Below are positions 1-64,000 of a stretch of DNA of 64,000 nt, piece after piece. The notes under the pieces are model-generated. The model was given only the letters and a program-made list of their open reading frames with translations, ran no database searches and was not told the origin of the DNA. Made by a program: the position numbers and the translations under genes. Within the stretch, counting starts at the first letter, position 1. Each line of letters opens with the position of its first letter. Source of the stretch: Anolis carolinensis (Eukaryota). The stretch is from assembly GCF_035594765.1 (NCBI RefSeq), contig NC_085845.1, positions 30,560,024 through 30,624,023 on the forward strand. Reading direction: 5' to 3'.

Positions 1-149
1 AGTGCTTTGACTTTAGCAGAGGAAAGAACTTGAAAAAATACATTGGAAAAGAGTTGGATAATAGAGGTTATCGAAGAAATATAATCAATAATCATAGAAA
101 TAAATCATAATTCTCCATTTTTTAAAAAAAAACAACAAATATTTGGAAG

Positions 150-420
150 CCTGTTTACTGCTCCAGAGACTAGGACATGGAACAATGTATTGAAACTACT
201 GGGAAAGAGTTTTAAACATTAAGAAGAACTTCCTGATGGCAAGAGCAATTTGACAATGGATAGAACATTCTGCCTCAGAATGTGGGGTCATCGTCTTTGG
301 TGGTTGTTTAAAAGAAAGACTGGATGACCATCTGTCTGGAGTGCTTTGATTGTGTGTTCTTGCATGGCAAAGTGTTGGACTGGATGGCCCTTGACATCTC
401 TTCCAACTCAATGATTCCAC
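150..420 (+). mobile_element. CR1 LINE 3' fragment
   Basis: aacattaagaagaacttcctg ... ttggactggatggcc ... cttccaactc..tgattc, the CR1 3' end; similar to 12325-12510. Confidence 0.75.
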
Positions 421-954
421 GTATGAGAAAAAGTGAGTATTCAAGAAACAAAGTTAGAAATGTAGATGCTGTATATTCTGCTGTGTTACCAAATAGTTTG
501 TTGTATATTGGTAGGTAACAACCCTATTACATCCCTTGGGCCACTGTTCCTCAAGCTATTTGATGAGGTGGCTTGGCAATTATTATTTATTCAGTGTTTC
601 AGGGATAAACACACTAAATTTGTGCCTATTGCATATGATTGTTTCCTGGGAGTTTGCCCGGGACCAAGGAGCTCCTAATTTTAAGCAGTACTGCTTTAGA
701 CCACAACTAACCATGTAGCATATGCTTCTTCTCATAGAATCTGTCTGCCATAAAGTCATTTCCAATTTATGGTAAATGTATCACAAAACTGTCACGGGGA
801 TTTCCTGAGAAAATTTGTTCAGAGCAGGTTTGCCATTGCTATCCACTGTGTAGTTGCAAAGATGGTTGAGCAGGGATTCAAATCCTTGTCTTCCAGAGTC
901 CTAACTCAGTACCCAAACTGCTACATTACTTCACAATGCTTGTGTGCATGTCTA

Positions 955-1097
955 CCCATGCACTGTCATCTAAAATCCAGATTATCTGCTTTGAACAGGA
1001 TTATATGGCAGTGTAGACTCATTTAATCCTGTTCAAAGCAGATAATGTGGATTTTCTGCTTTGATAGTATGGATTATATAGCAGTGTAGAAGGGGCC
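955..1097. mobile_element. Palindromic MITE (PIF/Harbinger-like family)
   Basis: Internal inverted repeat attatctgctttgaacagg / cctgttcaaagcagataat; related copies at 7393, 13748 and 57369. Confidence 0.6.
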
Positions 1098-2302
1098 AAA
1101 GAGTGTTCAGCTAAACTGTTTACAACTAGGGTTCAAGGTCATTTTGCACATGCTAAAGTTTGTGTCTGGATTTTGATTTCTTTTGTTGGCCTTTGCTTCT
1201 CCTCATCCCCAAAGAGTTCTTCCTTATTCTTAGTACATATTGTTTTGCCTTACATCAGTGGTATAAAATTGTACAGTTCGTCCATGTTGTTGGTGCTAAG
1301 TGAAACTAATCACAATGAGATATGGTCTCTCTCGTTGAATGTGCACTTAAGAAAACTGGATTTGGAGTCGGCAGTATTTTTTAACGAATTGAGTAATAGC
1401 TAGTAAAAGCCTACGGGGCTTTTATAAAGTTGGTCTGTGGCCAGATAAGAACAAACTATGGATCGATCTTAAGTTCCTTTCATTACATGAGCCTTTTCTA
1501 CACCACTGCTTTCTGTCTCTTACCTAAATAATTTAATTCCATGTTGTTTTTATTTTTAGGATCTGTGTAATTAACATTTCACTGAATCATATTCCATTAA
1601 AGCCCATTATTTGGAGAACATACTGATCCTGACCATAGGGAAGCATTTGTCTTTCTTGTGATATATTCTTCATGGTACACATATCTGACATTATGGATCT
1701 GCATCTATATTTACCTGTCACCTTATGGATGTAAAAGATGGCAAAATGCTTAGCTAAAGCTGACATCAGCCAAGTGCTTGCTTCCCTCAGGCATTTCAAT
1801 TTTCAAGCATTCTTCCAGCAATTTAGATTCACACTATCTCTCTCAAGCCAGCTGAGCTCCCTAATACAGTTCTCTGAAGAGTCAGCACATTACATATCCA
1901 TTACTGTCTGTTGTTGGTCTGAACAGATTATGTTCAATTTTTTCCATAATGGCATATTTGCTAATCAAAATGATGCTTACAGCTCGGGTTGCTTGTGTTA
2001 ACAGGGATTGCTTTGCATGGCAGCATCCTGATGTGTTGCTTTCAATATTTATGTTGCTCAGTTACTGGAGTATAAGTAAAAACAGATCCTATTTGTGTGC
2101 AAAGAGAATGAATTTGAAATTTTATTCAGTGTATCTGAAATATGTAGGTATTTTAGTTGATAAAAGGTGTTGGTTTTCTCCAAATAGTACCCTCTATATT
2201 TTACTAATAAACCAAATTTCAGTATGCAATGACAATTTGTGCTGATTTAGTTATGATGAGTTCACCACAGAAAATGCCACATCACTCCTTCCCACTGATC
2301 CA

Positions 2303-2520
2303 AGGTGTATCTACACTATAAATGCAGTTTTACATGACTTTACCTGCCATGACCCAGTGTTATAAGATCCTAGGAGATGCAGTTTGATGAGGAATCAGCA
2401 TTCTTTAACAAAGAAGATCAAATATCTTGTAAAACTACAATACCCATGGTTCCATAGCACTGAGCCATGGCAACTAAAATAGTGTCGAACTGAATCAGTT
2501 CTACAATGTAGATGCACCCG
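2303..2520. mobile_element. Degenerate palindromic DNA-transposon MITE
   Basis: ggtgtatctacact ... atgtagatgcacc inverted termini; related copies near 5980-6160 and 12515-12880. Confidence 0.55.
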
Positions 2521-3874
2521 TAATAGATCTTATCAAGGAGCAAAGAGCCTAGGACTATTCATACCAAATAAATAAAGTTATGCCTCATTTATAATTACAT
2601 TAAATACATTCATCTTTAAAACACCTTTGACTTGAATTCGTACATTTATAGATGATTAGAATCTCTACTTATTTTGTATTTATCTTCTTTGCTATACTGT
2701 TTGTTTAGATAGATGCTGTTATGTTTATATATTGTGTTTTAAATTTTCATTTATTTTGTATTTATGTTCCTTGTCGCATTATTTGTTTAGATATTTGGTT
2801 AGAAATTTTTGATATTTTCCTGGTGTTTATTTATTTATTTACTTACTTACTTTATTTATATCCTGCCCTTCTTACCCCGAAGGTGACTCAGATACTATCT
2901 TTGCTACGTTTCATGTTTCTTTGTTGGGTGTAAGTTGTTTGTGGTGCCTATAAACATTACCTTTATTTTTAAAAAGTTTTATCTGTATTTTTGTGATGAT
3001 CTTCTGTGTTTATGCATTTGTGGCTGTGGCTCTGCCCTTCTGGATTGAACGAGAGATGCCTGGAAGCAAAGCATTAAACCAGTTTCTGAACCATTGTTCC
3101 TCAGATTACCTTAGGCAGTCCACTTGAGGATTTTGACATTTTAACCTTAACTATTGGGATTCCTCATTTTTTTTTAGCTGAACACCACCACTGATCCTTT
3201 GTTTGATTTGCAGCAGTTAACCGATGCTCTGGTTTCTCTCCTGCCAGAGAGCTTTATCAACTGATCTCACAGAAGAATAGTCTGTTTCCTCCCATTACCA
3301 CAACCTATCAGTTGGACAACCCTATTCACAGCAATGCTGTTGAACAGGTTAGGCTGGAACAACAATTCCATAGCCAGCTAGTGAGCCCCATGGCTAAGAA
3401 GATGCAAAACTACATCTTACGTCTCTAGTTTTATGCCCAGCATGATTCCTTTTAGCACTGCATGTACTCAAGCAGTTCCATAAGATAATTTTATTGGACA
3501 ACCTTATGCTTATATTATCAAGTTAATTTTAGTAACAAGATAATGTTCCCAAACAATCATATTTAGTTAAAAGATATACAGAAAAAACAAACATTTGTAT
3601 ATGCTGTACTTTATCATCTAGCTATATAATATCTCAGTGGTTGTGGTAAAAGAGAAAGTGCTATACAAGCGCTTGGTGGCTAATTCCCTCCTGTCCCCAT
3701 TTTATGATTATTGTGTCCTTTAGGAATATAGATTCTTGGTGGAATTTCAGAATACTTTAGAAGATACACATTTTACTGGCACTATATTGACCAATGCTGA
3801 TTTCAAAACCTAAATCCCATTTTGTGAGAAAGGTGCCATATAAATTCTGTAGGTAGGTAGGTAGATGATTGATT

Positions 3875-3876
<2 letters not shown>

Positions 3877-3943
<67 letters not shown>
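3877..3943 (+). repeat. (GATA)n microsatellite
   Basis: Run of about 16 tetranucleotide units. Confidence 0.95.
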
Positions 3944-3944
<1 letters not shown>

Positions 3945-4058
3945 AAAAATAGGGTATGGTGGCATAGGATAGATAGATGGAATGACATAAGCAGTAGGAA
4001 ACCCATAAATCCTATTAACTTCAAACATGATTTTATCTTTTTTTTCCCCCCTGACATA

Positions 4059-4473
4059 CCGTGTTTCCCAAAAATAAAACAGATCTTATATTAATTTTTG
4101 CTCCCAAAGATGCACTAGGTCTTTTTTCAGGGGATGTCTTATTTTTCCATGAAGAATTTACATTTATTGTTGAACAAAAAATTAACATTTACGTATTATA
4201 TACTGTACAGTAGTTGTCATCACAAACCAGCATAACCAGACAAACTGTGAATCCTAGCAAGTATTTCTTATTAGTACCATTATTTCCATGGACAATGCTC
4301 TATGGTATGTACATTTACTAATGCTGCATGCTCTGGTGTTCTGTTTGGTGGGCATGCTTCCAAACATAAATTTTGCTAGGTCTTACTTTTGGGAAGGCCT
4401 TATATTTAGCAATTCAGCAAAACCTCTACTAGGTCTTATTTTCAGGAGATGTCTTATTTTCAGGGAAACAGGG
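4059..4473. mobile_element. Non-autonomous Tc1/mariner-pogo element
   Basis: TIRs ccgtgtttccc / gggaaacaggg flanked by TA. Confidence 0.75.
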
Positions 4474-6428
4474 TATCACATATAAACAAACTCAAGGAGG
4501 CTATCCTTCAACAGTTACAGGATTGTGTGTATTTGAACAAATGCGACCTCTAGTACTGGTAATTATGATGTGATGAAACAGTCTCTTTCTCTGGCTAAGG
4601 AAAAATGAACACAGAGCTTTAAACTGTCTAATCATGTGCTTTATGCAAAAGCTGAACTGGACCCATGACGTATGTGCTTCTTGCAGTGCTTTGATTCTGA
4701 TAGAAATGCCTCCTCTCCAGCACTGAACCTTCAAGCACTGAGGAGTGATTTGGAGAGAAATTATTCTGCCAAGAGGGCAGTCTGTTTGGAAAGCAAATGC
4801 ACTGCAGTGGAGGTATGACTGCTTAATTCCTAACAGCAGTGCCAGTATTGCTCAGGCATGTCAGGAAGTGATGCTATCTGACCCAGATGCTCCATTCAAC
4901 CATCCCATTTGCCCTTTCTTACAGCACCATTTATGGTACACAATTATAGCACTATAATTCTACTTTAACTGTCACAAGTTTTTCGAATTTTGGGAGGCAC
5001 TAGAACTCTCTGGAAGAGAATCCCAAATTGTCCCTCTCTATATTTAAAATCCCAGGATGCCATAGGAAAATTCTATGCACTAAAATTGTGTAATGCACTA
5101 CAGTTGTGCAATGTGAAAGAGACCACTGTGACATGAATGCTCAAAATCTGCCTTTAGTTAAACAAAATGGATTTCTTTATTACTATTACATCACATAAAA
5201 TGGACCTTGAAATTCAAACTGGGATGAAAATGGTTCACTGTGACAGTGATTCTACTTTGTAGAATTAAAGCAGATTGACACCACTAAGCGTCCTTCCAGA
5301 CAGCCTTATAATGTGGAATAAGTGGATTTAAAATGTGATACCTGAAAGCAAGTCGAACACAGAGCTGCCAGTCCCAGCAAATAGTCCCCTGGCATCCTGA
5401 AAGGTTTGTTTGTAGTGCTGGACCACATACGCGCTGATGCGGAAATACAAATGTGCACGCAAGTAAATTTCGTGTCATTATTCACCCTTCTGCTGCCTTT
5501 ACTATTTCCCTCTTGAAGCCCGCTTCCCTTTGGGGTCACTTGCCTGCCATGCTGGTACCCACTGTGTAAATTCAAGCTCTGTTTAATTTCACAAATATGA
5601 GAACAAATGAATGGTTGCATAGAGTTCTTGTGGGAATTGCTTTCCATTTGTGCTTCTGTTTAGCCACCTGTATGTCTGTGATTCCATTTGTTTACAGCCC
5701 TTATAATCTGTTTTGGGATTTTAAAATGTGCACATGCTGGAGCCGTCCACACCAGTGTATTGCAACGAAGTCCCATGTTTTTCTTGACTCCAGGGATATA
5801 CATTATACAGTGATGTGAATATGCACATTTTTTGGCCACTCTTGGATTTTAAGCACACCTTTTTAACCCGTGTTTTCCAGCCAATGCGATTCAGCACATA
5901 TTTTTGACCAGCATGATCTAGTCACCCCCTCTTTTATGCCAGTTTCTCTTGGATTTTAGGACCTGTGTAGAAGGACCCTTAAACTACCATGGCCCGTTGT
6001 TATGGTAGCATGGGAGTTGTAGATTGATGATGTACCAGTACTCTTTGGCAGAGAAAGCTAAAGATATAGCAAAATGACAACTCCCACAGTTCCATAGCAT
6101 TAAGCCATGGCAGTTAAAGTGGTATCAAATGACATTAATTCTACAATCTACATGCACCCATTGTGAAGCATACACATATATTCCTTAACATAGCTTCTGT
6201 TAAGGAAGAAGTCCTGAAAGAATGCCAATGCAGAACTAGTGATTGTTCTCAAATCCCATCATGGACTGTCACCATAGCAAGTTCGTGTATGGCTTTGTGG
6301 TACATCATTCAATGTCCTCCCACATGGCCATATTTCCTTTCATTTCTTCTGATATTTATTGTGTGAGTGGTAGATGATGATAATGGGAAACGTAAATAGA
6401 ATATCTCACCAAATTGAAACTGGATAGA

Positions 6429-6661
6429 CAGTGTGCCCTTGATATCACTGGGTTTGGTTACGGGACTCCTCCCACGTCCTATGGATACTAAAATTTGTGG
6501 ACAGTCAAATATCATTATATACAATGTCAAAGTAAAGTATAAAATGGCAAAATCAAGGTTTGCTTTCTGGAATGTTTGGGGGGCAGAGGGACAATATTTT
6601 AAAGCTGTAGAAGATTACTGAATCCATGGATGCAGAATCTGTGGATACAGAGGGCCAACTG
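6429..6661. mobile_element. Tigger/pogo-like MITE
   Basis: cagtgtgccct ... agggccaactg termini with TA at the right end; related partial copy at about 38900-39095. Confidence 0.6.
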
Positions 6662-7392
6662 TAACATTTAAGCTGATCTTTGTTGAACAGCAGAGTCATA
6701 AAATCAAATCCAGAATTCAATGTGCCTGCATTTATCATTTTGAAAACAAGAACAAAGCTGTTTCTCTTTTGACCACTGAAACTATAAGGTCAAGCGTTCT
6801 TTGCATTAGCTTTCCTGTAAAATGCATTAGAATGTCCCTGTGGAAAACCAACTCTTATGGACTTAAGGTTTATAAGCTTCTAGTAGAATCTAAGCCCAGC
6901 AATTACAATCATTATCTTCGCAGAGTTCTGTTTCATTGGCTTCATTATGCACTGGGTTTAGTGGAATAATGATTGTATGACACATTAGAGTTTTGTAGCA
7001 CAGTATTTCTATAACTATTGTGAAGCAAAACTAATTGTGATACATTTTTCAGCATGAAGGCATCCAGCTTTTTAAAAATTTAACATTTCTCTCTCTGAAA
7101 GACACAAGTCCCATTTAGCTGGAAAATGCATCAAGTGTCTTTATATTTCAATGGGTATGGAGTCCATTCCCTCTTTGGCTTTGTGTTGTCTCCCAAGAAT
7201 AGCAAGATTTGTTTGTTATTTATTGTAACAATGTTATTTACTCTAACAAGTCCTACTGTGCTCAGTGGAATTTATTCTTCTGTGTTAAGACTGCAGATTT
7301 ACAGTGCATGTTCTTTATACTGACATAAAGCCCATCTAACTTAACAGGATGTATTTTTCAAACACAGCAGAAACCTTGCTAAAACTTATTAT

Positions 7393-7535
7393 GCCCTTTC
7401 TACACTGCCAAATAAAATCCAGATAATCTGATTTAAACTGGATTATATAGCAGTTTGTACTCAGATAATCCAGTTCAAAGCAGATGATGTGGATTATCTG
7501 CGTTGACAATATGGATCATACGGCAGTATAGGAAA
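7393..7535. mobile_element. Palindromic MITE (same family as 955-1097)
   Basis: Same cagataatc / gttcaaagcagat / ggattatctg blocks. Confidence 0.55.
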
Positions 7536-9335
7536 AATGTTCTCCTAGCACAGGTAATGAAGAATCAGCAGGGAACTGAAGTGTCCCTCCGTTGACCTTC
7601 TTGTTGGGCCTCATTTGTATAGATCCACATAATAATATTATTAAAAATTCATAATAATGATGAACAGATTGTAATCTACTGGGTATGCTAGGGAAGTAAC
7701 TGATGGAGATAATACAGGAAGCAGGGTAGAAATAGATGGACAGTGGAGGAAGCAAACAATAATTCTTACAAAAGATCTTTATCAGAACCATTGCTTTAAT
7801 TACTGCTTTAATTTATTCATACATAATTTAGAATCAAAAGTGAATCAAGGTTTGGAGACATTTGGTGTTCACATGTTACATGATCTTATCTTCTATACTA
7901 TTTTGTTCAATGTTCAGTGACTCATAGTCAAATTAGTCTTCCTATAAAATACAGTAATGTGTTTAAAATAATCCAAAACGTTTTGTGAGGCATTTGATCT
8001 TTTACAGTATACATCTTTATTATATCCCTGTTTTGCTAGCTCCCCAAGCCAGTGTCTTCCAGCTGGTATTATTCTGGCTGGGGATAATTGATTTTGTAGT
8101 CCAGTGCAGCTGTAGCTTGGAACTTAGGGAAAACTACTTTTTGTGGCATTTGTTGGCATCTTACATATATTACTTCAATAAATGTTTTCAATAAAAGGAA
8201 CAGAAATACAACTAATTTTCAAATCAGATCTATGAAGTGTTCTATCCATAAGAATATAGAGTGGTTCAGTTCTGTTTAGCATCCAAAGTGAAGGCAGCAA
8301 AGTGCTTCTAGGAAACCGACAAGCATTAAAATTGGAAATATAAGGGATTTTTTTTTATCTCATGAGAACCACTTGTACTGAGCCAGTTGGACAAATAGTC
8401 TAACTTGGGATAAAGGAGTTTCCTATGATTGCTGGGATGTTTTGACCATCTTAGCCTGGCCTGTACAGCTTGTTCTTCATTGCTTCACAAAACAAAATAA
8501 TGATTCCCTGGATCAAGTACAAGATGATAACATAAATGAATACTGGAATAACATGCAGATTGCAGTAAGTTTTTAAAGCCTTAGACTATCATTTTCTGTG
8601 AGTCTCCTGGAAATGATCTGTTCTTCTAATCCTATTAAGCTATTGGAGGTAAATGACCGAGGAACTGTATCTTGGCAATGGAGCAAACAGAATGCTAAGA
8701 TCAAAGGCATATTGAGGCACTGTATCTGGTACACATGGGCAATTTACTTAGTTATTATATTTTTACGAGGTCTTTCCAAAGAATGCACTCAAAACATTTT
8801 CCACAGAAAATGGGCTAGCAATAAAAACAAACTAATGGAGGACAGTGTGTGTGCGTGTGTATGTACCTGAGTGTATATATTTGGCAAAGCAGTCAGTGCT
8901 ATTGTGTATGTAATTGTGCAATGAAAGCATTAATTTGGTACAGTTTAGGAATGTTTTACTCCTACTCTCCTCCATCCAGTATTAGACCCTGTCATAACAC
9001 AAGCATAGAGGTAAAATCACAATGGAGTTGCCCTTATTTTTTTGAAGGTGCATACAAATATTGGATGCTCAAACATGACAACCTAGTACAACTAACAGTT
9101 TATGTCAGTTCATCATGGTAATGCTGATTCTGCTCCTTACTTCCCTCCAGACTCTGACATATTTGATAGGTTCCTGTTAATTTTTATCCCTGTTCAATAA
9201 CTCGCCACACTCTAAAAAAACCTGTTGAGCTTTGGAAAAGATTGCTGTTGTTATTTACCATTGGCAGTGGGGAAGAGGCAATTCAAATGATGAAGATGTG
9301 ACTGGCCTGAGCTCAATGGGAAATAAATATTAGAC

Positions 9336-10324
9336 TGTAATACCTTCAAGTTTTAGTAGAGTGTTTGGGCATTCATGTTCTTCATTCAATGCCACAATTG
9401 CCAAATGGAAATGCTACCCATTGAGGATGAGTAGTGGACTTGAAAACCAGCAGCTCCACCACCACCCCAGCCTAGCTTAATTATTGCAGAAGAGGAACCT
9501 TCAGCAGTAACCAACACTTCCCAGCAAGGAGAGAAAACAGAAGCCGGTATATTGGGGCAGGCTCACGGAGGGTACCGGGCTGTGGCGCAGGCTGGAGAGC
9601 AAGCCAGCTGCAACCAGCTGCAATGAATCACTCTGACCAGGAGGTCATGAGTTCGAGGCCCGCTCGGAGCCTATGTTTGTCTTGTCTTTGTTCTATGTTA
9701 AAAGGCATTGAATGTTTGCCTATATATGTAATGTGATCCGCCCTGAGTCCCCTTCGGGGTGAGAAGGGCAGAATATAAATGCTGTAAATAAATAAATAAT
9801 AAATACCGTCCCCTTTAGAATACAGAGAAGAGCATCCTGAGACCCACAGGTCTGCACAGTTAGCAGATAAATGGACTCTACATAGGCAACACCCGAGACA
9901 ATAGAATAAAAGGTTCTCGAGGGTTCAGCCTTGTCGAAGTATGTATTTGCTTTGTGGTAGGAATCTGGACTTTTTGATTATCAGCTTTGTTGATTCTGGA
10001 CTGTAACCTGAACTAAGTTTTGTTTTCTTATTTTGACTTCTGACTGCTGTTTTTGGACTGCTGACTTGTTGACCTTGGATGGAGTACGGGTTTGTTTATT
10101 CCTGAATGAACTCTGAAACTCTTTCAATGTGACCATAGTAACTTGGGACTCCAAATTTGGGCTTTATCTCTCTCTCAATGGTTTCTGTGTGCATGTAGCT
10201 AACTAAAACTACTAGCCTACAAGCATACTAGCATTTGGAGTTATTTTGTTAATATATTGGGACTTTGTTGACCCTTCTGTTGCTTGGGAAACCTTCATTT
10301 ATTTAACCAGGGCTTGGCATAACA
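9336..10324 (+). mobile_element. Possible solo LTR (Gypsy-like) carrying a SINE insertion
   Basis: TGTAA...AACA termini and repeated ggact/gact motifs in the 3' part. No clear TSD. Confidence 0.35.
9577..9803 (+). mobile_element. tRNA-derived SINE with L2-type tail
   Basis: Box A TGGCGCAGGCTGG, box B GAGTTCGAGGCC, tail ccgccctgagtcccc...aagggcaga, then (TAAA)n. Confidence 0.85.
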
Positions 10325-11315
10325 CAACATGTCCTGGCATTTGTTATTGAATGCTTCCTTTGCCAAATGGAAATTCTGTCATTACAGTTGTGTTTAGTGG
10401 TTGAATTCTACCTACAATCAATTGTTTTTAACGTTTTTAACCATTATAGAGGGGAGACTGGTTATGCATTATTTTATTACTAATATGCTTCAGCCTCTGT
10501 GAATGGAGAACTGTTCACATTTCATTATAAAATATGAATGCGGAAAGCCCTTCTCTGTGTCCTACCAATGGGAACAATATATTATGTGAGGACATCAGAG
10601 AGGGCTTTCTTTGTAGGAGCACTTTGCTTAGGGAATGCCCTCCTTTCTGTTAAAGCTATTAGCATACAATGATTGCATCTTAACCTATATATAAAGGGTT
10701 TTAGATTTTTTTAAATTATTCCATTTAAAAATCCTTCAATTTTAAAAAATTAGTTTAGATTGATAAAACTACTTTGTTATGTTTTAATTATTTGGGCTAA
10801 TTTTATTGGTTGGCTTCCAAAAACAATCCCCTATGAATGATGGATGAGGGTTCAATGCTTCCCAAAGTATAAATAAATCTTTATTAGAGACATGGGGTTG
10901 GATGATTAACATTGGTGAGAGGTAAGTCAGTGCTGATTTGCAATGTTTTAGCTTTTAACTGGATTTCAAGTGAAAATTTATTTGCTTCCAAATCATTTGC
11001 TCCTTGAAGTGGGGTATGAACTATAATAGTTTTTTAAAGAATCACACATCAACAACAAACACACTAGGCAGCAAAGTCAAAAATCATAATAATTTAAGTA
11101 CTTGAGTTTGAAAGCTCAAGAAAGGATAACTAGGGAATTGATAGGCGCCTGCAGTTACAGTGAAAATAAGTAGTATTGTGCCTCCTGCATCCTCCCTTAC
11201 GAACACTAGACCACAATAATCCATTATAGCCAGGATAATGAGTGCATCTAGATTTAAAAGGCTTGCCAGGAAATGGGCGGAATTGCAAACGTACTGTATG
11301 GGGTTTAAGAAACAT

Positions 11316-11663
11316 CTGATCCCTGAGCATCCATTACATAGGCCTACAATTAAAAATGCCATGTTTGGATACTATAGCTGTTTTTACTGTCTTTGTGGGT
11401 GCTGGTTTTAAAAAAATACAGATATTAGAATATTTGAATTCGCTGATGTGAAACACAAAAATCCATTCAAGCACTCATGTCCGAAAACCTGTGAAATGAA
11501 AGCTAAGTAACAACTGAAGTAATAAAGATAGCCAATTTGTGAAATAACTTGTTTAAATTGTATTTTTTTAAAACCAGCACCCACAAAGACAGTAAAAACA
11601 GCTATAGTATCCAAACATGGCATTTTTAATTGTAGGCCTATGTAATGGATGCTCAGGGATCAG
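11316..11663. repeat. Perfect 105-bp inverted repeat (11316-11420 and 11559-11663) with a 138-bp spacer
   Basis: The arms are exact reverse complements by manual comparison; the ORF track shows MAFLIVGLCNGCSGIR on both strands. Confidence 0.95.
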
Positions 11664-11732
11664 GGACTTTTATCCTTTTTTACAGATTTATTTATTTTCC
11701 GAAGACAGGACACAGGCTTGCCATCACAGATT

Positions 11733-11887
11733 TTTATTTCCATGTCAGGAATGGAAAAAAGTCGCTTCTGGTGTGAGAGAATTGGCCATCTGCAAGAAGA
11801 TTGCCCAGGGGACGCCCGGATTCGAACCACTGACCAGGTCAGCAGGCCTGCCGGCACAAGGGTTCAACCTACTGCACCATCGGGGGC
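11733..11887 (-). mobile_element. Internally deleted tRNA-derived SINE
   Basis: Reverse complement of the 37871/60453 SINE family; TSD tgccatcac(a/g)gat. Confidence 0.75.
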
Positions 11888-12324
11888 TGCCATCACGGAT
11901 GAGCAGTATAGTTTTTCTGCCCTGATGATCTGCTTCTCACGGGCACTGAACTTTCCTGTGCCTAAAGCCTCGCAAGTGGTCAAGGATCACTTATTCCCAT
12001 CCAATCAGCAGCAGCAACATGCACCTGTAGCTTCAGCTTTAACAGCATTGCCTTACCTTATACAATTGGCCTTGACACCTGACTTCCCTCTGTCAATGGT
12101 GCCAACAGTGTAAAGAACAGATGCCATGTATCAAGTAAATATCTCAGACACTCAGTGGGTGACAAGATCACCCAAGCCAAATTCCGTTGTTGTTGATGTT
12201 ACTCAAGGAAAACGATCACAAAGAGTTCATTCCACATCAACTGTCAAAGAGGGATGGAAGGTTGAGGCCCTAGGGGAAAGGCCCACCTTACTGGAGGGCA
12301 TATATGTTGGCATACCAAAATTTC

Positions 12325-12510
12325 CTCTAAGAACTGTTCAGCAGTGGAACTCTCTGCCCCGGAGTGTGGGTGGAGGCTCCTTCTTTGGAGGCTTTTAAAC
12401 AGAGGCTGGATGGCCATCTGCCGGGGGTGCGTTGAATGCGATTTTCCTGCTTCTTGGCAGAATAGGGTTGGACTGGATGGCCCATGTGGTCTCTTCCAAC
12501 TCTATGATTC
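12325..12510 (+). mobile_element. CR1 LINE 3' end
   Basis: Encodes [13 protein letters not shown], followed by the CR1 3'UTR ending ccaactctatgattc. Confidence 0.85.
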
Positions 12511-12643
12511 AATGAATTAAAGCAGTTTGATACCGTATTAGCTGCCATGGAGCAGTGCTATGGAATCATGGGAGTTGTAGTTTTTTTTTTTTTTTACAAA
12601 GTCTTTAACCTTCCCTGCCAAATGTTATAGAGTTCATCTACAC

Positions 12644-12785
12644 TAGGCATGGGCAAACTTTGGCCCTCCCGCCAGGTGTTTTGGACTCCAACTCCCACAA
12701 TTCCTAACAGCCTACCGGCTGTTAGGAATTGTGGGAGTTGGAGTCCAAAACACCTGGCGGGAGGGCCAAAGTTTGCCCATGCCTG
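12644..12785. mobile_element. Young, almost fully palindromic hAT MITE (142 bp)
   Basis: taggcatgggcaaac ... gtttgcccatgcctg; perfect 8-bp TSD ATCTACAC. Confidence 0.92.
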
Positions 12786-12949
12786 ATCTACACTGTAGAA
12801 TTAATGCAGTTTGACATCACTTTGACTGCCATGGCTCAGTACAATGGAACCTGATTTGTACTTCGGTGAGGAATCAGCATTTCGTATTACAACGAAATAC
12901 TTGTACACCAGGCAGATCTGAGGTCATTTACTTTGGACTCAGAATACCA

Positions 12950-13267
12950 AATTCCGCTAACACCAGCTCATGTCGTGCAGCCCTAAAGATCTGCCGTCAG
13001 TCATCCCGTTTCCCAGACTCACTCACGCATTTCCCAACAGCAGCCGCTCTTCCCTGTCTTCCGCTTATGGCGTCACAGAAGAGCGAGGGGCGGAGCCAGA
13101 ACGTTAAGATTTGCGCATGCTCTCTTATCTTCTTAGGGTTGAATGAAAGCCGAGCGGGGGGCGTGACTTGGAGAAAGTGGGCGTGGCTTCGCGGCGCCGT
13201 CGGCAGGCGTAACTTGAGAAGGAAGGGAGCGAGTGAGAGACTGAGGAAGGGTTCTGGCGGCGCGAGA

Positions 13268-13298
<31 letters not shown>

Positions 13299-13720
13299 GT
13301 TACCATCACGACGGTCGTCCCGCCCTCTTATTATTATTTTTGTTTTGGCCTCTGACTGACGGCTGTTTGCAGTTGAAAGCAGTTGGCGAATTAGCGGACA
13401 TCCGCCTCGCGCTCGCACTCGTTCATTGCCCCCCCCTTCGTGCCGCGCATGCGCGCCTTTCTCAACAACATGCCATGGGGAACAGCTGGGCGGCGCAGTG
13501 GTGCTGCTGGCTCTTCCCGAGGCGGCCGGCGGGACGGATCCAAAGAGGAGGAGGAGGGTAAGCGACGGGGTTTGTGGGGAAGGACAGGGCGAGGGTTTGA
13601 GAGGGTTGGGAGGCTAGGCGGGTGGGCCTGTCCCGTTTGGGCCAAGCGAAGGGCCTCGAGGGAGACGTGGAGGAGGAACCTCCAGGCTTAGCTAAGGGCA
13701 GTGTATCCTCGGATACTGGG
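12950..13720 (+). promoter_or_regulatory. CpG-island promoter of AP1AR
   Basis: Sharp rise in GC/CpG. GC boxes near 13087 and 13157, ATGGCGTCA (YY1/CRE-like) near 13067, NRF1-type TGCGCATGC at 13112 and GCGCATGCGC at 13445. Confidence 0.85.
13475..13557 (+). CDS. AP1AR: AP1AR coding exon 1
   Basis: gccATGg start in a CpG island; [27 protein letters not shown]; donor GG|gtaagc. Confidence 0.92.
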
Positions 13721-16700
13721 GTTTCTCGGGTTTAACACCGTCTCTCAGGGCCCTTCCACACAGCCCTATATCCCAGAATATTAAGGCAGAAAATCCCACA
13801 TTATTTGAGTGTGGACTCAGATAACCCAGTTCAAAGCAGATATTGTGGGATTTTCTGCCTTGATATTCTGGGATATAGGGCTGCGTGGAAGGGCCCCCAG
13901 CTCTATGGAATCATCTGGTCACTTATCAGTGTCCTTAACCTTCTCTGCCTCACCCAACTCTACAACTTCCAGGATTCCATTGAGCCGTGACAGTTAAAAA
14001 CGGGCCAGACAGCATCAGTTCTTCAGTTTAGAGCTGTCAGAATTGAAAGCACAATTGAAGGCCCATCTCTTCCAGCTAGGCCGACCCAATCAACTTTAGC
14101 TCATGAGTTTTGATTCACATTCTTTTCCTACCCTATGTCAATCTACTGTTTGCTCTGAGTTTTTTTTATATTTGTGTGTTTTTATTTCTGTAATTTATTT
14201 ATTTATTGCAGTGGTTCTCAACCTGGGGTCACCAGATGTTTTTGGCCTACAACTTGCAGAATCCCAGCCAGTTTACCAGCTGTTAGGATTTATGGGAGTT
14301 GAAGGCCAAAAACATATGGGGAGCCAGGTTGAGAACCACTGATTTATTGGGTTACTGGTCCAGAAGCGTTCTTGCCTGATGTTTCGCCCACATCTATAGC
14401 AGGCATCCTCAGAGGTTATGAGGTCTTTTGGAAACTAGACAAATGGGGTTTATACATCTGTGGAAAGTCCAGGGTGGGAGAAACAAGATCTGGCTTCCAG
14501 TATTTAAAAAAACTCAGATCAGGACAGTAATAAAAAAAAACCATCCAGAAAACAGGGAAATTCCAGACAATAAACAATCAGGGCCAGTAGACACCTCCAA
14601 ACAAAGGATTCCCTCAGGCAAGAAGCAGCTAGACTTTGAATCTGCAAGGCCATTAAATGCTAATAAAGCTGGCCAATTACAACATTTGAATTTCCCTCAA
14701 GCAGACAAGAGTTCTTTTTCCCAACCTGGACTTTCCACAGATATATAAACCCCACTTGCCTAGTTTCCAACAGACCTCACAACCTCTGAGGATGTCTCCC
14801 ATAGATGTGGGTAAAACATCAGGAAAGAATGCTTCTGGAACATGGCCATGTAGCCCAGAAAACTCACAGCAACCCAGTGATTCCGGCCTTCGACAACATA
14901 TTTATTTATTGTCTATATTTTATTATGTCCATTTGTTTTTGGTTTATTGTATCCTGCCTTGAGCCATTATTTATTTATTTGCTGTATTTTAGCTGGCTAT
15001 TTGCTGAACTGAGGCAGGCCCATACTGTCTCCAGTCTCCAACAATTCCCTCAATCTCATTAGATTTCTGGCAGCACAGAGCAGCCTGGTTGGATGCTAAT
15101 GGATGACCTTCCCAGTCATTCTGTTTGAAATGATTCAGCTACTCACCAAATCATAGAGTTGGAAGAGACCTTATGGGCCATCCATTCCAACTCCTTGCCA
15201 AGCAGGAAAATCACATTCAGAGCATCCCCAACAGATGGCCATTGAGCCTCTGCTTAAAAGCCTCCACAGAAGGAGCCTCTATCACACTTTGGGGCAGAGA
15301 GTTCCACTGCTGAACAGCTCTCGCAGTTAGGATGTTCTTCCTAATGTTCAGGTGGAATCTCCTTTCCTGTAGTTTGAAGCCATTGTTCTGCGTCCCAGTC
15401 TCCAGGGCAGCAGAAAATATGTTTGCTCCCTCCTCCCTATGACTTCCCCTCACATATTTATACATGGCCATCATGTCTCCTCTCAGCCTTCTCTTCTGCA
15501 GGCTAAACATGCCCAGCTCTTTAAGTTGCTCCTCATAGGGCTTGTTCTCTAGACCCTTGATCATTACCCTCCTCTGGACAAATTTCTTTATTTTCCAAAC
15601 TTGTACCCCACAACCGGCAGCAATTCGATGCCCAACATACAAATTCCAAAAATGACAATTACAGCTAAAACAAAACATTAAAACATAAATTATTAAAACA
15701 GCAATTAAAATCATGCAAGTTCAAAAGCGTAGTCCAGAATCATTAATCACTTTAAAAGTTCTCAATTATTATACTGATATAGTTACTGTTTGAATGCTTG
15801 ATCCCATAACCATGTATGCCTGAAAGGCAGGGAGATTATCAACCTCTCCCTTAAATTGTGGTGCCCAGAATTGGACACAGTATTCTAGGTGTGGTCTGAC
15901 CAAGGCAGAATAGAGGGGTAGCATGACTTCCCTGGATCTAGACACTATACTCCTATTTATGCCGGCCAAAATCCCATTGGCTTTTTTTTTTTTTTTGCTG
16001 CCGCATCACACTGTAGGCTCATGTTTAACTTGTTGTCCATGAGGACTCCAAGATCTTTTTCACACGTACTGCTATCAAGCCCGTTGTCCCCCATTCTATA
16101 TCTTTGCATTTCATTTTTTTCTGCCGAGGTAGAGTATCTTGTATTTGTCCCTGTTGAACTTCATTTTGTTAGTTTTTGGCCAATCTCTCTAATTTGTTAT
16201 AATCATTTTGAATTCTTCTCTTGTCTTCTGGAGTATTAGTTAATAGCTATCCTTCCTCATTTGGTGTTGTCTGCATCAAATTGGGAGGGATAGCTAATAC
16301 TCCAGAAGACAAGAGCAGAATTTGTTGTTAATTGAGACCAAGTGGACTTAGACCTATGGTGACCTCCAAGACACCCTGTCATCAACATTCAAGTTCTGCA
16401 GACTCAGGGATGTGGCTTTCTTGTTTGGGTCTGTCGACTTGCATTATTTTTCCACAATGATTGATGATATTTCATGATGTGTCCAAAGTATGACAGCATT
16501 AGTTTTGTCAGTGTGGGTTCATTTGTTGTATAACTCATTTATTTGTCTTTTTGGCAATCCGGGATACTCATAGAACTTTACCACAGTACTATATTCAAAT
16601 GAGTTGATTATATTCCTGACACCAGCTTTCACTGTCCAGTATCACAATCACGAATAGTAGTTGGAAATATAAACCAACCTTTACTGTATTTATTTTTACT

Positions 16701-18312
16701 GTATTTTACCCCACTCTATCTCAAACCCGAAGGGGACTCAGAGTGGCCTCCAAATTGACAATTCAATGCCGCATTAAGGCATAAAACATATAAAATACAT
16801 TGTGCATTAAATAATAAAACAGTAGCATATAAATACATTTAAATAAGCCATTAAAAACATAGAACATAGTCGCAAAATCATAGTCCAAAATCCATTCCAA
16901 CCACATTAACTTCATAGCTACATATTTGTAACTACTCTCCAAACACTTGGTTCCATAGCCATGTTTTACCTTTCTTTCTAAAGGTCAGGAGAGAGGAAGC
17001 CAATCTAATGTGTCCCTCGTTGCCACCGGCTATGCCTGCAAAGGGGGTCGGATCGAGAGCAGGGTCTCCCTAGAAAATCTTAATGTCTGAGCTGGTTCAT
17101 ATGGGAAGATACATTTGGACAGGTAACCTGTGCCAGAACCATTTAGGGCAGTGGTTCTTAACCTGGGGTCCCCAGATGTTTTTGGCCTACAACTGACAGA
17201 ATCTTAGCCAGTTTACCAGGATTTTTGGGAGCTGAAGGCCAAAAACATCTGGGAACCCCAGGTTGAGAACTACTGGTTTAGGGCTTTATAAGCTAAAGCT
17301 AGCAGTTTGAATTGTACTCAGTTGCAAATTGGTAGCCAATGGAGTTGACGCAGCAGGGGAGTTGTATGTTCCCTGTACGCTGTTCCGGCAAACAATCTGG
17401 CTGCCGCCCGTTGTACTACTTCAAACTTCTGAACAGTCTTCAAAGACATACCCACGTATAGTGTGCTACAGTAGTCAATTTCAGATGCAACAAGAGCGTG
17501 GACAACCGTTATTATTGCTATATTTATACACCAGTATAAATATTTGTATATTTTAAATTGTATACTGTAACGAAATCCCTTGTTATAATGTAGAGTTTTT
17601 AAATATGTTTGTTGATGTTGGGACTTGACCTACCTTATAGGGCTGGTATGTGAGCAGCCATTTTGTGGTTTTCAGGGAGCAGCAGCCCCAGGAGAGGAGC
17701 TATTTTACATAAGAGCAACCTGATTGGTCATATGCAAATGAGTGGGTGCCAAGATTTGAAAGATGAGAGAGTCAAGGATGGCAGTTAAAGGAAAAAAGAA
17801 AAACCCAACTGAACATTCTATGGGAGTTGAAGTCAGTAAGTGAGGGAGTTAGCTGGATAGTCATGATAGTTTTGTTAGTCAGTAAGTAAGAGTCAGGGAG
17901 GACGTTAATGAAAGGTGGTTAGAAAAGTAGTCAGAAGAAGAAGTTAAAGATAATCGAAAATCTGTATTTACGTAGTAATATCGCATTCCTTTTTATGAAG
18001 AAAAAGAAGTCATTTACTTCTTTAGTGGTATATTCACGTAACCTGACCTCTTCCTGACTGTTTTACATTTTTGATGAGATAATTAAGTAAAGTGACTCTT
18101 CTACTACGCAACAAGTTGGAAATGCCTCACATATTTGAATGTTGGCAGCAGAGGGATAGCCAACAAAAAGACTCCCTTGCCTGAAGGTTTCTGCAGACAT
18201 CACTTAGGAGTGGGTGAACGTCTTCATATACGAATGTGTGTTTAGGGTACATGTGAAATAAACAATGAATTTTGTGTGTTTTGACTTCGTTATCATTTCC
18301 AATATATTTCAC

Positions 18313-18363
<51 letters not shown>

Positions 18364-21300
18364 CAAGCTTTATTCATATTCCACATCTATCTCCCCAAGG
18401 GGACTCAGGGTGGTTTCCAAAAAAAAAAAGAATGGCAAACATCAATGCCATAATAAACCAACAAAAACAAATAAACAACCCAACCAGGTCCCAGAAGTAA
18501 ATCCACATATAACAAAAATATAATACATAATCAAAAATTAAATAACATAACCGACAAAGATTAACAGAGCACTTTTCATGATGTGGCTGCTACTACTACT
18601 ACTACTACTACTATTTTATTTCTTACCCACCTCTCCCTGTGGCTCAGTAAGTACTGATTATTTGCACTCTTTTGACCTTCAAGAGACCAGAATATAAATT
18701 TTATTTCTGCAGCCATTGTCTCTAACAGTGAACATCTGTAATTTACACCAATTTGAAAAACCAGTTGAAATTGTAACTACCTGTAACAGTTCTGGGAATT
18801 ATGGGAATTGCTGTACTACAGTGATCAGTGCTGCCCATGTTCAATTGGCTAGTATGTTGCAAGGTTTTTCCAGCTGAACTGTAATCTTCCACATCAACAC
18901 ATGGAGCCTACCTACTCTTTGTTCACTAGAGAATCAATTACAGTCAGTTCAGTGGAGCTTTCTAAGTTAAATAATACATAGGATTGCTGATAAAGTCTAA
19001 ACAACATTGATGTAAAAATGCTTGCAAACAGGAAAATACATTAAAGAGCCATTTCATGATAAATTTTTGAGTTTTTAAGGCAGATGGGGGGGAAATTAAT
19101 TAAGGCTTGCGACAGTAGGGCAATGATAAGGGTGGTGAAAGTTGCAGTTCTTTTTTTAATCGAGAAAGTTCATTTGGGCTTATGTCTTGAGTAAGTACAG
19201 TACCTATAACTTACAGTACAGTATATTTGATTTTTTATTTGCTGAAGGGTTGCAGTAAACTTTGCTTACAGTACGTTAGGTTGCCATCCAAAAGTCCTAC
19301 TAAATTATTTCAATCCTGAATATTTGGGTTGAGAGAATTAACCCAGTGTTAATTTCTTAGCTTCAATTAATATTTTATTTCAAACACAGCTTCATTTTTA
19401 AATGTATTTCTTTACTGTATAGCCTGCCTTTCTCCCAAGGGAGAATGAAATTCTCACAAAGTGAGCCCCCATTCCTAACAAATATGAACCTCTGCCCCTT
19501 ACTCATGGCAGTCATGGTACTGAGTTTATCTTCATTTTCAAGCAGACCACAGTTGTGCTTTAATGTACTGAGTGTACTTTAGTTAGCTTACATAATTATG
19601 TCATCTGTAGAAACTGACTCATAATTAGTCTTCAAATAAAATTGTGAAGATGAGAAAGTGGCTATGTTGGAAGTAAGGCCAGCTTTCCCACAGAACAGCA
19701 TCTCACTTGTGTCAAAATTTTATGTATATTTTTTGACCGTGGTACCCTGACTTGAACCATGAGGAGACACAAGTAACAAATTATTATTAGTAGTAGTAGT
19801 AGTGCTATTATCAGTATTATTATTACTGCTGCTACTACTAAAATGAGAAACAATAATTGTTTGTAGTCTTTTTCACAAGAGCTGTCTCTCACTTTGAGGA
19901 AATTTACAAGAATGTCACCAGTTTATACTATCTACAATTGTTTCCTTTTCAGCTTATGAATTATGCCTATTTTCCTTGACAAGATGCTCTACACAGTCTG
20001 ATTTTCAGTTGTGGGTGAGCATATGGATAAATCAAAATGTGTCTGTAACAGATTGAAGACCTGATTAATGCTTCCCCCCACCCCAAACCCTGCTCTATCA
20101 ATTAAAGGCAATTTCCTTGCATAATATATAAAGCATAGTATTCTGAGTCAGCTTAATGGCTCTAAAGATGGTAAAAAAGATAAATGTTTTCATTGATATA
20201 AGCATAGATGAGCCATTCCATAAAAGCCATGCTGAAAATTTATGGTTGACATGAAATATGTACCTAATTTGCATCATGATACTTGGTTATTTTGATATCC
20301 ATTACCTGCTAAAATATGAAATGTAAAATGTTTAAATGAGTGAAAGGTGTAAAACAATTAATTTTATGTTTACTTAAATATACAATCTGATTAGTGCTTT
20401 CGGCCCCACATTTGTCCTACAGATACCAGAAAAGATATATGTGTGTGAATAAGCGTATGAGAGATAAGGGAATATATGAATTAATAAAACGAATTGGTTT
20501 GCATAGAATATAATGTGCATTATCATATGTGTGTTTCTGGAGATCTCCAGTGCTTCATTACTCTACTGTATATTATCCTGCTGTTGCTGATGTTGTTAAT
20601 TCATTTTCATAGTCTACTTTTCGAGCACTACAATTGCTTTTTAAGAGCATTTATGGATTATTATAGTGAAAAAAAGAATTGACTTCTTGGCACAAGCTCT
20701 TTATTTTGATATTATTTGTACAGATTTTGAATATCAACATGTTTTATAATGGTTTGATGCAAAAGATTCATTCCCTATGTGCTGTTGGCATAATTAGAAA
20801 CTGGGTCAGGTTTAGTTTCAGTGTTCTCATTGTCAGCTTTCACTTTATTCCTAGGGGGTTCATAGTGTTGTTCTTTAAAGGCCTTGTGGAAAACATATAA
20901 TTAGATCTGTGGGTTTTTGTTTATTATTCTTGTCTAGAATACTTGTTTGTTTTGTGTGTTTTTCCTAAAAAGATTTCTAAAATAATAAAGCTTAACTAGT
21001 ATAAGTTCATAAAATTGCAAATACTATTTCAAATGTTATTTATTATTTCAGTTGAAAATCACATGATTCACATGTGATACGATTGAACAGTGAGATATTA
21101 CATTCACTGGATTGGAGCCAAAGTAATTAGATCTAAATTGTTTCTTCCAATAAAAGATGAGCTTAAGATCTAGTGGAGCTTCATTTTCACAAGAAGATGA
21201 AGACAGAGATAATTTTTCCATCTGCAACCGACTCTAACCTCTCCTACTCTTCCAGAGGCTTCACAACTCTCCAGAACAACTAGTTAATGGAAAGCAGGAA

Positions 21301-24300
21301 AAGGGAAAAATTCTCCCCTCCCCTTTTCTTCTAGATTGTCCCATGAGAAGAACTCTGATCATAGAAACTCTGAATCCAACCTAATATTTTATTATGCATA
21401 TTGTTATGTACAACATACGCTTATAAAAAGAAATTCTCAGTGTATGGAACACTATCCCTAAATTAATAAGCAAATATATCATTTTTCCCATAGTATAGTA
21501 CTGGTTAAGTTAGGAACACACATAATATTGGGTTGAATACTGCTGATGACAAGAACATGCTGGGCTCATGCTGCACTGTAAATCTGGCCTTGCTATGTAT
21601 CCGTTCTTTCTTCTTGGGAAGAATATCATATTATATTGCTTTATTTCTTAGGTCAAAATACTTTAAGCCATGCTCAACAGGAGAGCACTTCACTATAGAG
21701 GTGAGTCAAGGTTATCAATTCCAAATTTTGTTGTTGCTTAGCTTTTGCAGATAATAGCAGAGAACTCAATAATCCGAAATTTGTTGGTAGAAATGTTATA
21801 GAAATTGAATTGAATCTAGAATTATTTGTTCTTAGAGCAGATGAAATAAACTTAGTGGAGCTTTAATTATGTCTAACATAAGTCCGATTGATTTCACCAG
21901 GCCTGCTCTAAGAATTATTAGGTCTTGGTTCAATTCACTATTTTTAAACATAGTTACTGGAGACTTTTGATACAATTTAAAATAATAAAAATAATTAAAG
22001 TAGATTAAAACATATTGAAGATGTTAACAACTTACAAATTTTAAAACAGGTTAAAGTCATGTACATATTTTGGAATACATCAGTGAGGCCCACATTACTC
22101 GATTGGCATGCCATAGTTGAGAAGACTCTCTCCCATGTCATGTCATATTGTACTGACTTCAGTACACAACCCTTCCCATGCATACTTTAGTATAAAGTTA
22201 TGTATAGAGATAGGATGTCAAGTTTTGCTTTCGTATGCCAGTGCAAGCACCTTGAATTTAGACCAGAAATATACTGGTAATGCTGGCAATCAGTGAATTA
22301 TTTTTGTATTGTGATGTTATTTAATTTCTGGATGGTGTTCAATCAAGCTGTTGTATTTTGCAGTAGGCTTAGCCTTCATGATATCGAGAGGGGCGGGGAA
22401 GCCTTCCTTTTCTCTGAATAGAGTGGTGAAAGACAATATATTAGTCTGTCCCAGGAGAATCTAAAAGAAGCACTGTCGACTATCCCCCCCCCCTTTCCTC
22501 TGTGGCACAGCTTCTGGTCGTTTTCTGTGCCTCGGCAGGAAATGGTGGTGGTGACTGGGATGGCATTAATATTTCCCCCCCTCCACAAAATGGCCCTTGA
22601 CTTACCCACAAATATATCAGAAGTCATAATTTTGTCCCCCAAACCTGTCCTCGATTTATACATCAGATCAACTTATATATAGTATATTTTTTTTCATGTA
22701 CTGACCTATTTTTATCTTATTTTAGGTAATTAGGCATGACCAAGAACATATTAGATTGTGTAAATTGCTCAAGATATATATTAATTTCAAGCTCTAATTC
22801 GTTGTTTAATGGAAATACTATTTTATCTCTTTTCAGTTTGAGAATCTAGTGGAAAGTGATGAAGTAAGTAGTTTCCTGCTGATTGAAATTTGGGGTCAAG
22901 ATAGTATATGTGAATTGGATCATGAAGGTATAAATTATCAATAAAACAAAGGTAGCAGCAAACAGTAATATACAGAAAGCTAATAGAAAGAAGCATTTTT
23001 CTAGCTTATTTAAATTTTGGATGGAGTTTTTCCCGAGTCTTTCCTGAGAGAAAAAAGGGTGAGGAGTGTTGTTGTCAGAGGCCTTTTTCTATTCTTAATT
23101 CATTCTAAAATATACACGCATACCCCAGACCACTTTACATGAAAAATTTGACAATATTGTCCATTTGTTGTAATTCACTGTAGATAAAAGCTGGAGTAGT
23201 GCAGTGAGTAACAGACAAAGTTGTGAACCAGGAATTATTGGTTGGACTCTCACCTCTGCATGAACTCACTAGGTGGCCTAAGGCAGGTCTCTTTTAACTT
23301 CAGTCAACCCAGCTGCAATATGGAAGACACTATTAATATACCTTACAGGGATGTAATAAGAATTATAGCTAGATATGTGTAGGGTAGTGCTCTGAACCCT
23401 CAGAAGTGGTATAGAAATGTTATTCATTAGAGATAAAGGTAGAAGTTCTACTGAGAAATCTGTTCCAATGGACTTCCTCTTTCAGCTATTAATAGCAGCC
23501 CTTCAAGCTGGAAACAGCTGAGTAAGAGATGGGATTGAAGGGCAATCCCATTAGCGGTACCACTTTGTTTAGAGGTTGTATTTTTTTTACAAATTCAACT
23601 ATTTCTGTTAAGATGGTAATAGGAAAAATTGTAACTTTTAAAATGAATATTTGGTTTACTTGTTTCCCTCTCCAATATTTTTTTATTTTGTATACATTGG
23701 ATAAAGAGTGAGCAGTGGGCCTTCCAGATGTTCTTAAACTGCAGCTGCTGTGAACCCAAACCATATGGAATTATAGAAAAAAAGAATAGAAATACATTGA
23801 CAGGGATTTTTTTTGTCCCATGCATTTAATACTGATTTAATTTGTTTAAAGGTGGAAATATTTTCAATTTTTTAAAGTACGTTTTACCAGTTACATTTTG
23901 TAACGTTCTAATAAAATATATACTATTTTGATAATTTATTACAGGGTGAAAGTCCAGGAAGCAGCCAAAGGTAAGTCATTTTATTTATAATAAGTGTTTT
24001 CTCAAGCCTTCTCCCATACTGGTGGTGATATAGGAGTAGGGAGAAAATAGGCTGTAATCTGCCAAATCCAAAGCTCCAGTAGTCTTTTCAAAAGCAACAA
24101 AACCAGGTCACTCCACAGGGAGCCTAATACCATCATAGTACCCACCCACCCCTATTTTGGCTAACAGGAGTCTGTAAAAGACCCAATTAGGCCCTTCTGG
24201 AAGCATTGCAGGAGGATGCACTGTTATTCGATTCCACCTTCTGAAAGATGTAAAATAATCTGCCACATCATTTCCCTGATCCTATTCAGAGTTAAATGGA

Positions 24301-24632
24301 TATAGAATTGTAATCTTATCTCTGAAGGATAAAAAATAAGCAGATTCTTACTCACATACCAAATAAAAGCATTCCCAAAAAAAGAGGGTTGTTCAACATG
24401 TACATTGTTCTTTAGGATATTGTTATATTTTTCTGAATTAGGAGGAATTAAAGAAGCATCTTACTTGCATTTTCTTTTAAATATGATAATATGTTTTAAT
24501 ATCGTTTATAAAACACATTTTAATATGTGTATTTCTGGTATTTTTTACAATGTGTGGGTGTTTTAATTATTCTTTAACCCGCCTTGAGCCACAAGGAGGG
24601 GCGAGTAAGAAATAAAATTAATATTATTGTGG

Positions 24633-24666
<34 letters not shown>

Positions 24667-27600
24667 ATGGTAAAAATGAATTTTAATAGTGGCCCACTTT
24701 TGGGGGGGGGGGGTCCAGTTAACAAGCTGTCCTTAGGGCCTATCAACATCTGAAAAAAGAAACCTTTTTTAGTGCACATGCAGCTGTCACATCATGGTGA
24801 GTTTGTCTTCAATGGCCACAATTGACTATTGAACGAACTCGCTTTGGTGTGTTCTTGCGAAAAGACAAATCCTCCCATTTGCATTGTTGCTGGCCACACA
24901 GCAGTTGCTGCTTCAGGTTTTTTCTTCTTCGTCATCCCATCATGCATATGATGATACGTATTTTCATCCAAGGTGTCATTAGCCCTCCTGTCGTGCTGAG
25001 GTCTGCTGACACTTATATATCTGCACTTATATATCTACACAAAAATTTCTGAGAGAGAGTGTGTGTGTGTGTGTGTATAGATATTGGGGGTGGGGGGTAG
25101 GGGGGGACTTTAGTGTGGGAGACTGTTTCCATACTTAGATTACTCTGAAATGTTTCCCTTGTTCCTTTTCCCTTAATCTTTTCAGACCGTTGACTGAAGA
25201 AGAAATTGCTGCTCTAAAAGAGAGACATTATAATTCTATTGCAGAAAAACAAAGAACATTAGATGCTAAACTTCAGTCAGAGGTAAGTATGGTAACTATA
25301 CATACTCACTTTTATATACGAATAAATGGCCACAGTAACTGACTGACAAATGGGGAAGGCTGATGAGTGAAACAGCTAAGATAGGTGTCACCTCATAACA
25401 AAAGAGAATAGAGCAGAGAAAAAAGAAAAACTATAGGAAAAAGCTTCATTTGTTAAAGACAAATAAAACCTTGCTTAAAGTTTCTCAGTCAAAAGATAAA
25501 ATAAATGATTAGGAGAAAAAAGGATGGTTTATCGGCAGCACGTATACGTGACAGGTTTTGAATACTACAAAGAAGAAAAAGAAAGCTGCACCAGTCATAT
25601 TGGTGTTGCAGGTCTCGATTGAAGAGTTTGACTAATTGAAACTCAGTAACAGGGTATTCGGCATTATACCAAATGTTTCACAGTTGAGATGTAATACAAG
25701 CCAGAAAGAAAACAGCACATGAAGATGCTGTTTCTATTCTTGTTCCTGGCTTGCTCTTAAAATGATTCCTTGAACTGGGTCAGTATGTCCAGAGTGCAAA
25801 ATATTACGTAATTTCTGTGGAGAGTTACCACTGTGGTGTGATATTTCACGTGCAGATCTTTATCCTCGGCACATTGTTCCTGATAATTCTTCCAGGCACC
25901 AGAGAAAGAACTTTTATATCCATAGGGTTCAATACATATTCTGAAAATGTGTTCTTAGCATGCCCTTTTATTGTTTTCAGCAATTTCATCATTGCTGCTT
26001 CACTATCTAAGCTGTTGCAAACATGAAAACGTTTAGTCAAAGAGGGGTACAAGAGATGCTTGAAATAATGAGAGTAGAACAGGAAGTACATCTCACCTTG
26101 GAAGAGGAACATAAATAGCACTGGCATCTTAAAAACAGTTAAACAAGCTATTTGTTAAGAATAAGTACAGTAGACTTACTCATCAATTCTTCGGTTGCTT
26201 GGCAATGACAAGAATTCTAACAGCGTCCCAGTGTTTCAGTCATGCTTTAATGGTTGGGAGAGGAGGAGAGATGAGAGTTTGTGTTTTGGATAGCAAAATT
26301 CTGTATCCCAACTAAGGTAGAGTAGCATTTCAGTGGGTTTGCTCAGGATAGTTCTAAACTTGAATTTCACCAGTTACATTTGTCTATGTACAAAAATACC
26401 CATAAGACTACATGGTACGGTAAATATAATTCTAACAAGATAAAGTGACCAAAGGTTCAGCACTATGTATACAAGTGTCTGTGAAGAAACATTCAAAATT
26501 TAGATAAGCTGAACACATGATTAACAAAATTGATGTAAGTTTAAAAAAATTTAAATGACATTACTAATTTTATGCTGTAAGATGCATTTGTTATTTGAAA
26601 ACAATCATGGCTACTTGAAAGCTCAGCATCATTGCTTCAGTTTGAAGGATCAAATGCCAAACCCTCTCTAAGGATTAAAAGAAATGCAGAGCCAGTGTGG
26701 TGTTGTAGTTTAAGCATTGAATCACTTTCCGGGAGAGCAGGGTTCAGATCCCCACCTGGCCATGGTAACCTACTGAGTGACTTTGAGCAAGTCACATACT
26801 CTCAACTGTACAGGAGGACAAAGGTAGATCCTTTCTGAATAAGTCTTGCCAAGAGAATCCCATGATAGAGTTGCCATTAGTCGGAAATAACTTGAAGGCA
26901 CACAACAACAAATTTTATAGTAGAGATTATGTGCTAATTATTTACTCTTTATAAATGCTTAAAATTCAGTTTTAGTCTTCCTAGTTTTGCAATCATTATT
27001 GCTATTAGGTTGCAGTGGCTTAAATATTTATCTTGCACCATTAATAAAAATGTATGTCAAGAGGTCTGTATAGAGCCATAATTGCTTTTCAGTATACATA
27101 ATTCAGTCAAAACGTAATTGGTTTTAGAAGATAGTATGAAAATATTTTCTTGTTTTTCCCCTTATCTTACTGATACTTTTTTCCATTTTACAAAAAGCTT
27201 TTCCTTTGAATTCAGTGCATTTATTTTCATAGGAGAGATAGCTAGGTTCTCTTTTGTTAACCCTTATTATTTTGTTCATACACAGTTAGCCATACAAGAG
27301 GAGAAGTTAAGAATAGAAGAGGAGACTTTATATGCTGCGCAACGTGAAGCAGCCAGGGCAGCAAAGCAAAGAATGCTCTTGGAGGTGAGGGGAAAAGACC
27401 CCAAAATATATGTATCAGAGCCTCTCTAATGTCTCTTGCTCTTAAGTTTCACATGCTTTTTTGAACAAGGTGAAGCTTTGTTTGTAGTGCTTTCTGTTTT
27501 TTGTATTCTCTCAAGCTGAGAATCTCTCAAGTTCTGTATAAGGTATTTTATGCAAATAATCTGTGTATTAGGGGTTTGGTTTGAATTCTAACTGTTCCCA

Positions 27601-30600
27601 AGTAAATAAATGATGTATATTTGTTGGTTTTATCCTGCCTTTCTCCTGAAATTGAGAATCTAGGCAGCTTACAGTTTAAAAGAGCAATGCAGTCTAAAAC
27701 ATACAAAAAGTGCACATTCAAAAAGAATTAAAGTAGGCACAATATTAAAATACGTCAAATTTCTAGCTAAAAGACTAATGCTATTTCAAAGATTTAAAAG
27801 CAATTTAAAACAGTTCAGTTTTAAACAAAACAATACGGCACCCCCTAGCCTGTTCCTTAAAACCCTCTGTAATAAAAGCATGTCAGAATAAAATGGGGTT
27901 TGCTTTCAAATAGAAACAGGGAGGGGACTATTCTTGCCTCCCTGGAAAGAGAGTTCCACAATCTAAGGGCGGCCAACAAGAAAGCTGTCTCACATTCCCA
28001 CCAACCATGTTTGTGAAGATGGTAGAACTGAGAGAAGGGACTCTGCTGATCTCAGGGCCCAAGCAGGTACATTCAGGGAGTCATGTAGGGATTTATAAGT
28101 CATAACCAACACTTTGAATTGTGTCCAGAAACAAACTAAGAGCTAATAGAGCTCTTTTAGCATAGTGCAGTGTGGTCGCTATAAACTGCGCCTGTTAGCA
28201 CTGACTGCAGCTTTTTTGCTGATGGGTCTGACCGCTCTTCAAAGACAGTCCCATGTAGAGCCCAATACAGTAGTCCAAATGGGATGTGCCAAATTATGTT
28301 TTCCTTGCTTACTTTTGCATTTGTTAAAAGATATATTTGTTTGGCTTATATATTGTGTTGCAGGGGAAGCTTTATTGCCCATTCTGCTTGTCTATTAGCT
28401 ATTCAATGTTTTGAGGTTTTGTCAAAAATGTGCATTTTCCTTAACAAAAATTAATAGAAGTGAATTTTCTGTATCCTTGACTAATGACTGTTTTAGTGAT
28501 GGGTCTTTAAGCATTCAACCACACTAAAATGGTAAGAATTATTAATACAGGTACAGAATATTTCATGGTAGGGTTAAATTTGTTTTGATAAGTTGAAAAT
28601 AGAATGAAATTAATAGAGCTGTTTCATTTCACTTGAGCTGATTCTCATACCTAAAACATTCAGATATAAAGTCAGCTGCTCATGAAAAATGATGGCTCAA
28701 TTATGAAGCTGAGAGATATATAATATTGAACATAACATTGACCTTGCTGAGTATTTGTCAAACATTTGGTATTAGAACACTATTGAAATGAATGCTTGGG
28801 TTGTAGTAGGGTATCCAGAAAAATAAATAAATTCTAGAATATGAAGAGTTCTAAGTTTTTTTTTTCTTGAAACGTTTTTATGTTCATTTTTTAAAGCAAC
28901 AACAGCAACAAGGGATCGCACAAAGAGCAAATAATGAAGAATCCCAAAGGTAAGAGGCACAGTTAACATTTAAATGTGAAATGCTACAATAATTGACAAG
29001 GCTGAGCGCGTTGAACTAAAAGCAGCCAAAGTCATATTAAAACTATAGCTGAAATTCTACATCTGTCATCCTAGCTATTTCTGCCAATGACACCTAACAA
29101 AAACACACTCTTAGCTCATCAGCACGCCAACCAAACAGTTTCAGAGGTACTGCAGATCAGGGAGCTAGGAAATAATGACTGCTGTGCCGCCCCCGCCCCC
29201 CCAGCTGAGAGATGCATTGGGTATTGAGATTGACAGCTGGAGAGTGCACCCAGCACTCTGAATCCCCATTACTTGGATTTCTGCCTGGCTTAAAAGGAGA
29301 GGTTTTGGGGTGGGAGGTCATGTTTGAGCATTAGTGACTATAGATATGGGTTTCAAATATTACAAGATTGTGAATCCAGCTTTCCGTTTCATAAATACTG
29401 AATAGAATGCCAGCTAGTATATCTGGGAATCTTCTTGTGAATGTGTTTTTGGTCATTTGGAATTTCCTGCAGCCAGTTCTACAAAACTGTCTCATATACT
29501 TTTTTAAAAAAGAGGGAAAATATGTTAGTGTTGTAGGCCAGTTGTCAGTTGCTTCTGAGACACTTTTCCAAACTTAGCCATCTTCATTGTAATGTGTCCA
29601 TTGTTTTACAGCTCGGTAGCAGAAGAGGATTTTGATTCTTACCTGAGAAATGTAAAACTGCAATATGAAGTTTTTCGGAGTAGCAGTAAGTGTGAATGTT
29701 ACGTAATCCCCCTCTGCCTTAAATTGCAACTACAACACCCAGTTGTTGCAATGAATATTGAATGCCTTTTTGCATGTAGATGTACACATACACATGGATA
29801 CTGAAGTGCAGCAATCCAGAATATATTGTTTTATACTTATATGTAAGTTGATGTCATGGTTTGGGGCCATAATTTTACTTTGACCTATGTCGAGGTTAAA
29901 ATTTGGGGAATGCATAATAAATAGATTTTTTTCTCTCCTTTTAAAAATACATAGATGGAACATATAGTACTTGGGAAGATCTAAATAGTAGGGAGTCTGT
30001 TTATTGGAGTGATTACAGGGGGTGTGGTAAATTGCATTGCTGACCATAAATTATCAACCTCTATACAAATACATGATTTGGAAAGGAATATAAACAAGGA
30101 GAGAGAATGAGAATGCAGTCTGAAAAAAGAATGAGAAAAGAGCAAGGAAAGCAAACTGCCTCCGTTAGGGACCCAGCACCAAGGCAATGACAAGAGGCAG
30201 AGGCAAAGAACTCCTCTGGATGGGGCGTAAGGGATACTCCCATCCCTCTCTTTCCCATCAAGATAGATAGCCCTCCTTCTTGATCCCCTTCTTTTTGGCC
30301 CAAATGGCATTCAGGATTCTGAAGGATATGCCACTCCTACTATTTTTGGTGCTTGACCGGAGTGGGACAATGCTGGTCATTTTTAATAAGGGTTTCCTGC
30401 ATAAGCATCTCTGTAGAGAGATTGTGATGTTCATTTTAATAGGGTCCAAATGGGTATGTTTGTTTATTGTTGTTGTTGTTGTAGGGCTGTCATCAGATGC
30501 TACTGTTTTGACACCAAATACAGAGAGCAGCTGTGACTTAATGACCAAAACCAAATCAACAAGTGGAAATGATGATAGTAACTCCTTAGATTTGGAATGG

Positions 30601-33439
30601 GAAGATGAAGAAGGTACTTATTTTATACTTTATTAAGAATCCTGCCTAAGTGATAAAATATATTTTTGCTATCTCAGCAGATGTTGGATTTTGAAGGTGA
30701 ACCTACATATGATATCCTTATTTATTCAAAAATTACCTATGTCACACAGGATAATGGAATTTCATCACTCACTATCTTCAAGGGAAAAAGAAATGTCTGC
30801 AGTTATTGAAAGGAGAAGAAATGTTATAGGCAAACATAAAAAATGAGTTTCTAATTCATTGTAGGATGAGATCTCATGCCAGTATCCCATATGTGCTCTT
30901 TCTGCAGCTTTTCTTGGGAGCTCAGTATAATGTCAGGCACATGGTCAAAAGATATAAACTATACAGTCTGTGCTGATGAAGACTTGCATATGCTGACAAA
31001 TATTAGGTTGAATGAAATTGCCATAATAAGCCATTTCACTGAAAACATTTAAAAATTGTTAGTAAATTGGAACACACTTATATGAAATGTGTATTAAGGC
31101 CACCCCTTAGTACTTTAAGACCTTTCTACTAAAATATGTAATTAGTACAGAGATTAGTAAAAAGTGGTATGCCCAAACTTCTGGGAACTTTTAGGAACAG
31201 AGTTTTGTATGTGTAAGAAAAAAGCCTCCAGAATTTTTTTTTAATAGTAAAATCATAAGTGGAATGTAATTCACTTCTTTATCAATTATAGTTCCTTTTG
31301 TAGGAGGGAGCATTTTTGAGCTTACAGAGTCTAGTAGGCTGAAAATTGGGATCCAGGTCTTCCAGAGTCATCCACACTTGAATTGAAAACACACATTTTG
31401 CAGCAGCAGTTTCTTGATTTTTTGTTGCAATAGTAGGTTGTCTTATTTCTGGGTTTTAACAACAAAACTACAAGAAATGTCATTGGTAGTCTATTGTTTT
31501 TTTTATGTGGGTTGTGAAAGTAATTAAATAATTGCGAAAATTTAGGGTACAGATTTATGCTAAGTTCACCTGAGCAGCTGAAAGAAATAGTAGTATGGTG
31601 TTTCTCTGTCCTTGCAGAGAAACTATTTTCCCCAGTCAATTATAGTAGTGAGTGACTGAATCACATGATAAAAGAATGCTCTTTCTCTACATAAAATTGC
31701 ATATTCTGCATATTGAGGACACCAATGTAGCAACTAGTGAAAATCAGTTATAAATTGTTTAGGAAAAAAAACCTAATATATATGGGCAATATATCTTGCA
31801 AAACAAAATATATATATATGTAAGCAAACATTTATTTAATTTGTCTAATGTAGCCACGTAATGGGCAGAAAAGCCTCTTTCAGTCAATGAGAAGAGCTTC
31901 TGACTTCCAGGTGAACATGTGTAACAACTAGAGGCGTTTAATAGGTTGTAAAAATGAACACTTAAAGGAAATCACTAGTGGGTTTTGATATGGAAAGATT
32001 TGTGAGGGATATTCTTAAATTGTTGATCTGCACTGCTATTTTGTGTGTAGATCCTGAGATGATTATTTTTAATTAAAAGAGAGAGATGATAAAAGTGATA
32101 TGTTCCCACTCCTGAGGTAACCTAAACTGGGATTCTGTCTTTCTTGTTTTGGAATGTAGATAATCTCTCATGACAGAGCGGTCATGAGACACAGAATCTG
32201 CTTATAAAATAGTCTGGTCCAGGATGCATAAAGTTTGATAACAAACCATTTTTCCTCCTGCAACAATTATTTGAACTTTCCTGTGGGGAAAAAGAATAAT
32301 CTGCATATTTCTAACTTTTAAAAAGCATCCTGATATTTTTTTTCTTAATCAGAAAAGAATGCCATTTATTTATTTACAGCATTTCTACCCCACGTTTCTT
32401 ACCTGAGGGGACTCAAGGCGGCTTAGAGAAACAGGCAAAATTCAGTGTACAAAACAAAATTCAATAAAATCAAGCAACACATTTAAATCAATTAACAATA
32501 CTTAATAAAAACCATTATAAAAAACTTAAAACATATAAATACTTAAATCCATTCGTCCAGAAACCTTGTACGTAAACCTTAGTTCAGACCATGTCAGATC
32601 ATAGTGCTTATTCATTGAATACTTGTGCACATAGCTATGTCTTTAGATTTTTCCTAAAGCCCAGAAGAGTCGGGGCCTGCCGAATATTGCTAGGGAGGGT
32701 GTTCCACAGCCAAGGAGCCACCACCGAGAAGGCCCTGTCCCTCATTCCTACCAGCCACGCTTGTGAGGCAGGTGGGACTGAGAGCAGGGCCTCCCCAGAC
32801 GATCTTAAAGTTCTTGATGGCTCATAGAAGGAGATACATTCAGACAAGTAATTCAGACCATCCATGATTGTAATGCAATCATTCTTGTATGTAAAATAAC
32901 AATTTACAAAATCCTCTTTATAGAGAAGAGTCCAGAACGTGGATGCTATCATTTATCAAGATCGAAATGCCAGTAAAAAATAGCTATACCTCTGTAAATC
33001 ATAGCCTATTGTACATATTTTCAGATTGGTTTAAATACACTGTGTTGAGTAGGATGTTTTCGTTTAGATACTAATTAATTCCAGATGCATCTATTTGAAT
33101 CCCCAGACCTTTGAAAGATTAGTAAATTAAATAATTTAAATAGAATTCTGTTAATCCAAGTTCTTAATTACAGGTATAAACAGAATGATCCCACTGCGAG
33201 AACGTTCAAAAACAGAAGAAGATATACTCCGTGCAGCACTAAAATTTAGTGGCAAAAAAACAGGAAGTCATCCAACTTCTGCCTCTGATGATTCAAATGG
33301 TCTGGAATGGGAAAACGATTTTGTTAGTGCTGAAATGGATGATAATGGCAACTCTGAGTATGCTGGGTTTGTAAACCCTGTTTTAGAACTGCCTGCATCA
33401 GACAAAAAAACATCTCATGCGGCTCAACAAGACAGATAA
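13475..33439 (+). CDS. AP1AR: AP-1 complex-associated regulatory protein (gadkin/gamma-BAR). 10 coding exons: 13475-13557, 21652-21700, 22837-22863, 23945-23970, 25186-25282, 27286-27384, 28897-28949, 29612-29685, 30485-30613, 33174-33439; 903 nt, 300 aa
   Basis: The spliced translation ([12 protein letters not shown]...[42 protein letters not shown]...[15 protein letters not shown]...[44 protein letters not shown]...[15 protein letters not shown]...[21 protein letters not shown]...) matches recalled vertebrate AP1AR. All introns are GT-AG, phases match, and the total length is divisible by 3. The AP1AR-TIFA neighbourhood matches mammalian synteny. Confidence 0.96.
13748..13896. mobile_element. 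PIF/Harbinger-like MITE
   Basis: gggcccttccac ... gtggaagggccc long TIRs; very similar copy at 57369. Confidence 0.8.
14209..14341. mobile_element. hAT MITE
   Basis: cagtggttctcaacctg TIRs, 8-bp TSD ATTTATTG. Confidence 0.9.
14350..14892 (+). mobile_element. Penelope-like retroelement remnant with an inverted partial pLTR
   Basis: 14360-14426 is an inverted copy of about 14772-14840; each arm carries a minimal hammerhead-like CTGAGGA...GAAAC motif. Confidence 0.75.
15150..16322 (-). mobile_element. CR1 LINE 3' portion, interrupted at about 15580-15835
   Basis: ORFs [20 protein letters not shown] and [18 protein letters not shown]...QQWNSLP match the CR1 ORF2 C-terminus. Confidence 0.92.
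16690..17510 (-). mobile_element. L2 LINE 3' fragment with a nested hAT MITE
   Basis: ggggactcagag tail motif and degenerate L2 ORF2-like sequence. Confidence 0.6.
17149..17275. mobile_element. hAT MITE (family of 14209)
   Basis: cagtggttct TIRs; TSD atttaggg/gtttaggg. Confidence 0.85.
18313..18363 (+). repeat. (AAT)n microsatellite
   Basis: About 17 units. Confidence 0.95.
21652..21700 (+). CDS. AP1AR: AP1AR coding exon 2
   Basis: tttcttag|G acceptor; [16 protein letters not shown]; donor GAG|gtgagt. Confidence 0.95.
22837..22863 (+). CDS. AP1AR: AP1AR coding exon 3 (27-nt micro-exon)
   Basis: ttttcag| acceptor; FENLVESDE; donor GAA|gtaagt. Confidence 0.95.
23945..23970 (+). CDS. AP1AR: AP1AR coding exon 4 (26-nt micro-exon)
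   Basis: ttattacag| acceptor; GESPGSSQ(R); donor AG|gtaagt. Confidence 0.93.
25186..25282 (+). CDS. AP1AR: AP1AR coding exon 5
   Basis: cttttcag| acceptor; [32 protein letters not shown]; donor GAG|gtaagt. Confidence 0.95.
27286..27384 (+). CDS. AP1AR: AP1AR coding exon 6 (coiled coil)
   Basis: cacag| acceptor; [33 protein letters not shown]; donor GAG|gtgagg. Confidence 0.95.
27625..28290 (-). mobile_element. Old L2 LINE 3' fragment
   Basis: gagttccaca...ggcggccaacaagaaagc...cccaccaacc resembles the L2 copies at 32600 and 45200. Confidence 0.55.
28897..28949 (+). CDS. AP1AR: AP1AR coding exon 7
   Basis: ttttttaaag| acceptor; [17 protein letters not shown]; donor AG|gtaaga. Phase 0-to-2 fits both neighbours; the sequence is divergent from human. 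Confidence 0.82.
29612..29685 (+). CDS. AP1AR: AP1AR coding exon 8
   Basis: ttttacag| acceptor; [24 protein letters not shown]; donor A|gtaagt. Confidence 0.94.
30485..30613 (+). CDS. AP1AR: AP1AR coding exon 9
   Basis: gttgtag| acceptor; [42 protein letters not shown]; donor G|gtactt. Confidence 0.95.
32366..32860 (-). mobile_element. L2 LINE 3' end
   Basis: [14 protein letters not shown]...[34 protein letters not shown] with a (TAAA)n tail. Confidence 0.88.
33174..33439 (+). CDS. AP1AR: AP1AR last coding exon (contains the WENDF AP-1 ear-binding motif)
   Basis: ttacag| acceptor; [23 protein letters not shown]...WENDF...QQDR, TAA stop. Confidence 0.96.
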
Positions 33440-36130
33440 TGAAATCATGTGACACTTGGCTATCTGACCAAAAGGTTGAAGTTGGACAAAATGTACAGAT
33501 CTGTATTGTGCACAATCCTCCAGTCATTGCTTCTGCACATCTTCCTTTAACACAAGGAAGTTGCACAGTGATAGTACTTGAACTGAGTTCAAAATGATTC
33601 CTAGAAAAATAAGGAAACTGTTATACTGTTTGTCAGTTAAGAAATAGCAGTATGGTTTGCTACCTGAATTTTAAATTGTAAGTGCAATTTTTTCATCTGC
33701 CTTTGGAATTCTATGGAAACACTTGAGTAATTCCATTGTGTCAGTTCGTGGAATTTAGCATACATTCATCCACTCAAAATGACCCATCACAACTTCATGT
33801 TTTAATCGATGATTTTAATCTAAGGCTGTTCGATTCCTTTGAATTTACATTGGTATTACATTTATATCCTTATTTCAATAGGAAGTCTCCTTGAGACCTT
33901 AATACTTGAATCATGAACTTGTTTTCTGTTGGGCGTGTTACCGAAATTATAGCAAACTTTTACACTTGGAAATGATTAAACTTCTGAGTTTATTTGCTTT
34001 TTTAAATGATTAGCTATCAAGCACAGTACTTTTTACAGAGGTTGTGAGAATCATATTGTAGTGCAAAAACTAAGTTTATTAGGAATTGAACTCTGAATAG
34101 AGAAGGATGTTAGAAGACATCTATTTCATTTAAATTATCTGCTCATGTCATTTAAAAAACTGGAAACTAAAGTTTTATGGAAGTAACACCAGAAACAAAA
34201 GTTCCTCTTTTTGCCTGTCTTGGAATGCCAAAAAATGCTGCTGATATGAAGATTTTTCTTGTATGTTTTTAAGTTGCAGAAAATTATTTGTTAAACAGTA
34301 GCTGACATAACAGCTCAGTTTTTAAAATGTTCTTTTCATGCAGAAGACACAAAGCATGACTACTTACTGTGGATGTATTGATGCAAATATCACTGCTACA
34401 AATCTATCAAGTGTGTGAAACATTCCATTCATATAAATAATTACTGGGGATGAAAGCTTGAAGTTTGAAAGAAGATGGATGATGTGGGTGGTGTCGTTCA
34501 AATATTTTGCTTCGCTCACAATCTTGTTGGTTTTAATTCTGAAGAGAGGGTTTTCAGTGCCAGATATAAGTATTCAGCACTTGTCAAATTCCACTTTGAT
34601 TTTTTTTCCTGACAATAAAACTGCTTTTGTAATTGAATTTGCTCTTTAAGAATAAATGTCATCTGCACAGATATTTAATTCATAATAAACCTGAATACTT
34701 AATGTTCAGCAGTACAGTAGATCAGAGTAGCAGCAGTATTTGTTTTGCATGCTTGCCTCCTGCTAGTTTCTGAACTATATACTGACTTCCTAGTCCTTCT
34801 GTGGCGCCATCTTTCTCTTTTCTGAAAGGATAATAAAGGTTGTTTGCAATATATATGTAAGAATGAAACTGTGCACATTCCTACAGGCAGGACCAATGCT
34901 CTTGGCAGCAGCTGCCACTACAAGGAAAAACAAAACTACAACACAGAAAATAACTGACTTTGGTAGAACTGCATCTCTCACTGAAACTTTGCTAACCATG
35001 GCAGTGTTCTTTGTAATGACCAGCGGGTGAAATACATGAGCTAATGGTTGATGGCAACATTTAGTCTCCTTTTAATCTGTCTGCATCTGTTCCTCTGCTA
35101 TCCTGTATCAGGCCTTCACTGCTGTTTTCTAATGATACATTAATTATGTCCTATTATGTCTTCTGTATATTTTAGCTTTTCCTGCTCTCATGTCTTGATT
35201 ACTTTACAAAACTTAATTCCAGATTCACTGTTTATTTTTACATTGCCCCAATACTATATTATGGATGTTAAGTGGTCAGTGGCAGTAAACTAATTATTAA
35301 GTATTTGTATGGCTACTTTAACCTTTGTAAGAGGCCAAGATCACTTTATACTGATTTCTTCCCTGTGTGCCTTTTATGTTAAGAGAAAGAGCTTATGTAC
35401 ATATGACAGCTTGGAAAGCTTAACCTTTTTTCATTTATTGCATTTCTTAAAGAGGTTTTGTTGCTAAAATGTTTACATGTCAAGCTGGTAATATGTTTTA
35501 TTTTTCAATGCTGGTAATATGTTTTATTATAAGAAATTTGTGCACTTCAAGTGTATATTTTTGGTTTCACACAAGCTATAGTACTATGTCTTTCCCTGAC
35601 TTTTTCATGTTACTGGTCTTTAAAGTTTAAATTTATCAAGCTGTGAATAAATTTTTTACACACTTGAAAATTATGGCGATGTTAAAGTTTGTATTTGAAA
35701 CTGAAAGAAGTACAAAAAATAACATCCTGTAAAACCTGCAAGTAGCCGATGAAGCAATAACTGTTAATTGCAATCAGGCAAGCGTTGTTCAATACGTGCT
35801 ATATCTGTAGCCAATTATTTGGTGTCATTTATGTACTACTTAGCTGCAATCCTGTACACTTAGAAACATGTTCCATTGAAATCAATAGGTATTCTGAATA
35901 AAGATGCCTAAGATTTTCACAATACCGTTTTAAAGATTTTTGAGGTACAGTTTTTACTTTTATCTTGTGATATTACTGTCCGTGGATGATATTACTGTCC
36001 GTGCTGTTTGAAGAACCCACTGACTTACCAATATTTTTCAAGGCTTTCTAAAAAAAAACCTGGACACTAGTTAGTAAAATCGCTAAAATTCATAGTGAAC
36101 TTTTTGCAAGCTGCAATGACAATAAATAAA
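33440..36130 (+). other. AP1AR: Probable long AP1AR 3'UTR; candidate AATAAA signals near 35646, 35897 and 36121
   Basis: AT-rich, transposon-poor sequence after the stop with several AATAAA hexamers. The true end cannot be fixed from sequence alone. Confidence 0.5.
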
Positions 36131-37119
36131 TAACCTGCTGCTTTTAACTTGTCTATAAATCATTTGAAGTTGGGCATGTGTATTGACATTGTCAAGTCCA
36201 CATAGAACACAAAATTATACCTTCCTTGTTGAACAGCTGCACAAACTTCCGGGTACAATTCAAAGTCATGTCCCTACATGGTTTAGTCCTAACTATCTGA
36301 AAGACTGTATCTCCTTATAAAAATCTACCTGAATCCTATGATCTACAGTTGAGGATCCCCCCCCCCCAAACCTCCATTTTCTTTTCACCAGCAGGCAAAG
36401 ACTTCCTTTTCAAGCAGGCTTTTAACATGTAAGCTAGAGAACTTTTTAAGGGTTTTTTTTTCAAAATGTATGTATGTTTTAAATGTTTATACTGTTGTAT
36501 CTGCTTTTCATTATTTTAAAATATATATTGTGATTTTTGTTGCTTTTTTTTTTGGATTTGGAAGATGCCTTGAATCTTATTCTGGGAGGAAGGTAGCATA
36601 CAAATGCAGTAAATAAATAAAGATGTGGGGAGGACTACAGTACATATACTCCTGTAGGATTTGTCCAAACTGGATAAATGGTGTGGTAAATATGGTTTGC
36701 TGTTAAGTGAACAGATGCATGCTTTGGCAAAAGCCTTAGCTTTATACACATTGGCTTATTGATAGCCCTGAGTTGAGGAGAGCCTTTGATTCAATGGGAT
36801 TGGCCTATAACTGTGGTAACTCACAATTGATTTGCTAGGTCTACACTAGTTGTAAATGACCAACAGGAAACCAGCCATGGATTGGAATCTGTACCTATGT
36901 TGACTGATCAGGAAGGAGATGTTGTGGTGAGTTGTGTTGAGAGTATATCTAGAACTGTAATAAGAGATTTCATATTGGGGGTTGTTGAGAAAGGAACTGT
37001 GAAATAAAATAATCAGCATTTTGCTACTAATTTGATTCTTGATCATGACAATGGACTGATGACCTGTAACCTACCTCAGTCCAGAAAGATCTAGAGCATT
37101 GCTTTTGTATTATGCTTTT

Positions 37120-38450
37120 TTTTATTAAATTGTAAATAAAGATTTTACAAAAGTACAAACCATTACAGCAAAAGTACTAAATATTCAAAAACAGCAGAGT
37201 AGAAAAAAGGAAACTGGGAAAAGTGGGGGAGGGGAAAGGAGAATACGTGCGCGCACACACACACACATATATATATATATGTAATTGACTACAATTAAAA
37301 TTAACACTAAACTATGCTAAGGACTAATACACCATACTAAGACACTAACCTAATGACTATATGCAAACACATCAGGGCTCTGACCCCACAATCCACACTG
37401 CAATGAATTAAATCCTTTAGGATTGCTAATACTGGTAACTCAAATATCATTACATCATGATAATTGGTCATAAAATCCATAAAATGCTCTTCATCTTTAA
37501 CATTCACATTATCTTAGCAATTTGGGCTAACTCAGCAACTTCAACAACAATCCATCCTTCCATCATCAGTGCTCTGGTCCACTTGCAGGTTTGAGTAAAC
37601 AGTATTCTACCGACTGATTTCATGTATTGAAGAAGTAGCCCAGAGTTGTTTATCTTGTTCATGGTCCTTAATACATAACAAAAATATCACTGGTAACATT
37701 GCAGATCCCATCTTCAGATTTCTTTAAGTCAACATCTATATCCCAGACTAATAACTTTTTCTTATGAGTCTCCTATATGTGAAAGATCTGTTCTCTTGAC
37801 ATCTCCAACTTTAGTTTGATGCATTTTGGACATTTGTTATTTGGATTTAAGTATCATTTATCCATGTTATGGAGCCCCGGTGGCTCAGTGGATTAAAACC
37901 CTTGTGCCGGTAGGACTGATGACTTGAAAGTTGTGTTGCTGACCTGAAGGTTGCCGGTTCAAATCTAACCTGGGGAGAGCGCAGATGAGTTCCCTCTATC
38001 AGCTCCAGCTCCATACATGAGAGAAGCCTCCCACAAGGATGGTCAAAACATCTGGGTGGCCCCTGGGCAACATTCTTGCAGATTGCCAATTCTCACTCCA
38101 GAAGTAATTGGTGGTTTCTCAAGTTGCTCCTGACATGACAAAAAAATCATCATGTTGTACACTTATGTTTCAGTTACTACCCAAAGTAAATGTTTTATCT
38201 TTGGTCCACAGTTTTTTCACATAATCATTTGAACATTATGCCCAAAATATTGAGCCCAACTTCTCATATAATCTTTTACTGGTTCATCATCTGTCTGTCA
38301 TTCCAAAATATATTTGTACACTTTTTTTTACTTACATGATCATCATTCTTACACAATTCTAACTAAAGTTAAATTCCTCCAGCCTCCTTAGTTTTTTTTT
38401 CTTGTACTCTTAAAGTTCTCTTTAAATTGCAAACAAAAGAAGCAGTCAAT
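37120..38450 (-). mobile_element. Degenerate L1/Tx1-like LINE 3' fragment with a nested SINE
   Basis: Poly-T/tttatt end at 37120 and Trp-rich, AT-rich antisense remnants. Confidence 0.4.
37871..38146 (+). mobile_element. tRNA-derived SINE, A-tailed
   Basis: ggagccccggtggctcagtgg box A, ggttcaaatc box B, ctcctgacatgacaaaaaaa tail. Confidence 0.85.
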
Positions 38451-38564
38451 CTCTTGACTTGTTTTTAGGATACAGTAAATAGATCTAAGGTGACACTGAT
38501 GAATCTTCTGAGTAAATAGTGATTAGCCAGTTTTAGACAGGACGCCACACATTCTGAAGTACAT

Positions 38565-38862
38565 GTTGTATATCTCTAGTCCAAAATGTTTGAGACTAGA
38601 GTTATTTTCTATTTTTGAAAAGACTTTATAATACCTGTATTTGCATATATGTAATAATGAGTTATCTTGGAAATAGGACCCAAATCTAAACATGAAATCC
38701 ATTTCACAAACACCTAACCTTTTATACATTTTTAAAACAATGTTTGTGTATGAAACAATGTTTGTGTACATTCAGTCATTGAAAAACAAAGGTATCACTA
38801 TTTTAGGCATCCCTGTAGACAATTTGGGATTTTGGAATTCTGGATGAGGGATGCTCAACCTG
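38565..38862. mobile_element. Tigger/MER2-like DNA element
   Basis: gggatgctcaacctg-TA terminus. Confidence 0.55.
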
Positions 38863-39502
38863 TATTAAGTTTGTATCTTGAAGCTTCTCATCTTCGTCTC
38901 CCAGAGGATTTCAACATCTTTGGATGCTCAAGTCCCATTATAATTCAATGGTGTAGTAAAATGGCGTTCCGTATATAAAACAGCAAAATCAAGGTTTGCT
39001 TTTTGGAATGGTTTGGTTTTCATTTTTAAAGAATATTTTGAATCTCTGGATAGTTTAATACATAGACACAGAATCTGTGGACACAAAGTGCTGACTAATT
39101 GGCAGTACAGCTTTCAGTTAGAGCAGTATAGAAGCACAAAGGAAAATTCCCACCTGTTATTAGAAGGAGAGAGGGAATCCTTCAAAGAAGTTACTGGCAA
39201 GAGGGCAGGAGACCTTCAAAAATGGAGGATAGGGACACACACACACACGTCAAAATTAGACCATTTTCTGTTATGGTGTTTCTTCAAATTGTTTCCCGCC
39301 AATAGTGACCTTAAAGCAAACACATCATGAGGATTTCTTGGCAATACTTGTTCAATGAAGGTTTACTTTTGCATCCCTTTAAAGTTGAGAAGTTGCAAAT
39401 TGCCCATAGACACCAGTGGGTTTCTATGATCTCTAGGATCATGGTCCAGCGCTCAAACCTCTATACCACACTGGCCTTTGCTGCTCATTGAGCGTTTCTC
39501 AT

Positions 39503-40036
39503 TTATTCATCTTCATCCATCTCTTCTGGAGATGGACTATATGCAACGCCAGTTTCAGGTACAGACAAAGACACTGCTTCTTGCCACAATGATGTTTTTG
39601 ACATGTCAAAGGAGATCTCAAAGAAATTCTCAGATTGTCCATCTTGTTTTTCCATTAACAGCTGATAGTCTCCAAAGCGAACCAAGCATCTCTGTGGAAT
39701 GATGAACTTGTTCAGGAAGGCCAATTCAACACTGTCTACAATTAACTTAACCCTTTTACTCAAATTCATAATCTCAAAAACAAGCTCAGAGCTGCCGAAG
39801 GGTCTAAAAAGCTGAAGGGCAAACTGAATCCGTGAAACATGTGAGTCCACAAAGTAAAAACGACAGATGTCACAGTTTCTTCCAAATTTAACCAATTCAT
39901 CCACTCTCAGCTGCTCTCGCTGGCAAAACCTTATGGCACGGAATACTTGCTTTTTCTCTTGTTCTGGATGGTAGACGGTGATATTGAGAGAGGTGGTGGT
40001 CTCTTCAGTATCTGCAGTCTCAAATGCAGTCGCCAT
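39503..40036 (-). CDS. TIFA: TRAF-interacting protein with FHA domain A, copy 1 (177 aa, single coding exon)
   Basis: N-terminal FETADTEET (T10 corresponds to human T9), FHA motifs VKFGRN and VSRIQF, C-terminal PEEMDE. Acceptor ttcttccag at 40056, Kozak gccATGg. Confidence 0.95.
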   Translation of the reverse strand: MATAFETADTEETTTSLNITVYHPEQEKKQVFRAIRFCQREQLRVDELVKFGRNCDICRFYFVDSHVSRIQFALQLFRPFGSSELVFEIMNLSKRVKLIVDSVELAFLNKFIIPQRCLVRFGDYQLLMEKQDGQSENFFEISFDMSKTSLWQEAVSLSVPETGVAYSPSPEEMDEDE

Positions 40037-40459
40037 GGCTGTACCTCAGAAAATCCTGGAAGAAAAAAATAGCTTCAATTTGACTGGAAAAAGGGATGCT
40101 TAGAAATGGAAGTATTTGCCTTTAGCTTCTTCAAAAGTGTGCTATTTCAGACACAGGTTGGAAACATACCTTTTTGGGATTACAGGCCCCATAATAATTC
40201 CTGATCTTTACTTTCCAGTGCTCATTTTTACCCATGTGAATGGGGGAAGTACGCCGAAAGGGGCAATGGGGGCACCATGTTTAGTCCTCCTTCCAGAGTC
40301 ATGTTATTCATTCAGTCCCATTGTTGCTACATTTGGCACAATATCTAAAGCAGGCTGGTCATGGAGGCTCTTCACATGATTTTAAATGCAGTTGTTTTGT
40401 GTCTTCAAGTTGACTTTTGACCTATGGCTATGGCTCTAAGTCGTTCAACAGCCTAGAAA

Positions 40460-40723
40460 GGAGCTACAGTGGCACAATGGGTTAAACCCTTGTGCTGGCT
40501 GAACTGCTGACCTAAAGGTTGGATTGCTCACCTGAAGGTTGCCAGTTTGAATCTGTGAGATGGGGTGAGCTCCCGTCTGTCAGCTCTAACTCATAGGGAC
40601 ATGAGAAAAGCCTCCCAGCAACACAACCGGGCACACCCTGGGCAACGTCTCTGTAGATAGCCAATTCTCTGATACCAGAAGCAACTTGCAGTGTGTTCTC
40701 AAGTCACTTCTGACACAATAAAA
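40460..40723 (+). mobile_element. tRNA-derived SINE (same family as 37871)
   Basis: ggagctacagtggcacaatggg head, ctgacacaataaaaa tail. Confidence 0.8.
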
Positions 40724-40815
40724 ACAGCCCAGAAATACATCTTACCACATTAAAACAGTGGATGTGGCTCTTAATGAGACATGCTGCATTATCACAGGAT
40801 GTCTATGCCCTACAT

Positions 40816-41191
40816 CAGGGGTCCTCAAATAAGGCCTGTGGGCCAAGGACATTTACCTGACCACCACCCTCAGTTTTAGACTTAGGCTCGCCCAAAGTCT
40901 GAAATGACTTGAAGGCACACAACAACAGCAATCCTAATTAACCTGACTATCTCATTAGCCAGAAACAGGCCCACACTTCCCATTGAAATCCTGATAGGTT
41001 TATGTTAGTTAAAATTGTTCTTATTTTTAAATATTGTACTGTTCTTTCATTATTGTTGTTGTTTTTCTTGCACTACAAATAAGACATGTGCAATGTGAAT
41101 TTGTCAGTGTATTTTAAAATGATAATTCAGCCCCTCAACAGTCTGAAGAATTGTGGACCGGCCCTCTGCTTAAAAAGTTTGAGGACCCCTG
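40816..41191. mobile_element. hAT non-autonomous element
   Basis: caggggtcctcaaa / tttgaggacccctg TIRs; TSD ccctacat/ccctacac. Confidence 0.9.
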
Positions 41192-41571
41192 CCCTACACT
41201 ACTGAAGAAATTATACTGTTTAGCGGGTATTGCACAACCTGATATCCATCAGGAAGTAGCAGTCAACAATGAAAGGACCAAGGCATTGACATCTCTGGCC
41301 CATCCTCTGTTCGGATATCAGGCAGCAAGCCAACGCCTTAAATCAAGAAATAGCTTCCTAAGATCTACAAAGATAATTGCAGGAACACCTCAGCAAGCGA
41401 GAGTCCAAAAGTGGCAGGCTAAAACCCAGAACATCAATCAGTGACTGAGACCAGATGAGAAACTCACTCCTGGACAGAAGACTGGGCTTGGGTCAAAAGT
41501 GTCTGCCTGGCGGCTGTTGAATCTGTCTGTGAGTAAATCAGTATTATTATAATTATTATTACACTGGGAAG

Positions 41572-42345
41572 AATAATAGAATCATAGAATAATAGAGTTG
41601 GAAGAGACCTCATGGGCCATCCAGTCCAACCCCCTGCCAAGAAGCAGGAAATCACATTCAAAGCACCCCCGACAGATGGCCATCCAGCCTCTGCTTAAAA
41701 GTCTCCAAAGAAGGAGCCTCCACCACAGTCCGGGGGAGAAAGTTCCACTGCTGAACAGCTCTCACAGTGAGGAAGTTCTTCCTAATGTTCAAGTGGAATC
41801 TCCTTTCCTGTAGTTTGAAGCCATGACTTCCCTATGACTTTCCCTCACATATTTATATATGACGAATGGCTATCATGTCTCCTCTCAGCCTTCTCTTCTG
41901 CAGACTAAACATGCCCAGTTCTTTTAAGCCGCTCCTCATAGGGCTTGTTCTCCAGACCCTTGATCATTTTAGTTGCCCTTCTCTGGACACTTTCCAGCAT
42001 GTCAACATCTCCCTTCAATTGCGGTGCCCAAAATTGGACACAGTATTCCAGATGTGGTCTGACCAAGGCAGAATAGAGGGGGAGCATGACTTCCCTGGAT
42101 CTGGATACTGTAATCCGATTTATGCAGGCCAAAATCCCATTGGTTTTTTTCACCGCCGCATCACATTGTAGGCTCATGTTTAACCTGTTGTCCACGAGGA
42201 CTCAAAGATCTTTTTCACACGTACTGCTGTCGAACCAGGCATTCCTCATTCTGTATCTTTGCATTTCATTTTTTTCTGCCTAAGTGGAGTATCTTGCATT
42301 TGTCCCCGTTGAACATTTTCTTAGTTCCGTCCCATCTCCCTAATC
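41572..42345 (-). mobile_element. CR1 LINE 3' portion
   Basis: [41 protein letters not shown]...[13 protein letters not shown] with an (ATTCTATG)-type tail. Confidence 0.93.
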
Positions 42346-42932
42346 TGTTAAGACTTTGGAAGCAGATAGGAGGCTTCTCCCAATCTGAAAAGAGTGCTTG
42401 CTTCTCTGTTTATGGTTAAGGCCTGTGCTGTACCCACAAGCAAAATAAAAAGAGAAAACTCTAAAAAAAAAAAAAAGACTGGGTGACCTAGAAGGCGCTG
42501 AACAGACTGTGTTCTGGCACTACGAGATGCAGAGCCTATCTTAAGAAATGGGGTTACAAAGTGGAGTCCACAACTTGCGAGTTTGGAGAAAAGCAAACCA
42601 CAGACCACTTACTACAATGCAGCCTGAGCCCTGCCACATGCCACATCTCACAGTGACATCAGAGGCACTCCAAGTGGCCAGCTTCTGGTCAAAGAAAATC
42701 TAGTATAATGCCAAGTTTTTAACATTATTTGTGGTATGGAAATCTCTAATGGTGCAGCAGGTTAAACCAATGAGCTGCTGGTGTGGATGCACTCTAAGAG
42801 GGCAGGAGCAGCAGTTTTCCAGGCGGCATGTGGCCATCCTCGCTGCCATTCTTTGCCCAATCGCCGACGTGTCACAACACGGAAGACAACTCATCCCACC
42901 TTCCCTTTTTGCAGCCAGGAAATAGGAGCGCG

Positions 42933-42949
42933 ACTTTCACTTTCGCTTT
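42933..42949. promoter_or_regulatory. Tandem IRF-binding element / ISRE in a CpG-rich patch of TIFA copy 1 intron 1
   Basis: ACTTTCACTTTCGCTTT (AAAGCGAAAGTGAAAGT on -), a multimerised GAAANN motif. Confidence 0.65.
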
Positions 42950-43364
42950 GATTTCCGGCTGGGCGCAGGCGCTTGCAAGGAATACTTAGGAAAGCCTCAC
43001 ATGCCCGGGTCCAAACTCGGCTCAGTCCCAAGCCCTGTCCTCACACTCGCTTGATCAAGAACAGCAGAGGTCCCATATCCAAGGTGAGCTGGTACCTTTC
43101 AATACAGCCTTGGAATCAGCTGTTGCAAAATCGAGTAAATACACATCGGGTTGCTTTTTAGTGGCTTTTGGTCCTTGAACCAAACGGAGGAACCCAGGAG
43201 TGAAGCAATAAACCTGTCCGAGAGATAGACAGGTTAGAGCTTGGAAAGGGGACTTTTTTTTGCGCGGGGGAGTTGCAAGTCTCAGAATCGCTTTCGAGAT
43301 AACGACACCCCCTCCCCAAAAAGGTGAGTTTAGGCAAGGATTAAACGTTGTCTCGATCACTCAC

Positions 43365-43480
43365 CTTTTCAGAAGCGTTGCCCTAAAACTGATGGACGAG
43401 AAGGTTCAAACTTCAGAGCCGGATTTCTGGGCTGTTTCTTTCAGCTCTCGCTTTGAAGGAGGATGTTTGTCAGCTTTGAG
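43365..43480 (-). other. TIFA: Non-coding exon 1 of TIFA copy 1 (5' end approximate)
   Basis: Minus-strand donor AAAAG|GTGAGT at 43365/43364. Homologous to 53361-53470 of copy 2 (shared gatttctgggctgtt.ctttcag block). Confidence 0.7.
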
Positions 43481-43487
43481 AGCTCAC

Positions 43488-43561
43488 GGGACTTCCCTTT
43501 CTGTCTTCCCGCCTCTAAAAGAGAGGAGGGGGTGATCGTTATGTCTGCTGGGGAATTTCCC
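43488..43561 (-). promoter_or_regulatory. TIFA copy 1 proximal promoter with two NF-kB sites
   Basis: GGGACTTCCC at 43488-43497 and GGGGAATTTCCC at 43550-43561, next to the exon 1 homology block. Confidence 0.7.
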
Positions 43562-43705
43562 TCTGTTTCTCTTGATCCAGACACACAGAGAGAAGGAGGG
43601 AGGGAGAACGCAAGGTTCAGTGGCTAAAGAGACAAGCAGCAAAAGAATCCACAGGGTTGGATTATTTAAATATTTAATATATGTTGTTATTTTTTTATTG
43701 CAATA

Positions 43706-44028
43706 CAGTAGAGGTTCACTTATCCAACGTAAACGGGCCGGCAGAACGTTGGATAAGCGAATATGTTGGATAATAAGGAGAGATTAACGAAAAGCCTATT
43801 AAACATCAAATTAGGTTATGATTTTACAAATTAAGCACCAAAACATCATGTTATACAACAAATTTGACAGAAAAGATAGTTCAATACACAGTAATGCTAT
43901 GTAGTAATTACTGTATTTACTAATTTAGCACCAAAATATCACGATGCATTGAAAACATTGACTACAAAAATGTGTTGGATAATCCAGAACGTTGGATAAG
44001 CGAGTGTTGGATAAGTGAGACTCTACTG
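43706..44028 (+). mobile_element. Tc1/pogo-type MITE, copy A
   Basis: cagtagag..tcacttatccaac TIRs, TA TSD. Confidence 0.9.
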
Positions 44029-44709
44029 TACTTATATCCCGCCCTTCCCACCCATAGGGGACTCAGGGCGACTTACAATAAAACACAATATAAAAATATT
44101 ACAACAATTCCATCAATTAAAATTAAATACATTAAACACTGATAAAAATATACATATAAATATACACATGGCGCATTTCGAGTCTGATAGCTGGTCTGTC
44201 ATTGAGTTCTAGGATGGTAATAATTGTTACCGCTGTTGTTATATGCCATCAAGCCAGCTTTGATTTACAGCAGTGGTTCCCAACCTTTTTTTTGACCAGG
44301 AACCATTTGACCAGGGACCAATCTCCAATATTAGTACCAAAACAGTTACAAATCAGTTTTTTGGTCAACTTTAGATTTGGTTTGGTTATTTGGAGTGCTG
44401 ATTCAGAAAATTGCATTGGAAAGCCATATACAAAATACAAAACCAGAAAAAATGTAAATATTGAAACAGCAATTCAGTATTTAAAAACAAATGCAGTAAC
44501 AGTCTTGGGCAGCTAAGCTCAGTAAGACAAGCAATAGAAGAACCCATTAAATCCCATGATTACATTATTACATAGATGATGGCACCACAGAAAAGACCAT
44601 GTTCCAACTTTCCATTAACCTAATATCATTTGTGTAGGACATAGAGCAGATATTAGGGTAAAGTTGTAAAAGATGGGCAGGCCCATATGGACCAAACTTC
44701 TAGCTTATA

Positions 44710-45053
44710 CAGTATTCCCTCACTTATCACTGGGGTTAGGTTACAGGACCACCCGCAATAAGTGAAAATCCGCAAAGTAGGGACACTATATTTATTTTAA
44801 TAGTCGCACATTATTTTAGTAGCTATACACTATTTTAAGTCTTTATCAACCCATTGTGTGTGGATAAATCGCCTCCTTCTCCTACCGTTGCCGCTTGGGC
44901 TCCTTTTCTCTCCCTTTGGCTTCTCCTTCCTCCCTTCCTTAGGCTGTAAATTGCAATTTTTTATGATTTATAATAGTCTTTTAGAGTTTATTAAAAAAAC
45001 CACAAAACTTCGAATCCATGAAAAGTGAAAGGCGAAGTAGTGAGGGAACACTG
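44710..45053. mobile_element. Tigger-like MITE
   Basis: cagtattccctcact / agtgagggaacactg TIRs, TA TSD. Confidence 0.85.
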
Positions 45054-45134
45054 TATACTATATCAGACAGATTTCATCCTGATTTGTTGCTCCTCTGCAC
45101 CATTCTTTTGCATTCATGCTACCAATAAGTTTCC

Positions 45135-45735
45135 AGTACCAATTCAAAGTGCAGGTTGTCACCTACAAAGCCCTAAACGGTTCGGGTCTTGCTTAACTTC
45201 AGGACTGTATCTTCCTCTACAAACCAGTGTGGGCTCTAAGATCTGCTGAGGAGGCCCTTCTCTCACTCCCATCTCAGTTGCAATCACGGTTGGTGGGGAC
45301 GAGAGAGAGGGCCTTCTCGGTAGTGGCCCCTCGGCTTTGGAAGTCTCTCCCCAGAGAGATTAGATTAGCCCCCACCTTGTCCACCTTCCAGAAAGACTTG
45401 AAGACATGGATGTGCCTTTGATTAATGGTTTAGCTTCTGATTAAGTCCAGCCTGGCCCTACAGTTTACATTTTGCACAAGCCCTTGTCCTGCCCTATTAG
45501 TATCAGATCTGTACGTGCCCAATTCTCTCGGCTACTGCATTTTTGATTCTCTGGTTGATGTTTTATGATGTTTACATTCTACTGCTTTTATTGTTATTGT
45601 TTTAATTTTTATGGTTATATGTTTTTAATTGTGTTACCTGCAACCTTTGTTTATGCTGTGCTTGGTCCCCATGTAAGCCACCCTGAGTCCCTTCAGGGAG
45701 TTGGAGGTGGGATATAACAATAAAGTTATCATTAT
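45135..45735 (+). mobile_element. L2 LINE 3' end
   Basis: ALRSAEEALL...[35 protein letters not shown] with a ccaccctgagtccc tail. Confidence 0.85.
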
Positions 45736-46005
45736 TATTACTTTCAGTGGACAGTAGACTGCCTAATATGACCAGAATATTGGACTCACTAGATAGACAT
45801 GTAGGATACTTTAACACTGTAAAATGATATCACTGTGATTCTGCTTTCACTGCCATGGTTCCATCTTCTAGAACCCTGGAATTCACATCTGTGGAGAGGT
45901 TTTTTTTGAGTCTCAGAAGGGTCTAGAACCTCATTAAACTACAAAGCTCAGAATTCGACAGGATTCAGTTGTGTCAGTTAAAGTGAAGTCATAGGGCTAT
46001 AATTA

Positions 46006-46312
46006 CAGTAGAGACTCACTTATCCAACATTCTGGATTATCCAATGCATTTTTGTAGTCAATGTTTTAATACATCGTGATATTTTGGTGCTAAATTCGTA
46101 AATACAGTAATTACTACATAGCATTACTGCGTTTAGAATTACCTTTTCTGTCAAATTTGTTGTATAACATGATGTTTTGTTGCTTAATTTGTAAAATCAT
46201 AACCTAATTTGATGTTTAATGGGCTTTTCCTGAATCCCTCCTTATTATCCAACATATTCGCTTATCCAACGTTCTGCCGGCCCGTTTATGTTGGATAAGT
46301 GAGACTGTACTG
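46006..46312 (-). mobile_element. Tc1/pogo-type MITE, copy B (inverted relative to A)
   Basis: Same TIRs and interior as 43706, TA TSD. Confidence 0.9.
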
Positions 46313-46483
46313 TATGTTGAATGCGATAACCCCTAGTTTGATCCACCATAAGTCTACTTAGATGCGGATCCATTAAGCGTGTTGATGCATGCTGTTACAG
46401 ATCCCTCTTGGCTGAGCTCATTTACATCATTTCTTTTAAAAAGTAACTTAATAGGTTTGAAATGCATGGTACTTGACTGTACA

Positions 46484-46756
46484 CAGGGCCGTAGAAAGAA
46501 AACAATTTCAGGGGGGGGGGTTTGAAAATTTCGGGGGGGGGGTTAACCCCTAGCACACACCCCTCCCCGCTACAAACCTGTCAATATCTGCTTGAGATAG
46601 TGCCTGGAGGGACTCTTAATGTTTTGTGTCTCATAGACTTAGCATGGGGATTTGGTTAACCAGTTAAAATTCATGAGTAAACCAGGTTTTTTTTATAACC
46701 TGAAAAATTTCGGGGAGGGTTTGAACCCCTAAAACCGCCCCCTCGCTACAGGCCTG
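46484..46756. mobile_element. hAT MITE
   Basis: cagggccgtag / ctacaggcctg TIRs; perfect TSD ACTGTACA; empty site in the paralogue at about 54280. Confidence 0.88.
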
Positions 46757-47380
46757 ACTGTACATAATGTGTTGTTGCAAATTGGCGCAGCTCCTTCAGG
46801 AAGTTCCTCTCTTGAGCAATAATTGAAACCCACCCTGTCATCTTGCACTTTTTCACAAGTTCTTCCTCATAAACCTCCTCTCACTTTCTGTACCTTTCTT
46901 CTTGAGTAATTTACAAGAAATACATGTTTTCAAATAAGAAGGAACCACCTCTTTCTGGATGTTGTTAATTTTATTGTTTTATTGTTGGTATCTATTCTGC
47001 CAGGAAGAGTTAGATCATATGGTATCTTTTTGAGGATTAACTAGTTTATTGCTGAAAGAGTGTTGGTTTATTACTCCTTCCCATGCAAAAGATTACACGT
47101 TTAACTCTTGTCATTGTCATGCATACTACCTCACACAGTATAGAGTTTGGAAAAGTTATTAAAGGGAGATAAGAAGGTTGAGAAGACTTTAGCCAGTATG
47201 AACTATCCGGAAAAGGAACTTTCCCAAACTCTGCAGAAGACACCTTCTATTTGAAGTAGAGACGTTTGAATATAAAGTGTTTGAATTAGGAGCAGAATTA
47301 TGATCTGGCAATGTAGCATACACTAGAATCAACATTCGCCCTGAGTATTATGAGGTTACCTGAACGCCACCTGGAATATA

Positions 47381-48336
47381 CTGTGATACACATATATAAG
47401 TCTATACATTTTAGTCAAAACATCTGGGTTAACTTATCCACAGATCAATATAAGAACTGTACTTAGTTACTTTTTAAAATATTAAGAATTATCAGGTTTT
47501 CTGAATAGAGTAGCAAAAGGCAAGAGCTTTGTCCCAAGAGAACCAAAAAGAAGCACTGACCTCCTTCTATTCCAGTGATTCCTGACCTTTGGGCCCCAGG
47601 TATTTTGGACTTCAAATCCCAACCAATTTACCATTTGTTAGGAATCATGGGAGCTGAAGTCCAAAACACCTGGAGGCCCAAAGGTTGGGAACCACTGCTC
47701 TATTCTCTCTCCCATGTTGCTGGTTCTTGCTTTTTTTGAAAGCCTGGGTGGGAAAATGGTGGTATTAGTGGAAGTTCTTTAGCACTTTACCCCCAAAGGA
47801 GTACTGAGAGTATAGAGGTGGTGGGTGCTTCTTTTTGGTTCTCCCACAGTGGACTAAATTATTTCATTTTGCCATTTTACTTAGAGAAGCAAATGGTTCA
47901 TTTTTTTTATAAGAGTTAAGGTACAGTACTGGGACATGAGAGAAGCCTCCTAGCAGGATGGTAACACATCCAGGGCAACGTCTCTGTAGACTGCCAATTC
48001 TCTCCCACCAGAAACAGCTTGCAGTATGTTTTCAAGTCACTTCTGACACAATAAAAAAGGTACAATACTTACATTACATTATCTATATTTTATAAATGCA
48101 TTTTATGAATATTATATGTAAGTTATTTTTTTAACTGATTTATAGTGTATTGTACTGTTTTTATATGTCTGTTTTATTGTAAGCCGCCCTGAGTCCCCTG
48201 TTGGGTGAGAAGGGCGGGATATAAATATTGTAATAAATAAAATATTGTAATAAATTGCACTGTGGATAAGCTGACCCAGGTTTTTGAGGTTGCTTTGTTG
48301 AGTAACATTTGTAGACTTATATATGAGTATATAAGG
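47381..48336. mobile_element. Degenerate Tc1/mariner-like element with nested MITE (47573-47697) and SINE fragments, at the duplication junction
   Basis: acatatataagtcta / tagacttatatatgagtat inverted ends; similar to 22375-22685. Confidence 0.5.
47573..47697. mobile_element. hAT MITE
   Basis: cagtgattcc / ggaaccactg TIRs; TSD ttctattc/ctctattc. Confidence 0.8.
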
Positions 48337-49160
48337 TACTTTTGAAAGATGATGCAGATGGTGATGTTCAAATATTTTGTTTCTTGCATTATGAATCTTT
48401 CAAGTTTTAATTGTCAAGAAAATATTCTCAGTGCTAAGTATAAGTTTCCTGGCACTTGTAAAAAAAACCTTTTGATTTTTTAAAGCAAGCTGATTTGTAA
48501 TGGCACATGCTCTTTAATAATACACCAGAGTGTATGTCACCTGCACTGATATTTGATTAATAACAAACCTGAATACTGATAATATTCAAAAGCACTGTAG
48601 ATCAGAAAGAAGCAGTATTTGTTTTGCATGATTGCCTCCTATTAGAATTACTGGAGTGCATCCTGGCTTGCTATTCCTACCGTAGGCTTATCTTTCTACT
48701 TCTCTAAATAAAGAATAAGGTTTCTTGCATGTGAAGTTAGGGGCATGTAATGACATTGCCAAGATCAAAGAGAATATAAAATTGTGCAAGGTGGTTAAAA
48801 AAAAACAGACCAAGGGGAGATATTAACTTACAGTAGTCCCATAGGATCTGTCCAAAATGCATCATTGGGCATGGCAAATATGGCTTGTTGCAAGTAAGCA
48901 GATGCATGATGTGGTTTCATACAAGTTGGCATGTTGTTAGTTAGCCCTGAATAGAGGGAAACCTTCAAGTCAATGTGATTGACCTACGTGGTGACTCATC
49001 AATAATTGATTTAATGGGTCTACTCTAGCTGGGATTAACTAATGGTGCCAGTATAGACTGGGGTTTCAGCCTATTTTGACTGATCAGAAAAATGTTGTGG
49101 TGAGTTATGTTGAAAGAACTGAGGAAGTGGGTTTTTATATATGCCAAGCTATGAAATAAA
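48335..49160 (+). repeat. Degenerate duplicate of AP1AR 3'UTR/downstream sequence (about 34460-34850 and 36630-37010); start of duplication unit 2
   Basis: Shared colinear blocks such as gttcaaatattttg, aaacctgaatact, gcagtatttgttttgcatg.ttgcctcct, ttgactgatcag and atgttgtggtgagtt. Confidence 0.85.
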
Positions 49161-49696
49161 AGGCCTTTAGTTATTTTTCATGGAGGGATTATTTGTAGGG
49201 GCACTTCCAGACATACGTTAAACTTGCTTTGGAGCAGGTTAAAGAAACCCGCTTTGAAACAGATTTAAGTCATGCCGAGAGGTGGGGGGGGGGATCCCTA
49301 CTCCCCCCCTCACCTCCTGGCTGGTTATTGGTATACTCCAGGAGGCCTGCTGAAGAGATGTTATGGCGGCCCAGTCAATTTTAATTTAGGGTTTTTTGGG
49401 GTGAGGTGGGTTCGGTGTCCCCATGCCCTCCCAAAAGTTATTGGGAGGGGGGGCATGTGGACACCCAACGGGCAAAGCCCAAAGAATTAAGGTGGCCTAT
49501 GGGAACTGGCCTCAGGATTGTAGAAGCAGTCCCATACGTCAGTTGCCACGGGCCCTAAACTCCATTAGCTTTGGGACTTTCAGGAAAGCCTAGGTCTAAT
49601 GGAGTATCAAAGTGATTCGGGAGAAAACACTTTGTCTCAAATTACTTCGCTTTTATCTGATGTTTCATTTGGACACCTCAGGTAAAAGTCCGACAG

Positions 49697-49771
49697 TGTT
49701 ACACCCCAAGGCTGCAGGAGCACCCTGAAAACCAGACAGGAGCCAGTATAACACACAAGCGGTTTATTGAA

Positions 49772-49809
<38 letters not shown>

Positions 49810-50680
49810 GTCTATGCGTAGTTAACGAAAAGAGTCAGTATGAGGATTAGTCCTGAATATGAAGTCTTTAGCAGTTCAAAACAAGTTCAGCAATGTCCGA
49901 TTTGTAATCCACCAGTGAAACTCGATAGTTTCACACAAAAGTCAAGGATAGTCTTTAAGACAAGAGCCAGGAACCAAACGCTGCAAAACTGCAACTATAA
50001 TCCACTTGGAGAGTCCTGTCACAGAACAAGGAAAGCAAAGTAAACAAGGCAAAGTCAGTCTCCACTCAGGAACAAGGATAGCAAGGTAACAAAGCAAGGT
50101 CTACTCGGAAGTCATGGCACAGCTTACACGGAACTGGGAACCTGGCACGGTTTCCAGACAGGAGACAAGGCTAGGAGCTGGATATTGGAACCTCTTCCGA
50201 GGAAAGGCAAAGTTGACACCGCAATGAGAACACAAAGAGGAACACCTTTAAGGAGATCCCAAGGTTGCAAGATTAAGGGAGTGCAGGATCCACAAAACTT
50301 CACATGGGAAAGTTAGTCATTATTGAGCCTTAGAGCTAACCTCTTGCTTCTTCGAACACCCTCCCTTTTGCTCCTATCTCTTGTAAAAAACTCCGATTAA
50401 ACAGTCCATTTTCTCCCAGATCAACGCCATCTGGTGTAGGCAAGATTGACAAGACATTGGAATGCTCTCCAATTAGTGGATCCTCTGGCGTTACAGCATC
50501 AGGCAGCTGCAAGGCCAAGGGGCCTCATTCCAAACCTGGAATGTCTCCTAGATCTGTATCATAATCTGCTTCTAAATCCATCTCCTGGTGAAATGTAGGC
50601 CGCGATGGCTGAGCCACAACAGACAGGGCCTGCATTTTGGGCCCTGTCTTGAAGGTCCTAAGTTTCCACCTAGGATCACA
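49697..50680 (-). mobile_element. Probable solo LTR (Gypsy-like)
   Basis: TGT...ACA termini, minus-strand AATAAA near 49765, repeated agtc motifs; absent from the paralogous unit. TSD not confirmed. Confidence 0.45.
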
Positions 50681-51674
50681 GAGGACAGAATTTCTCTTTT
50701 CTCCTTCACCTTGACGTAGTCTTTGGAAGCAAAAGAGATATAAGTGGCCATATGCAATATTCATATAGAGAATCAAACATTGAACACAAAATAAGTTATG
50801 GCCTCAGGAGTGTTAGATGTTAGCTGGTGTCTGCAAAGCCATGAGCTTTCACCTAGCACTGTGCAGAAGCTCAATAGAAAATGCCCACCTGTTTCTATTA
50901 CTTCTAGCTGAGGTGGTCCAGTAATAGCAGTTACTACCAGGAAGGAGGGGAGCCTTCAAAGAATAATGGCAAAATGTCTGTAACGCAGAAGGAATAGAAA
51001 ATATTAAACTAACCTATTCATAGTGCAATTTAATGTGCAGTTGTACAAAGCTGGTTGCTATGGAACATGGGCAAGGAAGAATGCAATGAATATAAAACAT
51101 CAGTATTAGTTCATTTCTTTTTAAAAAAATCATTTCCTTATTGGTTTTAGAAGACATCCTAATTCACAAGCAATGCATTCTATGTTTTAGAGAAAAAGAG
51201 TGATGTGTATGTACATATATGCACAGACAAAGCTAAATTGAACAAAGACTATAAACACAATAATAAAAAACTTAACTATTATAATAAACACAAACTAAGG
51301 ATACACTAACTTACTGAAACACAAAGACCCCACCCACTAATGAAAAGGAAAAACTAAGGAAATCAATTACAGATCTCATAGTTGAACAATTTCAAAGAAC
51401 CATAACCACATATTGTGAATCATTACATTTGTTATTACTCAAAATTTAGTCCTTTTTTCATTGTTGTTGTGTATCTTTGAATGATTTCCAAGTTATGGTA
51501 ACAGTAAGTTGTTAGGTTTTCCTTCACCTTCCTCTGGGAGTGAAAGAGTGTGACTTGCCCACAGCAGGTTTTTTTCAATGTCTAAGAAGAGATTCAAGCT
51601 TTGGTCTCCAGAGTCATAGTCCAACACTCAAGCCATTCCAATATTCTGGCTCTTTGTTTCACGTTGTTTCCCAT

Positions 51675-52208
51675 TTATTCATCTTCATCTGCCTCCACTG
51701 GAAATTCATTTTTTACAACACCACTTTCAGGTATAGGCAAGGTCACTACTTTTTGCCTCAGTGATGTTTTGGACATGTCAAAGCTGGTCTCAAAAAAATT
51801 CTCAGATTGTCCATCTTGTTTGTGCATTAACAGCTGGTAGTTTCCAAAGCAAACCAAGCATCTCTGTGGAAGGATAATCTTGTTCAGGTAGGCCAATTCA
51901 ACATCGTCAACAGTTAGCTTGACTCTCTTACTCAAATTCTTAATCTCAAAAGCAAACTCAGAGCTGCCAAAGGGTCTAAAAAGCTGGAGGGCAAACTGAA
52001 TACGTGAAACTTGTGTGTCTACAAATTGAAAATGGCAAATGTCACGGTTTCTTCCAAACTTAACAAACTCATCCACTGTCAGCTGCTGTCGCTGGCAGAA
52101 CTTTATGGCACGGAATACTTGCTTTTTGTCTTGTTCTGGATGGTAGACAGTGAGATTGAGAGAGGTTATGGTCTCTTCAGTATCTGCAGTCTCAAACGCA
52201 GTCGCCAT
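51675..52208 (-). CDS. TIFA: TRAF-interacting protein with FHA domain A, copy 2 (177 aa; true start is the ATG at 52208, not 52265)
   Basis: Colinear with copy 1 without gaps (about 79% aa identity). FETADTEET, VKFGRN, VSRIQF, EIKN, PIPE, PVEADE. The splice acceptor ttccttctag at 52229 lies inside the ORF-track extension. Confidence 0.94.
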   Translation of the reverse strand: MATAFETADTEETITSLNLTVYHPEQDKKQVFRAIKFCQRQQLTVDEFVKFGRNRDICHFQFVDTQVSRIQFALQLFRPFGSSEFAFEIKNLSKRVKLTVDDVELAYLNKIILPQRCLVCFGNYQLLMHKQDGQSENFFETSFDMSKTSLRQKVVTLPIPESGVVKNEFPVEADEDE

Positions 52209-53360
52209 TGGCTGTAGTTCAGAAAATCCTAGAAGGAAAAAAAAATAGCTTGGCAATTGAAGCATTGACCTGCAGCTTCTCTAGAAGTGTGTTGTTTCAA
52301 GTACAGACTGGAAACATTACTTTTCTGGTTCTTGAGCTAGTAGGGTTTTTATTTCAAGGACTAATTTTAGTCCCTTATATTCCTCATGTGAGCAAGGTAA
52401 ATCTATGGTAAGTGACAATGAGGCGGCTAATGTTTAGTCCTATCTCCAAAATTACATCATTCTTGTAACCCTTACTACTAACAAGCTTGGTATAACATTT
52501 GAAGCATGGATGTCATATTGAATTTGAATGCTGTTTGGACTTAATTGTTTTGTGCTGTCAAGTTGACTCTAACCTATAGCAATCCTCTCCTAGGGATTTC
52601 TTGGCAAGCTTTATTTAAAGGAGAGATGCTACTAGTGTCTCTTGGTTGGACCCCTGTATGGATAATTAAGGCCTCCTCAAAACTAGACTGGAGTAGCTGA
52701 GTACCACTTTGCCAAAATGATCAACCAAAATTTGACTGCCATGTGATTTAGCTCTCTCAGGAATTATTAATCTTGGGGAGAGAGGGCAGTCTATAAATAA
52801 AGTATTTATTTTATTTAATCTAAAATGTACTAAATTATCATTATTTTACTAATGCTTTTCAGGCTACTCACATTGCAACATACTTCACTTAGAAGAGGGC
52901 TTCTAATGTAACAAATTATGTTGCCACCATTTTGTAAAAACACATTTTGAGTAATTAGAAGGAAAAACCACTTATCTCTCAGTGTTAAGCCCACCCGCCC
53001 AACATATTTTAAAGTACAGCATTTGCTCTAGACTAAGGCAAGTAGGCAGTATTTCATTGGAACAATTTATTTTCCCCTTTCTTTCATCCCATTGCAAAAT
53101 AGATATCTGAATCTTTGATTTTAAAGGGTTTTGGACCTTGTAACACCCCCTGTGAAGAGAGACACCAGCATTAAACCTAGCTCAAACAGACAAGCAAGTC
53201 TGAGCTTGGAAAAATTACTTTTTTGGGCTGGAGTTCCCAAAATACCTTTCCAAAAAATACCCCAAGATCTAAGATAAACAATAAGCAAGAAGGTGGTGGG
53301 TAGGATGGATAGCATACTTTGGGTCCCTCTTAATCTTGTTTGCTTTTCTCGCTCACTTAC

Positions 53361-53470
53361 CTTTGCAAGACGACTTCCAAAATCAGCCAGAAAAATCAGG
53401 TGAATGAAAATGCCTGTTAAAACGTAGTGTTGATTTCTGGGCTGTTGCTTTCAGGTCCTGCTTAGGAAAT
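53361..53470 (-). other. TIFA: Non-coding exon 1 of TIFA copy 2 (5' end approximate)
   Basis: Minus-strand donor CAAAG|GTAAGT at 53361/53360; paralogous to 43365-43480. Confidence 0.7.
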
Positions 53471-53494
53471 CAGCAACATTGAGCCTGAACCTCC

Positions 53495-53588
53495 TTTATA
53501 TTTTCCCACCTCTGGAAGAGAGGAGGGGGAGATGAATGTTATCAGTTGTTATCACACATTCATCACTTATGTTTGTTGAGGAATTCCC
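53495..53588 (-). promoter_or_regulatory. TIFA copy 2 proximal promoter: TATA box plus kB-like site
   Basis: TATAAA on - at 53500-53495; GGGAATTCCT on - at 53588-53579. Confidence 0.6.
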
Positions 53589-53705
53589 TTCTTTTTTATT
53601 GAGTGAGGCACGTAGGACAAATAGGGAGAGAGCAAAGTCCAAGAGATAAGGAGATAAATTAACAGTAAAGGATGAGATCATAATATAGACTGATTTTTTT
53701 TAATA

Positions 53706-53985
53706 CAGTACGGCAGAATGTTGGATAAGCGACTATGTTGGAAAATAAGGAGAGATTAAGAAAAAGCCTCTTAAACATCAAAATAGGTTATGATTTTACA
53801 AATTAAGCACCAAAACATCATGTTATACAACAAATTTGACAGAAAAAGTAGTTCATTACACGTTAATGCTATGTAGTAATTACTGTATTTACGAATTTAG
53901 CACCAAAATATCATGATATATTGAAAACATTGACTACAAAAATGCTTTGGATAATCCAGAACGTTGGATAAGTGAGACTCTACTG
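53706..53985 (+). mobile_element. Tc1/pogo-type MITE, copy C (left TIR partly deleted)
   Basis: Interior highly similar to copy A; TA flanks. Confidence 0.88.
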
Positions 53986-54129
53986 TACATGTTTTTGATG
54001 TTATTGAGTGCTATCAAGTCAGCTTTGGTTTGTAATGTACATAAGAGACCTCCCAGAGAACCTGTTATTACCAACTCCTGTACACTAAAGACCATGGCTT
54101 CCTTAAAGTCACTAATGTGGTCTCTTTTT

Positions 54130-54860
54130 TGTTTGATCCAGTAGAAATCTTCTTATAGCCTCTTTCGTATTAAACCTGTTGATGCATATTGTTATATCCT
54201 TCTTTTCACTGAGCCCATTTACAACAGTTCTTACATATTAACACTCTTTCAACTCGGGAAACTAAGAGTGCATGGTATTTGACTATACCTAATGCATTGT
54301 TGCAAATTGGCACTGACTTTTCAATAAGTTCCCTTCTTGAGCACTGTTTGAAAGCCACCTTATTATCTTTCTGAGAATCTGGTTTTTCAAACAGTTCTTC
54401 ACCACAGCCCTCTTCTCACTTTATGTACCTTTCTTGCAGAGTGACTTACAGGAAATGTTTGGTTTCAAGTGAGGAGGGCCCACCTCTTTCTGAATACTGC
54501 TGATTTTATTGCTTTATTGTTGGTATCTACTCTGCCAGGAAGAGTTGAATCATATTGTCACTTTTTGAGGAGTCAACGATTTATTGTTGAAAGAATGTTT
54601 GTTTATTACTCCATCCTGTAGAGAAGATCTTAAATTCGACTCCTAGTATGGTCATGTATGCTACCTTGTAGAGTTTTAGATCTTGGAAACACTTGGTTTT
54701 TTACAAGGTCAAGAAGCCCATAAGAGGAACTTTCCCAAGCTCTGCAGCAGGCATCCTTCTATTTGAAGTACAGATTGGTGGGTAGTTCGAGGGTATAGTG
54801 TTTTCTTTTCAGAACAGAGTTGCAATCTGGCAATATGGCTCACTCTAAAATCCACATTCA
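54130..54860 (+). repeat. Paralogue of 46335-47340 (TIFA upstream region)
   Basis: Shared blocks tgttgatgcat, ttgcaaattggc, ttattgttggtatcta.tctgccaggaagagtt, ggaactttccc and ccttctatttgaagta. Confidence 0.85.
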
Positions 54861-55323
54861 CCTATTCACTCTTTCTTGGTGTTGCATTATTTATTTTTGG
54901 CTATGCATAGGTGGCCGTGGTCAATTCCAGGTGGTGCTGGAAAGGCTGCTTTTTTAAGCCATAGAGATCCACTCCTACATGATATAGACCTGAGGTCCTC
55001 AAGGTAAAGATATCTATGAATACCTTCCTTGAAACCCATCTGTTTTTTTTACTGTCTTTTATTTATTTATTTATTTATTTATTTATAACAGGAAATTTGT
55101 CGTTCTGCAAAACAAAACACCGGCCTCCTCAGAGGCATTTTTAATGTTTAAGGAAGCTTCTGCCTCCCATCTCCACAGTAAAAATGGCACTGGGCTACAA
55201 CCAAGTGCTTCCTATAGAAATGAACCCAGCCACTAGAGACCTATTCACACTTCCAAAATTATAGCACTATTATTATTATTATTATTAGTAGTAGTAGTAG
55301 AAGTAGGAATAGTATTACTATTA

Positions 55324-55646
55324 CAGTAGAGTCTCACTTATCCAACATAAACGGGCCGACAGAACGTTGGATAAGCGAATATGTTAGATAATAAGGAGGG
55401 ATTGAGGAAAAGCCTATTAAACATCAAATTAGGTTATGATTTTACAAATTAAACACCAAAACATCATGTAATACAACAAATTTGACATAAAAAGTAGTTC
55501 AATATGAAGTAATGTTACGTAGTTATTACTGTATTTATGAATTTAGCACCAAAATATCATGATGTATTGAAAACATTGACTACAAAAATGTGTTGGATAA
55601 TCCAGAACGTTGGATAAGTGAGTGTTGGATAAGTGAGACTCTACTG
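55324..55646 (+). mobile_element. Tc1/pogo-type MITE, copy D
   Basis: Full cagtagagtctcacttatccaac TIRs, TA TSD. Confidence 0.9.
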
Positions 55647-56129
55647 TATATGGTTCTGACCTATACAATCCTGGGATTGGCCATTGAGGAATCTCAAATC
55701 ACAAATCCACAAATTCCTCAAATAAGTTGGAAGCATGGCATTTGGATCTCTGGTAAAACAAATGGTTGAGGTTATGTGAGGAAATAGAATCCTCCTTTCA
55801 ACTGTAGCCTATCCTACAATAGGTTGGACTATGACCAGTAATCCATTCTAACAGGTCTTTATCTTGAACCCAGATCTTGAAAGAGTGGCCCAGGATTCTC
55901 TTGGAGGGTTGGAGGGAAAGAGGAAGAAATCCGTAGAGTAGAAGATTTAGAAGGGGCCACAAAGGGCATTTTGCCCTTTGTTATACATAGTGCTCTATGT
56001 TACTCCAAAGCATGTGTGTGATATGCACACATACACACATTGATTTCCCCTTAAATAAAACTCAAAGGGACTAGGGGGGAAGGGAGTGAGTGGGTGGTAT
56101 ATGTATAATTATTTATTTAAGCATCACCA

Positions 56130-56335
56130 GTAGGCTATCCAGTTTGTCAGTTGAAATAACAGTCTGGTTTGCTGTTTGAATTTTAAGTTGTAAGTGTAAT
56201 TTTTTTCTGCTTTGAAATTCTTTGAAAATATTTGAGGAATTCTATTGAGTCAGTTCTTGGGATTTCAAAGTTTCATTAGAGTTCTTAATCTAAGGCAGTT
56301 TTATTTCTTTGAATTTTGATATTGGCAATTTCAGT
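56130..56335 (+). repeat. Third fragment paralogous to the AP1AR 3'UTR (about 33625-33860)
   Basis: Blocks gtttgtcagtt, tggtttgct, tgaattttaa.ttgtaagtg.aatttttt and ttaatctaaggc occur in both places in the same order. Confidence 0.8.
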
Positions 56336-57368
56336 TTGCCTGGACTCTGAGTGTGTTTTGCTGGGGGGAATGAATGGATGTTACATGTTTTGTTTTTGGT
56401 ATCACCAATATGCCATCTATTTAAATAGATATGGGTTTTGTCCTTCATGGAGGCCCAGTCCTCTCTTCTGCATTGCACTCAATATTGCAACCTGAGTTAC
56501 TCGTCTGAAATGTCTGTTGGTGCAAAAAAAGTGTCAGTTCAAGGAATGGTTTGGTAGTATGGAGCTCAGACTTCACCTCTAGATGGCAATGTTGTATCAG
56601 CCAAGCTTTGATATCTTGAAGTGCCTATGGTTTGCTTGTTCTTTTGAAGGATTTAGCTGGTAATAAGAAACTGATCCTGCACGTGATTGCCTTTGTGTGC
56701 ATAAGTAATCTCACTGAATTTGACAGGGCTACTCACGTTTTGACAAGATCAGGGTTGAAAGTTCTGGGCTGACAACCATGGAGACTAAATCCTCTGTTCA
56801 CCCGCAGAGCAGGTGCAGAGGCAGCAACGGCAGATGCAACACAAACTCCTTCTTCTTCATTCTCCAGCAAAGACCATAGTGAGATTGTGACCATAATTGT
56901 TTTTGAAAGTTGGGAAATAACAGAACTGAGGAATTATACTCTTCCCCCCAGAGTGAGCAACAAGTGAGGTGTTGCATTGGAAATAGGAGAGAGCAATCCA
57001 AAGGAGGGGACAGTTATAAAACCAAAACTTGATTTAAAAGATTTACTAATTCAAAATGAGAGAATAAGAAAGCCATTAATCCTAATACAAGGAGAACAGA
57101 GTCTTTTCTAAGCATTACTACCAATGAAACAAAAGAAGTGTATTAATTGTATTTTTAAGTGTTCAAGTTGTCCTGTCCCATATTATTCACTGTACACCCC
57201 ACTGAGTATAATTGGATTTATTCCATGTAAGTGTGCATGAGATTGCAACCGTCGTGAAACATTTTTGTGTTCAACTTGAAGGTACAGAGTGTTAAAACAT
57301 TAGGTGGCTTTTCCCTTTTGTGAATATTTCATAATCTTGAATAAAAAAATCTATCTCCTCTTCACTCA

Positions 57369-57516
57369 GGGTCCTTCCACACAGCCCTATATCCCAGAAT
57401 ATCAAGGCAGAAAATTCCACAATATCTGCTTTGAACTGGGTTGTCTGAGTCCACACTCAGATAATGTGGGATTTTCTGTCATGATATTCTGGGATATAGG
57501 ACAGTGTGGAGGGCCC
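57369..57516. mobile_element. PIF/Harbinger-like MITE
   Basis: gggtccttccacac / gtgtggagggccc TIRs; 3-bp TSD TCA. Confidence 0.82.
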
Positions 57517-57674
57517 TCAGCGGTCAGATGAATAAGGGAAGAGGTGCTACATTGGAATCACCCGTTCTCATCCTGTTCGTTCCCATTATTTCCCACTTCA
57601 ATACTCCTTTCTCCCAGAAATTCAAAAGAATGTGGGAAGCTGTCTTGTACCAGCTCAAGACTGTTTGTCTAGCT

Positions 57675-58301
57675 CGGTGGTTCCCGACCTGTGATTCGTG
57701 GACCATCAGTGGTCCCCAAAAACTAAAATATGGTTCGCAGCATCACCCTTACTACACCATTGCAATGAGAGTGACTAGTCTTGCAAAAACCTCTTATAGT
57801 GTTGAGGCAACGGGAATGTCAGAAGGGGAGAGGCTGACTACCCTCAAGAGGCGCAACAGCAAGCCTCCTGACTCCTGCTGCTTCTCTTCCTCCCTCCCTC
57901 CCCCTGAGCAGTGCTGTTCCATGTGGTGCCTGGAAGTGGGAGCGCCTTGGTGTCTTCATTTTTAGGCTTATTCCTGGTGTTATTTGGGATGCTGATTCAG
58001 AAAATTGCATTGGATAGACCACATCAGCTCTAGTTTCTGATACACACCATATGCTATCCAGTAGTCACCATCTGCTTGCCCACAGAAAACCATATTTAAT
58101 AATCTAGATAATAATAATTAATATTATTCTGCAGAGTTTAGAGTTTAGTCTAGATATTAATAATTTAATAATCAGCACCCCAAGTAACAGAACCAAATCT
58201 AATGCTGACCAAAAACTGATTCGTAACCCTTTTGGTTCTAATGTTGGAGAGTGGTCCCTGGTCAAGTGGTCCCCTGGTCAAAAAAAGGTTGAGAACCATT
58301 G
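57675..58301. mobile_element. hAT non-autonomous element
   Basis: cggtggttccc / gagaaccattg TIRs; TSD gtctagct/ttctagct; related fragment at 44271-44420. Confidence 0.8.
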
Positions 58302-60452
58302 TTCTAGCTAGCTTAGCGGTGCAGACCCAAATTGGTAGCAGGACTTCAGGGTTTCTGGCTGAGGTTTTTCTCAGCCAGCTCTGCAGAAATATTTCAAGCA
58401 TAGAAGTGGGACTCTGCCAAATGCAAAGCATGTACTCTGTCATGGAGCTATAGCCCTTTATGCAGATGTGGTAGATATTTCCTTTTAGTACATTGACAGT
58501 TAGGCTCATGTTTATCTTGTGGGCCTTTCAGAAGCATTTGGGTGGCCATTGTGGGAAACAAGATGTTACTGAAAATTAAAGCTTCCCATGATGGTTGAGA
58601 AAAAGCCATTTTGGGGGGAATCCTGGGATTTGTAATACAAAGAAGTAATTTCTCAATCTCCGGAGCACATCAAATAGTACTGTTATGTTCTTATCAAACA
58701 AATAACTCTTTCATTTTTAACTAGAATCAGAGAAAGAGATAGGTGGACAGATAGATATTTTGCCCTTTAGCTTTTCACCGCCCAAACTAAATTGCAAATA
58801 ACAACAACAACAACAACACAATAGCTAAATAAACTGTCTTTTGTTGGGAAATATGAATTATGAACAAAAAGGCACTGAGTTTGGTAAGTAATGATGAATA
58901 ATAACGTATTGGTAGCTTGGGAACAAAGAAATTGGGGAGAAACAGAAGATTAGATGCAATGGTGGAAGGGCTGCACTTCAATGACAAACCACATGCTTTG
59001 CGGTCAAAAGACTCTTAAGTCAATCTCTAACATTGCAACTATAGATAGAAAAGACTGTGGAGAGCTACTGCCAACCCTCAGACTAGAGGTGGAACCCTGT
59101 GTTACTCCAAATGTGGTACTCCTTCTCTCATCCCTCACCACTGATCAAGTTGGCTGAGGGATTGATGGGAATTTGAGCCTTTCAGCATCTAAGGAGCCAT
59201 TGGTTCCCCCTTCTTGTATAACATTCTGAGTGGATAGACTTTGTAAAATACAGCATTCAGAAAGAAGGTACATTCTAACCAGTAACAGCAGAATTCAAAC
59301 CTATTAAAACAAACAACTCAAACCTGCAGTGTATTTTGATGTCCATTATTGTGTCTTTCAAAAATGCATTCAACATGATATTTCATATCTAGTTATATCA
59401 CAAATGGTGTCAGTAATTAAATGGATTAGCAATAAAACAATGTGCTGGTATATGAAGGGAAATAATCTACTGCAGATATACATCGCTGTGAAAATCCTAG
59501 TATATAATTTATGATCTGTCTCATATGATATGGCTGTTACCCTTTTAGTCCTCATGGGCAGCTGTGATCATCAAAAGAGTTCCTGTTCATAGGAGTAAGC
59601 AAGTTAAATTAAGAGCCTGGCTGAATTCTATCTGCTGAGTCTGACTTTAATGCTTTTGCTGAATTCTTTCTCTACACTATATTGTCATTTGGGTACAGTG
59701 ATTGTGCAAGCATTTTTGGCAATATTTAAAATATTTAGAAAGCACTTTAGAATATTTAGAAAGCAGTTACATTGCCATTCTCAAACTGAACAATGTATAT
59801 ATATTTGACGGAACTGTAAAAACTAACACATTTTATTTGGCATTGCTTTTTTTGGAACACAACTCACTTCACTAGATGTATATTGTATAGTCTCTGCTTG
59901 CCAATATTTGCACTTGCCATAGGATTTTGTGGAGAGGAATTAAGGGGAATGTAAGTGTAAACAGTAGTGCCAACAAATGATGATCTTGGCAGAGGTTGCT
60001 CATTTTGTTTAAACCTTTTCTGGAACCAGGGTGTTCTCTGTATTTTCCTTCCATCCTAACTCGAAGGTGAGAGAGCTGTGTAATTTAACAGATAATTACT
60101 TTCTTTCTATATCTGTTTATTTTATTTATGGGCAACATACATAATAAAATATCATAATAAAACATGTAATCAAACTTAAAATCACTTAAAATCTAAAAGC
60201 AGCTCTCTAAACTGGAAGGGAAAAATTAGATAAATATCGGAATAACACATTTCTACAAAAATAAAAAAATATTTGCCCGATAATAAGAAAGTCAACTAAG
60301 TTGGTGTCAAGCAGACCTCTGTGAAGAAAGCATACCTCACAATCTAGGTGCCACCACAGGGAAGGCCTACTCTGGAGATGCCGCCTATCAGATCTCAGTA
60401 CAGTTCTGTTTCTCCTCTAATTCCCAAAATACATACAATGCATACCACTGCT

Positions 60453-60714
60453 GGAGCCCCCGGTGGCACAATGGGTTAAATCCTTGTGCCGGCAGGACTT
60501 CTGACTGACAGGTCAGCAGTTCGAATCTGGAGAGAGCGGGTGAGCTTCCTCTGTCAGCTCCAGCTCCCCATGAAGGGACATGAGAGAAGCCTCCCACAAG
60601 GATGGTAAAACATCAAACAACCAGGCATCCCCTGGGCAACATCCTTGCAAACAGCCAATTTTCTCACACCAGAAGTGACTTGCAGTTTCTCAAGTCGCTC
60701 CTGACACACAAAAA
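60453..60714 (+). mobile_element. tRNA-derived SINE (family of 37871)
   Basis: Box A/B motifs, A-tail, TSD ataccact(g/a)ct. Confidence 0.85.
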
Positions 60715-60934
60715 ATACCACTACTACCTTGGGCAAGGACAGACCTAACTTTGCTGACCTGGCCAGTGTCTCCTGAGATGGTTCCCTGATTGAGTCCCTG
60801 TGTTTGCTCATAGCAGAAAGCTCAGAATATAAAATCTTACACAAATACCAGGTGAATGGGACAGACATTTTGAAGTCTTTACAAAGCAGGGGGGGGGGAT
60901 CAGAAAAACAATGTTTAAAAATGTACTTAGGCAA

Positions 60935-61801
60935 TCCCTCGTAGCTCGAGGAGGATTGTCTTCCATCTCTGGTGTCTTGGGGGTGGGTTCCTAGGTGGCT
61001 GAAGAGACCTATTCTTGATCCGCATGTTCTCCCGCAGTGAGGACATCAGTTTCCAGGTGGAAGGCGGTCCCGGCTTGACGGGCCTTCCTCTTGGCACGTT
61101 TCTCCCTTAAGCCCTCCATTCGTGCCTCTTCGAACTCCACAGCACTGCTGGTCACAGCTGACCTCCAATTAGAGCGCTCAAGGGCCAGGGCTTCCCAGTT
61201 CTCAGTGTCTATGCCACAGTTTTTAAGGTTGGCTTTAAGCCCATCTTTAAATCTCTTTTCCTGCCCACCAACATTACGTTTCCCATTCTTGAGTTCGGAG
61301 TAGAGTAGCTGCTTTGGGAGACGGTGATTGGGCATTCGGGCAACGTGGCCAGTCCAGCGGAGTTGATGGCATAGTAGCATCGCTTCAATGCTGGTGGTCT
61401 TTGCTTCCTCAAGCACGCTGACATTTGTCCGCCTGTCTTCCCAAGAGATTTGCAGGATTTTTCTGAGGCAACGCTGATGGAAACGCTCCAGGAGTTGAGT
61501 GTGACGTCTGTAGACCGTCCACGTTTCGCAGGTGTAGAGCAGGGTTGGGAGGACAATGGCTTTGTAAACAAGCACCTTGGTATCTCTACGGATCTTCCGA
61601 TCATCAAACACTCTCTGCTTCATTCTGAAAAATGCTGCACTCGCAGAGCTCAGCCGGTGTTGTATTTCAGTGTCGATGTTGACTTTTGTGGATTGGTGGC
61701 TGCCAAGGTAGCGGAAATGGTCAACGTTTTCTAATGTGACACCATTAAGTTGTATTCCTGGCATTGCAGAGGGATTAGCAGGTGCCTGTTGGAAGAGCAC
61801 C
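60935..61801 (-). mobile_element. RTE-clade LINE, 5'-truncated; C-terminal ORF still largely open
   Basis: LENVDHFRYLGS...KVLVYKAIVLPTLLYTCETWT...LERFHQRCLRKIL...QLRWTGHVARMPNHRLPKQLLYSEL is the typical RTE ORF C-terminus. Confidence 0.92.
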
Positions 61802-62111
61802 AATGTATACCTATTCTAATCTGTGCAGTCTGTTCTACATTCAATTATAGACATCATTTGAATGTAAGTTTATGTTGACTTGCCAAATTCCTATCAATTC
61901 AACAGATCAACTCTAATTGGGATTAACAATTGGATTTAGGTGTATAAATGCACAAGAAGTGCTGGCAATAAAAGGTTGCAGTAAAGTGCTACTGTGTTGG
62001 ATGCCAACCAGTCAGCCATGCCCTTTTCCAGAATACACCATTGCATTTCCCTTCCCCAATGTCCCTGGTTAGGGCAGTGTCAGGATCCTCGCTCTGAAAA
62101 TGAATACATTA

Positions 62112-62460
62112 TAGGCTGTCCCCAAGTTGCAAACAATATGGGTTCTGTAGGTATGTTCTTAAGTTGAATTTGTATGTAAGTCAAAATAGGTACATTTTAA
62201 AGTCCAGCCATATATATTTGTATGACATAGGGAAGAGTTAACACCCCAGGTGGTGTTTGTTTTGCTGTCTGTGCCCCTGTTTAGAAGATTTCGCCTCACT
62301 TTCTGTCCCTGTGACAATTGGATTTTGAAAAATTTGGCTTGTTGTGGAAACGGGTTGGTGATAAAGCTTCAGTGGAAACATTTTTCCATGATAGCTGTTT
62401 CAGCAATGAATTTCCATTCCTAGGGGTAGGCTTCTCACACTTCCTATTGTCTCACCCTTG
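62112..62460. mobile_element. Tc1/Tigger-like DNA element fragment
   Basis: TA-taggctgtccccaagtt terminus; the interior resembles lizard mariner-type MITEs. Confidence 0.4.
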
Positions 62461-63489
62461 TGGACTGCCTTGTGGACTTCTCTCTACCTAAAATAATAAT
62501 AAATCCTTGTTGTTATGGATTTGGATTATTAAATTATCAATGTTCAGTTACCATACTGCTAAATAAATAGTTCACTTTTAATTACAGCTACTCCAGCTGT
62601 ACTTAATTCCCAAATACACGAAGTTTACGTTTACCTTTGTATTTGGCTTATGAATTGGTGCTTAGAAGTCATGAAAGCAACGGAGCATCATCTTTCTCTC
62701 ATGAGTGGTGGGACTTTGTTCAGAGAGGGGCTGGGAGTAGTTTCTGCTCCCTTATAAAAATTCTTTTTTGTGGAAAAAACAGTGGGCTTTCACAACACAG
62801 AAGGAGCATTGGTTTATAAGATCTGTGCATGGTCTCACAAGAGAACACTATTCAGTAGGCTTCAAAGTGATTCAACGATGGCGTAGCTGCAGCAGTGGCC
62901 ACATGTAATATAGCCTGTAGCTCTTTAAAGAGGATTAGCTTCAGATCAGGGGGAGTATTCATCTCTGGATTTCATGTAAAGCAGAATATGCTAATGAAAT
63001 GGAAATGTCTACAGCAAACATTGCATGATAACATAAACCCTCGAAACTGAGCTTAGCGTGGCGATAGTCCACTCTGAGAAACAAATTTCATTCTCTTCAT
63101 GTTAATCAGATGGGAGGGGTAGAAATGGGAGCTTGGTGAGTTTTTTGTTTGTTTTTCTTCTTCTTTTTCAGTAGATCCTTACGAGCATAGAATTTATAGC
63201 ATTTCCACTGCATCACCAAATTAGGGAAAGCTAAAATTCATTTCTGGTTTTGCTTTCCCCCCCCCCCCTTTACATAGCTAGCTTCTGTAGGTTAGAATGG
63301 AAAGTGAACATGCCATGTTACTCTTCACAGAAAACATCACTGACAAGCCCTAAACTAGGAGTGAGCTCTGTTGTATTCAGTTGCCAGACCCATTGAATCA
63401 ATGGAAATTTGGTAAAGCAACACTTAGGATTCAGTGAGCATTCTCCAGTAGGGACTGCAATTGAATTTAAGCCAGTTGAATATATGTCC

Positions 63490-63819
63490 TGGAAGGAGCC
63501 CCGGTGGCAAGGTGCGTTAAAGCGCTGAGCTGCTGAACTTGCAGACCGAAAGGTCCCAGGTTCAAATCCCGGGAGTGGAGTGAGCGCCCGCTGTTAGCTC
63601 CAGCTCCTGCCAACCTAGCAGTTCGAAAACATGCCAATGTGAGTAGATCAATAGGTACCGCTCCGGCGGGAAGGTAACGGCGCTCCATGCAGTCATGCCG
63701 GCCACATGACCTTGGAGGTGTCTATGGACAACGCCGGCTCTTCGGCTTAGAAATGAAGATGAGCACCAACCCCCAGAGTCAGACATGACTGGACTTAACG
63801 TTAGGGGAAACCTTTACCT
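63490..63819 (+). mobile_element. Sauria SINE, full length
   Basis: tRNA-like head ggagccccggtggc...ggttcaaatccc, conserved body, ggggaaacctttacct tail; TSD AATATATGTCC. Confidence 0.92.
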
Positions 63820-64000
63820 AATATATGTCCAAGTAAAGATTCTTTGAACTTTGCTTCATGTTCATTTTATCACAGAACTTGGGAAAGTTCTTTTTTTGAA
63901 CTAAAGCTCCCTGTATCTTCCAGAGGTCATATTGGCTTAGGGATTCTGGAAGTAGTTATCCAAATGTGTTGGGCAACCTTAAAAATAGGAATTAATCTCA

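What the first reader, a model, noticed from the sequence alone, without database searches (positions are those of the whole stretch)
39503..52208. Two intact, diverged TIFA paralogs: a candidate two-adaptor ADP-heptose sensing system
Seen: two 177-aa ORFs with no indels or stops and 38 aa differences, each with a splice acceptor, non-coding exon 1 and promoter. Both retain T10 (human T9), FHA G52/R53/S68/N91 and PxExxE. Established: ALPK1 senses bacterial ADP-heptose and phosphorylates TIFA T9, driving FHA-pThr oligomerisation (TIFAsomes) and TRAF6/NF-kB signalling. Mammals have one TIFA at this locus; the inhibitor TIFAB is elsewhere and lacks the TRAF6 motif. Inference: identical first 13 residues allow cross-oligomerisation, so mixed TIFAsomes with different tails could tune signal output. 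I cannot confirm whether this duplication has already been described.
Basis: partly seen in the sequence, partly recalled or inferred. Interest (0 to 1): 0.8.

Follow-up and report, generated by a model that had tools for sequence, protein, structure and literature searches.

The report
Two TIFA immune-adaptor genes in anoles
Anole lizards carry a tandem duplicate of TIFA, the adaptor that relays detection of the bacterial sugar ADP-heptose; both copies are intact and under selection but have diverged differently, a modestly interesting lineage-specific expansion of a gene that is single-copy elsewhere.

Summary
Two 177-codon TIFA reading frames lie 12.2 kb apart on the minus strand: 139/177 residues identical, no gaps, no stops. 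The genome is Anolis carolinensis or a very close relative.

- **Origin.** A. sagrei has both copies in the same order. Sceloporus and Phrynocephalus have one. The tree places the duplication in the anole lineage. The duplicated unit is a whole gene: part of the AP1AR 3'UTR, the coding exon, the intron, and exon 1 with its promoter.
- **Copy B** now sits antisense inside ALPK1 intron 1. Its codon-model omega is about 1. It is still not drifting: there are no indels (6.3 expected), the coding sequence diverges at half the flank rate, and 0 of 27 replacements hit ultra-conserved sites (7 expected).
- **Copy A** is strongly constrained now (omega about 0.2). It has fixed changes at four positions nearly invariant in 119 other vertebrate TIFAs. 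These are the human K88, Y105 and L111 positions and P159, covering the dimer interface and a TRAF2 motif.

"Mixed TIFAsomes" remains plausible but untested. RefSeq already annotates both genes in A. sagrei. I found no paper describing the duplication.

The parts
39503..40055 (-). TIFA copy A coding exon (exon 2). CDS is 39503-40036 including the stop; the 5'UTR part is 40037-40055; the acceptor AG is at 40056-40057.
   Evidence: ORF; sequence; TIFA structures at E=1e-49. The exact protein is in public collections, and its A. sagrei ortholog is XP_060635061.
40056..43364 (-). TIFA copy A intron (3.3 kb). It contains a repeat insertion at 41588-42350 and ALPK1 exon 1 on the opposite strand.
   Evidence: Acceptor; donor position; repeat.
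43365..43480 (-). Candidate non-coding exon 1 of copy A. The donor is AAG|GTGAGT and the last exon base is 43365. The 5' end is not determined.
   Evidence: The block and donor are conserved in A. sagrei A, both B copies and Sceloporus. There is no transcript evidence.
43481..43650 (-). Copy A promoter-homology block. It has kappaB-consensus sites at 43488 and 43551 and a CCCCTCCTCTCTT/GGCGGGAA block invariant in six sequences.
42933..43083 (+). ALPK1 exon 1 with an ISRE-like element at 42933-42944. The donor GT is at 43084-43085. This exon lies inside the TIFA-A intron, in a head-to-head overlap.
   Evidence: The A. sagrei gene call for ALPK1 starts at the orthologous position; sequence; motif scan. 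In this window the frame annotated in A. sagrei has a TGA after 17 codons.
51675..52228 (-). TIFA copy B coding exon. CDS is 51675-52208 including the stop; the 5'UTR part is 52209-52228; the acceptor AG is at 52229-52230.
   Evidence: ORF; sequence; Pfam FHA; named TIFA relatives. The A. sagrei ortholog is XP_060632194.
52229..53360 (-). TIFA copy B intron (1.1 kb). It has no homolog of the ALPK1 exon 1/ISRE patch.
53361..53500 (-). Candidate non-coding exon 1 of copy B. The donor is AAG|GTAAGT and the last exon base is 53361. The 5' end is not determined. The frame leading into exon 2 is closed by a stop, so the CDS starts at 52208.
   Evidence: This block is 67% identical to the Sceloporus upstream region over 528 nt.
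53501..53650 (-). Copy B promoter-homology block. The invariant CCCCTCCTCTCTT block is at 53516. The kappaB site is degenerate (GGGAATTCC at 53580) and there is no consensus kappaB or ISRE.
34478..47340 (.). Duplicated unit, copy A side. It runs from inside the AP1AR 3' region through TIFA-A to an element in ALPK1 intron 1.
   Evidence: Collinear paralogous blocks.
48348..54862 (.). Duplicated unit, copy B side. It includes an orphan copy of AP1AR 3'UTR sequence at 48348-49116.
   Evidence: The right flank is collinear with the Sceloporus region upstream of TIFA.

Best explanation
An old tandem segmental duplication in the anole lineage copied the whole TIFA gene. It happened after the split from Sceloporus and well before the A. 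carolinensis/A. sagrei split. The copied unit held part of the AP1AR 3'UTR, the single coding exon, the intron, and non-coding exon 1 with the core promoter. Both daughters are maintained as protein-coding genes with every element needed to act downstream of ALPK1: Thr10 (human Thr9), the FHA phosphothreonine pocket, and the TRAF6 PxExxE motif.

They have diverged asymmetrically.
- **Copy A** keeps the ancestral left flank and the ISRE/kappaB-bearing zone shared with ALPK1 exon 1. Soon after duplication it fixed replacements at four nearly invariant positions. K88M and Y105F lie in the intrinsic dimer interface, L111I is nearby, and P159S lies in a TRAF2-binding motif. Since then it has been under strong purifying selection.
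- **Copy B** is nested antisense in ALPK1 intron 1. It has lost the ISRE patch and the consensus kappaB sites. It keeps all canonical core residues, while its variable positions and tail change quickly.

Inferred mechanism, not shown: ALPK1 phosphorylates Thr10 of both. Because the heads and pockets match, they could join the same phosphothreonine-FHA assemblies. They would then contribute different dimer contacts and different TRAF2 recruitment, under different transcriptional control.
For: **Duplication and timing.**
- The same two-copy arrangement occurs in A. sagrei.
- Sceloporus and Phrynocephalus have a single copy within +-10 kb.
- The tree is ((carA,sagA)100,(carB,sagB)100) with 96-98% support for the anole clade.
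- Informative sites split 46:0:0, which argues against gene conversion.
- The unit extends into the promoter and the AP1AR 3'UTR.

**Constraint on A.** Crown omega is 0.20, and omega=1 is rejected at p=1e-5.

**Constraint on B.**
- It has 0 gap events against 6.3 expected from 100 events in 8481 aligned noncoding bp (P=0.002).
- It has 28 differences in 534 bp against a flank rate of 0.116 (P=3e-7).
- Nonsynonymous differences are 21 in 421 sites (P=2e-6).
- Paralog coding divergence is 13.5% with 0 gaps. Paralog flanks diverge 29-39% with 17 gaps in 756 bp.
- 0 of 27 polarised B-lineage replacements fall on the 46 sites that are >=95% conserved in 119 vertebrate TIFAs. Seven are expected (P=1e-4).

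**Asymmetry.**
- A carries M, F, I and S where the others have K in 119/119, Y in 117/119, L in 119/119 and P in 115/119.
- Lys88 and Tyr105 are TIFA dimer-interface residues (PMC10945758).
- Pro159 and Glu151 are required for TRAF2 binding (PMC12457700).
- The ISRE and kappaB consensus sites occur only in the A unit.
Against: - There is no expression evidence for either copy.
- The codon model cannot distinguish the B clade from omega=1 (p=0.99), and B differs significantly from A (p=0.004).
- Two A. sagrei haplotypes differ at 5 residues in B against 2 in A.
- Copy B of this genome has K at the TRAF2-critical E151 position, although Phrynocephalus has K there too.
- Exon 1, the transcription start and promoter activity are inferred from homology only.
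- Only two anole species were available.
- The effects of M90, F107, I113 and S158 are inferred from work on human and mouse TIFA.
Confidence: 0.7

Rival explanations
1. Copy B is a silent or decaying duplicate. Its ORF happens to be still open, and only copy A functions.
For: Omega is about 1 on the B stem and crown. B has more amino-acid differences between A. sagrei haplotypes than A does. One haplotype has L127S in the FHA core. carB has E151K. B has lost the ISRE patch and the consensus kappaB sites. Expression is unverified.
Against: Under neutrality since the species split alone, the joint probability of no stop and no frame-disrupting indel is about 6e-4. Coding divergence is half that of the flanks. 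0 of 27 replacements fall at ultra-conserved sites against 7 expected. The splice acceptor, the donor and the core promoter block are conserved in both species. The single-copy Sceloporus promoter is also CpG-poor and lacks consensus kappaB sites, so B's promoter looks ancestral rather than decayed.
Confidence: 0.13
2. The roles are reversed. Copy B is the canonical signalling adaptor. Copy A, with its remodelled dimer interface and damaged TRAF2 motif, is a specialised modulator, analogous in logic to TIFAB.
For: B keeps every nearly invariant residue while A has lost four. Lys88 and Tyr105 are conserved even in TIFAB and make dimer contacts. TIFAB regulates TIFA by heterodimerising through this interface (PMC10945758).
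Against: A keeps Thr10, the phosphothreonine pocket and the TRAF6 motif, which TIFAB lacks by established knowledge. A is the more strongly constrained copy. A holds the ISRE/kappaB promoter zone shared with ALPK1.
Confidence: 0.2
3. The two coding exons are not independent genes but alternative terminal exons of one transcription unit. Transcription from the B-side promoter would read through and splice to the A exon.
For: Both lie on the same strand with B upstream of A. No transcript data are available.
Against: Each coding exon has its own homologous exon 1 with a conserved donor, plus a promoter block. The A-side block is conserved in A. sagrei. RefSeq models them as separate genes in A. 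sagrei.
Confidence: 0.05
4. Assembly artefact: a collapsed or expanded haplotype creates a false second copy.
For: None specific.
Against: Coding divergence is 13.5% and flank divergence 29-39%. The same two copies occur with orthologous grouping in an independent A. sagrei assembly.
Confidence: 0.01

Closest known systems
Single-copy vertebrate TIFA (human/mouse; solved structures 4ZGI, 4YM4, 6L9U)
   Same: Both anole copies share several features with it.
- Length is 177 aa against about 184.
- The CDS lies in a single coding exon.
- The locus sits between AP1AR and ALPK1.
- Thr9, G50, R51, S66 and N89 are present.
- The TRAF6 motif PxExxE is present.

The sequence match is E=1e-49.
   Different: - There are two copies in tandem.
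- Copy A lacks the K88, Y105, L111 and P159 equivalents.
- Copy B is nested antisense in ALPK1 intron 1 and lacks the ISRE patch.
The TIFA/TIFAB paralog pair
   Same: This is a precedent for two FHA paralogs that heterodimerise through the FHA beta-sheet interface, with one modulating the other's TRAF6 signalling (PMC10945758).
   Different: TIFAB is an ancient paralog at another locus, without Thr9 or a TRAF6 motif (established knowledge). Both anole copies keep these features. They group inside squamate TIFA and match TIFAB only at E=4e-4.
RefSeq models of A. sagrei: XP_060635061 (copy A) and XP_060632194 (copy B), both named TIFA
   Same: They are the orthologs of the two window copies, at 93% and 89-90% identity.
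   Different: They are only automatic annotation. No paper in the searched library describes or analyses the duplication.

Membership tests
TIFA (TRAF-interacting protein with FHA domain A) | FHA domain homologous to TIFA's | tested here: met
   Copy A matches solved TIFA chains at E=1e-49. Copy B hits Pfam FHA above the cut-off and is 79% identical to A. Copy A alone falls below the Pfam FHA threshold.
TIFA (TRAF-interacting protein with FHA domain A) | N-terminal Thr9 phospho-acceptor in the DTEET context | tested here: met
   T10 is present in all four anole sequences and in 119/119 other TIFAs.
TIFA (TRAF-interacting protein with FHA domain A) | Phosphothreonine-pocket residues G50, R51, S66 and N89 | tested here: met
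   All are present in both copies. Their functional relevance is described in PMC10865109.
TIFA (TRAF-interacting protein with FHA domain A) | C-terminal TRAF6 motif P-x-E-x-x-(acidic/aromatic) | tested here: met
   A has PEEMDE and B has PVEADE. P, E and E are conserved in at least 117/119 others. The motif definition is in PMC12457700.
TIFA (TRAF-interacting protein with FHA domain A) | TRAF2 motifs Q150-E151 and P159-x-x-E162 | tested here: inconclusive
   A has QE present but S in place of P159. carB has PIPE present but K in place of E151. sagB has both motifs intact. The effect of these exact substitutions is unknown.
TIFA (TRAF-interacting protein with FHA domain A) | Intrinsic dimer-interface residues (E86, K88, K92, Y105, K108) | tested here: inconclusive
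   B keeps all of them. A has M at K88 and F at Y105; the interface is described in PMC10945758. Dimerisation itself is not testable here.
TIFA (TRAF-interacting protein with FHA domain A) | Conserved synteny AP1AR - TIFA - ALPK1, head-to-head with ALPK1 | tested here: met
   Gene calls in A. sagrei, Sceloporus and Phrynocephalus loci, which are collinear with the window.
TIFA (TRAF-interacting protein with FHA domain A) | Phosphorylated by ALPK1 on ADP-heptose, forms TIFAsomes, activates TRAF6/NF-kappaB | not testable with these tools
   This needs cell-based assays.
TIFAB | Lacks the Thr9 site and the TRAF6 motif; separate locus | tested here: not met
   Both copies have T10 and PxExxE and lie at the TIFA locus. 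The match to a TIFAB chain is only E=4e-4.
Expressed two-gene system (both copies transcribed) | Spliced transcripts from each copy | not tested

The most novel reading that the evidence does not exclude
Anoles run the ALPK1 pathway with two co-assembling adaptors that divide the labour. Copy A would be interferon/NF-kappaB-inducible, with a rewired dimer interface and weakened TRAF2 docking. Copy B would be a canonical TRAF2+TRAF6-competent adaptor, embedded antisense in the ALPK1 gene so that ALPK1 transcription and copy B expression are coupled. The ratio of the two in mixed phosphothreonine-FHA assemblies would set signal strength and adaptor turnover.
Probability: 0.2. Interest if true: 0.6.

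Novelty: new member of a known kind. Interest (0 to 1): 0.42.

Why it matters
TIFA appeared as a single 90%-identity cluster per species in every other named species in my search. Several of its residues were invariant in 119 sequences.

The anole pair is a natural experiment. One copy is kept under strong selection and tolerates replacement of K88, Y105, L111 and P159. The other keeps them. This offers a ready-made way to ask what the dimer interface and the TRAF2 motif contribute to ADP-heptose signalling. It also lets one test whether paralog heteromers, as in TIFA/TIFAB, can arise repeatedly.

It also shows a methodological trap. A codon-model omega near 1 did not mean neutrality here.

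The scope is limited: one lizard lineage, a known gene family, and no functional data.

Tried and rejected
2. **P0006 and P0010.** Neither had a gene on record. I reached A. sagrei copy B through the copy A locus and the 196-aa ORF instead.
3. **CpG depletion as evidence of a dead B promoter.** Rejected, because the single-copy Sceloporus promoter is equally CpG-poor.
4. **Codon omega of about 1 as proof of neutrality.** Rejected after the flank-based, indel and site-conservation tests.
5. **Low dS of B explained by CpG content.** Not supported. I treat it as sampling noise: 7 synonymous differences, P=0.05.
6. **A B-side copy of ALPK1 exon 1/ISRE.** None found.
7. **The 196-aa upstream extension of B.** This is read-through of the acceptor region, opened by a 1-nt difference in the 5'UTR. 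The exon-1 frame is closed by a stop.
8. **The conserved block at 56549-57316 as an ALPK1 coding exon.** It has no ORF, so it is more likely a conserved non-coding element.
9. **Absolute dating.** Not attempted, because the paralog noncoding alignments are near saturation.
10. **Joined exon model.** I built and searched no joined exon 1 + exon 2 model. The CDS lies wholly in exon 2, and exon 1 was examined on its own.


Full report
**1. Observation**

The window has two minus-strand ORFs, at 39503-40036 (177 aa) and 51675-52208. The second is 177 aa, and its frame stays open upstream to an ATG at 52265, giving 196 aa. They align without gaps at 139/177 identical residues, which is 38 differences.

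Copy A matches solved TIFA chains at E=1e-49 and a TIFAB chain only at 4e-4. Copy B passes Pfam FHA, and its best relatives are proteins named TIFA. tblastn finds no third copy in the window.

Both copies have a pyrimidine tract and an AG acceptor 19-20 nt before the ATG. The 196-aa extension of B is only read-through of that acceptor region. It is opened by one extra base in the 5'UTR relative to A, which has an in-frame TGA there.

**2. Whose genome**

Copy A's exact sequence is in public collections. A 90-aa A. carolinensis UniProt fragment is identical to it over the first 83-84 residues. A. sagrei differs at five positions in that stretch. So this is A. carolinensis or a very close relative. 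This is an inference.

**3. Origin of the pair**

- A. sagrei loci L001 and L004 hold both copies in the same order and orientation, collinear with the window.
- Sceloporus (L002) and Phrynocephalus (L003) have one TIFA within 10 kb on either side.
- Nucleotide and protein trees give ((carA,sagA)100,(carB,sagB)100), with 96-98% support for an anole-only clade and Sceloporus outside it.
- Informative sites split 46:0:0 in favour of orthology. There has been no gene conversion since the species split.
- A profile search returned about 20 other named squamates plus tuatara, each with a single 90%-identity TIFA cluster. This survey covers annotated proteins only.

**4. What was duplicated**

The first self-comparison saw only about 660 bp of similarity. 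A sensitive comparison extends it collinearly:

| Copy A side | Copy B side | Identity |
|---|---|---|
| 39424-40431 | 51599-52583 | 75% |
| 43348-44004 | 53344-53976 | 69% |
| 36610-36943 | 48796-49116 | downstream block |
| 34478-34848 | 48348-48729 | downstream block |
| 46755-47340 | 54280-54862 | upstream block |

. The unit therefore runs from inside the AP1AR 3' region to a point in ALPK1 intron 1. This agrees with another first-stage note (s1-656288).

Within the 43.3-43.7 kb and 53.3-53.7 kb blocks, six sequences were aligned: two anole A, two anole B, Sceloporus and Phrynocephalus. All six share an invariant CCCCTCCTCTCTT...GG(C/T)GGGA block. A TGAAAG(C/A)AACAGCCCAGAAATC block is intact in the four anole copies and Sceloporus and is diverged in Phrynocephalus. 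Those same five also share a minus-strand donor, AAG|GTGAGT in A and AAG|GTAAGT in B.

That gives candidate exon 1 ends at 43365 (A) and 53361 (B). The introns are then 3.3 kb and 1.1 kb. The exon-1 frame of B is closed by a stop, so the spliced CDS is the 177-aa one. I did not build or search a joined exon model. The CDS lies wholly in exon 2.

**5. Relation to ALPK1**

In A. sagrei the ALPK1 gene call starts at the position orthologous to window ~43000 and spans the whole B copy. The window has the same exon, ending at 43083 with its donor at 43084. An ISRE-like element lies at 42933. This agrees with note s1-656289.

ALPK1 exon 1 therefore lies inside the TIFA-A intron. In Sceloporus it likewise lies between TIFA exon 1 and the coding exon. 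TIFA-B lies antisense within ALPK1 intron 1. The B unit has no homolog of the ALPK1 exon 1/ISRE patch.

**6. Selection**

Pairwise Nei-Gojobori estimates between the two species:

| Copy | dN/dS | Nonsynonymous differences | Synonymous differences |
|---|---|---|---|
| A | 0.15 | 13 | 20 |
| B | 0.77 | 21 | 7 |

I wrote a maximum-likelihood codon model (F3x4 codon frequencies, six taxa). It gives omega 0.29 for the A clade (stem 0.48, crown 0.20) and 1.00 for the B clade (stem 0.85, crown 1.05). B cannot be distinguished from 1 (p=0.99). A differs from 1 (p=1e-5) and from B (p=0.003-0.004).

Three further tests say otherwise.

- **(a) Flanks.** In 8481 aligned noncoding bp between the two anoles, divergence is 0.116 with 100 gap events. 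Against that, B's 534 bp show:
  - 28 differences (P=3e-7);
  - 0 gaps against 6.3 expected (P=0.002);
  - nonsynonymous differences far below neutral (P=2e-6);
  - only 7 synonymous differences, which is marginal (P=0.05).

  The joint chance of an ORF staying open in both species since their split is about 6e-4.
- **(b) Paralogs.** The coding sequence differs by 13.5% with no gaps. The flanks differ by 29-39% with 17 gaps in 756 bp.
- **(c) Site conservation.** None of 27 polarised replacements on the B lineage falls on the 46 sites that are >=95% conserved in 119 other vertebrate TIFAs. Seven are expected (P=1e-4). For the crown alone it is 0 of 19 (P=0.003).

B is therefore a constrained protein with a fast-changing periphery, not a drifting relic. 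CpG content does not explain the dS difference.

**7. Asymmetric divergence**

Copy A's lineage hit ultra-conserved sites at the random rate (5 of 20), and four of these are on the stem:

| carA residue | Human position | State in the other 119 TIFAs |
|---|---|---|
| M90 | K88 | K in 119/119 |
| F107 | Y105 | Y in 117/119 |
| I113 | L111 | L in 119/119 |
| S158 | P159 | P in 115/119 |

. All four are fixed in both anoles and then held under strong constraint.

Lys88 and Tyr105 make contacts in the TIFA dimer and are conserved even in TIFAB (PMC10945758). Pro159 and Glu151 are required for TRAF2 binding (PMC12457700).

Copy B keeps all of these, with one exception. carB has K at the E151 position, while sagB keeps E and Phrynocephalus also has K.

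Differences are concentrated in the tail: 14 of 28 residues there against 24 of 136 in the FHA region (Fisher P=2e-4). This agrees with note s1-656274, though this tail is variable in all vertebrates.

Two A. sagrei haplotypes differ at 5 residues in B and 2 in A.

**8. Regulation (inference only)**

The A unit carries the ISRE and two or three kappaB-consensus matches, and these are also present in A. sagrei A. The B unit, A. sagrei B and Sceloporus have none. CpG depletion of the B block is not informative, because the single-copy Sceloporus promoter is just as depleted.

**9. What could not be done**

Expression, the transcription starts and polyadenylation are therefore untested.

**10. 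Known or new**

RefSeq already models both genes in A. sagrei as XP_060635061 and XP_060632194. The latter changed from 177 to 196 aa between versions.

Full-text searches found no paper that mentions TIFA together with Anolis in a relevant sense. Searches pairing TIFA with lizards or squamates, or with duplication terms, listed no paper on TIFA among their top results.

**Verdict**

This is a real, old, anole-lineage tandem duplicate of a known gene. Both copies are under selection and have diverged in an interesting asymmetric way. The 'two-adaptor, mixed TIFAsome' idea is compatible with the sequence but remains untested.

Noticed in passing
window 43001-43083 (+) vs L001:7372 downward: The ALPK1 CDS annotated in A. 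sagrei starts with an ATG in exon 1. In this window the same frame has a TGA after 17 codons. The true ALPK1 start is therefore probably in a later exon, and the A. sagrei N-terminal extension may be an annotation artefact.
   Followed up: partly
window 56549-57316: This block is 78% identical to Sceloporus over 847 nt, with a core of about 88-92% in translated comparison on both strands. It has no ORF of 80 aa or more. It is probably a conserved non-coding element, or an untranslated exon, in ALPK1 intron 1.
   Followed up: partly
window 43704-44030, 46014-46315 (inverted), 53711-53976, 55322-55648: Four copies of a repeat of about 300 bp, 90-93% identical to each other and SINE-like. One copy sits at the same relative position in both duplicated units.
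   Followed up: no
window 41588-42350 vs 15149-16199 and 12330-12515: A dispersed repeat (78-90% identity) is inserted in the TIFA-A intron. This accounts for part of the size difference between the A intron (3.3 kb) and the B intron (1.1 kb).
   Followed up: no
window 48348-49116: An orphan copy of AP1AR 3'UTR-like sequence lies downstream of TIFA-B, carried along by the duplication. It is 67-71% identical to 34478-34848 and 36610-36943.
   Followed up: partly
window 39424-39480 and 51599-51660: Immediately after both stop codons lies a tRNA-derived SINE-like segment (ggtttgagcg.tggac...). It predates the duplication and forms the start of both 3'UTRs.
   Followed up: no
window 43324-43329 (+): A second plus-strand donor (AAAG|GTGAGT) lies 240 nt downstream of the ALPK1 exon 1 donor. 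It is about 35 nt from the minus-strand TIFA-A exon 1 donor. It could mark an alternative ALPK1 first exon.
   Followed up: no
P0004 (A. carolinensis UniProt fragment, 90 aa): A public A. carolinensis model of copy A is identical for 83-84 residues and then diverges to a short different C-terminus. This implies a modelled splice inside the coding exon. It is either a truncated isoform or an annotation artefact.
   Followed up: no
window 12001-14000: This is the most GC-rich segment of the window (GC 0.51). It may be the AP1AR promoter CpG island.
   Followed up: no
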